This document shows, in pieces, positions 1 to 64,000 of a DNA stretch of 64,000 nt. The stretch's first letter is position 1. Each line of letters begins with the position of its first letter. The position numbers and the translations under genes were made by a program. Origin of the DNA: Ophelia neglecta (lineage: Eukaryota); assembly GCA_965285935.1 (NCBI GenBank), contig OZ260664.1, positions 80,414,001 to 80,478,000 of the forward strand, given 5' to 3'. Below the pieces are notes generated by a model. The model was not told the origin of the DNA. It ran no database searches and saw only the letters and a list, made by a program, of their open reading frames with translations.

Positions 1-2252
1 TCTACATTATGAATCTACTAACTAATATATTTTCCATTACCAATTCATTCTTAATTCATCTGTATTATTCAAGTCTTCGACTGGATAAAATGGCAAGATC
101 ATTTGATAAAAAAATGATGATTAGTTAACATATTATTTACACTGGTTTTGATTATTTAGTTAATTGGAACCTTAGGAAAGTTGGCAGAAGCATGAAGAGT
201 ACAGATAGGTCACATTTAAAGACCTGTATAGTACTAAGTTTTATATTCATCTCTGTGTGTTTAAACACATTATTAAGTGTTCAAGCATTTTTTATGAATA
301 TTAGAGTTACTGCCCACCATTGTTTTCAAGAACACTCCCACATGCTGCTGTCATCTCGGCCATGGCCTCCTCTGTTTGAAATGGCTTTAAGTGTGGTCGA
401 TTAAAAATAACTCGTCCTTCTGTTCAAAATGTTGCATATGTTTTAGTCCACAGGAAAACTGAATATTAAAACTATATTGGAAACATTGATGTCAAAAATA
501 AACCTGTTAATTATCCTGTTAATTAAACCCTGTTAATTATGTTAATTAATGACAGAATAAAGTTTGATTATTTTTATTGAAGATTTGCGTTTCCTTTGTC
601 TCTGCTTGATTTAAGCTCAGGTGATTTGTTTGTTAAATCTCAATTTTTCAAGTTTTGCATGTGTTCAAATGATTTGAATCATTTGAATTGTTTGGTAATT
701 TGAGAGCACCATCAGTAGGCTTGCCAATTTTTTGGGAGGTCTCGCCATGAATTACACAGCAATGAGAATCCTGTTGGGCTATCATTGCTAACCTTTTAAT
801 AGTCACTCGGCTTACAGGGAGTGCCCACTGAGATTTTTACAAGGTCAATATTGAAACCAATTGTTAAAAGAACACCTCTGTCTTGTTACATTTTCATTAG
901 ATTTTGTTTCAGGCCTTAAGTAGGTGAGAAAAAATAATACCCGAAGTTAGAGACGAAGGATTTAAATTTCATTTTCGTGTTCCACACATTACGATCATAG
1001 CAACAAGTGATATCCAATCATCTGCTGCCAATAACCCCAACTCATGTGGCCCTGCCTTGACCCAGTTGGTGGGATTGTGAGGATAGTGACCCTTGGCTGC
1101 TTAGCCCTGTACTGGAGTGAGCTCCCATCAGATGTATTATATAACAACTGGCTAGGCCATGACCCTCATGTGGTCTCAATACTCATCAACCATTGGAACA
1201 ATGAATAAATCTTTGTACTTACAGACTATCAATAAATGTTGCCAGATTGATGTTGACTGAATGTCATTTGGTTATTAGTGCACAGGGCAGAACCCTTCTT
1301 TACTTGAGCATGATAATTGAGTCATCTCTATACTAGGTGTAAAGGGCAGGTTTGAAAAGCCTTGATTTTATTACTAACTGCACAAAGACACCCAGCTGCC
1401 TGTTTCATTAAACAGTGGGGTTATGTCCTTTCTTCTCCCCATATTCATGCTCACAATTAGTGCACATTTACACAACAGGGGTGGGGGTTGAACTAAGCAC
1501 CCCCAGGATAAAAGGAAAGTTAAATAAAGTAAGCAAATAAGGCAGTCAACTATATAAAAGTAATGGGTCACAAAAGAATTCTATTAAAAGTATTATTGGG
1601 AGAAATTTTAAATAGTGGATTTATTCTGAGCTGAATGAACCTAGATTTCGACAGGAGACATGATAATTTTGGTGAGACGTATGTGTCACAAGAACACCTG
1701 AAGATAAATCTGAATTAATCTTTTTTCAAATTATTTTGTTCAGAGATACATTGCAGCATCTATTAAGTACAGACAGTTAAGTAAAGATCAACCTGCCATC
1801 TATGCCACCTAGTGGCCAGAAATATCTGTGCCTTCTCTATCCTATGGGAATGTGTTGGAATCAATTTAGACTAGTAGTATGATGCTAACAATGGTACTAC
1901 TATTGTCCAGCATGCCAAACATTCCAGCTTTCAGCTACCAAAGTGTCACACAATTTAAAATACTAATATTGATATTGAAATAATATTTTAAACAGTTGTG
2001 GGTTGCAGTTAAGTGTCTTTCATGCAAAGAAATATTTTAACTTGGTGAGTAGTATCACTCAAATTACTAAATGACACTTGAAAGAACAAAAGCCCACGTC
2101 CTCAGCCGTTTTCTTTTTACCGACAGCTTAATTAAAGCCCATGTTCGGTAAATCCTTTCAGTGCTGTATGTAGAAATTAGTTTTAACCCTCAACACCAAT
2201 TTACAAGTCATATTAGAGCCGGTATTGTGCAGGGCTGCTGCAACCCTGAATA

Positions 2253-2565
2253 ACCACCAAAGTGTGTCCGAGTGATTAGGGTACCCGCCTTGCAAGTGAT
2301 AGATCAGGAATCAAATCTCGATCATGTCAGACCCAAGACCAAAAAATAGGTGCTGATTGCTCCCCTGTCTGATGTTCAGCATTTCAAGATGGTATCAGAA
2401 ATGATCAACCCAGTGGCAGTAAAGGTGATTGGGTTCTCTGACAGGAAAACAAGTGATCAAGGCAGCACTATAAAGAGGGCATTGAGCCCACTGTCACAAG
2501 TAGACACAGTAGCCTTGTGACCATATAAGGGTTGAAAGCCACATAACACCCCAAACAAAATAACC
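2253..2565 (+). mobile_element. tRNA-derived SINE with 13-bp target-site duplication
   Basis: The exact 13-mer gcaaccctgaata flanks it at 2240-2252 and 2566-2578. It has a degenerate A-box/B-box head (tgtccgagtgattagg ... gaatcaaatctc) and an A-rich tail (ccaaacaaaataa). The central gtcagacccaagac...gattgctcc segment resembles the core of mollusc SINEs (family assignment from recall). Confidence 0.8.
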
Positions 2566-4015
2566 GCAACCCTGAATATGAATCCGCAAATTTTCAAATA
2601 ATTGAAAAATAGATGTAGTTCCCAAACGTGTTAGAGCCCGTGGGTATTGTTTGATACATGGTATTTAGATATTTTATTTTCCAAAACTGGAGAATATTCC
2701 CTCTGCCGGTAACAGTATGTTAATTGCTTTTCTCACACTGTTGCCATTTCTCCATATTTTCTTGACCATGGTGTGAAACTCCAAATTAAATTTTTTTTTT
2801 CTAAATATGATAGTTTCTGAATTAAGAAAATTTTAAGTTTCATGGTTTTTTTTATTCAAATATCATATACGTCTTGCTGGCTAGTTATAAGTTTGAGTGG
2901 AACTCTGAAAAAAATAGGTTATCCCACTCTCCATGTTCGTGTTTATGTTATGGGAGTGGTATTTTTCGTAGGCGTAACAGGATTTTACAACTCCCGTGGT
3001 ATTTCAGCCCAGTATGTGCTGATTGGAAAAGATTAATATGACCACACATATTAGCCCTGTTACCTAGTTATTCCTGCACAAAGTGTAAAGTTAAGTCTAG
3101 TCTGAAGGCCACACTCAAAAAAGTCCTATATCTTTATTATCAGAGCTTTGATGATGAATGCTGACTTAATAATCCTGATGGAAAGGCAGACTTTCAAACC
3201 ATGTAACCCACCACCTTTCATACCCATTCACTTTAGTAACATAATCACATAGTAGAACTGACACCATAAATTTAAACAGATAATATAAATAAGAATGGAA
3301 ATAAAAATTAATTCATATAGAGGTCAATATACTAATATATGCCTTCCATGCAAGGATAGAAAGCATTTTATGTGCTAGCGTTTAGAATATGCCTAACTTT
3401 ATTGTTGGTCTATCTTCATGCTCAAATGAACTGCATCTAGTATGTGAATAACAAATAGTCAACTCTTGTCTATCTCATGCATTATGCATAGTCATACACA
3501 CCAGGCACATATGAGAACTTGGGAAACATTTAATAAGATTGTGTCCTTTGAGTAAGTGCTTTGAGTTATTATGCCAGCTATTGCACCTGTCTTTTTCTTG
3601 AATACTTTGATATTCATCTTGTATGGTCCTCCTTTATGTTTGGCACATGACCTGAAGCTTGGTAGTCCGGGTCATTGGCCGGTAACGCCCTAAAAATTGA
3701 CTTGATTAAGGTTTTTACCTGTCGTCTGCTTACCACTGTGTCTTATTGAAATACCTTGTAACACCCTGAAGCTAAATAAATCATGAGTTGATCTATTTAT
3801 CCGGGTGACCCTGGTCACCACATTCAGACCATAGCACTTTGTACATGACATGTACATGTATAGATAATGAAGACCATTGTTATACTTGTCATTATCTGTG
3901 TCATTGGAGGTGAATACTTGGTTCATGAAACTATCACAAGGAGATGTAAACAAAAAATTGCATAAATTGCATGTATATTTATGATTTAAACAAGGTACCG
4001 GTTAATATTTATATA

Positions 4016-4192
4016 CAGTAAAACCTGGCCTAAAGGACACCTGACAATCGGGGACACACTGACTATTAAGGACATTGCTTTTAGTACAGTTGTAATACTT
4101 TACATGTAAAGTAACCTGTGAAATAAGGACAACTAAGAAAAGAGGACAGATTTCCCAGTCCCTTGGCTGTCCCTAATTGTCAGGTTTCACTG
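4016..4192. mobile_element. Tc1/mariner (pogo/Tigger-type) MITE
   Basis: TA|cagtaaaacctg ... caggtttcactg|TA: terminal inverted repeats starting CAGT with a TA duplication. It is 177 bp and non-coding, with related copies at 20451-20635 and 41508-41679. Confidence 0.85.
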
Positions 4193-7100
4193 TATTTATT
4201 TTTAAGTTTAGTCCATGAGCTTAAGATAACACAATATGCATCAATGCTTTGCATCAGTGAAAATTTGTCTGTAGATTCTCTTGGGCCCATGTTTGAGTTA
4301 AATTATAAGGGTACAATCCAATAACGCAGATATTATTATTTAAGGTAGAACACTGCGCACAAATCTGAATATCTAGAATCTTTTCCAACTTTGCTATGTT
4401 ATTCAAATCATGTAGATAGGAGGACAATTTAGTAAAACTAGAATCAAAGAATCACAAGCCTTTTGTTGTCCTATTTTTATGATAGAAGTAGTATGAAAAT
4501 AAAAAATACTGCTAAGTAAAATATGCATGCAAGAAATGGGGAAAATATTTTTTAATTATACATTTCACCCTACTGTATTGCAGTTTTAAACCAGACAACT
4601 ATAATAAGTATAATTATGTACACTGCATGTTGTTCTTTTAGAGTTTAATAATTTCAATGAAAGTTTAAAAAATAAAGTTATTGACTAATGGCCATTTTTC
4701 TGCCAAACATATTTTTAGAAGTGGTCTATTAATATGCCCCCTTCAGAGAAAACACCTTTTAGTTCAACTGTTTTTGTATTGGAGGTGATCTAGCTGGCAT
4801 GGTATCATTTGATTGTTTTTCAAATAATTTGTATATAAGATCTACTGTCCCAGCCACCTACTTGTAAATAAGTCATGAAAATATAGAAATCATCAAATTT
4901 GGTTAACCAAACCATCAACATTCATATTAACATTAGTTAGATAGGTACAATATGAAAATATCTTTTTTTTTTGTCCTAAAGCTTGGAAACAAAATTGCTT
5001 CTGTTACACTTTTCTTTTTTTTTAGGAATTGTACACTTTACTGAATACTGTTAATGATCTAATAGAAAACACATATCTTATAAAAGACATACCCTTAGTT
5101 TTAGAAAAAGGTTATTCAAGAGCTTATTTTTGGATTTTAAGGATACTTAAGTTTAATAATGGAACGTGTTTATTCCAATGAAATTAAGACGTATCCCCTT
5201 GAAGTTTAGCATAAAAGTTCATTATTTTTTAGATATTAAAATGAAAAAGTGAGTCTTCTGTTAGATCAAATACGGTAGTCACTAGGGTCTAAGATCTTTG
5301 TTCGTGATTGGTCACAGCTCTTGTATTGATTCTCCACCAGTATTTCATCATTCCTTAATATAGAAATGCACTTTGTTGCCCTCCATTTGTCACTGTGGCC
5401 AGTGGATAGCCACAGGACCCGATAGATAATGCCAATTGTTGATCATAAATCTTTCCTGCTGTCACACGGGTCTATATATTAATCAGCAGATGACCAGTGA
5501 TTTGGGCCTGATTGGTCTACTCTCACAGTGTTGCATTGTCCTGACAGTTATGATGGATAGGTCTAACTGCCTAATTTTATTGGGTTCTGCTCACCATGCA
5601 TCATCGAAAAGGGATAATGCCTCCTTATGAATATTTGATTTTTGACCACTCATGAGGAATTTGCTGCTTTCCCCAAACAATGCATTAATTACTCATATAT
5701 TGACAGGAGGCCAGAGTATTGCATGACATGTACATTTACATGTGCATTCACAGCAATCATGTATATGATGATATCCAGGCAGCAAAATGAATAAAATTAA
5801 CCTGCAACCTTGTGTTTGGTTAAAGATTAAGAACTGCCAGTTGGAAACCTTTGGCTGCATGGGTTATCTTTAAAATGGATGACAAAAATAAAAACCTCCC
5901 CCTCCCCCTGCCTTCCCCCATCTGACTTTTTCTTGAGTCTATGTAATTTTGTTTTATGCTAGAGGGGGAGAGAGGTCTTGGTATTTTAACCCCTCGATCA
6001 CAAATCTGCCTCCCCTCGATCACAGTCATTAACATTATTTCTCAGAAAACCCCAATCTTCAATACCATATATAGTAAACACATGCTAAGTAGTTCAAAAA
6101 TAAATATTAAAATATATAGGATTTTAACTATGTGGTTATTTTGTGATATCAAGTTCCTTCAGGATATTGCAATCAAGTTGCTCTAAGAGATTGACTGCCG
6201 AACTAGATAGGATAGCTGTGGTAAGTCAGCTTCCCATTATCAGTTTACAGGTGATGGAAGACACGTGGCTTCACTAGGATTTTTCTCTACAAAGTTTACA
6301 GTTTATACAACAATAATATGTGTTAATATCTGGCCTGGGTTGGAAAGTAGGAATCATAAAAAAATGTTTTAACAGCTAATGATTCCAAACGCTGTGATGG
6401 GGGTAACCGTGATATTGGGTCACGCTATAATATTTTTTAGAGTGTTTCAGTTATTTCATTATTGCTTAAAGGTATGCCAATGTCAGGTATATACCTTTCT
6501 TAAGCACTTTTTAGGGTTCGAGCTGCCAGTGATCTGGGCTACTGCATCTCAGATCAAACAGATTGTTTTTCTCTGGAAAACAAAGGAAATCACAAAAAAG
6601 GGCAATGAAAACAAAAACAAGTGACATTACCCAATATTTGTTCAGGCCTGAATTCGGCTCTGTAGCTGTACTGTGCTCCATTGGATGTCTAACACATTCA
6701 CAAGCTACGGTCATCTAAAGCGCTATATGTAATATGGTTTTAGTCTCAGTCATTGGCAAACCAAGTTCACAAGCCTAAAAGTCATTGCTAATGGAGAATG
6801 CATCAATAGCTTGGGATAAAGGACATTGCATCTCACCTTACATGTGTCCTTGAAAAAGGGGATGCAACGTACATGAACATGTACCCATTGTTTATGACTG
6901 AGTCTATTCACTCTGAATTGTAATAAATCATTTCTGGTTTAACATGACAATCCATGGGCATCTTGTTTTCTGCAGCCCTAGTGTTTAACCTGCATATGTT
7001 TTTCTTCTACTTATACCATTCTGCTTAAGGCACTCCGTAGTCCTCAAATAAAGTTAGTTGGCAAGTCAAGAGTCTCATAAACTAAAGCTTGCCACTGAAA

Positions 7101-9194
7101 CTGCCAAAGTTGCTCGAAGACAAGACAGGATGCCTATAGGAACAAGATAAATCTAATTCAAGTGTGGCAACATAATCCCCGTTTCCCGTGTACATTTACA
7201 GTTTGTTTGTTAGTGTTACTGAGAAGTAGAGTGTGACAGGAATGGCCTCTCTACAATGGATGTGGCTTTTGCATTTTATTGTATAGAACATGATGAAACT
7301 GGCTGCAGGAAAGGTATCTTAATGAAATGTGAAAAGAGAAAAGATTTCTTCTACTTGTACCATTACATGTACTGAACATGTACTGTACAGTTCATGGAGC
7401 TTTATATGCACATTCTTTGTTAACACAAAACAAATATACCCACCTTGATTTGTTTGAGTATTATTTTCTTATGGACATAATGTCAACCTTATATCTATCT
7501 ACCCTAATGTCACCCTTGTATCTATCTACCTGTGTGGACACCCGAGCACCCTAGCTCAACTAAGGCTTCTACCCTTTCTCTATGAGTTCATCTATTAGCA
7601 AATTTACTCAGATATACTTCATAGAGGGTAAATGATGAATTGCCAGATTGATCTCTTATTTGAATTCATATGCAAATCTACTGATAATCTAGATACCTAC
7701 AGCTCTGCAAGATTTTGAGAAGAGAGAATTTTGAATGCCTTGAAATTCAGTTGACATTACATTGCATGATAAGCACATCACATTAATTTGTCCAGTGACA
7801 ATTTCCTAACAGATACACTAAAAGAGTGTGGGGATTTAAGAAATGTTCAGAGGGGCTGATTAGAAAACAGAAATGTAAGTGGCAGACGACTTTTTGCTAC
7901 AAGTGAGTACATGCTCTGAGAGCCAACACTGACTGTCAGATGCACCACAGTTTTTCAATGCGTTCCCATATGATTATTATGTACATATGGTCGGTTACAG
8001 ATGATTAGCTATCGAGCCGAAGGTGTAATGTATGAAATAATGGCATAGAAATTGTAATGGCCAGACGGCCTGTGCTATCCGTCTCCTACTCTTTCCCGTT
8101 GTCCACACAAGGCTCAGTGATCATGAAACACATAGGCGACAATATACGAGAATGTGCCATATATCAATCATATACAGTACCTGGCATACAAGCACTCTGT
8201 AGGCCTACTTTTTGATCAGCAAGGGACAAGTTCACCAGCACCAGTTGGTTAACCTGAAAGTTTTATTAAATTCTCCAATAAATGTAGCATAACAAACTAT
8301 TAGAGCTATTTTCTCATATTGTTGCAATTTAAAAAAATAATTAGCAAAATTATAAGCACCAGTGCCGCAATATTGAGCCAATGGCTTGCATTAAGATCTG
8401 TGGGCTGTCAGAATTGCTGGAATTTTAGTATTATTTGGTTAATTTGATTATGGAGATGGAGACTAGTTTGGGTGATTAGAAGTTATCAATCTACTGGGAG
8501 ATGTACTTTGGACCAAACAAATGCATGTTAGACGAATGCCGATACCGGAGTTTGCACAAAAGCAGACATGCACTTCACAACTACTAGTATTATACCAATA
8601 CATTTCCTGGCTCTCCGCTGAGCAGCCAAGATGCATCAAAGAAAGAAATGACATATTTATATGATTTTGTGGGGAGACATCTTTAGTGAAGGATTTCACA
8701 GATGCCATGCATCTATTTGTCTGGTTTTATTTTAATTTTGGAACCCTGAGACCCCTGTCTGTGTTCTTTTTATTCTCTCCTATTTGTTTCATGTGTGCTA
8801 GATGAGGCAGACGTGTAGAGATGCCTTTCAATCTGCCAATGACCTGGACTGCTCAAGCATTATATAACACTATGCTCTTCTTTGTTACCAAATTAGTTAA
8901 TTGCTCTGAACTTCAAGGCTTTTACTGACATGCCTGATGTCTACATTAGCATGTGGCTGCTAACACTGTCAGAGCAGGTGTTCTCTCCCATTATCAGTAA
9001 AACAACGACATTCAGCATTTCTCTAGTTAATTATCAACCTGGGTGGTAGATCCTGTCCACGCAGTCACTATGAAGTCCCGCTATCTGTTACTTTGCCTAT
9101 ATTGCCTTCAGGGGTAGGTAGGTGGAACCTCGGAAAGCATTGGTGAAGGGTCTGCCTGGCTGATATTTCGTTTCTGTTTCTTCTATAGAAATCT

Positions 9195-9420
9195 CAGTTT
9201 GTTCCCCCCTCCCCAGGCATGGGTCAGAAGGGGGATATAGGAACAGTCCTGTCTGTGCATCAGTCCATGAGTCCGTGCCTGCATTCATACCCCTTATTGT
9301 TAAATTTTGGTTTGAGGAATACATGCATTGATTGATGAATATTGGAACCATACCTAGTTAGATGAAAAATTATCCTTCTATACATTGATAGTCAACCAAA
9401 GTAATGAAAAAATTAATTGA
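9195..9420 (+). mobile_element. Probable Helentron-associated (HINE/DINE-like) non-autonomous element, 5' part
   Basis: Starts with tttgttccccct...agggggatatagg (short inverted repeat), followed by a degenerate gtcc/gtct microsatellite, the usual HINE 5' architecture. Boundaries are approximate. Confidence 0.4.
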
Positions 9421-12400
9421 TAAAGTGTTTTAACATAGCCATATTTTTTCCTAAAATATATCTGTTGGAGGTATGGAGGAACTGGTTAAAGTTCTTGCAT
9501 GAAAAATTACAGGCATTTCAAAAATAATATTACTAAACCTTTTTAGATGAAAATTAAGCATGATGAACTTTTATATAAAAAACCAAATTTGTGCCAAAAT
9601 ATCAAAATTTTACAAGTAAATTAGCATTTGTACCTGTTCCTTTTTTCAGTTGAAATATATCATTTGCCCAACTTGAGTATATAGGAAATTAAGTTAATGT
9701 TTTTGTATGAAAACATACAAGCATATCTGTGAAGACTATTATTAGTATCAAAGGTTTAAAAATATTTAATATTTTGATTTTTTTTTTTTTGGCAATCATG
9801 TGTCTTTTTTACACCTGGCTTCATGTTGTGTAAAAGGTTATTTCAGGTACTTCTATTTCTTCTTGTAATAATTCTTCCTCTTCAGTTTTACTTATTTCTA
9901 TCTGGTCAAATTATTACAGGTGCGTGTATTACCTTAAGAAGATATTAACATTTGGAATGATTGGAGATATGAACTCTCTATTTAAAAAACTTTTATGGTA
10001 CAATACCTTAATGGTGGGGAACTCTTCTTTCTCCTCAGCCATACACTGACAGTCCCTTATGATTCATGGACTTTCCCTATGGACTTGGTTTAGTTTATTT
10101 TAGGTATCGGTTCCTGTCTTACAGTCGCTGGATATAGAAATATATGTCACTGAACCTCAACATGTCTTAAAATGGTGAGCCTCGGGGGATCCAGCCATCT
10201 CTCATTGTACTTGTTCACCTATTATTTCTACAATTTAAGTAATATAGTAATGTGTCACAATACAATACAAGCCCTCACTATGCACAACAGATGACAAATT
10301 AGACTGATTGCATCAATTTCAAATCCATCCCTTTGAGCTATTTATGACCATGCGACCATGAACATGAATGATGATAATAACACCAATTGCAGCTGGTGTT
10401 TTATTTAGGATAATAAGCTTAAGAAATCATAGGAAGGTGATAACAACACATTTCTGTGTGAGAGTAAGCTTTTTTTTCAGTGAGGCATTCTGGGTAGCTC
10501 CATAATCAGTGTAAAACAGTACTTAGTGACCTTTGGTGATTGACAGCCCTCAAGTAAGAGCTCTACACCAACCTATCACAATGTGTTACAGCATTCATTG
10601 TTGGTTAGAAGTTCCCAGTGGCACTGACCTAATTAAATTTCCCGTTTTCCCAGCTAGAATTCTGCAAATATACAAGAAAGCACCACATAACTTGTAGAAT
10701 AATATTTATTACACAACATCATGAGCTGCAACCTGTATGATGTGTTGTTTGCTTGTGTATTGGTGTACTCAAAACTAACCCTGGACTGATTTGTTTATCA
10801 TGACAGCCAATGAGCAGCCAGCTAGGCATCTTCAAAGGGAATTGAAATGAAAGAAGCAAAGTGTGAGATACCACCAGGCCCAATTTATTTATTGCAACCG
10901 TCCAAAACTCATCTTTAGGGTCCTAGAAGATACACATGGATGCATTATGCTGACTAATTTGCCAAATATTAGGATAAAATAGGGTCACTCTTTGTTATTT
11001 GTAGGTGAGGACAAAGAAAGATTGTGGTCCCTTTTAGCTTGCACCATTCACACATTTTTCACCGAGGTTAAAGACTGGTAAAAGGAAAAAGAAACTGATT
11101 GGGTTTCATAGACTAAAATAATGTTTTGCAAAATTAGTTTTTATAAAGGCCCCCAAAAACTTAATTAACCAAATACATGTAAAAAGTCCCACACTTTTAA
11201 GACCATTTGGGAATAAAGTCCAGAAATAATCTCAGTCCAGCAATATCTCTGTAGTGAAATAGTGAAACACGCATGAGCGCTCAATTATCACTAGTTTTGC
11301 CAGGATGAGTGATTGTGAAAATTGGATTTTTAAATAACATAAACTTCCTTTACCATGTGTTAATTACATTACCCAATGGGACCCTGTTTGTTGCAGTCAA
11401 GTTTGACCAACTTCAAAATTGAGCAGAAACAATGTAAATATGATATCAAAGCTTTCTGATTAAAATCCATGCATGGGTAACCAGTACATAATTAATTGCA
11501 GACTCTCTCCCTATGGAGCAAAAACAAGGTTAATTGATAGAGATTTGTGAATACAGTTTAATCTACATCCCACTCTGTCTGTGGGCTAATATTACATACC
11601 AAATAAAGCGCGTTGATGGCATATGAACCCATTTCTGTTAAAGGCCACTAATGTTACAACAACAATCTATTATAATCACATAGACTCCTTTGTATTTGAT
11701 CTTGTAGGACAAGCTAGGGCCAAATGTTATTTTGTGACAGCATTTCAACTGGGCATGCCATGGATGAGCACAGCCCTTACTGAGGATAAATGAGAAATAC
11801 TCTTAAGATGTCTGAGACACTGGCATTTTTGTTAGTAAATGGATATCTGAGATCAGAATTCAAGAGGAAATGTGATGACAGTTGATGGGCGTGTGAGACT
11901 ATTCAAGTTTTGTTTTTGTTGCTGGCATAATGGCTATTCAAAGATTAAACTTTCTCCTCTGTGCGTCTAGACTCTGTGACTTTATATAAATTTATCTTCC
12001 TAACTTATAAACAAGGATTTTTTCCTATTTTCCTAACAATAAGTGAAAAAGTTACATTAATGGTTCAGTCATCTAGGACATAAACAGATAACCGAAATCC
12101 ATTTTGAAAAAGAGAAAACAGTGCTCATAGCCTGGCTCATATCTTAGGTGTTTGTGACATAATTAATTAGGAGAGCATGCACGTAAAGCCTTAAAAGGTT
12201 CTTGGAATTAAAAAAAAAATACTGATTTAAACAAGTTATCTACAGTGTGTTATCATATGACAACATATAGTTTTCGTTTCCTTGCTATTTTCTTTTTTCT
12301 CTAAGATGTCTTTGGTTGCAATGCATAGGCAATTGAATTGTGTGTCAACAAAAGGCTTTACCTAATGAGAGTATATTTGACCTTTTGTACATCACAATAA

Positions 12401-12677
12401 TTCTAGCCTTGTCAAATATCTGGTGGATAAGGTGTGGCTGTTATTATGGAAGTATGATGAAGCAATGGTTTTCATTTTAATTAAAAAAAAGGGCAACCTC
12501 TGTGCCTTGCTGAAGAAGATATTAATCTCCTTTTATTATTAGGTGTAAGATTAATAATAATTAGCTGGCATCATTATACCTTTTTTAAAAGTATAACGCT
12601 GCACCTCGTCATCAAAAATCCAAACATGTTGCAGCGTTGTTCACATCATTTTTAACCAGTGGTATGCACATAGAGCA

Positions 12678-13345
12678 CTGACTCAGGCTAGTGACTAGAG
12701 CTTAGCTCTGACCCAGGCTAATGACTAGAGCTTAGCTCTGACTCAGGCTAGTGACTAGAGCTTAGCTCTGACTCAGGCTAGTTATTAGTGCTTAGCTCTG
12801 ACCCAGGCTAATGACTAGAGCTTAGCTCTGACTTGGGCTAATGACTAGAGCTTAGGTCTGACTCAGGCTATTGACTAGAGCTTAGTTCTGACTCAGGCTA
12901 ATGACTAGAGCTTAGCTCTGACTCAGGCTATTGACTAGAGCTTAGCTCTGACCCAGGCTAGTGACTAGAGCTTAGCTCTGACTCAGGCTAGTGACTAGAG
13001 CTTAGCTCTGACTCAGGCTAGTGACTAGAGCTTAGCTCTGTCTCAGGCTAGTGATTATAGCTTAGCTCTGACCCAGGCTAGTGACTAGAGCTTAGCTCTG
13101 ACCCAGGCTAGTGACTAGAGCTTAGCTCTGACTCAGGCTAGTGACTAGAGCTTAGCTCTGACTCAGGCTAGTGACTAGAGCTTAGCTCTGACTCAGGCTA
13201 GTGACTAGAGCTTAGCTCTGATTCAGGCTAATGACTAGAGCTTAGCTATGACTCAGGCTAGTGACTAGAGCTTAGCTCTGACCCAGGCAAGTGACTAGAG
13301 CTTAGCTCTGACTCAGACTAGTGACTTGTGACTTGAGCTTAGCTC
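12678..13345. repeat. 30-bp minisatellite, ~22 copies (actcaggctagtgactagagcttagctctg)
   Basis: Directly visible tandem array with few substitutions. Confidence 0.97.
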
Positions 13346-16300
13346 CCACTATATTAACTTAGACAAACTCTAAGATACATGAAAAGCATAGGAGGTTAGA
13401 GAAAACCTGAGACATGGATCACCAGCAGACGGAAACAGGCTGTGGTGAGATGTTGGCCATACCATTTCACCCCATTAACTTGACCTATATGAATAGCTGC
13501 CATTCACTGACTTTAATATGATACTTTTTGTGCAATGCAAAATTATTTCAGCCATTTGACTTTGGACTCTGAATTTATAACATTGACCTCCAATGTTGTA
13601 TCCCAGGCATATCTCAGAGTGTTTGCATGCTTTAGTTTTCTTCTTTCACACAGTGTTAAGCCAAATTATGTGTGTATCTCTATGTATGGCAGAGATGCAT
13701 ATACCAGAGATTGGAATCGGGGCCCTCAGGTGAAAGGAGCCAACATCTGGGTATATATATCTCTGATAATGGTGGAGTTTTGTTTCTTTACCTATGACCT
13801 AAGACCCACAATATTCACACGTAACTTCTTTACTGTAGATCATAATCTCAATCAATTCTTCCGGCATAATGGTCCAAGGTAGGCATTATGATATGATAAC
13901 AAATGATTTTGCTGTAAGCAATTTCTCCATTCTCACCTTAACTAACCAGTATCTAGACTAACCTTTGTAAGTGTATCCCAATGCACTGAATGCAATAGGT
14001 CATATCTATTGCTAGGTTGTTCTGCTGCTCAGCAATCTATTTTTTCTGCAGTTCTGTGCAACTATTATTAATTTTATAAGAAGAAAAGTCCTTTACGAAG
14101 AGACAGTCATGGGTGGTTTGTAGATTGCTTTTTATTTTGTTCGGAAAGGTCTTGTGGCCCCCTCAGTAGCTGCACACCTAACCAAACCTATTTCTGCAGT
14201 TGCACCATGAGTAAGACATTTGCAAAAAAATCTTGAAAAAAATTTGAAACAATAGAAATGAGGTGTGCTGATATAGAATGGCCTCTGTCCCACTCTACCG
14301 CATTTTCTGCCTCTGCCACTTAAAAAAGGCTTTAACCTTGTAATGGCTTAAAGCCTATAGAGAAACCATTTCAGCAGGTAGGAGTTTAAAGCATCAGAAA
14401 TATTTCTACAAAAGGCTCAATTGGACTCATCCACTTAACATGAGAATGTCTGGATTGAGTGCCCTGAGAACTCCAGCAAAGGGGAGGCTGGGATGTCAAT
14501 GCTGGAGCTTCTATGTCTGCATGGGCATGAATTGATTAACTCGGTGGATAGCCAATTATTTGTGTTTGGCATAACAACCACGAGAAATAGAAGTATTCCC
14601 ATAACTCCTTTCAAGTTCTTAATTATATATGCTAAGCTTTCTAGATGCATTGTCAGCCTATAGAAAACCATGTAGTTCCTCTGGTGTAATCAAGTTCAAC
14701 CTTGATCCTTTTTTTAAGGTAAAATTGGGAAGAAAATATAGTTTTTCTGTGTATTTTATACCTTTTGCCTCAAGTTTTAAAATAACAACAGGGATTTCAA
14801 TAACTGTTCAAGTAGCAAGTGAATTCTTAAAAGAAGGCACAGAAATCCCTGGCCCCGTAGGGACTGAAATGAGGCTCTCAGAAGCTGATTGATTGTTGAT
14901 ATTCCCAGCTACGTTTTCAGCCATTTCAGGCTTCAAATCTTTATTTCCTTGGTTTTTAAGACTAATTATTTAGTACTAAAATTTAACCTTGCAGAACAAT
15001 CTATTAGTACACTGTATACATTAATCTTTCGCTCTTTACATGTTGTTCATCTACTGCCTCTTCTAATTCATGGTCAGAAATTATTGCATGTCCTAGTCCT
15101 AGCCAAGGACATCGGAATCACATTCAGAGTCAGAATCAAGATCATCATAACCTTTAAGTTCAACTATGCAGTGTAAGGCATTTTATTAAAGGTGTTCCCC
15201 TAGTGACTCAGATTCAGTTGCAGGAGGCTGGTAAAGAATGGCAGACTCAACCACTTTCTTAAGTTTGCATATAGGTTTGTCTGCCAGCTGTTTATTCACT
15301 GCCTCCTGAATGAAGGTGACACAAACTTTTGTATTGGGAACAGGACCATTTGTAGACAGGAAGACTTAGAAACTTCTCTTCTTTGCCATGTTTTGCTCAT
15401 GTAGAAAGACAGCGCAGGAAGTGAAGCAAGAAACTAGCAACAACACTGTGAGGTCAGAAATTCAGAAAATACCCTGTCTGACAAGGAATAAAGAGAAATA
15501 GAGACCTGGGCCACATTTTGGGTAGGCTGGCTCCCTGCCTTTTCCCATACCTTTGTCCATTACATATACCTAACTGTAGCAGTGCATAAACCATTTGACC
15601 ATATTGTGACTCCACAGATATCACAGAGGAGATGAAAAAACGAAAACCGCGGAGACGCCGACCATCATGCACAATCACCAAGTTCCTGAATAAAAGCTTA
15701 ATATGGTGTGGTCCCTGTGTTGCCATTACATCATGACAAAAAAGTTTGATATCAATAATAAAATCAGTCACCTTGCCTGAATAAAATGAATGTAAATCCC
15801 CAAACTTTAACAAAATTTATTTCCATTGTGTTAAAGACTATGTTTCTGAATTGGAGCCATATTGGTCAAGAACAACATAAAAAACAACATTATAGATCAA
15901 CGAGTTTCCTACAATCTACTGGGAATACTCATCCAAATAAGTGAATTATTGACAGCACCCTCAGTTGCTGTCTATGGCATCAATTTCTAATTTTTCTAGT
16001 GTAAGTCTAAATATTGAATGCACTCTGTGGCCTTGTATATATATTATATTGATTTGGTGAAGTACGGGATGGACAGTTTTATAGTGCAGGCTCAGTGATT
16101 ATATGTGGCATCATTAATTCTCTAATGGATTCCAATTAGCATGTCTATGCTATTAAAGAATAACAATGATAATACATGTAGAGTAATAAAGAATAATAAC
16201 TGTTTTGTTAGGCACTAAAATGGGTGTATTGATTATGATAATCAGTGAGACGAAGGCTCATTTTGTATGTCAATTTTATAGCTACTTGGTTAGATAATTG

Positions 16301-16660
16301 TCTCATATGGTTAAGGTTTTAGGAGGTAATTAATATATGAAGATTGGATGATTGTTAAGTATTAATAGAGTAATTTGGAAGATCAGAATTAAATTAAATG
16401 TACCATAAACCCATTGCACTATTGAAAATAAATGATCACCTTATTAACTGCAAATATTTTTGTGGCCATTATTTTGTTCTGCCCTTTTTACTGTTTACCT
16501 CATTACTTCATGTTGGACTTGTGTTGGTGAACAGAAATGTTTTTTGATTCCTACCTTTAAAAGGCCCTTATGCCATTAAAATTGGTTTGTTTTGAATGAA
16601 TTCTTTGAAATTCATGTTTCAGTCTGAGGCTTCAATAATCCTCTTTAACAACTAAGTTGA

Positions 16661-17311
16661 TTTTAAACATTAATATGTGACACATTGAGGAGCTATCTTG
16701 TGTTGTAGGGATGACTGTCTGGCATTTAAACATTAATATGTGACACATTGAGGAGCTATCTTGTGTTGTAGGGATGACTGTCTGGCATTTAAACATTAAT
16801 ATGTGACACATTGAAGAGCTATCTTGTGTTGTAGGGATGACTGTCTGGCATTTAAACATTCATATGTGACACATTGAGGAGCTATCTTTTGTTGTAGGGA
16901 TGACTGTCTGGCATTTAAACATTAATATGTGACACATTGAGGAGCTATCTTGTGTTGTAGGGATGACTGTCTGGCATTTAAACATTCATATGTGACACAT
17001 TGAGGAGCTATCTTTTGTTGTAGGGATGACTGTCTGGCATTTAAACATTCATATGTGACACATTGAGGAGCTATCTTGTGTTGTAGGGATGACTGTCTGG
17101 CATTTAAACATTCATATGTGACACATTGAGGAGCTATCTTTTGTTGTAGGGATGACTGTCTGGCATTTAAACATTCATATGTGACACATTGAGGAGCTAT
17201 CTTGTGTTGTAGGGATGACTGTCTGGCATTTAAACATTCATATGTGACACATTGAGGAGCTATCTTGTGTTGTAGGGATGACTGTCTGGCTTTAAACTTA
17301 ATATGTGACAC
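16661..17311. repeat. 63-bp minisatellite, ~10 copies
   Basis: Unit atttaaacatt(a/c)atatgtgacacattgaggagctatcttgtgttgtagggatgactgtctggc. It explains the 21-aa periodic ORFs at 16632 and 16922. Confidence 0.97.
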
Positions 17312-20300
17312 AGTGTTATCTGTGTTTAAGGGATACCCTCTGTGCCTGTAGTAGTCTGCTAGGATGTGACAGCCTTGTTTTGCTAGCCGATGTGTCTTCT
17401 TCTCTGATTTGTAAATGGATTTCTGCCATTAGACTGTCATACTAGCATACTTAGGCCAAATTGATTAAACAATTAATTACAGGAAAGACAGTCATGTTGT
17501 TATATGGTTATGCAATTGCCAAAATTTCATGATCCACTTCCCTTCTGCCATCTAATTAGCACGATCTGTGGTGGAGTTGTTCGGCTAGATGCCTAATAAT
17601 CCATGCAAATGTGCAGAAGATCCATCAGTAGCAATTTGCTGAATGGATGAAATGTTTCATGTGTTTTAGCAAGAAGCTTTTGCGTACAGATGTGTGGTAA
17701 TTTATTGCAATTGATCAGCAATACTATTGTTTGGAAGGGTCCATGGTGCAATGAGAAACTGTGATCATCAGACAATATAATCAGTCAGATAGAGACCTTA
17801 TGTTCTTGTTCTGAGTTGACTCCTTTTCATTTTTGTTGCAGTGTTTGCATTGCCAAGTGTTATGTATATGGCCAGTTGACAGGATATGAGACATAAAAAG
17901 TTGTAACCTTTTTCTGATAATAAATTACCTGCAATGGCGCAAATGTCTCTGGTCTTATTAGTTTGAAGGCAGTGCCTATAAATCTAATAAGGCCATATAA
18001 AAGATATTAGCTAAATATGCATGACTGGTTATCTTTGTGTTATAAAGAATATCAGTCTCATTGTTCCTGTGTTTTTTTTTCTTAAATTGCAATGACTGTA
18101 TAACTGGTTTTACGAGCATGGATAGTTTATTGAGTTTAGCACAAAGGATTTCTTGGGAATGCAATGGGGGCATGAGAAACATATCCATCGCCAAGCTGAT
18201 CTAGTGAATTCCCATGTTTTCATTTGCCTTGATCTGTTCATCTATCATTAAAAAAAATCTCCTGAGACAGGCCTTTCCTCTTTGCAGTGTTATTGCAAAA
18301 ATAGTATTTGGCCGGGGCGGTGGCTAACCGAGTTAAGTGATGATATGTTATCCCTGGCTGACAAGTACATTTTGTCAGCTTTATTGTGTCATGCCAATAT
18401 CAGTGCATGTCACCTTGAAAATGGACGACCTAGGGTCTCATTTGTATGTTTGGATGAAAATGCCAAAGGAAAAAACAGATTGACTTAAAAAGAAATCTTG
18501 TATCAAGGCCAACGAAGGCACCAGAAGTCCATGCCAAAACAGGTGATCTTGCCAGAAAGGGTTGCTTTCAACTTTTTCATCTTTTTTCTTTCCTGTGCAA
18601 TACCTAAAAGCAACTAGTTAAATCAGACATAACACAGTATTTTTTGGAGCTTTCAATTGTTTTGAGCCCACAAAAATAATCTACACACCATACAGATCAA
18701 AGCAAATGATATCAAGTCATACACTGGATGACTATAACTTGGACATGTGTAAAAATAAGTGCATATGTTTTGAGGGAGTTCATTGTGCTCTACCATACAT
18801 GTACTGTATAAGAAAAGCTCCAGTAAAGAAGAAAATCATTTGTAGTGTTTAAATGTGGCACTGGATGCAGATATGCATGCCACTGTGGCTCAGGTTGATT
18901 TCAATAATCTTTTAAAACCATGCATTACAAAAGTATTACAGGAATTTACATGTACATATACATAACAAAGATGGTAACTTTTCAACCTTCAACACAAATA
19001 GAGGGATTAAACTCTGACACAATTTACCATCGTAAATTAATGTAAGCAACACTTAATCACATTTAAATAGTACTCTATTTGGACAAGACTAAAACAGCAT
19101 TAATTCCTATAAATTATTAATGATACACACACATTACTGTTAAATTTTTGGCCACCTTGCCTTTATCAAGACGCAAGACTGAACTGTGATTTAAACTACA
19201 ATTTAAATGTTCTACCTAGTAGCTGCATTTGGAATAAATTAAAACTATATATATTTTCTCAGACAAGACAATGGTTTAACCTTTTTGTTTAACATGGTGA
19301 GGGAGATGTGGGGATCATAATTCTGTAGGTAAAATCACAGCAATTAGTTCTATGATGGCTTACTAAGGGAACTATTGATGTTTTCAACTGTAAGAACAAT
19401 AACTTTTTTATAACCCCCCTGGTCTGTTACAAGCTATAATCATTTCTATTAAGCCATGGTTTTTAAAAAGGTTAGTTTACAAATCCGCCCTGGTTAATTT
19501 TATTTGGAATTAGAATAAATTTAAAATTAGAAAGTACCTGTTTTATTTATCCCTGCCCAGGAGATTGATCCCACAACCTGTAGTTTTATTTGTATATTTT
19601 TTTTCTATGGAGTTTTAAAGCATCCCTCACAACCATTGTAGCAAGTTGCTGTGTCCTTTTTCTTTTTTTTTTGGTAATTTTTTATGTTTTCCTTCTGCCT
19701 TGTCAATGTTTGTCAAAATTTTTTAACAAACCAACACATTAAAAAATGATTGCCTCATACTCCTTAAAATATTAACAGCTTTCTTCATAATTAATTACAA
19801 GTTGTCAATTTAGAAAATAATGATAAGTCAGGCACAATCTCTGAAATAACTTTCTTCATGATACCAACCTCAAGCATATATTCTTTTATACATTAAATTT
19901 CCAGCCATGCGTCCAGAACTGCTCCACCTACCGTCACTGCTGTATGCAGGTTCTGGCTCTCTTTTGTTAGCAATGTAACTCTCTGATTATCCAATTTGTG
20001 GAGGATCGTGCAGTTTTATCTGAGCTGATGTGTATCACAACGACCGGATCAAGGGATTAAACACAAGATAAGTTGAATAATGGAGTTTTCCCATATACAG
20101 GAAGAACTCTTTACTTCAGATGCAGGATGTTTATAGAGTCTGTCTACCCACTACAATTGCACCAATTTGATTATAAAATCAAGGAAGGGTGCATGCTGGG
20201 TCTTCAAAAGTGCACATCCGGGATATCCAGAATCAGATAACTGATAACTGAAGTAATGAAACAAAAAAGTTATTTTAGTTCAATCACATGAGATAGATTT

Positions 20301-20450
20301 ATTTAAAATTTTTACAACTTTTAGTACAAGGAGGCACAACTCATTTTGAAACAACCAGAGGGATATACCTTATTATGCATGTTTTCTACAAAAGACAATG
20401 AAATAAGATTATTTATTAATTATCACTCTGGAATTAACATAGTTAATTTA

Positions 20451-20635
20451 CAGGGAGACCTGTGAATTACAACCACCCAAAGGACTGGAAAATACTGGTC
20501 TGATAACAGAGGGGGTATATTTACACAGGTTATTAAAGTTGAAAGTGGTTATGATAGTCTTCATATCGGTGGTCTGCAATGTCAGGAGGTCTGAGTATAG
20601 AGGTGGCCTTTAAGGCAGGTAACAGTCTATAACTG
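20451..20635. mobile_element. Tc1/mariner-type MITE inserted downstream of the GPCR copy A stop codon
   Basis: TA|cagggagacctg...caggt...aactg, same family as 4016-4192 in the opposite orientation. The paralogous site in unit B (~27410-27430, taacataattaatatatataacacaataatt) is empty. Confidence 0.75.
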
Positions 20636-21453
20636 TTATAACACAATAATTAATGACACAATAATATGTACATTGATACACGTATCTTGAACAGTTGTGT
20701 AACTAATGTTTTTTTTTCCCATTAAACATTTAGTTAAATTGTGCCTTTCAATGTTTCATGTATACCATGAAATTTGAAAAGCATTTCATTACATTATCAT
20801 AAGTGTTACATTATACTTTAAGAAATTTTGTATATTTTACACAAATTGAGTATGTATGAGGTACGAGATTACATTAAATGTCCAACTCACTCAAGAGTTC
20901 ATTTATTATTCATTATCACATATTGAATATTCTTTATTATAGATTACAAACAGTTTAATTATCAACTGGAGCTGACCACTTGAAACTCATCTTTATAATG
21001 CAATGCATACTGTGGCCACGGGTAATTGATAAATGTTTGCCTCATTACCGCACTCTGTACAGTTACCGGCAGTTTATATTTGTAAAGGAGAAAATGGGTT
21101 CCTCTTAAGCCAAACTTAGTCAACTTAATACATTAAATTTATATGCTAGGTTTTTATTGTTCAGTGTCCACCAAACTGAAAAGGAAGGGTATTAAGAATA
21201 ATGTTGGCATGCTTACTTTTTATTAACTTCCTTGATCCCCTACATACGTATATGAATTGGTAAATTTCATTATCCGATGACATTGTTATTTTGCCCTATA
21301 TACATGTACCTCACAGCCCAGTGAGGTAGTGGGTATGTTTTATTTAAAGATACCCCCGCCAACAGTGTGATTGATGCTGAGCCTGTGAGGGGAGGTATTA
21401 TTGTACATGTATTGTGTGTGGGGATACCCTTTCCATGTCTGCCGGTATACAGG

Positions 21454-22671
21454 TTATAGAGGCACATCACAATCCCTTTCCGGAGAGCCTTTGTTGAGCT
21501 CTGCCATTGATTGACCATTTCTAGTTGCAATACTCCGTGTTGTCAAGGTGAGGGGCTCTGTTTCTGATATTTCTGATATTCTTGGTCTCACACCTCCACA
21601 TGAATACATGTCTGCCAGAATTTTTCTAAACTTCTTGCCAATCAGGCAGTATATTAGAAAATTAATTGAACTATTAACGACAAGCATAAGGTTGGTGAAC
21701 ACGTTGATATACTTCAGTATGATATAATCAATGCGCATTTCAGGGATGAATTCCCGCAGTGTGGCGACGATACGGAGGGTCAAATCAGGCAGCTCACAAA
21801 CGATGAAGATGCTGACAACAACCACAAGCATCAGGGTTATATTTTCCCGATGTTTTGAAGTTTTGTTCATGTCCTTTTGCTTCTTTCTCACAGCTTGTAG
21901 GGCTTGTATCAGTCTGAGATTTAACACAATCAACATCAGGAGTGGCCCTATCGTCCGAAATACAAAGTAGCATAGCGTTTTGTAAAACAGGAAATATAAC
22001 TTACTTTCTCGTAAACTTGTCTTTTTGGTTGCGACCACTGTATTTCCCCAGCAGTCAGTTTCAAACACGAATTTCCGCTCAAAGAATCTTGGCACATTGT
22101 AGAGAACTGCGGCCACAGTCACCAGAGCCACGGCCAATTTGGCCCTTTGCAAGCTGCGAAGCTGGGCTTTCAGTGGTTTACACACGGCTACGTAGCGATC
22201 TACGGTGACCAAAACTACAGTCCAAACAGTGACAGTCTGTGCTATTGAGGCAAAAGCCCAGCTATAGGGCTCTATGTAGGGAAACACCCCCTTCAGACTG
22301 GGTATCCAGTCTGTCTCTTCATTGATAGTTTTCAGTATCTGTATAAAGACACAGGCCACCAAGTAGAATGTGTCCACCAAGGCTAGGGTCTGCAGTAGCC
22401 AGTTGGTAGTGTTTCTCTTATCATGGTCATGATTAAGGACAACAATGGACAGTGCATTGCCTATGAACCCCACAAGGCACAGAAATCCCACTATGTAGAT
22501 GTTGACCACTTTGCGAAACATGTGATATGCCTCTGGGTAGTAAACCAGTGTCCCAGTGTTATTACAGGCCCCTAGACCAGGACCATTGGGGCCATAAATG
22601 AGCGAAAAGTTTGTGGCATTGAAAATATCTCCAAACTCAGAGTGATCCAGAATATTCTGCACACTGGCCAT
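21454..22671 (-). CDS. Class A (rhodopsin-like) neuropeptide GPCR, FMRFamide receptor-like, copy A, 405 aa, intronless CDS
   Basis: Seven hydrophobic segments with GN (TM1), LALVD (TM2), DRY (TM3), YNVPRFFE (end of TM4, typical of the FMRFamide/sex-peptide/myosuppressin receptor group), CELP (TM6), NSSINFLIY (TM7) and helix 8 KKFRKIL. N-glycosylation sequons NAT, NFS and NNT. The ligand cannot be determined from sequence. Confidence 0.95.
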   Translation of the reverse strand: MASVQNILDHSEFGDIFNATNFSLIYGPNGPGLGACNNTGTLVYYPEAYHMFRKVVNIYIVGFLCLVGFIGNALSIVVLNHDHDKRNTTNWLLQTLALVDTFYLVACVFIQILKTINEETDWIPSLKGVFPYIEPYSWAFASIAQTVTVWTVVLVTVDRYVAVCKPLKAQLRSLQRAKLAVALVTVAAVLYNVPRFFERKFVFETDCWGNTVVATKKTSLRESKLYFLFYKTLCYFVFRTIGPLLMLIVLNLRLIQALQAVRKKQKDMNKTSKHRENITLMLVVVVSIFIVCELPDLTLRIVATLREFIPEMRIDYIILKYINVFTNLMLVVNSSINFLIYCLIGKKFRKILADMYSCGGVRPRISEISETEPLTLTTRSIATRNGQSMAELNKGSPERDCDVPL

Positions 22672-23694
22672 AGCGTATGTTGAGTTTGGTCCCGTAGCGG
22701 TCTAGCTGCCACAGTGTTGCTTTCCTCAAATGAGTAATTAATTACTTACCAACATATTGTAATGTTGAATTGGACTGATTAGAAGGAATATCACTGCATT
22801 ATTTGTGAAATGCCAAAATATATTGTACGCAAACACTTAGCCAGCCGATCAATGAATGTTCAACTGTTGGACAGAATTTCAGGAATGATGAAAGCACCGG
22901 TAGTTATGCTGTCAGGTTGGAAGAGTCACCTGGATTCCTGAAGGGCACCCAACTTAAAATCTCTCAGCTGCTCCTAGCATGGAACATCAATAGTTGTTTA
23001 ACCCTCCTAAAGCCTCAACAAGTTCTCTTCACATTGATTATATTCCCAGCTATCTGCGCAGGTAGTAGAATCCCCTGTCATATAGGCTGGGGCTGTGCGG
23101 CAGTTGCCTCCACTGCTGATAGTGCCGGAATTGATATTTAGCATTTGTTGGTCAGATATGGTTGTTGTTCGGAAGCGCTGATGTATGTAGAGCTGTAGTC
23201 ACTAATCTAATGGCGACCACACGGTTGACTCTAATTCTAAATGTCCAGAGGATCAGTGTTTGCTAAGACTTCCACAGCTCAGAAACAGGAAAAGAGCTGT
23301 TTTAAAATAATCTCTCACTAGATTGTGGCCTTTTAAATCCTCTTTTTTAGCTATTGTTCAATGGTAATATTGAATTTGTTTGAATTTTATTCCTTAATAT
23401 TTCACTACATTTTTACAATGACATGAATGAGGCTAAATCAGTTCACTTTTGCACAAGCTGTGCAGCAATTTGAGTTGTGCTGGTGATTAGGTGTGTGTGA
23501 GAGACTAGGCAGGCTGTCGCTCCTGCTTACTGTGGCTGGGGCTCGTGCAGTCCTATTTGACTGATGACGCTGGTGAGGAGCAATGGCTCGCCAGGTGCTC
23601 ACTGTACAATTGGGGCTTCTGACTTGCACACATCTCTATGGTTAGACCACTCAATTACAAACCAGTCAGGTGGTTTAACTTTCAAAGCCACATA

Positions 23695-23720
23695 ACCTTC
23701 CTGAAGGTAAAAACAAAAAC
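23695..23720 (-). promoter_or_regulatory. Putative 3' splice acceptor opening the 5'UTR exon of GPCR copy A
   Basis: Minus strand reads gtttttgtttttaccttcag|gaagg (AG at 23701-23702). It is conserved in copy B, and identity between the copies drops on the intron side. Confidence 0.65.
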
Positions 23721-24841
23721 ACTGATTTAACATTGTCTGTATTGGTATTGTTAAAAAGCTGCGGACTAAGATAAGTCTTTTCCCTCCTTTGTATCATGTA
23801 TATCAGCATGAGGCATAGTAATTTAGATAAAAAAAAAATCAGTGCTCACAGTATACATCTATATCAGAGTATTGCATATTTCATGATAAACTGACTGTTT
23901 GAAACCTTCATTGGAAACTGTGTGATTAAGGAGTTTTATGTAAAATTGCATGAAGGGTTTCTTTGTATGGAGCCTAATCCATATCATGATGAAACAATCT
24001 TTAAATAACACATCCTTTCTGTTATGTATTGGTTGGGTCTGACTTTTTTTATGTCACCTAAGCACTGATCTGAGGGGCTCTGAGCTCCCTCCTCACATTT
24101 ATAACTGTAGTGCCTGAACTAAATCATTGTAAAAGAAGTATCTTTTTATCCTTTGTATAAGAAATTCCATCTCCTCTCGTGCTTTTAAAAAAAAAAGAAA
24201 TGTTGTGCCCCAGCCACATATCAAAACCAAATCAACTTGTGAGGCATGAGACTGGAAACATGTAAGGCATATAAAACGTTAGTGTGGAGATCATAATACG
24301 ATATGTAATATGTCACAGAATCCCTCCTAATGAAATATTCCAATTTCTGTCATGCAGTCATCTGGAATGAAGACTTGGTAGGTTTGATGTAGTTGACAAT
24401 GCCCACACTGGCAGAGGCCATGTTCTGTGTCACACAGTGTGGACATGAAATTGTGTCAATTTATATCTGAAAAAGTCAAAGTTGTTTTAAAAAATGGTCT
24501 TGTTTTTTTTCTTAGCTCAGTAACTCATATTTTCTTGTACATCTATGGAAAAAATTACAATCCATCACACGCTGTCAACCGTATGACCAGGCAGTAATGT
24601 TGAGGTATCTTCTAGACAGCAATGCTGTCTGTCGTGCGTGACCAATGGGAAGCACAAGTGTCAACTATGAGCTGTTGTAGGAATAACTTACCAAAGGAGA
24701 AAAACTTATCAAAAGGGAATCATTTACCAAAAGGGCATCACTTACTGAAGTGGTACATTGTAATAAATAGAGAATAGTACACAACAAAGTTAATAGATAA
24801 GCAATATTTATTTGACCATATAACCACAATTGGGTTTGTCC

Positions 24842-25110
24842 TTAAACACCAAAATTAAAGTTAAAATTGAAGCTAAATGGTTCAGGATTACCTGCAGTAG
24901 CACGAATGGTGATGTGGTTATAAGACATTAAGATGTTTACGGAAGGGGCTTCAGACATGGTGGCAGCTTCCTGTACTTCACTAGCTGTGGGCGAGGCTGC
25001 AGTGGCTACTACCTGGGCTGCTGGGTTGCTGGCTGGGCCACTGGGAGTTCTGCAAGGGCTGTTGGTGGGGCTCCCATTGCAGCTTCTGATGCTACTGAGG
25101 GGATACCTTG
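24842..25110 (-). pseudogene. Possible coding relic: Ala/Pro/Ser-rich segment ending ...PFSFNFNFNFGV*
   Basis: GC-richer, codon-like island. One frame reads GIPSVASEAAMGAPPTALAELPVAQPA and a shifted frame continues NPAAQVVATAASPTASEVQEAA... to the stop. AATAAA lies ~30 nt after the stop. Origin unknown. Confidence 0.35.
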
Positions 25111-26416
25111 AATAATGTGACTTATTTTTCATCATACATAATCATGCATGGCGGTTGGCTTTTGTGATTGACAGCTAAAACTCAAGTAGGTCACAAGAGA
25201 CAACTATGAGCTGCTGTGGTAAACACAGCTGCCTACATCAAAACCAAGCATGACCACTAGGCACTAGTTGATAGAGTAGATTTTATAAACAACTCTCATG
25301 CTTGGCTTGCCCCTACTAGCAGCAGATTTTGCATATGTAAACCTCAGAAGTGTGAGGTTACTATGAACACGGACTACGCCTCAGCAATCCGTATTTCCCG
25401 TATTGCTCACTTCTGTGGGCATTGGCTATTACATATACATGTTGTGAGAATGACATCCAATGGTTTTTTTCTTGTTCCTGATCATTGATGCTGCCTACAG
25501 TTTCCTACTGGGCCGTGTGACCACTAGTTTCACACATCCTGTGCGTCACATTATGTTATATATGTGATTTTTGTAAGTAAGATCCTATTTTTTCATTTAA
25601 ACAGTAGCAAGATATGTACAGCGTACTACTTTCAATAGTTGTAACTCCTTTGCCGCGGATATGACTATACAGTGGCAGGATCATTGGTGCTGAACCGTTT
25701 CCACCTCAGTTCAGGGGTCATCTGTAACTACCCTCACAGTAATGTGCACAGGCTGATTGTAGGTTAAATTGGTAATTGACACTATCCTATTTTATAAAAA
25801 ATATATGAATATTATGTTGTTTTAATTGCCATATTTCTTTTGTTGGTTACTGATAAGAAATAAATAACTATGTAAGTTGGAATTTAAAATTAATTGTAGA
25901 AATAAGGGTCCATTTTTCTTGTGTCCCTAATTTTGCATGTGTTAAATTACATTAGTTACTTCTGTCTTGGCTAAAAGGAAATATTCTCTTTTTTCACCCA
26001 AATGACAAATAATTTAGTAACTTTTTGGAAAATTAGTAAATTGTGTCACCTAGCTGAATGCCTTATTTTTTATCTGCCATACCTTGGACAGTAGTTAGTA
26101 TGTTGTGCATTAGGATCTGACATCTCCCAAATCAAGGTTTGATTCAATAGACTTTCTGTGGATATTACCAGCACACATATTGAACTGTGTTCAGCTTTCA
26201 TTTTTGTAGTAGTGACACAATCTGTTAAGTTTGGCCACTTTTCATACTAAATGGAAAACATTGTCCAGATGTGTCTGACATTTGCCTTTAAAGTTTTATG
26301 CCATGCTTGGGAAACATGTTGTATTATCTTCATTATTGTACTGTCAATAAACATGAAATTGAAAAATAATTGTTTTTAAATGTTATTGTTTGCTCTGATA
26401 GCTTCATTAAACTTAC

Positions 26417-26499
26417 CTTCCCCTGTCATGTTCTGGTAGGTGTCTGTGAATTGATGGCTGCCGCATTCATAAAATATCAAACACATCCTTTCTTTCCCC
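26417..26499 (-). other. Candidate 83-nt non-coding exon between the two GPCR units
   Basis: Minus strand has the acceptor ttcttgtaacag| and a perfect donor AAG|GTAAGT (26411-26416). Confidence 0.3.
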
Positions 26500-27929
26500 C
26501 TGTTACAAGAATTAATAATTCTTTTCTATACCTTTAATATGACAAACTAATTACTTGATAATAAATTAATTATTAGTCGGAAATTTAAACAAAATAAATG
26601 ATGTATCAGGCACATTGGGTGAGGTAAGATTTATCTGGTTTGTTTGTCAGTTAGGTAAAATGACCAACATGATTTTATTCTTCAATCAAGTGGTAACAAG
26701 GGCATTCTTAATTCCTGGTTTATCATAATCAATTTATCAAACACCACATCTTTTTGAGATAATTTCATCCATTAATGATTAGACAAATAGCTTTTTTGTT
26801 GGGTGTAAAACTGCTGCACAGCTAGCCTTAACACATATGTTTAAAAATAGATTCTGTCGTATGCAGCCATGCCTCCAAACAGAGACAATCTGCTCCAAAT
26901 ACCGTCACTGCTGTATGTTCTGGCTCTCTTTTGTTAGCAATGTAACTCTCTAATTATCCAATTTGTGGAGGATCGTGCAGTTTTATCTGAGCTGATGTGT
27001 ATCACAACGACCGGATCAAGGGATTAAACACAAGATAAGTTGAATAATGGAGTTTTCCCATATACAGGAAGAACTCTTTACTTCAGATGCAGGATGTTTA
27101 TAGTATCTGTCTACCTTTTTGCCCACTGTAATTGCAGCACTCTAATAAAAAGTCTAGATTTTGGATATTGCCAAGGTCTTCAATATAGCATATCCTTGAT
27201 ATTCAGAAACACAAATAACAAATGTAATGAGACAAAAGAGTTATTTTAGTTGAATCACACAAAATAGATTTATTTTGAAGTTTACAACTCTTGTCACAAG
27301 TAGGCATAACACATTTTGAAACAACCAGAGGGATATACCTTTTTTTTGCATGTTTTCTACAGAAGAAAGTGATATAAGATCATTTATCCATTAACACCTT
27401 GGACTTAACATAATTAATATATATAACACAATAATTAATAACAATATTATGTACATTCATACACGTATCTTGAACATTTGTGTAACTATATAACATTTGT
27501 TTGTCAATTAAACATTTAGTTACATTTTGTCTTTCATTTTTTTCATGTTTACCATGAAATTTTGAAAACAATTTCATTTCATCGTTATATGTTAACATTA
27601 CACTTTAAGAAATGTTGTATATCTTACATAAATTGAGTATGTATGAGGTACAAGATTAAATTTAATGTCCAACTCACCTAGAGTTCATTTATTATTCATT
27701 ATCACATATTGAATATACTGGAATATAAAATACTAACCGTTTAATTATCAAGTGGAGCTGACCACTTGAAACTAATCTTTATAGTGCAATAAATACTGTG
27801 GCTGTGAAACCATGAATGTTTGAAAATATTATAACAGTAAGCCTGTAGCAATGTTGGACAAACTATAAATGAACAACCAATAATTTGTTACTGTTTGTTC
27901 AGTACATAGCTTGACCTTAGCGCAATAAT

Positions 27930-28385
27930 ATATAAATGTTTGTACATACTATCACTGTGAACCCATTTATGTGTTTGTACCCTATGCTGATTGTCAAGCT
28001 ATTATTGTTTATACATGCTATAACTGTTAATTCATTAACTTTTGCTTGTCGAATGATTATTGTATTTTATCATTTCCAACATCACAGAGTTTAATGGAAA
28101 CAAAATAATAGACACATGTACAAAGAAACATGCAACTGTCACTGAGCTCCAGCCAATATTTATAAATGTTTGAAAGATAACATGACTGTGAACTAATTCC
28201 TGTGTTAATATTTGTACAAATATACTATCAATGTAACGGTATTAATTTTTATACATACAATGACTGTTAATTCGTTAATATTTGCCGGCCAGATGTTTTT
28301 TTGTATTTTATCATATCCAATATCATGTTGTTTAATGGAAACCAAATAGTAGATATGTGCACAAAGAAACATGCAACTGTCACTG
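27930..28385. repeat. Diverged ~240-bp direct tandem duplication inside the copy-B-specific 3' segment
   Basis: Both halves contain actgttaattc, tgtattttatcat and gtttaatggaaac, and both end caaagaaacatgcaactgtcactg (at ~28144 and ~28385). Confidence 0.8.
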
Positions 28386-29189
28386 TACAGTTATTAAGGC
28401 AAGCTATAATCATGGACAATATGCTGTATGGACCCAAGGCAAACAGTAGTGGCCACAAATATAAGAGGGCTTTCCATTAAGGTTGCCTGTGTTTTTATCC
28501 TGTCCAAGCCAGTGTCCCGGTTATTAACTACATCTAATAATAAAACATGTACATGTCTGGAGCTTATTAAAGCCTCAGTTCTCCCCAGCACACTAATTGT
28601 AGTAAAAGTTGATGTTTTATTATCCCCAAACATACATGTACATGTGAGACTCCCCTACAGATCTGTACATGTATAATATGTTAGATTATCATGAAATATT
28701 TACAAAGTAAGCTATTCCAATGTTTGCAAGAAGACGAAATGTCTACTGATTTGAGTAATTTAACAATGAAACGAGAACATTTTATCGTTGGCCTCATTAC
28801 AGCACTCTGTACAGTTACTGGCAGTTGTTATTTGTAAAATTGAAAATGGGATCCTCTTAGGCGAAACTTAGTCAACTTAATACATTTAATTCGTATTCTA
28901 GGTTTTTATTGTTCCACCAAACTGAAAAGAAAGGGTATTAAAAATAATGTTGGCAAGCTTACTTTTTATCAACTTCCTTGATCCCCTACATACATATATA
29001 TGAATTGGTAATTTCCATGATCCGATGACATTGCTATTTTGCCATATGTACCTCACAGCCCAGTGAGGTTGTGGGTATGTTTTATTTTATTTTCATTGCC
29101 AACAGTGTAATTGCTGCTGAGCCTGTGAGGGGAGGTATTATTGTACATGTATTGTGTGTGGGGATACCCTTTCCAAGTCTGTATACAGG

Positions 29190-30407
29190 TTATAGAGGCA
29201 CATCACAATCCCTTTCCGGAGAGCCTTTGTTGAGCTCTGCCATTGATTGACCATTTCTAGTTGCAATACTCCGTGTTGTCAACGTGAGGGGCTCTGTTTC
29301 TGATATTTCTGACATAGTTGGTCTTATTTCTGTACATGACACCATGTTGGCCAGAATTTTTCTAAACTTCTTGCCAATCAGGCAGTATATTAGAAAATTA
29401 ATTGAACTATTAACGACAAGCATAAGGTTGGTGAAAACGTTGATATACTTCAGTATGATATAATCAATGCGCATTTCAGGAATGAATTCCCGCAGTGTGG
29501 CGACGATACGGAGGGTCAAATCAGGCAGCTCACAAACGATGAAGATGCTGACAACTACCACAAGCATCAGAGTTATATTTTCCCGATGTTTTGAAGTTTT
29601 GTTCATGTCCTTTTGCTTCTTTCTCACAGCTTGTAGGGCTTGTATCAGTCTGAGATTTAACACAATCAACATCAGGAGTGGCCCTATCGTCCGAAATACA
29701 AAGTAGCATAGCGTTTTGTAAAACAGGAAATATAACTTACTTTCTCGTAAACTTGTCTTTTTGGTTGCGACCACTGTATTTCCCCAGCAGTCAGTTTCAT
29801 ACACGAATTTCCGCTCAAAGAATCTTGGCACATTGTAGAGAACTGCAGCCACAGTCACCAGAGCCACGGCCAATTTGGCCCTTTGCAAGCTGCGAAGCTG
29901 GGCTTTCAGTGGTTTACACACGGCTACGTAGCGATCTACGGTGACCAAAACTACAGTCCAAACAGTGACAGTCTGTGCTATTGAGGCAAAAGCCCAGCTA
30001 TAGGGCTCTATGTAGGGAAACACCCCCTTCAGACTGGGTATCCAGTCTGTCTCTTCATTGATAGTTTTCAGTATCTGTATAAAGACACAGGCCACCAAGT
30101 AGAATGTGTCCACCAAGGCTAGGGTCTGCAGTAGCCAGTTGGTAGTGTTTCTCTTATCATGGTCATGATTAAGGACAACAATGGACAGTGCATTGCCTAT
30201 GAACCCCACAAGGCACAGAAATCCCACTATGTAGATGTTGACCACTTTGCGAAACATGTGATATGCCTCTGGGTAGTAAACCAATGTCCCAGTGTTATTA
30301 CAGGCCCCTAGACCAGGACCATTGGGGCCATAAATGAGCGAAAAGTTTGTGGCATTGAAAATATCTCCTAATTCAGAGTGATCCAAAATATTCTGCATGC
30401 TGGCCAT
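29190..30407 (-). CDS. Class A neuropeptide GPCR, FMRFamide receptor-like, copy B, 405 aa (alternative in-frame ATG at 30422)
   Basis: Same motifs as copy A, with 10 aa differences (V4M, F13L, F/Y in ECL2, seven in the proximal C-tail). The ORF-track start at 30452 is a non-ATG codon; the ATG at 30407 aligns with the copy A start. Confidence 0.95.
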   Translation of the reverse strand: MASMQNILDHSELGDIFNATNFSLIYGPNGPGLGACNNTGTLVYYPEAYHMFRKVVNIYIVGFLCLVGFIGNALSIVVLNHDHDKRNTTNWLLQTLALVDTFYLVACVFIQILKTINEETDWIPSLKGVFPYIEPYSWAFASIAQTVTVWTVVLVTVDRYVAVCKPLKAQLRSLQRAKLAVALVTVAAVLYNVPRFFERKFVYETDCWGNTVVATKKTSLRESKLYFLFYKTLCYFVFRTIGPLLMLIVLNLRLIQALQAVRKKQKDMNKTSKHRENITLMLVVVVSIFIVCELPDLTLRIVATLREFIPEMRIDYIILKYINVFTNLMLVVNSSINFLIYCLIGKKFRKILANMVSCTEIRPTMSEISETEPLTLTTRSIATRNGQSMAELNKGSPERDCDVPL

Positions 30408-31752
30408 AGCATGAATTTTCATGCTATATGAAAGGTAAATTGTGTCAATCAAATAAAACAGTCGGAATATGTAGATTTGTCCTTTTACAGTCTAGCTGGG
30501 TTGCTTTCCTCAAATGAGTAATTCATCACTTACCAACATATTGTCATGTTGAATTGGGTAAACGGAATATTACAGAAATATTGGTGAAATGCCAAAAATG
30601 TCTTGCACTCCAACACAGCCAGGAGATCAACAACTGTTCTGAAGTTGGACAGAATTTCAGGAGTTTTGAAAGTAGCTATGCTCTCTGGTTAGAAGAGTCA
30701 CTTTGATGCCTCAGGGGCACCCAACTTAAAATCTCTCAGCTGCTCCTAGCATGGAACATCAATAGTTGTTTATCCCTCCTAAAGCCTCAACAAGTTATCT
30801 TCGCATTGATTTTCCCATCTATCTGCGCAGGTAGGATCCCCTGTCATATACCTCGGGGCTGTGCCACAGTTGCCCTCTCTGCTGATAGTGCCGGAATTGA
30901 TATTTAGCATTTGTTCTTCTGATGTTGTTGTTGTTGAGAAGCGCTGAGGTATGTTACCACGGCAGGGCTTTCATCACTCATCTAATGAAGACTGCACAGT
31001 TACCTCTGATCAGAATCCTACAGGCATTAACTGGCATCCATCAACCAGCTGTGCCTTAATGAGCCTGACAGGTCTCCCAAGTACTCTTCTTCCTCTTAGA
31101 AAATCAGTCCCTCCTTTCGGCAAACGGCTAAAGTTTGGTGAAGCCAGATTAGAGGTATCCTTGTCCTTTGTGTGAGGTTTATCAATGAGTTTTATTTATT
31201 TTTATTTAAGTTGTCTCATTATCATTTCTTTCCAAATCACCCTCTTTCCTTTATCACAAAAGCCCCTGTCTGCAGTAGATCTAAATGTTGATATCTTAAT
31301 GTCCAGAGGGTCAGTGTTTGGTACAAAATCCTATGTCCTTCCTCAGCTTAGAGACAGGGAGAGCTGTTTTAAAGTATTCACCAGTGTGAGGCTTTTTGAG
31401 GTCCTCCCTTTTTTGGCAATTGTCTTCATCAAATATTGAATTTTTTTCAGCTTTTATTCCATTGAGTTTCACTACACAAGTACAACAAGACTGAATCAGT
31501 TCACTTTTGCGCAAGCTGTGCAGCAATTTGAGTTGTGCTGGTGATTAGGTGTGTGTGAGAGACTAGGCAGGCTGTCGCTCCTGCTTACTGTGGCTGGGGC
31601 TCGTGCAGGCCTATTTGACTGATGACGCTGGTGAAGAGCAATTGCTCGCCTGGTGCTCACTGTACAATTGGGGCTTCTGACTTGCACACATCTCTATGGT
31701 TAGACCACTCAATTACAAACCAGTCAGGTGGTTTGACTTTCAAAGCCACATT

Positions 31753-31778
31753 TCCTTCCTGAAGGTAAAAATAAGCAC
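31753..31778 (-). promoter_or_regulatory. Putative 3' splice acceptor opening the 5'UTR exon of GPCR copy B
   Basis: Minus strand reads gtgcttatttttaccttcag|gaagg (AG at 31759-31760); paralogous to 23701-23702. Confidence 0.65.
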
Positions 31779-32809
31779 AGATTTAAAATTGTCTGTATAG
31801 GTATTGCTAAAAAGGCTGCAGACTTATCAAGCATATCAGCTGTATAAGGCAAAATAATAATACCGGTAGATATAGATTAAGAAAACAACAGTGCTCACAG
31901 TGTACATGTATATGTATATCAGCGTATTGCTTTTCATTAACTTGTCATGTTAGATTGGCTGTTGAAAACCTTCAATGGAAACTGTGTGAGGTAGGATTTG
32001 TATATTAAAAACACATGAAAAGGCCACCTTTATATAATACTTTTTAATCCATATCAGAATGAAATGGTCTTTTGATAACACATCTTCTTTGATATGTCAT
32101 GTTCAGGGGTGGCTTTTATCATGAAACACAATCATCCAGGTTTGGGTGTATGTACACCATTCAGAGGGCTCTGAGCTCCCTCCTCACATTTACAACTGTA
32201 GTGCCTGAACTAAATCATTGTAAAAGAAGTATCTTTTTAGCCTTTGTAGAAGAAATTCCATCTCCTCTCGTGCTTTGAGAAGAAATGTTGTGCCTCAGCC
32301 ACATATCAAAACCAAATCAACTTGTGAGGCATGAGACTGGAAACATGTAAGGCATATAAAACGCTAGTGTGGAGATCATAATACGATATGTAATATGTCA
32401 CAGAATCCCTCCTAATGAAGTTTTCTTATTTCTGTCTCACATTCATCTGGAATGTTGACTTGGTAGGTTTGATGTAGTTGACAGAGCCCCAGTCAATGCC
32501 CACACCAGAAGAGAGAAACTGTGTCAATTTATATCTGAAAATATCAAAGTCGTTTCAAATTATGTTCTTGTTTTTCATAGCTTGTGTACCTATTTTCTTG
32601 TCCATCTACAAGATAGTGCATCCATCACAGTCAGTCAGCTCTGTCCCAGCTGTGTAATTTGAAGGCGCAAATTTTAATCTGTTAGTATGCATGATGTGTG
32701 AATGACATCAAAAGTTCTTTTTCCTTTTTGCAGCCATTGCTGTGGCATAATGTTTCCTACGGTGATAGGTGCATGTGTGTGTAGGCAGGTTGGTTCTGTG
32801 TGTACCAAT

Positions 32810-33193
32810 AGTGTGCCTTTCTGTGTTGGCAAGGTGGCCCTGTGTTTGACAGCAGTGGGCCTGTGTGTGTTGGCAGGGTGGCCCTGTGTTTGACAGCAGT
32901 GGGCCTGTGTGTGTTGGCAGGGGGGCCCTGTGTTTGACAGCAGTGTGCCTGTGTGTGTTGGCAGGGTGGCCCTGTGTTTGACAGCAGTGGGCCTGTGTGT
33001 GTTGGCAGGGTGGCCCTGTGTTTACCAGCAGTGGGCCTGTGTGTGTTGGCAGGGGGGCCCTGTGTTTACCAGCAGTGGGCCTGTGTGTGTTGGCAGGGTG
33101 GCCCTGTGTTTACCAGCAGTGGGCCTGTGTGTGTTGGCAGGGGGGCCCTGTGTTTACCAGCGGTGGGCCTGTATGTGTTGGCAGGATGGCCCA
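32810..33193. repeat. 44-bp GC-rich minisatellite, ~8-9 copies
   Basis: Unit gtgtgtgttggcagggtggccctgtgtttgacagcagtgggcct. ORF starts spaced 44 nt apart (32909, 32953, 32997) confirm the period. Confidence 0.95.
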
Positions 33194-35249
33194 TTGTATT
33201 AAGTTGCCACTGCAGGCATCACTCTAATGAGATCACTGCAGGTTAGCCTCTTCTCACTAATGGTAACCAGACACATAATGTGCGGCCCTGCAGACAAATA
33301 CCAGAGGCTGTGGCCATTTGGTGGCCACCTTTTGTTATCATTGATGGCTCATTATTGGTGTCTGCATGCAATCTGGGATGGATTGCAACAATCTGGTTAG
33401 CATTGAGCCCAAAGGAACCTATAAGAAATCTAGGACAGCATGGTGATATTGTAACAGCGACACTGTCCTTCGGCTTTATCACTGAACCCAATTAACACAA
33501 TGAGTTGCTTTGTTGCTAGGTTTTAAAGACTTCCATGTGTACCTTGTGAATCACAATTATATCTATTAATTTATGTCCAATATAACAATTATTCCTGTGG
33601 TTATGAAGAATTGCTGAGGACATTGAGTTGTAATAACCTTGTTGATGCAGCGAGTTCTAGGAAGCTTCACCTGTTAACATAGAGTGTGTCAGATTGTGCT
33701 TTTCCTTGAGATGACATGACTCATGGAAACATGTTGTTGTCACTGAACCCCCAATATTAATTGTAATGATGCTAATAATTCCTTCTGCACGTATCAGATG
33801 TGAGAGTTGGCATTTTAATAACACACTGTACATGGGCATCTATCGTTTTGTCAGCTACTTCTTAATATTATAAATACTGTTTGATTGGATAAAAGCAACT
33901 ATATTTGCTCCAATCAGATTTGGCTAAGAAAAAGATGAAATGCAAGCTGTTGACAAATAAATTGTTCATAAATTGTGTGTATATGAACAAACGCTGGTGT
34001 CACATTTTGTGTGTGGTCCATGTTTTTATTAGAGAAATGTGTTATTTATATTGTCCATCACATTGAATTCTGTGTTTGTGGAAAAGGCACTCCTATATTT
34101 GTGTGGATATTGTAGACAGTAATGTGTGAATAAATGCGTTATTGGGAACATGGTAAACAAAAACCTTCTGTCCATTAATGCCAATGTGTACAAGGTTATT
34201 TATCCTTGGTTTGATTAGTGGCATATCATAGTAAACTGCTGCTAAATTATCAAACACAATTGATTGAATAAATGTTTTGGACACCTGATGTGGACATGAA
34301 ACCATTACCGGTATTTCTTTATTAACCTGAACCCCCCCCCCCCCAATAAAAAAAAAGAGTGGTAAAGTTGCACTCTAGAATAACAAATGATGTCTTAAGT
34401 ATGAAAAGGCCTCTGATTTATTGGAATTCTACCCATTACATGTACATGTAGGTTACAAGTAGGTGCATGATATCAGCAGGCTGTCCTTTATGTTAAAACC
34501 GTTGACATTGAGAACAGGATCGCAGGTTCCTTCCGTCATGGAAATGGTTACCTGCAAATTTATTGAAATCCCATCTCTGGTAAACACAGGGTTATGCTTT
34601 CACAACCTTTCTCACCGATTTTTAACTATAATTTCAGGGGCCGGGTCAGCTGTGATCATGTCTTTAGTGGCATGCTTGAATCATCCGTGCCATCTTCTCA
34701 GCTTAAGTATGACTAAAATCGTGTATTCTGATGTTATATCTATGATCATCGCCACTTTTAAAGATTAAAATGTCTACTTGTGTTAGTGGAGGTAAACAAA
34801 GGGCATCGATCCTCACATTTGGCACATTTCAAAGGACCTGTGGCATGGTTTGCTTATAGGATTTCTTGTTGGAGATGTCATTGTCAATATTATTTGCTAT
34901 GTCTGATTTGCTTGCTTCATGCTGGTGGACACCAAATGGACATGATATTTATCTCTAGTGAGTGTGCATCTGAGGTGCCCATAAATTAACCTTTGATTTC
35001 ACCTGCCTCTTCTAAGATGTTTGATGCCCGAATCAGTTAGCACAAATTGTATTTAAATAACTTAAAATTTGTGCTAACAAGAATGATTAGATATTTTACA
35101 AAAATAACTAACATTTAATATAAACAGGACATATAAATGCTAAGCATGTGTGGAATTCTTCGTAAATTATTTTTTTTGCAGAATTAATGTGAGTAACCTG
35201 CATATTCCGCAGAGATTTCACAGATAAAGTGTCGGGCTAATTTCTGAGA

Positions 35250-35338
35250 GGGTGATGATGGGTTGATGATGGGTTGATGGGTGGTGGGTGGTGGGTGGTT
35301 GGTTGGTGGTGGGTTGGTTGTGGGTTGGTTGGTGGGTT
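35250..35338. repeat. Degenerate GGT/GGTT microsatellite running into a gap
   Basis: Directly visible. Confidence 0.9.
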
Positions 35339-35503
35339 NNNNNNNNNNNNNNNNNNNNNNNNNNNNNNNNNNNNNNNNNNNNNNNNNNNNNNNNNNNNNN
35401 NNNNNNNNNNNNNNNNNNNNNNNNNNNNNNNNNNNNNNNNNNNNNNNNNNNNNNNNNNNNNNNNNNNNNNNNNNNNNNNNNNNNNNNNNNNNNNNNNNNN
35501 NNN
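35339..35503. other. Assembly gap (165 N)
   Basis: Run of n. Confidence 1.
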
Positions 35504-37779
35504 TCTAATAGTTTTATGACATCAATCAAAATGGTTGTCCATCACACAATAGACAAACAAAAAGGTTGACTACATAAGCCCAGACATCTAAACATATGTC
35601 AATAATGGCTATTGCTCCTCCTGTTATAATGTAAAATATTACCTCCCCGATGAACATGACTACCAATACCAAAGTACAGATAATTATCACAGGCATGGTA
35701 GTGTGTAAATAAGTGTAAAGGTGATAACTCAATATTGGACATTAGATAAGCTTTAAGCCTTTGTGTGAAACTACCATTCTGACTTTCAAATGTCCATTGA
35801 ATTTGAAATGGGAGCTTATTTCTAAGAGCAGTACCATTAAACATAGAAATTTTGATGCTTAAAGCAACAGATCATTTAACCTCACTCCTGCATTTTACTA
35901 AAACACTTCTATTGGATAGTGCTTTCAGAATACTCTCATTTTATTATGCTCAGAGAATGGTCCTGGTATTTTGAAAAATTCCTCTTTTACCACTGCAAAA
36001 TCATAGCTTTGGTCCTTCCTGCAGCAATGACTTGATTGATACAGCAATTGTGTGGTGACTTCTGCTATAATTAAGCTGGATTAGGGTATATGTTAAGCCT
36101 ATTTTGTGTGGACAGGAATAGATAATGTAAATTCAGGCAGTTGCTAGATGTACATTGCATGTTTTTGTTATTTAAAACCATGAGACTATTTCTCCCATTA
36201 CAGTATATACTACTGACTTCTGTCCTAATCAGTTCCAGATGTGTCCCTGTGGGCCTGTTCTGTGAAGCAGCACCATGACTTTCCTCCACATTTTACCTAC
36301 CACATTCACACCATCACACACTATGATGAATGTTTCCATCAAGCATGCCACATTAACTTTGAACTTCACAAGAGCATCTTAAAGATCAATAAAATATTGA
36401 TTACCTGAAATATGTTAGTGCTTTACCATGCTGCATTTTTCTTACACACCCTTAAATATTAACAATGATTAGGAACAAGCCAGATTAGGGGTTCAAAAAG
36501 AAAATAAATGTGATTTTTAGCAGTAAACTAAATTACAATTAAATTCATTGTTAATTCCTGCATATTATTAATATTGAATATCTTTTTTTTTTTAGGTAAG
36601 AACATTTCATTTAGAGTTTGAATTACAAGGGTCACCTTCTTGCCTCTGAAACAAGATGCTGTGAGATGGTCACTTGCTATGCAAAGGTCAGAGGTGGGTC
36701 TTTTGAAAAAAATAGTAAAATTACAATATTTGCTTTTCAAGTCAGATGTTGGTGAGGCTAGTTAAATAGTCCGTTTGTTATAATATGAGGCAATGATGTC
36801 TTGCTATTTCAGGGTCCCAGGTCCAATTATTCAAGCAACTATTCTAGTAAAACAACATCATGTAAACTTTTGTGCCATTCTGAAAAACATGTATACATGC
36901 ACATAATATTAAATGACATTATTTCTGGAAACATATCTTTTTGTCTGAAGGTTGAACAAAGCATTTGGGAGATAACAATCAAATATAGTAGAGATCATTG
37001 AGTCTCTTGTTTTGAAAAGCCAGTGTTTTTCAGGTAATCTTATAGGTTCTACATAAAAGAGAAACATAGAAAAATAGGATTTTATAACAGAATATGTTGT
37101 CACTAAATCTGGGGCTTTTTTTACTTATCTTACCAATTCTATTATATTAAATGTCCCTACATACTGTGTACATGTACTTCATGTACATTGATTATAACTT
37201 CGATTAAACTCATACAATACATTTCTCTCGTGAGAGACAGTATGGGTGGCAAGTAATATATCCAATATGGAATATGTGTGAAGAATGTCTCTGAGTTTAT
37301 TTTTATAAGGACTAGAGGGCACTAACTCCTTATGTTAAGGCTCTGCCCAGTTGAACCAAAACATTATTTTCAGGTTATGAAGCATCATGTTGGTTATGTG
37401 CTGTGTGAATGTGTGAGTGCTGAAATGAATGTATTGAGTCAGCTACCGCGGTGAGGAAGCTGCTCAGGGATTCATACTTAATCAAATTGCTTCTTGCGCC
37501 AGGACCTCTGCACTTAAATGTTTTTTTGGGAATACATATCGGCGCCTGCATGATGGTTGGAAGAAATTAGAGGTTATTATTTCCGTTGTAAATTAATTCT
37601 AGCACTGAATTACGTAAGCTCCCAAATTGAAGCTCAAATCCACCTCTTGCATGTGTTATTGCACCACTTTTTAGCAGAAAATGTATGGACATATTGAATT
37701 GGTTTCTCACTCAGGTCTATGGACATCATACAGAAAATAATATTCTGTGATTCCTTTGGCATTGTCAGATTTGACCTAG

Positions 37780-38090
37780 ACTATTTAATCAACGGAAAAT
37801 GAGAAAAAAAGTCAGTGCAAGAATATTGAAGTTGCAAACTGGACCGTTGTGTCACAGTTATATTAGTAGCAACCTGTTTCTTCTTTACTTTAACAGGTGG
37901 CATGCAAAATGTATTGCCAACGTAATGGAAACCATGCACTGCAGTTTTGATGGTGTCATCAAGTTTGACCTTGACCGATCTTTTTAAGGTCATGCATTTT
38001 TTATCACCTTATTATCTGGTTCTGCATTATAGGCACCATGGTATGTGCATAATCCAAATTTTTTAGATCTTAAAGTATTATATGATTATA
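37780..38090. mobile_element. Decayed interspersed repeat of the tgaccttgacc...aaggtca (HINE/pearl-like) type
   Basis: tttgaccttgaccgatctttttaaggtca inverted motif. Similar aaggtca/tgacctt motifs occur at ~42680-43110 and ~44600-44840. Family call is from recall; boundaries are approximate. Confidence 0.4.
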
Positions 38091-39579
38091 CATTGTGAAA
38101 GCAAACATAGTATCTTTTCCTTGCAGGTTTATTATGTCATATACATTCTAGCAGGATGACAAAAACATATTTTCAAAACAAGAGACTCAATGTTCTCTTT
38201 ACTATGTTTTTGGAAAACCAGTGGTTGTACGGAGTTTACTAAATTATCACCCTGCCCATATAGAAGTTCTTTCCTTCCCCTATTGCCTTTCTATAAGCAG
38301 GTATAAAAAACAAGGTAGCAATGTTGAGAGTGTTCTTTGTGTTTTCTTCATATTCCATAAAAAAACATCCAGCAAGTCTGCTAGTCAGGTGCTGTTAATC
38401 ATTTTATACAGCCATACATGCATGCCATTATTCATCCTGTGGGTTATTGAAATCAGATGATGGACTTTTTAAAGTTCTAATTGTGGCAAGACCAACTAGA
38501 GTATAAAGCTTACTAGCCAAGTGAAAACCTTAAATACCCTAATTTTTGCAATAAAACTCTGAGGTCCTTACATGAATGGTGTTTCTGTTATGATGGTGCT
38601 TTCTGCACGCAAGTAAGGTTCCTCATTTTTGTGTCCCAATGATAGTACCGGTACGTTAATGGAAATAAGTCGCAAGTAAAAATCAACTCATTTTCCATTG
38701 CCACCATCTCCCTGCTAAGTCACTGCAGGTAGCTTTTTATGCAGTTTTTGGACAAGTATCAATGATTTATTCTCCCACTATTAATCTTGGTGCACTCACT
38801 TCCGTCCAGCTTCCAGCATGTGGGCCTAAAGGGCATCTATCTTCTTTCTCCCAGTTTACTCAATTTTCCATTGAGGCAGAAATAAAGACATTTGTATTAG
38901 TCCCACATTCAAGAAAAGGTGCTACCATGAATCCTATACCTAATAAAACATTATAGATTTTAAAAGAATGTTCTCCTTTCACAGTTTTTACTCTTTTACT
39001 TGGGTAAATTGATGGGAAAAAAACTGTTAAAGGAAGAATTTTCTTAGTGCAAATGAGGTAAATTGTAGCTTTATGTTTCTAACCCTGCACCTTTTAGCCC
39101 TAGGTGTTTGAGGTTGGAGTGGAGTGGTAAAGACAAGGTCGGTGGGTGGCAGATGGTTGGTGGCACCTTGTCACAACATACGTAACTTAGGAACTATGAA
39201 TAGCTGGCTTACCATGATTTCATGATATATGTACCATAAAAGCTGCTTGGGCACTGAGCCAATATGTTTGCACTGCACCTTTGGAAATGGATATGACATC
39301 TGTGTTTTTGACATCCATAATCTTGCCATGGATATTGCATTGAGTCAGTGCATCCTTACAATTTCTCCTGTCACACTGTGATTAATATGTGACTCAAGGT
39401 TAACATAGTGATAGAATTTGACCTAAATGTATTCTACAAACATAATTTTCCAAACCATCCATTTATACCTTCTAATTCTAACATGACCTCTTGTGATTTT
39501 ATGTTGCAAGCAAGCTGACATCTTCTCCTAATTGTTATTTTTTTCAATGTTGGCCTGGTATGAGCATGTCCAATTTGGT

Positions 39580-40350
39580 TACCCTGCCGAGTTTTAGCAG
39601 GATTTCTTTCAAAAAAAGTGGGGGGTCAATATCCTAGGCCAGCAGCTCCAGCCTCCAATGCCGCCACCAAATGTTTGGTCTATAGCTCTGCAACCGTTAG
39701 GCCTTTGTGACTATAGTCACTATAGTCACAAGTATGGTATATAGGCCTGGGAAATGTGTTTGAAATAGATGGCATTAGGCTAGTGGCTATTCTACTTCTT
39801 CGGGTTTATGGTGACAAAAGCTTGTTAACAAGATTGTGCAAAAAGTATCTGAGCTACAGGGCTTAAATTGACAGGGAGGAAGCTTGACAGACTATATAAA
39901 ATGAACTGGCAGAGATCTGAGTATAATTAGTTTCCATAGTAATGCCAGGTATAAAAGGTGGTTGGCAAAAATAATATCAACATTTTTTGCTTTTCTCGCC
40001 ATGTCATGCAATTTCCATTGTTTGGGCAAACAAAATATTTTGGGGGGTCTTGGGGTTGTCTGAGACTTTTTTTGGCCAAATTTTCAAAAGATTTATTTTT
40101 TACTTTGATTGTCATTTAATGCGATTTCCCTAACCTATCAGATATGGTTGGACCTAACATTACATGTACATAACTTTATATTAACTGGTATGCTGCTTAT
40201 TGATGTTCAGAAAGTGTGATACAGTAGTTCTTGTTATTTTGCTCACAAATTTGAAAGCTTAAAATTTTAGTGTTGACAAGATGGCACAATATCAAATATT
40301 GATTGATGTCTTGCACAGGGGACTACATGTATTTTAGGGCCTCTGATTTT
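39580..40350 (+). mobile_element. Interspersed repeat, probably Helentron-associated
   Basis: The internal segment 39818-39908 (aagcttgttaacaagattgtgcaaaaagtatctgagctac...aattgacaggga) is homologous to 48598-48686. Confidence 0.5.
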
Positions 40351-41507
40351 TATGTTCAATGTTCTTGACATGCCAGATATAATTGAGATACAAGGCAGGT
40401 ATTTGGAGAAAACTTGATGTAAGTTAACATTATATAAAATGTCCCTAGACGCCTTTGACTCTACATTACTTAACAGACATAATATAATTTATTTGATCTC
40501 GCGACTATGTTTGCAGCAATTTCAAAAGCCTTCACAGTTATTTGATTCCTTTTTTTCTATTAATGTTCCTGTTTCATTATTTTCAAATTTCTGATGATTA
40601 GTTTTCCTATAAGCACAGATTTGACATAGCAGCTATGAAAAAGTCTGATATTTGGTGTGAAATATGGCCTGTAAAAAAATTGTGATAGATCAGTTGCAAA
40701 AGTCTGTTTTTAACATTTTCCACCTGCACAGCTACCTCTTTGACTGGGGACATCCAAATGTGGCACAATGTGTTATTATCCTGCCTTGTTTCCTTGAGTG
40801 ATTACTCAACCTCACTTGTCTCTGGAAAGTCAATGCAAGATGATGAAAGACAACTGAGTATTGAGCTTTCCTATTTAAGTGATTGGCTTTAAGAGTAATA
40901 AACTTTCATACCAATTTGGTTAGGATGATCATTTATCAGATCTAAAATGACAACTGGCTAAATATGGTAATCTATGAATAACACTTTAATACAAGTGAAA
41001 ATATTCTTATTGTAGCTTGGTGCTCTTATTGATTAGCATAGTTATGTCCAATGAAAACATGGTTAATAATGGGAGTATTGACGTTTAATAATGTAGGTAT
41101 GAGACTAAAATTCCTTTGTACAAATCAGAAATTTCTTGTATGATATGCATCAAGCAATGTTAACTACACTGAGACCTGTGAGCCCCTGCACTGTGGGACC
41201 TACTGTGGTCCCATACAACAATCTGTGAGCCTCTGCTCTTGCAGTTTAATTTTGACCTAGGACAAAGAAGACAGTTTTCCAAATCTTACTTCAGTCTTTT
41301 GTTGGCAAGGATGCCTGAGTGTGCAGCCCTTTTGGGTGTTCATCTAAAAGCTCTAAAACAGGTTTTAATTAGCCAAGTAAAAGTCTTAATTAACAGGTTA
41401 TGCTACTGAAAATGAAACATTAAGCAACAAAGGTTTTTGGTGACCATCATGGGAATACATTTAACAACTCAATGATTTTTAACCTGCACCATGAATTATT
41501 TTGCATA

Positions 41508-41679
41508 CAGTGGCACCTGCCCTAAAGATCCACTCTAGATTAAGACCACCTTTTAATCCATACCAATGAGGCCACAGTGTACACTATCAATGTAAAACAA
41601 ACTGTCTAAACAGATCTCTCCCATAATCAGACCAGCATTTACCAGTCCCTTGGGTTGTCTCAATTGACAGGTTTCACTG
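41508..41679. mobile_element. Tc1/mariner-type MITE, same family as 4016-4192
   Basis: TA|cagtggcacctgccctaaag ... ccagtcccttgg..tgtc.caattg.caggtttcactg. The 3' end aligns with 4150-4192. Confidence 0.8.
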
Positions 41680-44600
41680 TGAAAAGAAATATTATTGTGC
41701 TTATGCTTAATTATTATTCAGTGTAGCTCTAATGAATATATATTTTTATAAGGTACAAAAATAAATCAGTTAATATTGTTAATGATTGATTAAAAACATT
41801 TTGTTTCTATAAGTCTGTACTCCATTATCATTTTTTCATTTTAATTAAACTGATACTTTTGTAGGAACCAGCCATCTTGTTCAAAGTACAGATGTACATC
41901 CGATATTTTGCCGAAATGGGGGCAGATATATGTACTTGTAAGTGGTACATTTTTCAAATGTAACACATATCAGTATTATTCAGGTACCATGGTGTGATGT
42001 ATCCATTGCCTTACCTGTGATGCTAAAGAGCTATCTTTGCATTTTAAATCTTACTGTTATTGTGCTTATCATGTTTATCCATGTATGAATGTTCTCCTGG
42101 GATTGTTTTTGAAGACAAATGATGCCCTCAAATTTGTTTATTTATCTCCCTGCTACTTCAGAGATGCAGAGTAACTCACTGATTGTTCCCTTGGCCAACC
42201 ATTGCTCCAATTTCACAAATATCTATGAAAGATTGCTTTTCAATCTCACAAGCAGCTTTTATGTGTAATGTGTAATAGCAATCAGCTCCCACACTACTGA
42301 TGGCTGGTGGAATATCAATACATCAAATTAATATATCTGTCCAATACTCAAGCGGGCAAGTGACTGAGTGGTTGATTTCTTAATAACTATGTCAAAACTT
42401 GCACTCCTGCAGTTTGCCGACTGGATGTGTATAAGGCTCCCGATGGACAAACACTTGTTCAAAGTCTCAGCTTAGGAGGCATCAATGGATCTTGAGGCCA
42501 ATCGTTTTTGCTGATCCCCTCACAGCTTCACAGATGGATGGTTCCTGGGGGCATTGAGCAAAAGACCATTAACTCTATCTGGAACTCTCTTAGAACTATG
42601 TTTACAGCCTGAGAGTTAAACAAGGCATTTGGTAATGCATGCCCACCACCTATTATAAGGGCCAGTAGACAGGTATGTCAGAAGGGTCACATTTGAAGAA
42701 GTCCAACAACTAAATTAAACCCGAGAACTTGATAGAAATCACATTATGTGGTTTCCCATAGACTCCCAAAGTAGTTAATAGCCCTAGCAACCAAATAAAT
42801 ATCAAGATTTTTATGATTTGAATATGATAATGGGTACTAAGGTAAATTTTGAGAACTTAATATTATGCACCAAACGTAACTCACTTTAGGTTCACAATAT
42901 CCAAGCTAGTTCTAAGCTCTTACTGTTGAAATAAAGGCAGGAATCAAGTTTTAAGTGATTTGACATTAAAAATCCACACCAAGGTCAAAGTTGAACTCAA
43001 TATCATTAGCAAAATATTGATCACTATATGTTCTCAGTATAGTTCTAGCCGAAGACAGAAAATAATTGTATGTATTAGGGGTCTGACCTTGATAATGCAC
43101 ATCAAGGTCAACTGTGAAAACTTGTCCTGAGGCATAAAATGTGGTTTCCTATAGGCTGCGTCTTTTTTTTTGTAGTCTGGATATTAGTATTCACATTCAC
43201 ATGTCTGTGATCTGATATTGTCTCAACTTTGTTATTGATTTGCATAGATTTATATCCCCCCAACCACAGGCGGTCTTTATAACAAGCTTTTGGTACTAAG
43301 ATCATATTTTATTATTAACTGTCAACTTTTATTCATGTTTTAAATTAATGTTGAAAATTGATTCAGCTGAATCTTATAAATACTAATATACTTGTAAAAC
43401 TGGCCTGGAGTTTTAACGTCATGTGTTTAATTTGCCTACAACTGGCCTTGATGCAAATAAAGACTGTTAGGTATTTGTTATATTATTAACACCAGTATGT
43501 CGTGCATATTTTAACAAGTTGCATAAATTTTTTGCATTTTTTTCTGTTGTCATTGCAATAGATATCAATGTTTATTTTGATATATGTTTACTATTTTTTG
43601 TTGTGTCAGGTTTATCAGGCTAGTTGTCAGATTAATGATCAATAACATGTAAGCTCAGGTCACCATCAGATCACACCTGAACAAATTAATTAATTAAAAG
43701 GTTTGATCTGCCATCTGGCTATTGATATGCCATACATTAACACAGATTGAAACAGATTAGGTTACTACTTGACCCATTTGTCACAGTGACATGACTTGTA
43801 GGTATACAGTACATGTACATGTATATCACAATAGGAAACTGACACTATAGATATCACGCAATATATTCACATAATATAAAAAATATTGAGAGCCATCTTG
43901 AGAGAAGTTTATATAACTGCATTTATAGAAGTCAATTGTGTTCCGAGATAGGCTCTGATTCTAATAAAGTGAATGCATTAATGCACTGCAACAGGTTTAC
44001 AATGAGCAGCATGTAACAAGACTCCAGCAGGGGAGGAGAGGATTAACATGCTAATAGAGAACTAAAGTATCACAAAATGGTTATAATAACTGGACCATCT
44101 TTGTAATAATAATAACTCACCAATGAAGTGGGCCTCACAGACATCTAGCAAACCTCATATACTCATAACTAAAGGGCAAGTCGACGGAGAGCCATTCCAG
44201 GTCCCTGTATTGTCAATAAACCCTGTGACCCATCTAGCATTGACTGCAAAATGGACCGCAGGATGAAATACTTCCTTGAACTACGCTGCATTGTCATTAC
44301 CTGCAATTTAGTATGGTAGGTGGCTATGTTGGGGAGATAAAAAAAAATTGCCTGCTCCCTCTACCCACCTGGCTCAGCCCTTAGGGTTCAGATAAGTGGA
44401 AGGTGTTTTGGCCATCCCTGTTCATGGATGTAACATATCCCAGGTTTGGAAATCAATGCCTAAATGATCTAGGTTGAGTCAGACTAAAAGCACAATCCTT
44501 GATCGTCTTAGGCTACATGTTGTACCCTTCTCACCTCAAATTTGAGGACCCTGCACAGTTTTCCCAATATTCTCTAATCATTATTACCTGGTAGGTCCAA

Positions 44601-44902
44601 TTAGGTTACTACATGACCATTAAGAAACATTTTAATTCTGATCCCCTCTCCCACCCCTGGCCCCTTACTCTGAAGGTCAGATCAAGATTAGAAGTGGGGT
44701 GCAACCACCTGGTAATAAGCCTTTTTAGTTGATATCTCCAAAGGTCCAGGAAATTGATTACATCATAAGCAGATTTGGATGCATGCACGGTAGGAATGAC
44801 ATGAAACAAAAGTATGCACTGCAGCAGGCTAAGCACAACCTGTTTACACAGATTTGTTAAAGAAAGTTGAGCGTAGAGTCAAGGTACAATTTAAGAAATC
44901 TA

Positions 44903-45760
44903 AGACCCGAGCATTGCCGTTTGTTTTAATCTTTATGCCCTGAGACCCGAGCATTGCCATTTGTTTTAATCTTTATGCCCTGAGACCCGAGCATTGCCGT
45001 TTGTTTTAATCTTTATGCCCTGAGACCCGAGCATTGCCATTTGTTTTAATCTTTATGCCCTGAGACCCGAGCATTGCCGTTTGTGTTTATTTTTATGCCC
45101 TGAGACCCGAGCATTGCTGTTTGTGTTTATTTTTATGCCCTGAGACCCGAGCATTGCTGTTGGTGTTTGCCTTTAAGCCACGAGACCTGAGCATTGCCGT
45201 TTGTGTTAACCTTTATGTCCTGGTACCCGAGCATTGCCGTTTGTGTTAACCTTTATGTCCTGGTACCCGAGCATTGCCGTTTGTGTTGACCTTTATGCCC
45301 TGGTACCTGAGCATTGCCGTTTGTGTTGACCTTTATGCCCTGGTACCTGAACATTGCCGTTTGTGTTGACCTTTATGCCCTGGTACCTGAGCATTGCCGT
45401 TTGTGTTGACCTTAATGTCCTGGTACCTGAGCATTGCCGTTTGTGTTGACCTTTATGTCCTGGTACCTGAGCATTGCCGTTTGTGTTGACCTTTATGCCC
45501 TGGTACCTGAGCATTGCCGTTTGTGTTGACCTTTATGCCCTGGTACCTGAGCATTGCCGTTTGTGTTGACCTTTATGCCCTGGTACCCGAGCATTGCCGT
45601 TTGTGTTGACCTTTATGCCCTGGTACCTGAACATTGCCGTTTGTGTTGACCTTTATGCCCTGGTACCTGAGCATTGCCGTTTGTGTTGACCTTTATGTCC
45701 TGGTACCCGAGCATTGCCGTTTGTGTTGACCTTTATGTCCTGAGACCTGAGCAATGCCAT
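44903..45760. repeat. 40-bp minisatellite, ~21 copies
   Basis: Unit tggtacctgagcattgccgtttgtgttgacctttatgccc, with a positional gradient of variants. Confidence 0.97.
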
Positions 45761-48539
45761 TTTCTGCCTTTTGTGAGCATCAGAGACAAGTTAATTATGA
45801 TTAGAATTGATTTTGTTGTCATTAGCTTTTATGGACAATGAGCCTGAAGGTGAAAGTTTCAGCCTTGAGTTGAGTGCTATGACTTAGAAAATGATTAGCA
45901 TTTATATATTTTGTAAACCTATCCCCTTTTAAAAATGCTATTGTATATCCACAAATTAAAAGCTTATTTTTTTAACACCAGGTTTCAATAAAGTTCCCTG
46001 AAGGCAACATTTCACTTTAGTGAGTTAATTTGTTTGAATAAAATACAATATTAATTAGTTCAGATGTCAAAAGTGAGGTATTTACACTTGAACAATTTTC
46101 ATCTTGTTCGTGTGATACCAGTGCTTGAAGGTAAAAGCTTAAAACAGTTCAAATATTGATGCCTGCCCTCTGGTAGGATGCTGCTTATGGATTTACAAAT
46201 GTGGATTGGCTTGTGATGTGAATGGGAACTGGCACTCTGTCTGCCTACACCTTAGTTATCCGGCTTATCAAGTCTAAAGGTTAAACTTCTTATAATGACT
46301 TCAGTACAAGTAAGTTTAAGCTCATTTTCGTTTGAAGCTTATTTTTTCTCACATTTCAAATGTCATTGATAAAATGAGTTTAAGTTAATGGTGCACTTAG
46401 TACTTTTATGACGCACATTCTTTTTCTTCTTGTTCAAATTACGTGGAAAAAGACCCACCTATTTATACTGGATGATAATAGCTTTTGTCTTTATAAATTT
46501 ATTCATTCTAGCTTTTTCCAGATTATTTCTTAGGAAAATTGCTTTCAGTAAATTATTGCATGCAGAGACGCATCTTGATTGGGAATTACAAAAATAATAG
46601 TCATGAGCATTGATTAGGTATTTTACCAAAAGGACCAAAAGGATTGCACGAATATATAAAGAGAGGTGCGGTGTGTAATGATACCATGTGGTTTGATTAC
46701 ATATTGGCTTACATGGGAACATGAATTGTATTGAAATATAATAGGTAGGTATTCCAGATTGCCATTCTATAACACTCAAATGACTTTGATGTAATGTTTT
46801 TGCTTAGAAACTTACCATGGCACGACATGCACATAGGATTTAATGTATGGAAGTAAGCTTTCCAATCTGTTTCCCTATCATCTCCTTCTTTATACTGCAA
46901 GGAATATCATCAACACCTGTGTGTTAAACTGATGTAGGTTAATATTTGTGACAAAGCTTTGGTCTATTGAATGATAGCCAATATGTGCACTGATTCCAAG
47001 GCATTCATAATATCTGTAGCCACAGAGACTGGACTAAACACACAGACAGCACAACTCAGTTCCAGACAATGGGAAATGTCCTAGCTATGAGGTCCTGGGT
47101 GCCAAATCCACGCTGCTGTTAGATACCATATAATCGAGATGATTTACACATTCAGACAAGTCTGATCAATGACATGATATGGTGGCTGTGTAAATAAAGT
47201 CATATTGGACTACAATTTCCCAACAAAGTGCTGCTTTTTGACAGATGGCCAGTTATTTTCAACCATTGCTGAGATAAGAAAATTGTAAAATAACTCTTAA
47301 ACCCTTAATCCCACTTTTAACTTTAAAAACTTTAACTTTTTCCTTTACTGCTAGAAAAACGATAAAGCATGTTTCCTAGCAACCTCCTAAGTTAGTATTT
47401 TGATATTTTGTTGCCATGGCAATGGATATAAAAATGACTGATATCATAGGCAGCCCAACTTCTTTTATATGGCAGGACATTTCACAGCATTTTTGAAGAG
47501 CCTAGAAAAGTGGTTGCTGCTAGTTTAGTGGCATTTTCAGATTTGAGTTTACCCCACATGTTCAAGGTAAAATTACCAACTTTGATTTCAGGTTTATTTA
47601 TAAAACATGTAGCAGCCAGAGCCTAGAACTACATTGGGAGCATAGAGGAATCCACATTTAGCACATCTTAACATGTACTCCTATTTGAGAGTTAAATGAG
47701 CCACATGCTCTTGTATTAAGACTAGCCTTCCATATTGCTGGCACTACGTGCTTTGATGAGTTTGACGGTTCACTTTTTGAGGCTAATTTGGCTGCAAATA
47801 ATGATATACATGTATACATAAGCCACTCCACAAGATTGATTCTTTGGGCAGCATGGAGAGGCAGAGTGCCATCCAAGAACAAACTGACTGGTGATGTTAT
47901 GGTGTCCATGGTGATAGTGTTGGTAGAGCCAGTAGCCATGTCCAGACCTTTGACATCCCATAATACCTAAAACGCATTCACAAAAGTTCATACTGTTGTA
48001 TGGGCAAAGTACACAGTAATATCCACAGTCTGCTTGCCTTCTTGTTAAATGAATAATTCTCTATCTAGTGTGCCATGTATAACTTTAATTTGTTTTTGGA
48101 CTCACTGTCTTTTACACAGCCCTTCATGGGCTCTGCCCCCTTTCACCTTTGGTTTCTTATGTGATAATCATTAAAAAAATCAGTAGCATTCACTCTTTGG
48201 CCAATCCCATCAAGAGCCTCACATACTACAGCTTGCTTAAATCCTTAAGGGCAACTTATGATAAGTTGCTGGTAGTTTGCATTAAATGAGTTAAACAACC
48301 CTGGCTGATATTGTACTGTACCCTTTCTGCTTAACCCGGAGGCCTAAACCAAGGCTACCCCAACTAGATTTTGCTTGCCACCCTTGTTTTTTAAAATAAG
48401 TGAAAGGATATGTAGTGGGTCATGTTCTTTGCCGGAGTCAGTGCCCTGCACCAGTGCCACCTTTTGTTTTGGCTAAGGTACAGCAACCATTTGGCCACTG
48501 TAAATTTATCCTACAGTTATGGATTATGTACACATGGGA

Positions 48540-48700
48540 AATTAATTTGAGATAGGTGGCGACACTCTAGTTCATATTCTACTTCCTCTACAGACCAAAG
48601 CTCTTTAACAAGTTTGTGCAAAAATTATCTGAGCTAAATGATTTTAATTGACAGGGAAGAAGTGTTATAGGCTTAATATGAACTGATTAACTTGGGGGAG
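48540..48700 (+). mobile_element. Second copy of the interspersed repeat at 39580-40350 (core segment)
   Basis: aagctctttaacaagtttgtgcaaaaattatctgagct...aattgacaggga aligns with 39818-39908. Confidence 0.55.
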
Positions 48701-49479
48701 AAATCTGAAAAAACTATGTGCCTTTATAATACCAAATAAGAAATTAAATCACCAAAATTTGTCAAACTTTTTTCGGGGGTGTTCTTGTCTCATTACAAGC
48801 TGTATTTCCAATATTTTAAGCAAATAATTTTTTTTGAGGGGGGGGGGGCAGGGAGGGGGGCTGGGATTAATGTTTTCTTGCTTTTTCCTGCCATTTGAAG
48901 GATTTTTCAGTGTTTGAGCAAATACTTTTTTGGTGTGTGTGTGGGGGGGGGGGGGGGGGGGGCGTGGGATTTACTGGCAAAATTAGCAGAATTTAGGCAT
49001 TCTAGGCATTTCATGCAATTTCCAGGTTGCATTCAAGTGTATGCCAAGTCAGAGCTATTGATGTGGACAAGGCAAGCCCCTGTGTGCTTAGCAAATCAAA
49101 GTTTTGAAGATAAGTTCCTTCTAACACATGGGGTCTGGTAACAAGAGCTTGTAGGCACTTCATATATTAACATCCACTAGCTGTAGTGAAAGGAACAGCT
49201 GAGGTATTCGATAGTATGTGCTAAAAAAGTGTATTTTCATCTTTTTATTGTTAGATGTTCTACATTCAGTATTCTGTTCTGATCCCCCATTCCATATTCG
49301 ATTCCACCTTACGCTTTGAGCCTTTTATCATGACCAGACGGCATCTCAGTTTTACTCAATCTGAATGACCAAAAGCTTAGGAGTTTTTGCTTTACATGTA
49401 TATAAAACTGGTCTTACTAAGCCTGCAGTCAGTGGTGTAGTGAATAGACAGTCTTTGTCTAAGCCATACAGTTTGATTC

Positions 49480-50330
49480 AATGGTGGCCATAATTGAAGT
49501 TAGTTTTATGTCTCATATGCATGGGAATGTTTTCAAAGGAACTCCGGTAGCCCTTAACAACTCCCACACATCTTATGCAACAAAAGTACATTAATACCGG
49601 AGCAGGGCACAAGTAATGCCAGCTTTTCATATTATTTAAACTTGGTTCAGTAGTGGTAAATCAGGTGGAGACTTTACAATCAAGGGAATCTCAACTCATT
49701 TGATCTGATCAGGAAATGTTTAGCTTAGGCTGATGTGTCTTTTGTGCTCTGATGTATTATTCCAATTGGTATTCATCCCAAATGGTTGTCAGCTGGAATG
49801 GATTGACTGTTATTTTGTAGTAAAAGGCGGTCCATGAGGTTCAATCTTTCATCAATCTAGCATTGCAAATTTCAATGATTGCTTGATTTTATCTCAAAGG
49901 AACCTGTTTATCTTAAAAAGTCTCAGTCAAGTGGCCTGCCTTCATTGTCCTGAGCTTGTTGTCTGCATCTCATGTCCAGTCTTCAGTCTAGAATGATGCT
50001 CGTCAAGGTATATTTGATCTGGCTCAGGCTATTAATTTGCAATATAATGGGTTGTATGTTTGTAACCAAACAGGAACATATTGAGAGTCAGTTGACAAGT
50101 TTCCTTGGTTCTAGTTTTGATTGCATTCAACACATCATCAGCATATGGTGTGTCAACGTGTGTTTTTTTTCTACTAGTTCATTGGAGTGCACTTTTAAAT
50201 TTTCAGACTTCTGCGAATTTATGGCCAATCATCTGTTTGTTTGTCTTTCTTGATAGATTCTCTATAGACAACTCAGTGATTCCTTCATATTTAACAATAT
50301 GTATATACTGTACATAATGACACAACTGCT
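49480..50330 (-). pseudogene. Possible heavily decayed LINE ORF2 remnant
   Basis: Minus-strand fragments in the expected order (DDVLNAIK, then QPI...TLTSIILD*RL, then PVLMY) loosely match EEV..AIK, YRPI..KLFTSIL..RL and PILxYG of non-LTR reverse transcriptases. Many stops and frameshifts. Confidence 0.3.
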
Positions 50331-50616
50331 TTTTTTTATTATGTTTTATAATTACAGGTATATGGACAAATGTTGATGCTCCTTTAATAATAAATGAATC
50401 ATATCCCCCTTTTCACCTGTTAATTGAAGACATTTTGCCATTCTGGGTCTCTTTTTCCCTTTCAGTATCACTGCTGAAAAGCAAATTAAAAGCTGTCACT
50501 GAATTTATTGACACCTGTCGCTGAATTTATACCAACATTAACCGTAGTGGTTGAAGAAAATCAGAAGGTTGATTTATTTATTACTTTTATCTTAAAACAG
50601 AAAAGGGGCACATGTG

Positions 50617-51363
50617 TCACATGAAGAAAAGCAAATAAAAAAAATGCAGCAATCAGAAATCAATTTGCAGGGGATGCCACTTTCTATGATAGAGGGATGC
50701 CTTTCAATCCTTTAAAAGCTAGACTTTCTCTTTTTTCCCAAGGAAATGAGTCCATTGGTAGTAAATTTGGGGCCAAGTGTAGATTGTCGGTATTTTTATA
50801 TTGGGTGCTGCAGTAGTCCCAACCCTTAGTAACAGAACTATCTACTCGTTCACTGGCATGGCCTGTAGGCTCGTTAAAGCTTTATATACAGGCTATGAGC
50901 TGGCGGTCCACTGACATCTGTTCATGTGACATTCTTTGGATCAAACAATTCAACAATGATGTTCTGCTTTGCTATAGATTCTAGTTCAACAACTAAAAAA
51001 TATGTAAAAAGAAGGATACAAATGTACATACACATGTAGTTAGAAAAAATCAAACCCTATTCTTTGGATTTTAACCTTGGAACCTGCTGATCATCTGGCT
51101 CACATGCAGTCAAGAGATGATGAAGACCGGCCATATTGATTTCTGATTTCTGTCATCAAAGCATACTTTTTTATATTCTGTGATGGAGTTTTGTTGTATG
51201 GAGAAATGATAAATGATTAATAGACATACAGGCAATACCTTGATGTGCTGCTGTTTAATAGGTGAGCCCCCTTCTGTGCCCTCAGAGGAAGGGATGTCAC
51301 CTGCATATTGATTTCTGATTTCTGCCTCCATACATTTTGTTGTTGTTGCTATTCTTCATGTGA
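50617..51363. mobile_element. Foldback/MITE-like element with ~75-bp imperfect terminal inverted repeats
   Basis: Left arm tcacatgaagaaaagcaa...aatcagaaatcaatttgcagg; reverse complement of the right arm tcacatgaagaatagcaa...aatcagaaatcaatatgcagg. A third copy of the core is at ~51131-51151. Confidence 0.65.
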
Positions 51364-52842
51364 TCTTAAGAACTATGGTTGAGGCCTTTATTCCCTCCTG
51401 CCACTGCAGGTACATCAGGAACATAATCCAGACACTTTACTCCCCATGTATTCACTTAATCTGCCTATTTCCAGTGTTCATCATATGGCAAAATTCAAAG
51501 CTTTAGAATTCAGAAACATTGAGGGTGTCTCATAAATGTGAACAGATATCATGAAATAGGCATTGAGAGGATGATGGTTGATGACTTGTCATCAATAATG
51601 GAAGAATCTATAGCTGCTTTGATATGGCAATGTGGTGTCTTTTGAATTTGATTGTTATGAATATGAAAAACCATAGCTTGCTTCAAGTTGATTGCATTTA
51701 ATACTTGTCTGCACCAAAGGGAGTGTGCTCTTTGCCTGTTTTTCCAAACAGTAACATGAGAAAACAATAGCCTACAGAATAGTTTATCAGATAATGTCTG
51801 CTGTAGCTCAACAGCCTTATCATCTCTATTTTTATATAAATCTATTTTTCAAACATTCTCTGTAGAAAGATATGGATAAAATTAAAAAAAAGTTCTGTAT
51901 CAGTCTTATTATATTTATTTATCAGCTTATAGCATTTTGAGGAGTCTGATCAGGCTATGCCTGCCGTTGTCAATTCCAGATGACTTGGAGATGATTTAAT
52001 GGTCGTATTCTTGATCTGCTTATATCTGGCACGTATCCGTCCATTCTTTTTATGAAGACAAGACTGCCTGACAAAACTTTCCACCCACCCTTTACTGAAC
52101 AGAAGGAAAATTTGACTGTACATTTTAATTGGACTTCTGGAATTGTGGTAACATTTGCATCAACCGAATCTTGTCCATTACCATTGATACGTTTACAATA
52201 GGCTTCATAACAGAGTATGTTGTCACTGGTAAAGAAAACGTTCCAATTTTGGTCACAGCACAGATTTGCAGGAAAACACTGGTTTATTGCAAACATTAGC
52301 TTGGCTATAGGTTTGGTGGATCCATATATTCTCTATAAAATGTGAATACTCAATGTCATTTCCATTTAATCTAATTAAACTCTTTGTAGTCAGAGCACGA
52401 GATAAGCTATCTCATGTGTGCATGGCAGAGACGGTCTGATTATTGATATATTCTGCTTGATTGTTGTGAAATCGTAACTACATATTTTGAGATGTCCATG
52501 AAATTAAGCATCTCTTCCTCTGCCTCCCTTGTCAGGCAGTATAGCTGTATGCACCATAGTATAGAATAAAATGGATATGTTTTAAACAGAAAGGCCCCAG
52601 TGTACATCTCATTGGACTCTTGTTTTTTTGACTATCAAATAGAGTTTAGTTTAGTGTTTGGGATGTAGCAATGTTTGGTAGACTCAGCAGCTCCTAGTCT
52701 AAGTGCTGTGAATGACAATGAAATTCAACCAAATTGTAATCATGTGACTGGTGAAAGCATAAACCATGGAAGAATGGGAGTAAGTCAGGCAGTTGGTGGT
52801 TCCTTATGATTTCAGACCAATTGAATGGACTGTATTCTTAAT

Positions 52843-53075
52843 CTTTGTCTGCTTGGTATCCACTCCTGCTTTGTCTTTTGAGAATCCACTCCTGGTTTTT
52901 CTGCTGGGTATCCACTCCTGATTTGTCTGCAGTGTCCAAACCTGGTTTGTCTGCTGGGTATCCACTCCTGTTTTGTCTGCTGGGTATCCACTCCTGATTT
53001 GTCTGCTGGGTATCCACTCCTGATTTGTCTGCTGGGTATCCACTCCTGATTTGTCTGCTGGGTATCCACTCCTGA
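52843..53075. repeat. 26-bp minisatellite, ~9 copies (tttgtctgctgggtatccactcctga)
   Basis: Directly visible; explains three overlapping periodic ORFs. Confidence 0.95.
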
Positions 53076-54069
53076 GTTTTAAGTGCAGAAAGTTTATCCA
53101 TGTTTACAGCATCTTACAACTGTTTGAGGAACTATTGTCTTTCTTTTTGTAGCTGTTTTTGGGAAAGAATCCAAAAGGATTGGTCATCAACCAGTATATG
53201 ATTATTCCAATCATCAACAAAGGGTTCAGTGTAATTAATAGTGAGATGGTGACAATCAAGGTATAAGAAAATATACACACTCTAATAAATAGTTGTGACA
53301 TTAACATATTTCTGTTTCTCATTTCATGCCTAGCACTGGACTTAATGCCAATTGAAAGGGATTGCATCTTAAATATTCCAACAATGAAACTCTCACCCAT
53401 TGTGTCTCCTCCTGTATGTGAACTCTATCTGTTTGAATGAGCAGTGACTATGAATATTACACCACATCACCTTACCATCAGTCTAGAGGCTGCCAGGTTT
53501 AGTCTAATATCATCCTACCCAGTTGTGTTGTGTATGTGTAAAAAAGCTTTTTTGGGAGTCCAATCTTTGCCTCCACCTCTGGGAAAGCTGCTTAACACTC
53601 AGCCAGTAAGTTCATACCAAGCAACGGTGAAAGAATTTGTCATTTACTTAACTGTCAAAGTTGTGGCATTTCCCAGACACAACTTGACTGGCATACTGAG
53701 ATGGTCTCATGAATTACCATCCCTTTTTATATGTCAGAGTAAGAATGATCAATTCTACACAGTTCAGTAGACAAAATTTCTCTCCCAGTGGTGCTGCTTT
53801 TCCACAAAAGAAGCCCAGGCTGTCCACATCTTAGTACTTGTTGACAAGGACATTTATTACTCATAATAAGAGCAGGACAGGTATTAATTGTTTTCCCTTC
53901 TTGTTGATTGCATGTCAGTATTTGATTTGGTAAACCCACTGTATAGGTAAATGTATGCAGCTTGGCTGCTAAAAGCCTTATGGACAAAGCCACAGAGTCA
54001 ATTAGAATAAACTATTTTGGTATATCTAATTTTGACGCTAGGTACCTCGAACGAATACCAATGGAGTCT

Positions 54070-56445
54070 TGGTAAACACAACCAGTCTATTGATCAATAG
54101 ATACCTGCCGAACACAACCAACCCATTGATCAATAGATACCAGACAAACACAACCAGTCTATTGATCAATATATACCTGACAAACAGAACCAGTCTATTG
54201 ATCAATAGATACCTGGTAAACACAACCAGTCTATTGATCAATAGGTACCAGACAAACACAACCAGTCTATTGATCAATAGATACCCGGTAAACACAACCA
54301 GTCTATTGATCAATAGATACCTGACAAACACAACCAGCCCATTGATCAATAGATACCTGGTAAACACAACCAGTCTATTGATCAATAGATACCTGGTAAA
54401 CACAACCAGTCTATTGATCAATAGATACCTGCCGAACACAACCAACCCATTGATCAATATATACCTGACAAACAGAACCAGTCTATTGATCAATAGATAC
54501 CTGGTAAACACAACCAGTCTATTGATCAATAGATACCTGGTAAACACAACCAGTCTATTGATCAATAGATACCTGGTAAACACAGTCTATTGGTCAATAG
54601 ATACCTGGTAAACACAACCAGTCTATTGATCAATAGATACCTGGTAAACACAACCAGTCTATTGATCAATAGATACCTGCCGAACACAACCAACCCATTG
54701 ATCAATAGATACCTGGTAAACACAACCAGTCTATTGATCAATAGATACCTGGTAAACACAACCAGTCTATTGATCAATAGGTACCAGACAAACACAACCA
54801 GTCTATTGACCAACAGATTCCCGCTAAACACAACCAGTCTATTGATCAATAGATACCTGGTAAACACAACCAGTCTATTGATCAATAGATACCTGCCGAA
54901 CACAACCAGTCTATTGATCAATAGATACATGACAAACAGAACCAGTCTATTGATCAATAGATACCTGGTAAACACAACCAGTCTATTGATCAATAGATAC
55001 CTGGTAAACACAACCAGTCTATTGATCAATAGATACCTGGTAAACACAGTCTATTGATCAATAGATACCTGGTAAACACAACCAGTCTATTGATCAATAG
55101 ATACCTGGTAAACACAACCAGTCTATTGATCAATAGATACCTGCCGAACACAACCAACCCATTGATCAATATATACCTGACAAACAGAACCAGTCTATTG
55201 ATCAATAGATACCTGGTAAACACAACCAGTCTATTGATCGATAGATACCTGCCAAACACAACCAGTCTATTGATCAATAGATACCTGGTAAACACAACCA
55301 GTCTATTGATCAATAGATACCTGGTAAACACAAGAAGTCTTTTGATCAATAGATACCTGCCGAACACAACCAACCCATTGATCAATAGGTACCTGACAAA
55401 CACAACCAACCCATTGATCAGTAGATACCTGGTAAACACAACCAGTCTATTGATCAATAGATACCTGGTAAACACAACCAGCCTATTGATCAATAGGTAC
55501 CTGGTAAACACAGTCTATTGATCAATAGATACCTGGTAAACACAACCAGTCTATTGATCAATAGATACCTGGTAAACACAACCAGTCTATTGATCAATAG
55601 ATACCTGGTAAACACAACCAGTCTATTGATCAATAGATACCTGCTAAACACAACCAGTCTATTGATCAATAGATACCTGGTAAACACAACCAGTCTATTG
55701 ATCAATAGGTACCTGACAAACACAACCAGTCTATTGATCAATAGATACCTGGTAAACACAACCAGGCTATTGATCAATAGATACCTGGTAAACACAACCA
55801 GTCTATTGATCAATAGATACCTGGTAAACACAACCAGTCTATTGATCAATAGATACCTGGTGAACACAACCAGTCTATTGATCAATAGATACCTGGTAAA
55901 CACAACCAGTCTATTGATCAATAGATACCTGACAAACACAACCAGTCTATTGATCAATAGATACCTGCCAAACACAACCAGTCTATTGATCAATAGATAC
56001 CCGGTAAACACAACCAGTCTATTGATCAATAGATAACTGACAAACACAACCAGTCTATTGATCAATAGATACCTGGTAAACACAACCAGTCTATTGATCA
56101 ATAGATACCTGACAAAGCCAACAAGTCTATTGATCAATAGATAACTGACAAACACAACCAGTCTATTGATCAATAGATACCCGGTAAACACAACCAGTCT
56201 ATTGATCAATAGATACCTGGTAAACACAACCAGTCTATTGATCAATAGATACCTGGTAAACACAACCAGTCTATTGATCAATAGATACCTGGTAAACACA
56301 ACCAGGCTATTGATCAATAGATACCTAACAAACACAACCAGTCTATTGATCAATAGATACCCGGTAAACACAACCAGTCTATTGATCAATAGATACCTGG
56401 TAAACACAACCAGTCTATTGACCAACAGATTCCCGGTAAACACAA
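54070..56445. repeat. 36-bp palindromic minisatellite, ~66 copies (ggtaaacacaaccagtctattgatcaatagatacct)
   Basis: Head-to-tail units with no unique spacers and a perfect palindrome tctattgatcaataga. 32-bp deletion units occur at 54575, 55039 and 55503. Confidence 0.98.
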
Positions 56446-57069
56446 TCAAAAGAAATTCAGAAATTATTCTTTCATCTGAGGAAGATGAGAAGTAGCTTAC
56501 GTTTCCCACAAAATAATGATGTTATTTTACCCAAACCTGTAAAATGTATCTTTCAATACTGGACAACTCTTTAGCCTAACCCATGTGACTTTTTGGAATT
56601 CGGGGCTTGCCCCCGAAGACCTTCTACAGCAGTCCAAAATCTGATCTTTGGCGATTTTCGATGACGTATTACTAGCCTCGAACTGCTTCTACTTTTTTGT
56701 GTAGCTTGATGCCGTGTGCCTTAAAAAATAATCTGCTGTGTTTTCAGTCTGTCTACACTTGGGTATTATGTCACATCGGTATCAAATTATTAAAGCTTGC
56801 GACCTATTTTAGGTTTCTACAAAAAACACTTTTACCGGTGAAGGTGAAGGAGATTAGCAGGTTTTTTTAGGTGGCTTCCATGGACAGCGAAATTTGCCAT
56901 GTGTTACGGGACAAGTTACAGTACCTCCTACACTGCGTAGATATGTCCAAGATTCTGTATTTTATCAGACTGTCGCTTTTAACATCTTGAAGCTAGTTTC
57001 ATTGCTCACATGCACCTGGGTTTTAGATCATAAGACTAATCCCGGGGGTACATGGGACGGTCTGGCCTA

Positions 57070-57430
57070 AGGGAAAATGGCGCTACTTCCCAGTCACATG
57101 ATGCCTTGTCTTTCGCACTGCGTGTAACTGCCCTTTGTTGTGGCCATATTGTGGCTATTGCAGTTAGAAGAATTAGTGTCGCTATGTTTCATTTGGTAGG
57201 CGTATCTATTGTGAAATGGTTCTATTATGTACAATAACGCTGTCCTTGTAACGATTAAATTTGCTGCCATGACAGAAAATTTAAATTAAATCTCCGTTAA
57301 TCATATCATAACCTTCGTCATGTAATGCGAAATTTGTATCACTCACTCACATGGCCGACCGACTTTTTTGCTGTGATGTGTTTTCCTGCCCAATCAGCAT
57401 GTGCGTTGGAAACCACGTGAAGAAGCTGAT
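57070..57430. promoter_or_regulatory. CpG-retaining, promoter-like region
   Basis: Local excess of CpG over the rest of the window. YY1-like aaaatggcg (~57074) and acatggccgac (~57349), a CCAAT box (ccaatcag ~57389), an E-box ccacgtga (~57413) and a minus-strand donor GTGAGT at 57345-57350. Confidence 0.4.
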
Positions 57431-57632
57431 CTTTAGGGGGAAGCTGTGTGGTCTAAACTTCACTGGTGAATTACCCCTATTATAGAATCCTTGTCGAAAA
57501 AATGAATCATTAATCTATTGGAGACTACATAGTGAATTAAGTAGATTTATTGTTATTACTAAGAGCACTTAGTGACACACTAATGTATATGCCGGGTGTA
57601 TATGATCTTAAAATTCCACAGCAAGTAATGTA

Positions 57633-57715
57633 ATGCTACATGGAGTAGTCGGTAAGACGTAGGACTTCGGACTGAACACTTTTAGGTCTCTTGTGTTTGA
57701 ACCCGCGTCAGGCCG
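57633..57715 (+). pseudogene. tRNA-like relic (tRNA-Arg(TCG)-like, or a SINE head)
   Basis: A-box tggagtagtcgg, anticodon-loop-like gacttcgga, degenerate B-box gtttgaaccc and a T4 just downstream. The stems are degraded and the variable region is too long, so it is not a functional tRNA. Confidence 0.45.
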
Positions 57716-58039
57716 TCCACTCTTTTGCTGCATTTTTGAAATAATTTTTGCTGTTTCTTCCCAGCTTCGCCTATTTACAAATATATTTCTTGGGTAATTT
57801 GGGCAGCATTAAATTCATTATCCAGGGATGCAAAGGAGGTGGCCCTTCTCAATTTCAGGGGACCCCTTCAGAATAATGTTTGCTATGTTAACTGGTGAGA
57901 AGAAACTGATATTTCTGATAAACCGTTTAACGAATCCATTTTATGTAGGCCTAGGCCTATAAATCCACAGTATATTATGTAGCCTACATGCAGATCTATA
58001 TATACACCGCTAAATTATCGAGCATGCGCTTCGTCAGCA

Positions 58040-58212
58040 AGGGCGTAAAATGGGGGGTTCGTCCGAACCCCCCCTTTGTTAGCTGACTTAACTTGATTTG
58101 TCAAAAAGATTGTTCTATAGTTCGAACCGCAAAAATCTACGAACCACCACCAGAAAAACCTGTGTTGGTCCATTTCATGTCACGCTGAAGTGAAAAGCTG
58201 GGAACGCCCCTG
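58040..58212. mobile_element. Short MITE with (A/G)GGGCGT...ACGCCCCTG termini
   Basis: aagggcgt ... acgcccctg inverted ends and an internal hairpin ggggggttcg-tc-cgaacccccc. Confidence 0.55.
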
Positions 58213-61200
58213 GTCAGTCACCGGTAACCTCAGACCGATCGGTAAAATCAGACCGCTAAAATCAGACCGCCTAACTCAGACCGCCACACTGGTACAATTA
58301 TAGCTTATTGCTTGTACTTAGTTGCTGCTATGTACTCTACCTAGACAAACCCTCTGCCTGGCCCCGCAATTCCATTGTTGAGGCCTTTTGGCCCTTGTTT
58401 GTACATGTGAGCAGGTGATTTTGATGAAGCAACCTCACCTATCTGAATACCAGAATGAATTAGACTTAGTAATTACTGTGGCCAGAAAACTGAAATGTTT
58501 ATGATTTAAGTAAGCGCTTATAACCCTAGCTAGATTTCTCTATCATCTGTATGTGTTTCATGTGGGACGCTGGTAACTGATCATTCCTTATGACTCACTG
58601 CGGAGGGTAAGTGGTCTAGGTAAGGCCCTGTGCCGTCTGATGACACTACTTCAGTACTCCCCTACATTGTCATTGCATTTGGTTTTAAGAAAAGTACCTA
58701 GTATTAAGCAAGATTGGAAATGAGCTGTCATTTTCTACCCAGGAGCATGAAGTGGGATGGTCTACCTGGCAAGTCATTTTAGTAAAGTCTTGTGCTGATA
58801 CCACGAAGGAAGTGGGTATGGGTTTAAAGTGATCATCTCTTTTGAGGAAATTTCCCATCCAAATGAGTGCATAAATTGCCGGCTGAAGAAGGCTGTCATT
58901 GCTTACATTAATTCTGTTTAACATCTTAGCTGCATTAAGCAGTAATATCATCAAATACAAATTAAACAGTTTTGAAATATGGCATATTATCTTACTTGGT
59001 GCTTAAGGGATTTTGCTTAAGTCCTGTTAGCTGTCCTTTTCAGTAGGGGGTTTGTTCAATTTGATGTGAGTTACAATCCGTAATCCAATCTTTAGATGTC
59101 TGTGTTCTTTATTCCACCTTGGAGCAGCTTGTTCACCTAAACTAAAAGAAATGAAACCAAGTGACAAGTGATATAACTAATAATTAGGAGCCATCATGAT
59201 GGCCATACCTGGCTAACACAATGTCAATTTAAATGGGAATGATGAGAGATATTGATTGTAATGAACCCATGTTATCTTATCACACATCTCCTCTGCTCTG
59301 TCAATAACACAACCTCTTTGTCCTTTGTTACACCCAATTGATAATTTGGACGAGTCTATCAAAATCTGTCCCAAGAGTTATATAGACTCTGGATATGGAA
59401 CGAATCAGGTTGATTTTTACCAATTTATTGAACTTGTTGGTCCCCTGTTGTGTCCACGTAGATTGCCATGATATTGGGTTGTGCCTCTCGTGGATGCTTT
59501 TGATTGGGAAGGGAGTTCTATTTTTCTGTGTCTCATTGGAGAGAAGGAGAGTGATTGTTCTCCTGTCTGGATATCAGAGAAGAGGTGGTACACTTAGCCT
59601 GTATGTCTAACCAAGTCTCATTGGAGACAAACAGGAAATTTGTCTGTCTATGATTATACCCTGACACCTCCAGATCAGAACATGGACACAATATATCAAG
59701 GGCTTGAGTGACAAAGACCTGAGTCCTTGATCAGTGGCCTTAGGATCTTGTCAGAAATGGTCTTTAGAAAGGGCTGCTGAGCTCTGTAGGAATTGCTCTC
59801 AGTCCAATTGATTATACATTTAATGCAGACCGTGGATAAAGCTTAGATGGGTTATATAAGATGTGCTGTTGACATAATCTTAAGAGGAAAGAGGCCAAAA
59901 CAGAAGAAAACATATCTTACAGCCATTAAGCTGCTTATTTTTTTTAAAGGATTGAACATGATGGTAATTTAGATATGATTTTATTGGAAGCAATAAGGAA
60001 ATAGACCACATTTCAATGATACTAGCAGTTATCAAAGATCTTTTTTGGTATAGAGGTAGAGCTAAATGTTCCCAGCTAAGTGCCTACAATCTTCTTTGAC
60101 TGCCAACATGAAAAATGTAATAAGAAAATTAATGTGTCAAATATAGGAACACATTTTTCTACTCCAGTTGACCTACTTTATCTCACTAGCCCTTTTTCAA
60201 ATATATGGTAATGGTAGAAATGAGAAATGGAAAGAAATGGAGATTTGCCTGTTTTGTTTTTTTGTCATGAATGACCATGCATGTAATTTATTTCACTATG
60301 TATCATGGTTTGATGTTAGAGGCGTGACATCAGTCATGGCCCAGTCGCCTGCACTGTACATACAAATGCTGTTCTGATATAGGAGTGATTTGCCTAATGA
60401 GTATTCACTGACAAGCTATTATGATTACAGGAGTGATTTTTTCTGATGGGTATTCTCTACTGCATATGTCTATAAATGTGTGCTGTCACCTGGAAGTGAA
60501 AAACGGCCTGTACAACCTTCATGACATTTACCTTTATTTGTTTCTCATTAGGTAAAATGTCAGATTTCTGAGAGCAAAGAAACTGTTTTAGGAAATAGAA
60601 TTCATCCTGCTTCCAACAGTCAAACCCAAATGAATATATCTAAATGATCCTTGATGGAAAGAATTTTTTTGGAGCCTTGTAACCAAGAATAAAAGCCAGT
60701 GACACCACCACTACTTGTATATGTGCCAATTGTACATGTAATCTACAGAGCCTGTCTGGCTGTTTTTATATCTCCTGGGTACCCAATAGATTTGAATGTG
60801 TCATGCCAGATTTTCTTGTACTGTTCTATTTATATCATTATGACTGATCATCATATATATGACTGCACAGGTGGACTTGCCAGTTATAATCAACCACAGA
60901 TTTTGTTTCTGACAATCAGTTATAATCAACATTTTCGAATATGCTTTAACATAAATTCAAATAAAAAAATAATAAACAAAATTTAAAATCTGATCCAAAT
61001 GGTCATAATTTAAAATAAGCAACAGTTCTATAGCCATATATTTTCAATTTATACCTTCACCATTATCTGATTTTTATGAAATTCAATTTATCAAGTGGAA
61101 TATTGTAAGCACAATTCCAATGTGTAAAAATGAGTCCAATAGGCTGGCTTAGTTACTAACAAAGGGGCAACTTCATGTTTTAGCCAGTGTCCTGCTCAGA

Positions 61201-61399
61201 TTCCTCCCACACGGCGTGATTGACGTACAGGCAAACAAAGCAAACATTTATGCAGACACAACCTTTTCGTAGATGCTTATGGCACATCTGTGTTTTCGAG
61301 AGTAAAGTTTTATCTTTTAATCCTCTGAAAATAAATCTTAAGTAAATCACATTTTGACAATAATACCATGGGGAAGGGACACACAAAGGGCACATTTTC

Positions 61400-62800
61400 G
61401 CCCATGCTGCATGCATCACTGCTCTTCACTGAAATCAGCTGACCATCAATTGCACCACATAGCATTCTATCAATGGGTCTGATCAATGGCTACATTACAA
61501 TAAGAAATCTCCTTGGGTCAATGCAGGATGTAAGCTCAGACTTAACTCCTGATAACATACTGGCCTAGTTTAAGCAAGGACTGTTGTGTCTCCCAATGAA
61601 AGTGAGGGCACATTGCATTTAGCCAGTTAATGTTTCTTTCAAGAAAAGGACGGGCCCCAGGATGCATCTCTGTGGAAACCTCCACCGAAGATGCACAGAT
61701 CTGATTGGACAACTGTCAGTGATGTGTGGTATTATAAGGACCACCCCAGCATACCACCCTTGACACCCACCATGATTTGTAAATCTACACAGCTGAATGA
61801 TATGGTCAATGGTGACCAAGGCAGCACTTAAATCAAAGGGCACAAGAATAAAAATACCCTTCTCATCCATGGTTATAAGAATGACATTCTGCACACCTAG
61901 CAGAGCCACCCCCATGGAGTGTCCAGGCTTGTAAACAGACTGAAGAGGCTCATGCAGACTGTGAGTACACATGTGAGCATGACACAACCACTCTCCCAAG
62001 GAACATGTCAGTCAAGAGCAGCCACTAAGGAGGAGTTCACAGCATTTAACAAGTCAGCTGTCGAAGAGCACCCGAAGCAATTTTAGCAGCTAGAATGTCC
62101 CTGATATATCAGGGTATGTCAGTAACTCCATATTGTCTAGTAATGATTGATTTTTGGACTGGGCAAGGCTTGATAATAACCAACAAACAAAAAATGACAT
62201 TGTGATCTGAAACCAGAATGCTGACCTCCACTTTGTCATGACCAAATTCACAGGTTCTAGAAATTACACAATCCAGAATTTGGACCGATCTGTTGGTAGC
62301 ACTAGAGACATGTTGTTTCAAATTAAGAGTCAATGATATCAGAGAACTTTTTGGTACTGTGGTCCTCTGGGTTATGCAGGTGGCAGTTGAAATCTCCAAC
62401 TATTTACACAGTGTTAGTTGTGGTTACAAATTCATAGAGAAATAATGTAAATTCATCCATAAAACTAGGCTGAGAGATTGTTTCTTGTTGATGTTGATGA
62501 GGGGGGTGAGGTGGCGAGACACCACTGCCAAATTAAATTGTTTTGAGCCTGGTCTGGCAGGGGAAAGAGCACAGTTTTCAAATTCTGCTGTAAGGAATTA
62601 TGATTATTTTCTGACCTGAAACGTTGATGCAACACTGCAACGCCGTCGTAGCCAGTGTTTCCATCCCTGGGAAAACTGTGGAAAATATACCCAGGAAGAA
62701 ACAGAGAGTCAATGTAACAGATATCGTAAACATCTTTGTGTAGCTGATTTAGACGTTTTGAATGTTTAAATGGTTCACTTTAGGCATTACCACAAGATTG
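61400..62800 (-). mobile_element. Decayed, internally deleted L2/CR1-clade LINE (APE endonuclease and reverse transcriptase relics)
   Basis: 62109-62399 reads LKQHVSSATNRSVQILDCVISR...SDHNVI, matching the endonuclease C-terminus (QHV..PTH..G..LDL...SDH). 61619-61999 reads LQSVYKPGHSMGVALL..QNVIL...FDLSAALVTIDH and PQRCILGPVLF, matching the RT motifs QSAYR..HSTETALL, LDLSAAFDT.DH and PQGS.LGP.LF. Confidence 0.9.
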
Positions 62801-64000
62801 GCCAGGGTAGTACTGTTTTGATGTGGGCTGTTATAAATATTTTATCTGACCTCTTTTATAATTATGGGTATTGATATCTTAACAGGAAAAGGCAGTTCAT
62901 TTGATTCAAATTCTATTTTGAAAAACACTGATGGCTGTCTTTGTTCAGTAGGAGGTGCTATCCTGCAATAGAGGGAATAGTGTTTGGCCTGCTGTTAAAA
63001 ATGAATAGTTTTGATTGATTATTCCCACCTTAAGTGCAGGGGCTGGACGCTAAGAGTTATATCACTACAAGATGGGGAAACAGATGCCCTGCCAGATAGT
63101 GTGCCCAACTGTGATCTCGAGTGAGCAGGACCAGCAATGCACTTTGTTTCCTGGCACATTGTTTAAACAATGATCAAATTTAGTTCACAATAGTAATGAC
63201 TGGTATTACAAATTTTGGAATTGGAAAAAGAAAAAGAAATATGTCCATGTCTGAACTGTTGAAGTTATTACCTGTCTAAAGTTGGAAGTGAATTACAAAT
63301 TTGACTAAGTTGGACAGTAAACTATTTTCATCTGACAGAAGTTTCCTTATTTCCTAGAGTGTGTTCCTGTACGTGATACCAATTCATATAATAGTGCAAA
63401 AATATTTGTCTGGATGACATAATAAATAATAAATAAAAGGGATATGTACCATTTCAAAAGCTTAATGCCTAAAGAACTCACTCTACCAATTATAAAGATC
63501 ATAAATGATTTTTTTGTGGCCAGCCCACTGAATTTGCTAGTTCCGACGACCATATTGACTGATACAATCTTCAGGTTCCAGGCTATATATTTTGAAGATC
63601 AGAATATTTTGCCCCGTCTTACTATAAGATAAGGACATGGTATGGTGCCTGCTTGCAGTATAGGTTTTTCCACGTCTGAATTATCCTAAAGCAGGAATTG
63701 TGAAAATTGCATATTTTTCTTGAATCTCGCTCAGTTCATCCCAGTGTGCTGAAAGTCTCCAATAAAGTCTCCAATAAATCCCTTTTGTCTTCACCCGTAT
63801 AGTAATTAAACCTAAGTTTTGCACAATTAATAGAATTCAGTGGTAGCTCTTGAGTTATATTTTCAGCTTAGCTGATTAGCCATTAAATTATGGGGGAGTA
63901 GGAATTTTTTCTTTGATCTTCGAGTGTGGTTAATTCCTGTAGGCTTAAGACTTTTGGTATAAAATGTGCTGAGGCCTATCCCATTTTATAACCAAACCTC

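Follow-up and report, generated by a model that had tools for sequence, protein, structure and literature searches.

Tandem pairs of intronless GPCR genes that are kept alike by gene conversion are familiar from the human genome, where the members of HCAR2/HCAR3 and of FFAR3/GPR42 are about 95% or more identical and differ in few places. These are separate genes, unlike a model in which two coding exons share a first exon. Such a shared exon is described for human RNASE4/ANG, in which two homologous single coding exons lie behind a common 5' UTR exon (PMC8373072, PMC2568002), and for olfactory receptor (OR) loci such as OR51E2/OR51C1P, in which an intronless GPCR coding sequence follows a spliced 5' UTR with many uORFs and neighbours share upstream exons (PMC7055050). 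The latter source counts shared 5' UTR exons at seven of the 874 OR loci in human and at seven of the 1483 in mouse, and its supplements list more. Genes that lie antisense within a large intron of another, conserved gene are also known, for example Drosophila 2mit in timeless2 (PMC3786989). FMRFamide-receptor-like class A receptors are described as expanded in lophotrochozoans (Lymnaea, PMC11589774), and lineage-specific GPCR expansions are described in annelids (PMC11886862).

We compared with these systems a window of 64,000 nt from the genome of Ophelia neglecta, the features of which are given in Table 1. The original prediction described two minus-strand intronless 7TM coding sequences and this is confirmed: copies A and B both match Pfam 7tm_1 (87.9 and 88.2 bits against a cut-off of 30.5) and 7TM_GPCR_Srw, and have a DRY motif. 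Copy B has a further in-frame ATG five codons upstream of the shared start, at 30422. The proteins are 97.5% identical, with 10 amino-acid differences of which 7 are within residues 354-365. The nearest named homologues are Capitella CAPTEDRAFT_182197 (60% identity) and a Lamellibrachia 'FMRFamide receptor' (55%), and two further homologues carry the source label 'neuropeptide Y receptor type 1'. By sequence the pair appears FMRFamide-receptor-like; the FMRFamide name comes from automatic annotation and the ligand is putative. Homologues at 55-80% identity are found across many records, so the pair is a conserved member of its family and not confined to this species. The family has at least 103 matches in the genome, and the 54 on C7 have a median spacing of 53 kb. 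The combined 7tm_1 and Srw match and the tandem clusters are shared with the lophotrochozoan expansions of Lymnaea and annelids, from which A and B differ as a widely conserved member.

Table 1. Features of the window (position 1 is the first nucleotide of the window)
Feature	Position	Strand	Basis or remark
Intron part of USP47	1..64000	+	tblastn, splice scores, Pfam USP47_C
Putative converted tract downstream of A	19930..20136	-	1 difference in 203 aligned nt vs 26900-27103
Copy A CDS, 405 aa, intronless rhodopsin-class GPCR, FMRFamide-receptor-like	21454..22671	-	ORF, Pfam, homologues
Putative unconverted island, codons 353-365	21577..21615	-	14/39 nt and 7 residues differ from B
Predicted 5' UTR part, terminal exon A	22672..23700	-	starts at acceptor 23701/23700, 13.0 bits
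Conserved upstream block, A	24075..24345	-	acceptor 24251 (7.5 bits), donor 24096 (6.7 bits)
Interspersed repeat, 815 nt, inserted upstream of A	24621..25435	.	78 matches including self
Duplicated sequence past repeat	25434..25508	-	matches 32686-32760, E 3.6e-7
Single-copy 83-nt exon candidate upstream of A	26417..26499	-	acceptor 9.5 bits, donor AAG/GTAAGT 12.6 bits
Copy B CDS, 405 aa counted from shared MAS start	29190..30407	-	ORF, Pfam
Predicted 5' UTR part, terminal exon B	30408..31758	-	starts at acceptor 31759/31758, 13.4 bits
Possible UTR intron in B, 110 nt	30424..30533	-	donor 8.0 bits, acceptor 6.1 bits
Conserved upstream block, B	32165..32430	-	acceptor 32336 (7.5 bits), donor 32187 (6.7 bits)
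Tandem repeat at end of homology upstream of B	32770..33197	.	sequence comparison

The coding sequences are 98% identical, as they would be if A and B were haplotypes or an assembly artefact. The probability of this is negligible and the artefact is largely refuted: the flanks are up to 32% apart and carry copy-specific insertions, in all three public runs the coding sequence collapses into one or more contigs with two to four times the coverage of the A-specific tail contig, and the spacer and the end of unit B are joined in contigs from these runs. By record the three runs are one sample from one study; their kind is unrecorded but DNA-like, and they contain no splice joint, which carries no weight on expression. 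The original claim that only about 0.87 kb upstream of the acceptor was duplicated does not hold. The apparent limit is the edge of a transposon, the 815-nt repeat, which is also present in the public runs, and homology resumes beyond it with a score of 70 (60 shuffles reach at most 35, and 495 natural controls at most 45). The duplicated part upstream of the acceptor of A is at least 1.0 kb, and with the repeat removed the junction may be up to about 2 kb from that acceptor. Between 25510 and 26890 there is no homology above controls with the DNA upstream of B. There is a weak match between 26564-26628 and 19789-19850 that beats 91 of 91 controls under one scoring and 86 of 90 under another, and because it depends on the scoring the junction is placed loosely, between 25510 and about 26500.

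Divergence between A and B is a patchwork in which stretches of 0.5-4% alternate with stretches of 17-32%. Of the 156 fourfold sites in codons 14-352 only 4 are different, compared with 29-32% in the upstream flanks (P = 8e-11 at p = 0.2). Near-identical fourfold sites beside flanks some 30% apart point to gene conversion, which is likely to keep A and B alike. The tract downstream of A contains 151 nt of perfect identity in non-coding DNA, and A and B alleles alternate as a mosaic along the collapsed coding contig of the public runs. As regards shared polymorphism, 5 of 17 among the variants listed near A equal the B base, an ambiguous figure given that contigs drop variants. The suggestion of a receptor 'switch' with different tails was overstated. 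Mean column identity in the tail island is 0.53, against 0.81-0.82 on both sides, and the density of nucleotide differences has a P of 0.09-0.26 given 25-30% neutral divergence. The tail difference thus fits neutral divergence in a stretch that appears poorly conserved.

Splice sites were scored with a matrix built from 57 introns of the O. neglecta genome (median intron 307 nt, median true donor 7.6 bits). The conserved acceptor proposed for each unit is present on the minus strand as tttttaccttcag followed by gaagg, ending at 23701 and 31759. Both sites are in the top 2% of true acceptors, and there are 13 sites of at least 13.0 bits in 528 kb (both strands), these two included. They have been retained despite 29% divergence of the DNA immediately upstream. 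The expected 5' UTR of 1.0-1.35 kb also agrees, with 1029 nt from acceptor to ATG in A and 1351 nt in B; the part of UTR A at 23430-23700 is 96% identical to B, and B alone has an insertion of about 280 nt, at 31010-31290, within its predicted UTR. The donor of the possible UTR intron of B is retained in A (22749), where 54 nt including the acceptor are missing. In a TM1-anchored test of all 20 paralogs (7 have no start codon and are lost under ATG anchoring), 9 have an acceptor of at least 11 bits within 1.65 kb upstream of TM1, compared with one for a far window and three in antisense (Wilcoxon P = 0.002 and 0.003, respectively). This suggests that the receptor family has UTR introns and, with the acceptor scores, lends good support to the assumption that A and B are each a spliced terminal exon. 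The AATAAA signals were said to be conserved, which is true of four of the seven downstream of A and not of the other three; the duplicated 3' part of B contains five. Strong acceptors with no strong donor common to both copies might also be spliced-leader trans-splice sites, for which a cis donor is not needed. This is very improbable, as a study of the annelid Dimorphilus did not find spliced leaders and says that other annelids lack them too (PMC7854359).

That no promoter is visible upstream is correct but says little; there are candidate upstream exons in or beside both units. The block of 270 nt that lies 0.4 kb upstream of each acceptor is 96% identical between the copies (4% divergence) and is a candidate promoter or first exon, cassette exon or enhancer. 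Its donor is the only one common to both copies and is under the median for true donors, and acceptor-donor pairs like that of the block occur by chance at 0.68 per kb. The second candidate is the 83-nt exon in the spacer, which has a GC content of 45% compared with 25-28% in its flanks. No minus-strand donor in 264 kb scores higher than its own (26416; three sites on both strands reach 12.5 bits), and the exon is the sole minus-strand pair in that 264 kb with an acceptor of at least 9 bits and a donor of at least 11; the donor was chosen post hoc and 3 of 57 true donors score as high. Acceptors as strong as that of the spacer exon occur once per 2950 nt, and its acceptor-like 5' end fits an internal exon, which would need a donor further upstream. 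No homologue of the spacer exon was found in 647 donor-anchored comparisons (best 35, mean 20) or in a genome search ignoring common words. A private first exon for A could be 26499-26417 or 24251-24097, each of which could be a first or an internal exon; neither is depleted in ATG (four in 83 nt and four in 155 nt).

The reading we prefer, with a probability of roughly 45%, is that A and B are two ordinary converted paralogs, each probably with its own nearby first exon, that encode a largely redundant receptor. An intronless GPCR coding exon would have been duplicated long ago (flanks about 30% apart), in tandem and antisense within an intron of USP47, and the coding sequence and four non-coding blocks would have been homogenised repeatedly between the copies. 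Each mRNA would have a short upstream exon spliced to the acceptor of its copy and would terminate at the AATAAA of its own copy. The upstream exon could be the conserved block, which ends at donor 24096/32187; A could instead use the spacer exon, which ends at 26417. The 12-residue tail difference would then be a likely unconverted island of little functional weight. Consistent with this, the best minus-strand donor of 264 kb is upstream of A, and the donor in the 96% block is 0.4 kb from the acceptors, near the length of the median intron. Other pairs of the family in this genome set a precedent: both copies of the C5 tandem pair have a donor of 12.7 bits no more than 0.5 kb from the ATG, the C12 pair has about 720 nt of duplicated upstream DNA with no acceptor of at least 7 bits in it, and 12 of the 54 C7 family matches have a neighbour within 13 kb. 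Against this reading, the start sites of A and B are candidates only, the common donor is modest and pairs like it are frequent, and the spacer exon was picked post hoc by its donor and looks internal. The lack of ATG depletion in both candidate exons also counts against it, as does the shortness of the duplicated unit. If the reading is correct, the pair is another example of birth and death in a large annelid GPCR family.

The duplicated upstream DNA (1.0 to about 2 kb) is short relative to the 53 kb median spacing, so the idea of a shared promoter stays alive. A and B would then be one transcription unit, in which a first exon located upstream of B, in the USP47 intron at a distance of up to 114 kb or beyond it, splices to B or skips B to A, possibly via the 83-nt spacer exon; B, when chosen, would be polyadenylated, giving alternative last-exon use of the RNASE4/ANG kind. 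We regard this as possible but doubtful. Two features of that type can be recognised in the sequence (tandem same-strand single coding exons, each with an acceptor and poly(A) signals), and the acceptor scores, the paralog acceptors and the internal look of the spacer exon all suit it, as does the free sequence of about 115-120 kb upstream of B and less than 6 kb upstream of A. However, no distal candidate stands out: seven minus-strand donors of at least 10 bits in 114 kb is close to background (47 in 528 kb), and of the CpG-rich patches that a CpG-island scan gave upstream of B, the two searched (56.5-58.4 kb and 97 kb) are young multi-copy repeats. Further CpG patches are at 44.7 kb, in a tandem repeat, and at 132-133 kb. 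Transcription towards A would have to pass the five AATAAA signals of B, exon sharing is reported at less than 1% of mammalian OR loci (PMC7055050), and the conserved block provides a donor close to both acceptors. In addition, the single-copy exon candidate with the strong donor sits in the very spacer that the original prediction had named as telling against a shared exon. A low-power comparison of donors within about 5 kb upstream of the 20 paralogs gave 11 in sense and 9 in antisense. Rfam gave a single sub-threshold bacterial match in 17-45 kb of the window, and none of 25 short pairs of inverted repeats able to steer splicing was notable.

The shared exon of RNASE4/ANG is transcript-supported, whereas here it is predicted and the two proteins are nearly identical. 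Exon sharing among OR loci is backed by RNA and rare, with seven loci in human and seven in mouse, and concerns another GPCR family, whereas the case made here is from sequence only. If a shared exon were real, the locus would be a clean last-exon swap of a whole receptor by alternative poly(A) or last-exon use, so that one cell could make both receptors, although the architecture is known and the proteins differ little. A more elaborate version is distinctly unlikely: from a distal antisense promoter within the USP47 intron the transcript would end in B, or skip B and take the 83-nt spacer exon to A, with conversion keeping the ligand-binding core identical and selection keeping the divergent 12-residue post-helix-8 segment. 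Splicing would then give one receptor either of two tails for signalling or trafficking. Whole-protein alternative last exons would in that event occur in an invertebrate GPCR, for which a literature search by title or abstract opening found no example.

It is unlikely that only one copy is expressed and that the other, with no working promoter, has its ORF repaired by conversion from its neighbour. The silent passenger would more likely be B, if the insertion missed the upstream exon at 26417, or else A, if it is cut off by the poly(A) sites of B. Conversion alone could hold an ORF open, and the UTR of A is depleted in ATG (11 sense, 22 antisense) where that of B is not (22 and 21, or 17 and 18 without the insertion). 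At residues 356 and 359 A matches several homologues and B deviates. In contrast, the coding sequence has no indels compared with 14-20 events per flank, both acceptors persist in diverged surroundings, and neither a stop nor an indel is present in the N-terminal and tail segments that escaped conversion, a weak argument with segments of about 80 nt.

Finally, the entire window is inside a phase 1 intron of USP47 of 247,502 nt (C7:80312830-80560331). A tblastn search with fish USP47 places the residues up to 702 at 101-114 kb before the window and those from 704 onwards at 82-94 kb after it, and Pfam USP47_C is found in the host gene. The intron ends have a GT donor of 11.4 bits and an AG acceptor of 9.8 bits, and the junction is in-frame and matches the homologue. 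The receptor pair is antisense in this intron, with host exons in one frame on both sides on the opposite strand. The region around the receptors is CpG-depleted (o/e 0.29), unlike 19 of the 20 relatives examined; a long intron of the receptor's own was considered as the cause and dropped, as the USP47 gene body explains the depletion. The nested receptors are a test of how receptor promoters work in a likely methylated, oppositely transcribed gene body. A literature search by title or abstract opening found no antisense GPCR genes nested in a USP47 intron. The opposite strand, the large intron and the conserved host are shared with 2mit in timeless2 (PMC3786989), but here there are three GPCRs in one intron, A, B and a third that has about 115-120 kb of free sequence upstream. 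This nesting is the more unusual of the facts, given that USP47 is otherwise a compact gene of housekeeping type, the other matched exons of which are within about 3 kb of one another.

There are two long non-repetitive ORFs in the window, both on the minus strand (copy A, 21454-22671; copy B, 29190-30422) and both matching Pfam 7tm_1 and 7TM_GPCR_Srw, which bears out the original prediction of two intronless 7TM copies. Counted from the shared MAS start, each is 405 aa long, with 21 codon and 10 residue differences between them. As predicted, the receptors are near-identical with differing C-tails: seven of the 10 residue changes lie within 354-365; both copies share Cys358, the SETEPL motif and the DVPL end. 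The closest named homologues are annelid (Capitella, 60%; Lamellibrachia 'FMRFamide receptor', 55%), which makes an annelid source probable. The family has at least 103 matches in this genome (103 of 103 scored, from 705 candidates), and two papers record such receptor-family expansions in lophotrochozoans (PMC11886862, PMC11589774).

The duplication is genuine. Across three public runs (contigs only; one study and, by record, one sample) the depth of the collapsed CDS was 25, 70.5 and 60.6-85.8, that of the A-specific tail was 9.7, 23.9 and 16.6, and contigs span 25304-26946, linking the spacer between the copies with the end of unit B. An artefact is very improbable.

Divergence between the copies is a patchwork (see table). 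Only 4 of 156 fourfold sites differ, and a 151-nt non-coding tract has no mismatch. Protein-level selection was rejected as the cause of the likeness because it leaves both unexplained; the likeness points to gene conversion, an established homogeniser of silent and non-coding sites. The tail island differs at 14 of 39 nt, consistent with the divergence of the flanks (P 0.09-0.26, before allowing for post hoc choice), and mean column identity there is 0.53 across 22 homologues, against 0.82 and 0.81 in the neighbouring stretches. A functionally selected tail combined with a shared distal first exon is given little weight. We favour, at a probability of roughly 0.45, converted, near-redundant paralogs: each would be transcribed from its own nearby first exon. 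That conversion instead keeps one silent copy intact is unlikely, if slightly less so than the selected tail. The nearly perfect non-coding tract 19930-20136 / 26900-27103, downstream of the last shared AATAAA, had no match in Rfam and is possibly an enhancer or a recent conversion. Only A's 3' flank carries a short, very high-copy, MITE-like element (20460-20620; depth >15,000 in public runs).

Features of the duplicated units and the spacer
Feature	Position	Strand	A/B divergence	Signals
Segment	24400-24577		32%	
Candidate upstream-exon block (A)	24075-24345	minus	4%	acceptor 7.5 and donor 6.7 bits, both kept in B
Predicted intron	23720-24070		29%	
Segment	23430-23700		4%	
Remaining UTR			19%	
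CDS	codons 14-352		0.7%	
CDS, tail island	codons 353-365		36%	
CDS, tail end			0.8%	
Downstream			9-17%	
Non-coding tract	19930-20136		0.5%	
Candidate spacer exon	26499-26417	minus		donor AAG|GTAAGT, acceptor 9.5 bits, GC step

Splice sites were scored with matrices from 57 introns of this genome's myosin genes, found by protein alignment with GT and AG as the only splice features (introns at 12 of 16 loci); that all are coding introns of a single gene family limits the matrices. An intronless 1899-aa myosin ORF (C8:42860759 onward, L060), with a multi-exon myosin some 130 kb away, is possibly a retrocopy. The acceptor predicted upstream of each copy was recovered: the sites at 23701|23700 (A) and 31759|31758 (B) score 13.0 and 13.4 bits against a leave-one-out median of 7.1 for true myosin acceptors, and 528 kb of both strands hold 13 sites of at least 13.0. 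A best acceptor of at least 11 bits lies within 1.65 kb upstream of TM1 in 9 of 20 paralogs, compared with 2/20 (middle), 1/20 (far) and 3/20 (antisense) in control windows. Additionally, the A UTR has fewer ATG on its sense than on its antisense strand (11 vs 22; Poisson P 0.003); the B UTR shows no such depletion (22 vs 21). Taken together, these scores, the paralog acceptors and the A depletion suggest that the coding exon probably begins at the main acceptor. Trans-splicing at the acceptors (cf. PMC7854359) is highly unlikely.

Run X1 has some 10 substitutions, plus several indels, across the 350 nt of the predicted intron, and three single-copy UTR contigs (22616-23442; 852 nt) carry no variants, a weak hint of UTR constraint; in X2 the intron matches the reference. 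Both copies have a GTAAGT donor directly upstream of the start codon (minus strand; in B within a possible UTR intron, 30533-30424; in A at 22749), and B's could also skip on to A's acceptor. A branch-like TTGAC and a polypyrimidine TAG precede B's ATG, in 54 nt that are absent from A.

The original limit of 0.87 kb of duplicated upstream DNA holds only in part. Uninterrupted homology does stop at 24577/32637, but an 815-nt interspersed repeat follows directly in A, and on its far side 25434-25508 pairs with 32686-32760, beyond which B enters a tandem repeat. The duplicated upstream part is therefore at least 1.0 kb, and each apparent limit is the edge of a repeat. Weak collinear similarity, which passes one of two scorings, suggests that B's 3' flank reaches about 26500-26560; no duplicate partner was found for 25510-26500 (about 1 kb). 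A decayed coding-like stretch in the spacer repeat (24840-25100, minus) ends FNFNFNFGV-stop, which we take to be typical of Crypton/DUF3504 C-termini.

The upstream-exon block lies 395 and 428 nt upstream of the main acceptors in the two copies. Chance often yields acceptor-donor pairs like the one in it (0.68 per kb), but not the block's conservation. Other tandem family pairs are short self-contained units. In the C5 pair (C5:96642883-96655609, L052-L054) both copies carry a donor of 12.7 bits, 0.3-0.5 kb 5' of the predicted ATG; the C12 pair (C12:41515731-41530747, L040-L041) is a young head-to-tail duplication (93-97% identity, 6 aa differences) with about 720 nt duplicated upstream of the ATG. 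The single-copy spacer exon would be a candidate upstream exon, first or internal, for A and absent from B. Its donor is the highest on the minus strand in 264 kb (three sites of at least 12.5 on both strands). By rough estimates for a site chosen post hoc, the odds may lean about five-fold towards a true donor in the spacer, and two- to three-fold towards an internal rather than a first exon. A shared distal first exon, with A and B as alternative last exons, is a tentative second to separate nearby first exons. Such shared-exon architecture is known from RNASE4/ANG (PMC8373072, PMC2568002) and from seven human and seven mouse OR loci (PMC7055050); A/B is at most a candidate for this class. 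PMC8373072 assigns terminal swaps to alternative poly(A) rather than to strict mutually exclusive splicing.

Plus-strand predicted exons 82-92 kb past the window were identified as USP47, whose catalytic exons lie 101-114 kb before it. Between fish-homologue residues 702 and 704 falls a single intron of 247,502 nt, which has GT-AG ends and keeps the reading frame across its junction; the remaining matched exons are spaced within about 3 kb of one another (C7:80299892-80572071, plus, spanning the window). This intron contains A and B in antisense orientation, together with a third antisense GPCR (32% identical), and a fourth lies just beyond the host's end. A/B is a genuine GPCR duplicate, converted and for the most part ordinary, whose nested setting is unusual, and the splicing hypothesis is live but unproven.

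Median CpG o/e in the region is 0.26, a depletion that extends to near the last USP47 exon (about window +160 kb); upstream of 19 of 20 paralogs CpG o/e is mostly 0.5-1.3. Annelid gene-body methylation marks stably expressed genes (PMC11292947), and methylation of USP47 would explain the depletion. Of the CpG-rich patches upstream of B, the two that were searched were rejected as promoter islands, both being repeats; local patches reflect young repeat families at 56590-58400 (1.8 kb, about 90%) and L023:3075-3810 (0.73 kb, about 95%). A 122-aa ORF (54562-54930) is one reading of a tandem array (54057-56449); further arrays lie at 12674-13345, 16662-17334 and 44900-45762.
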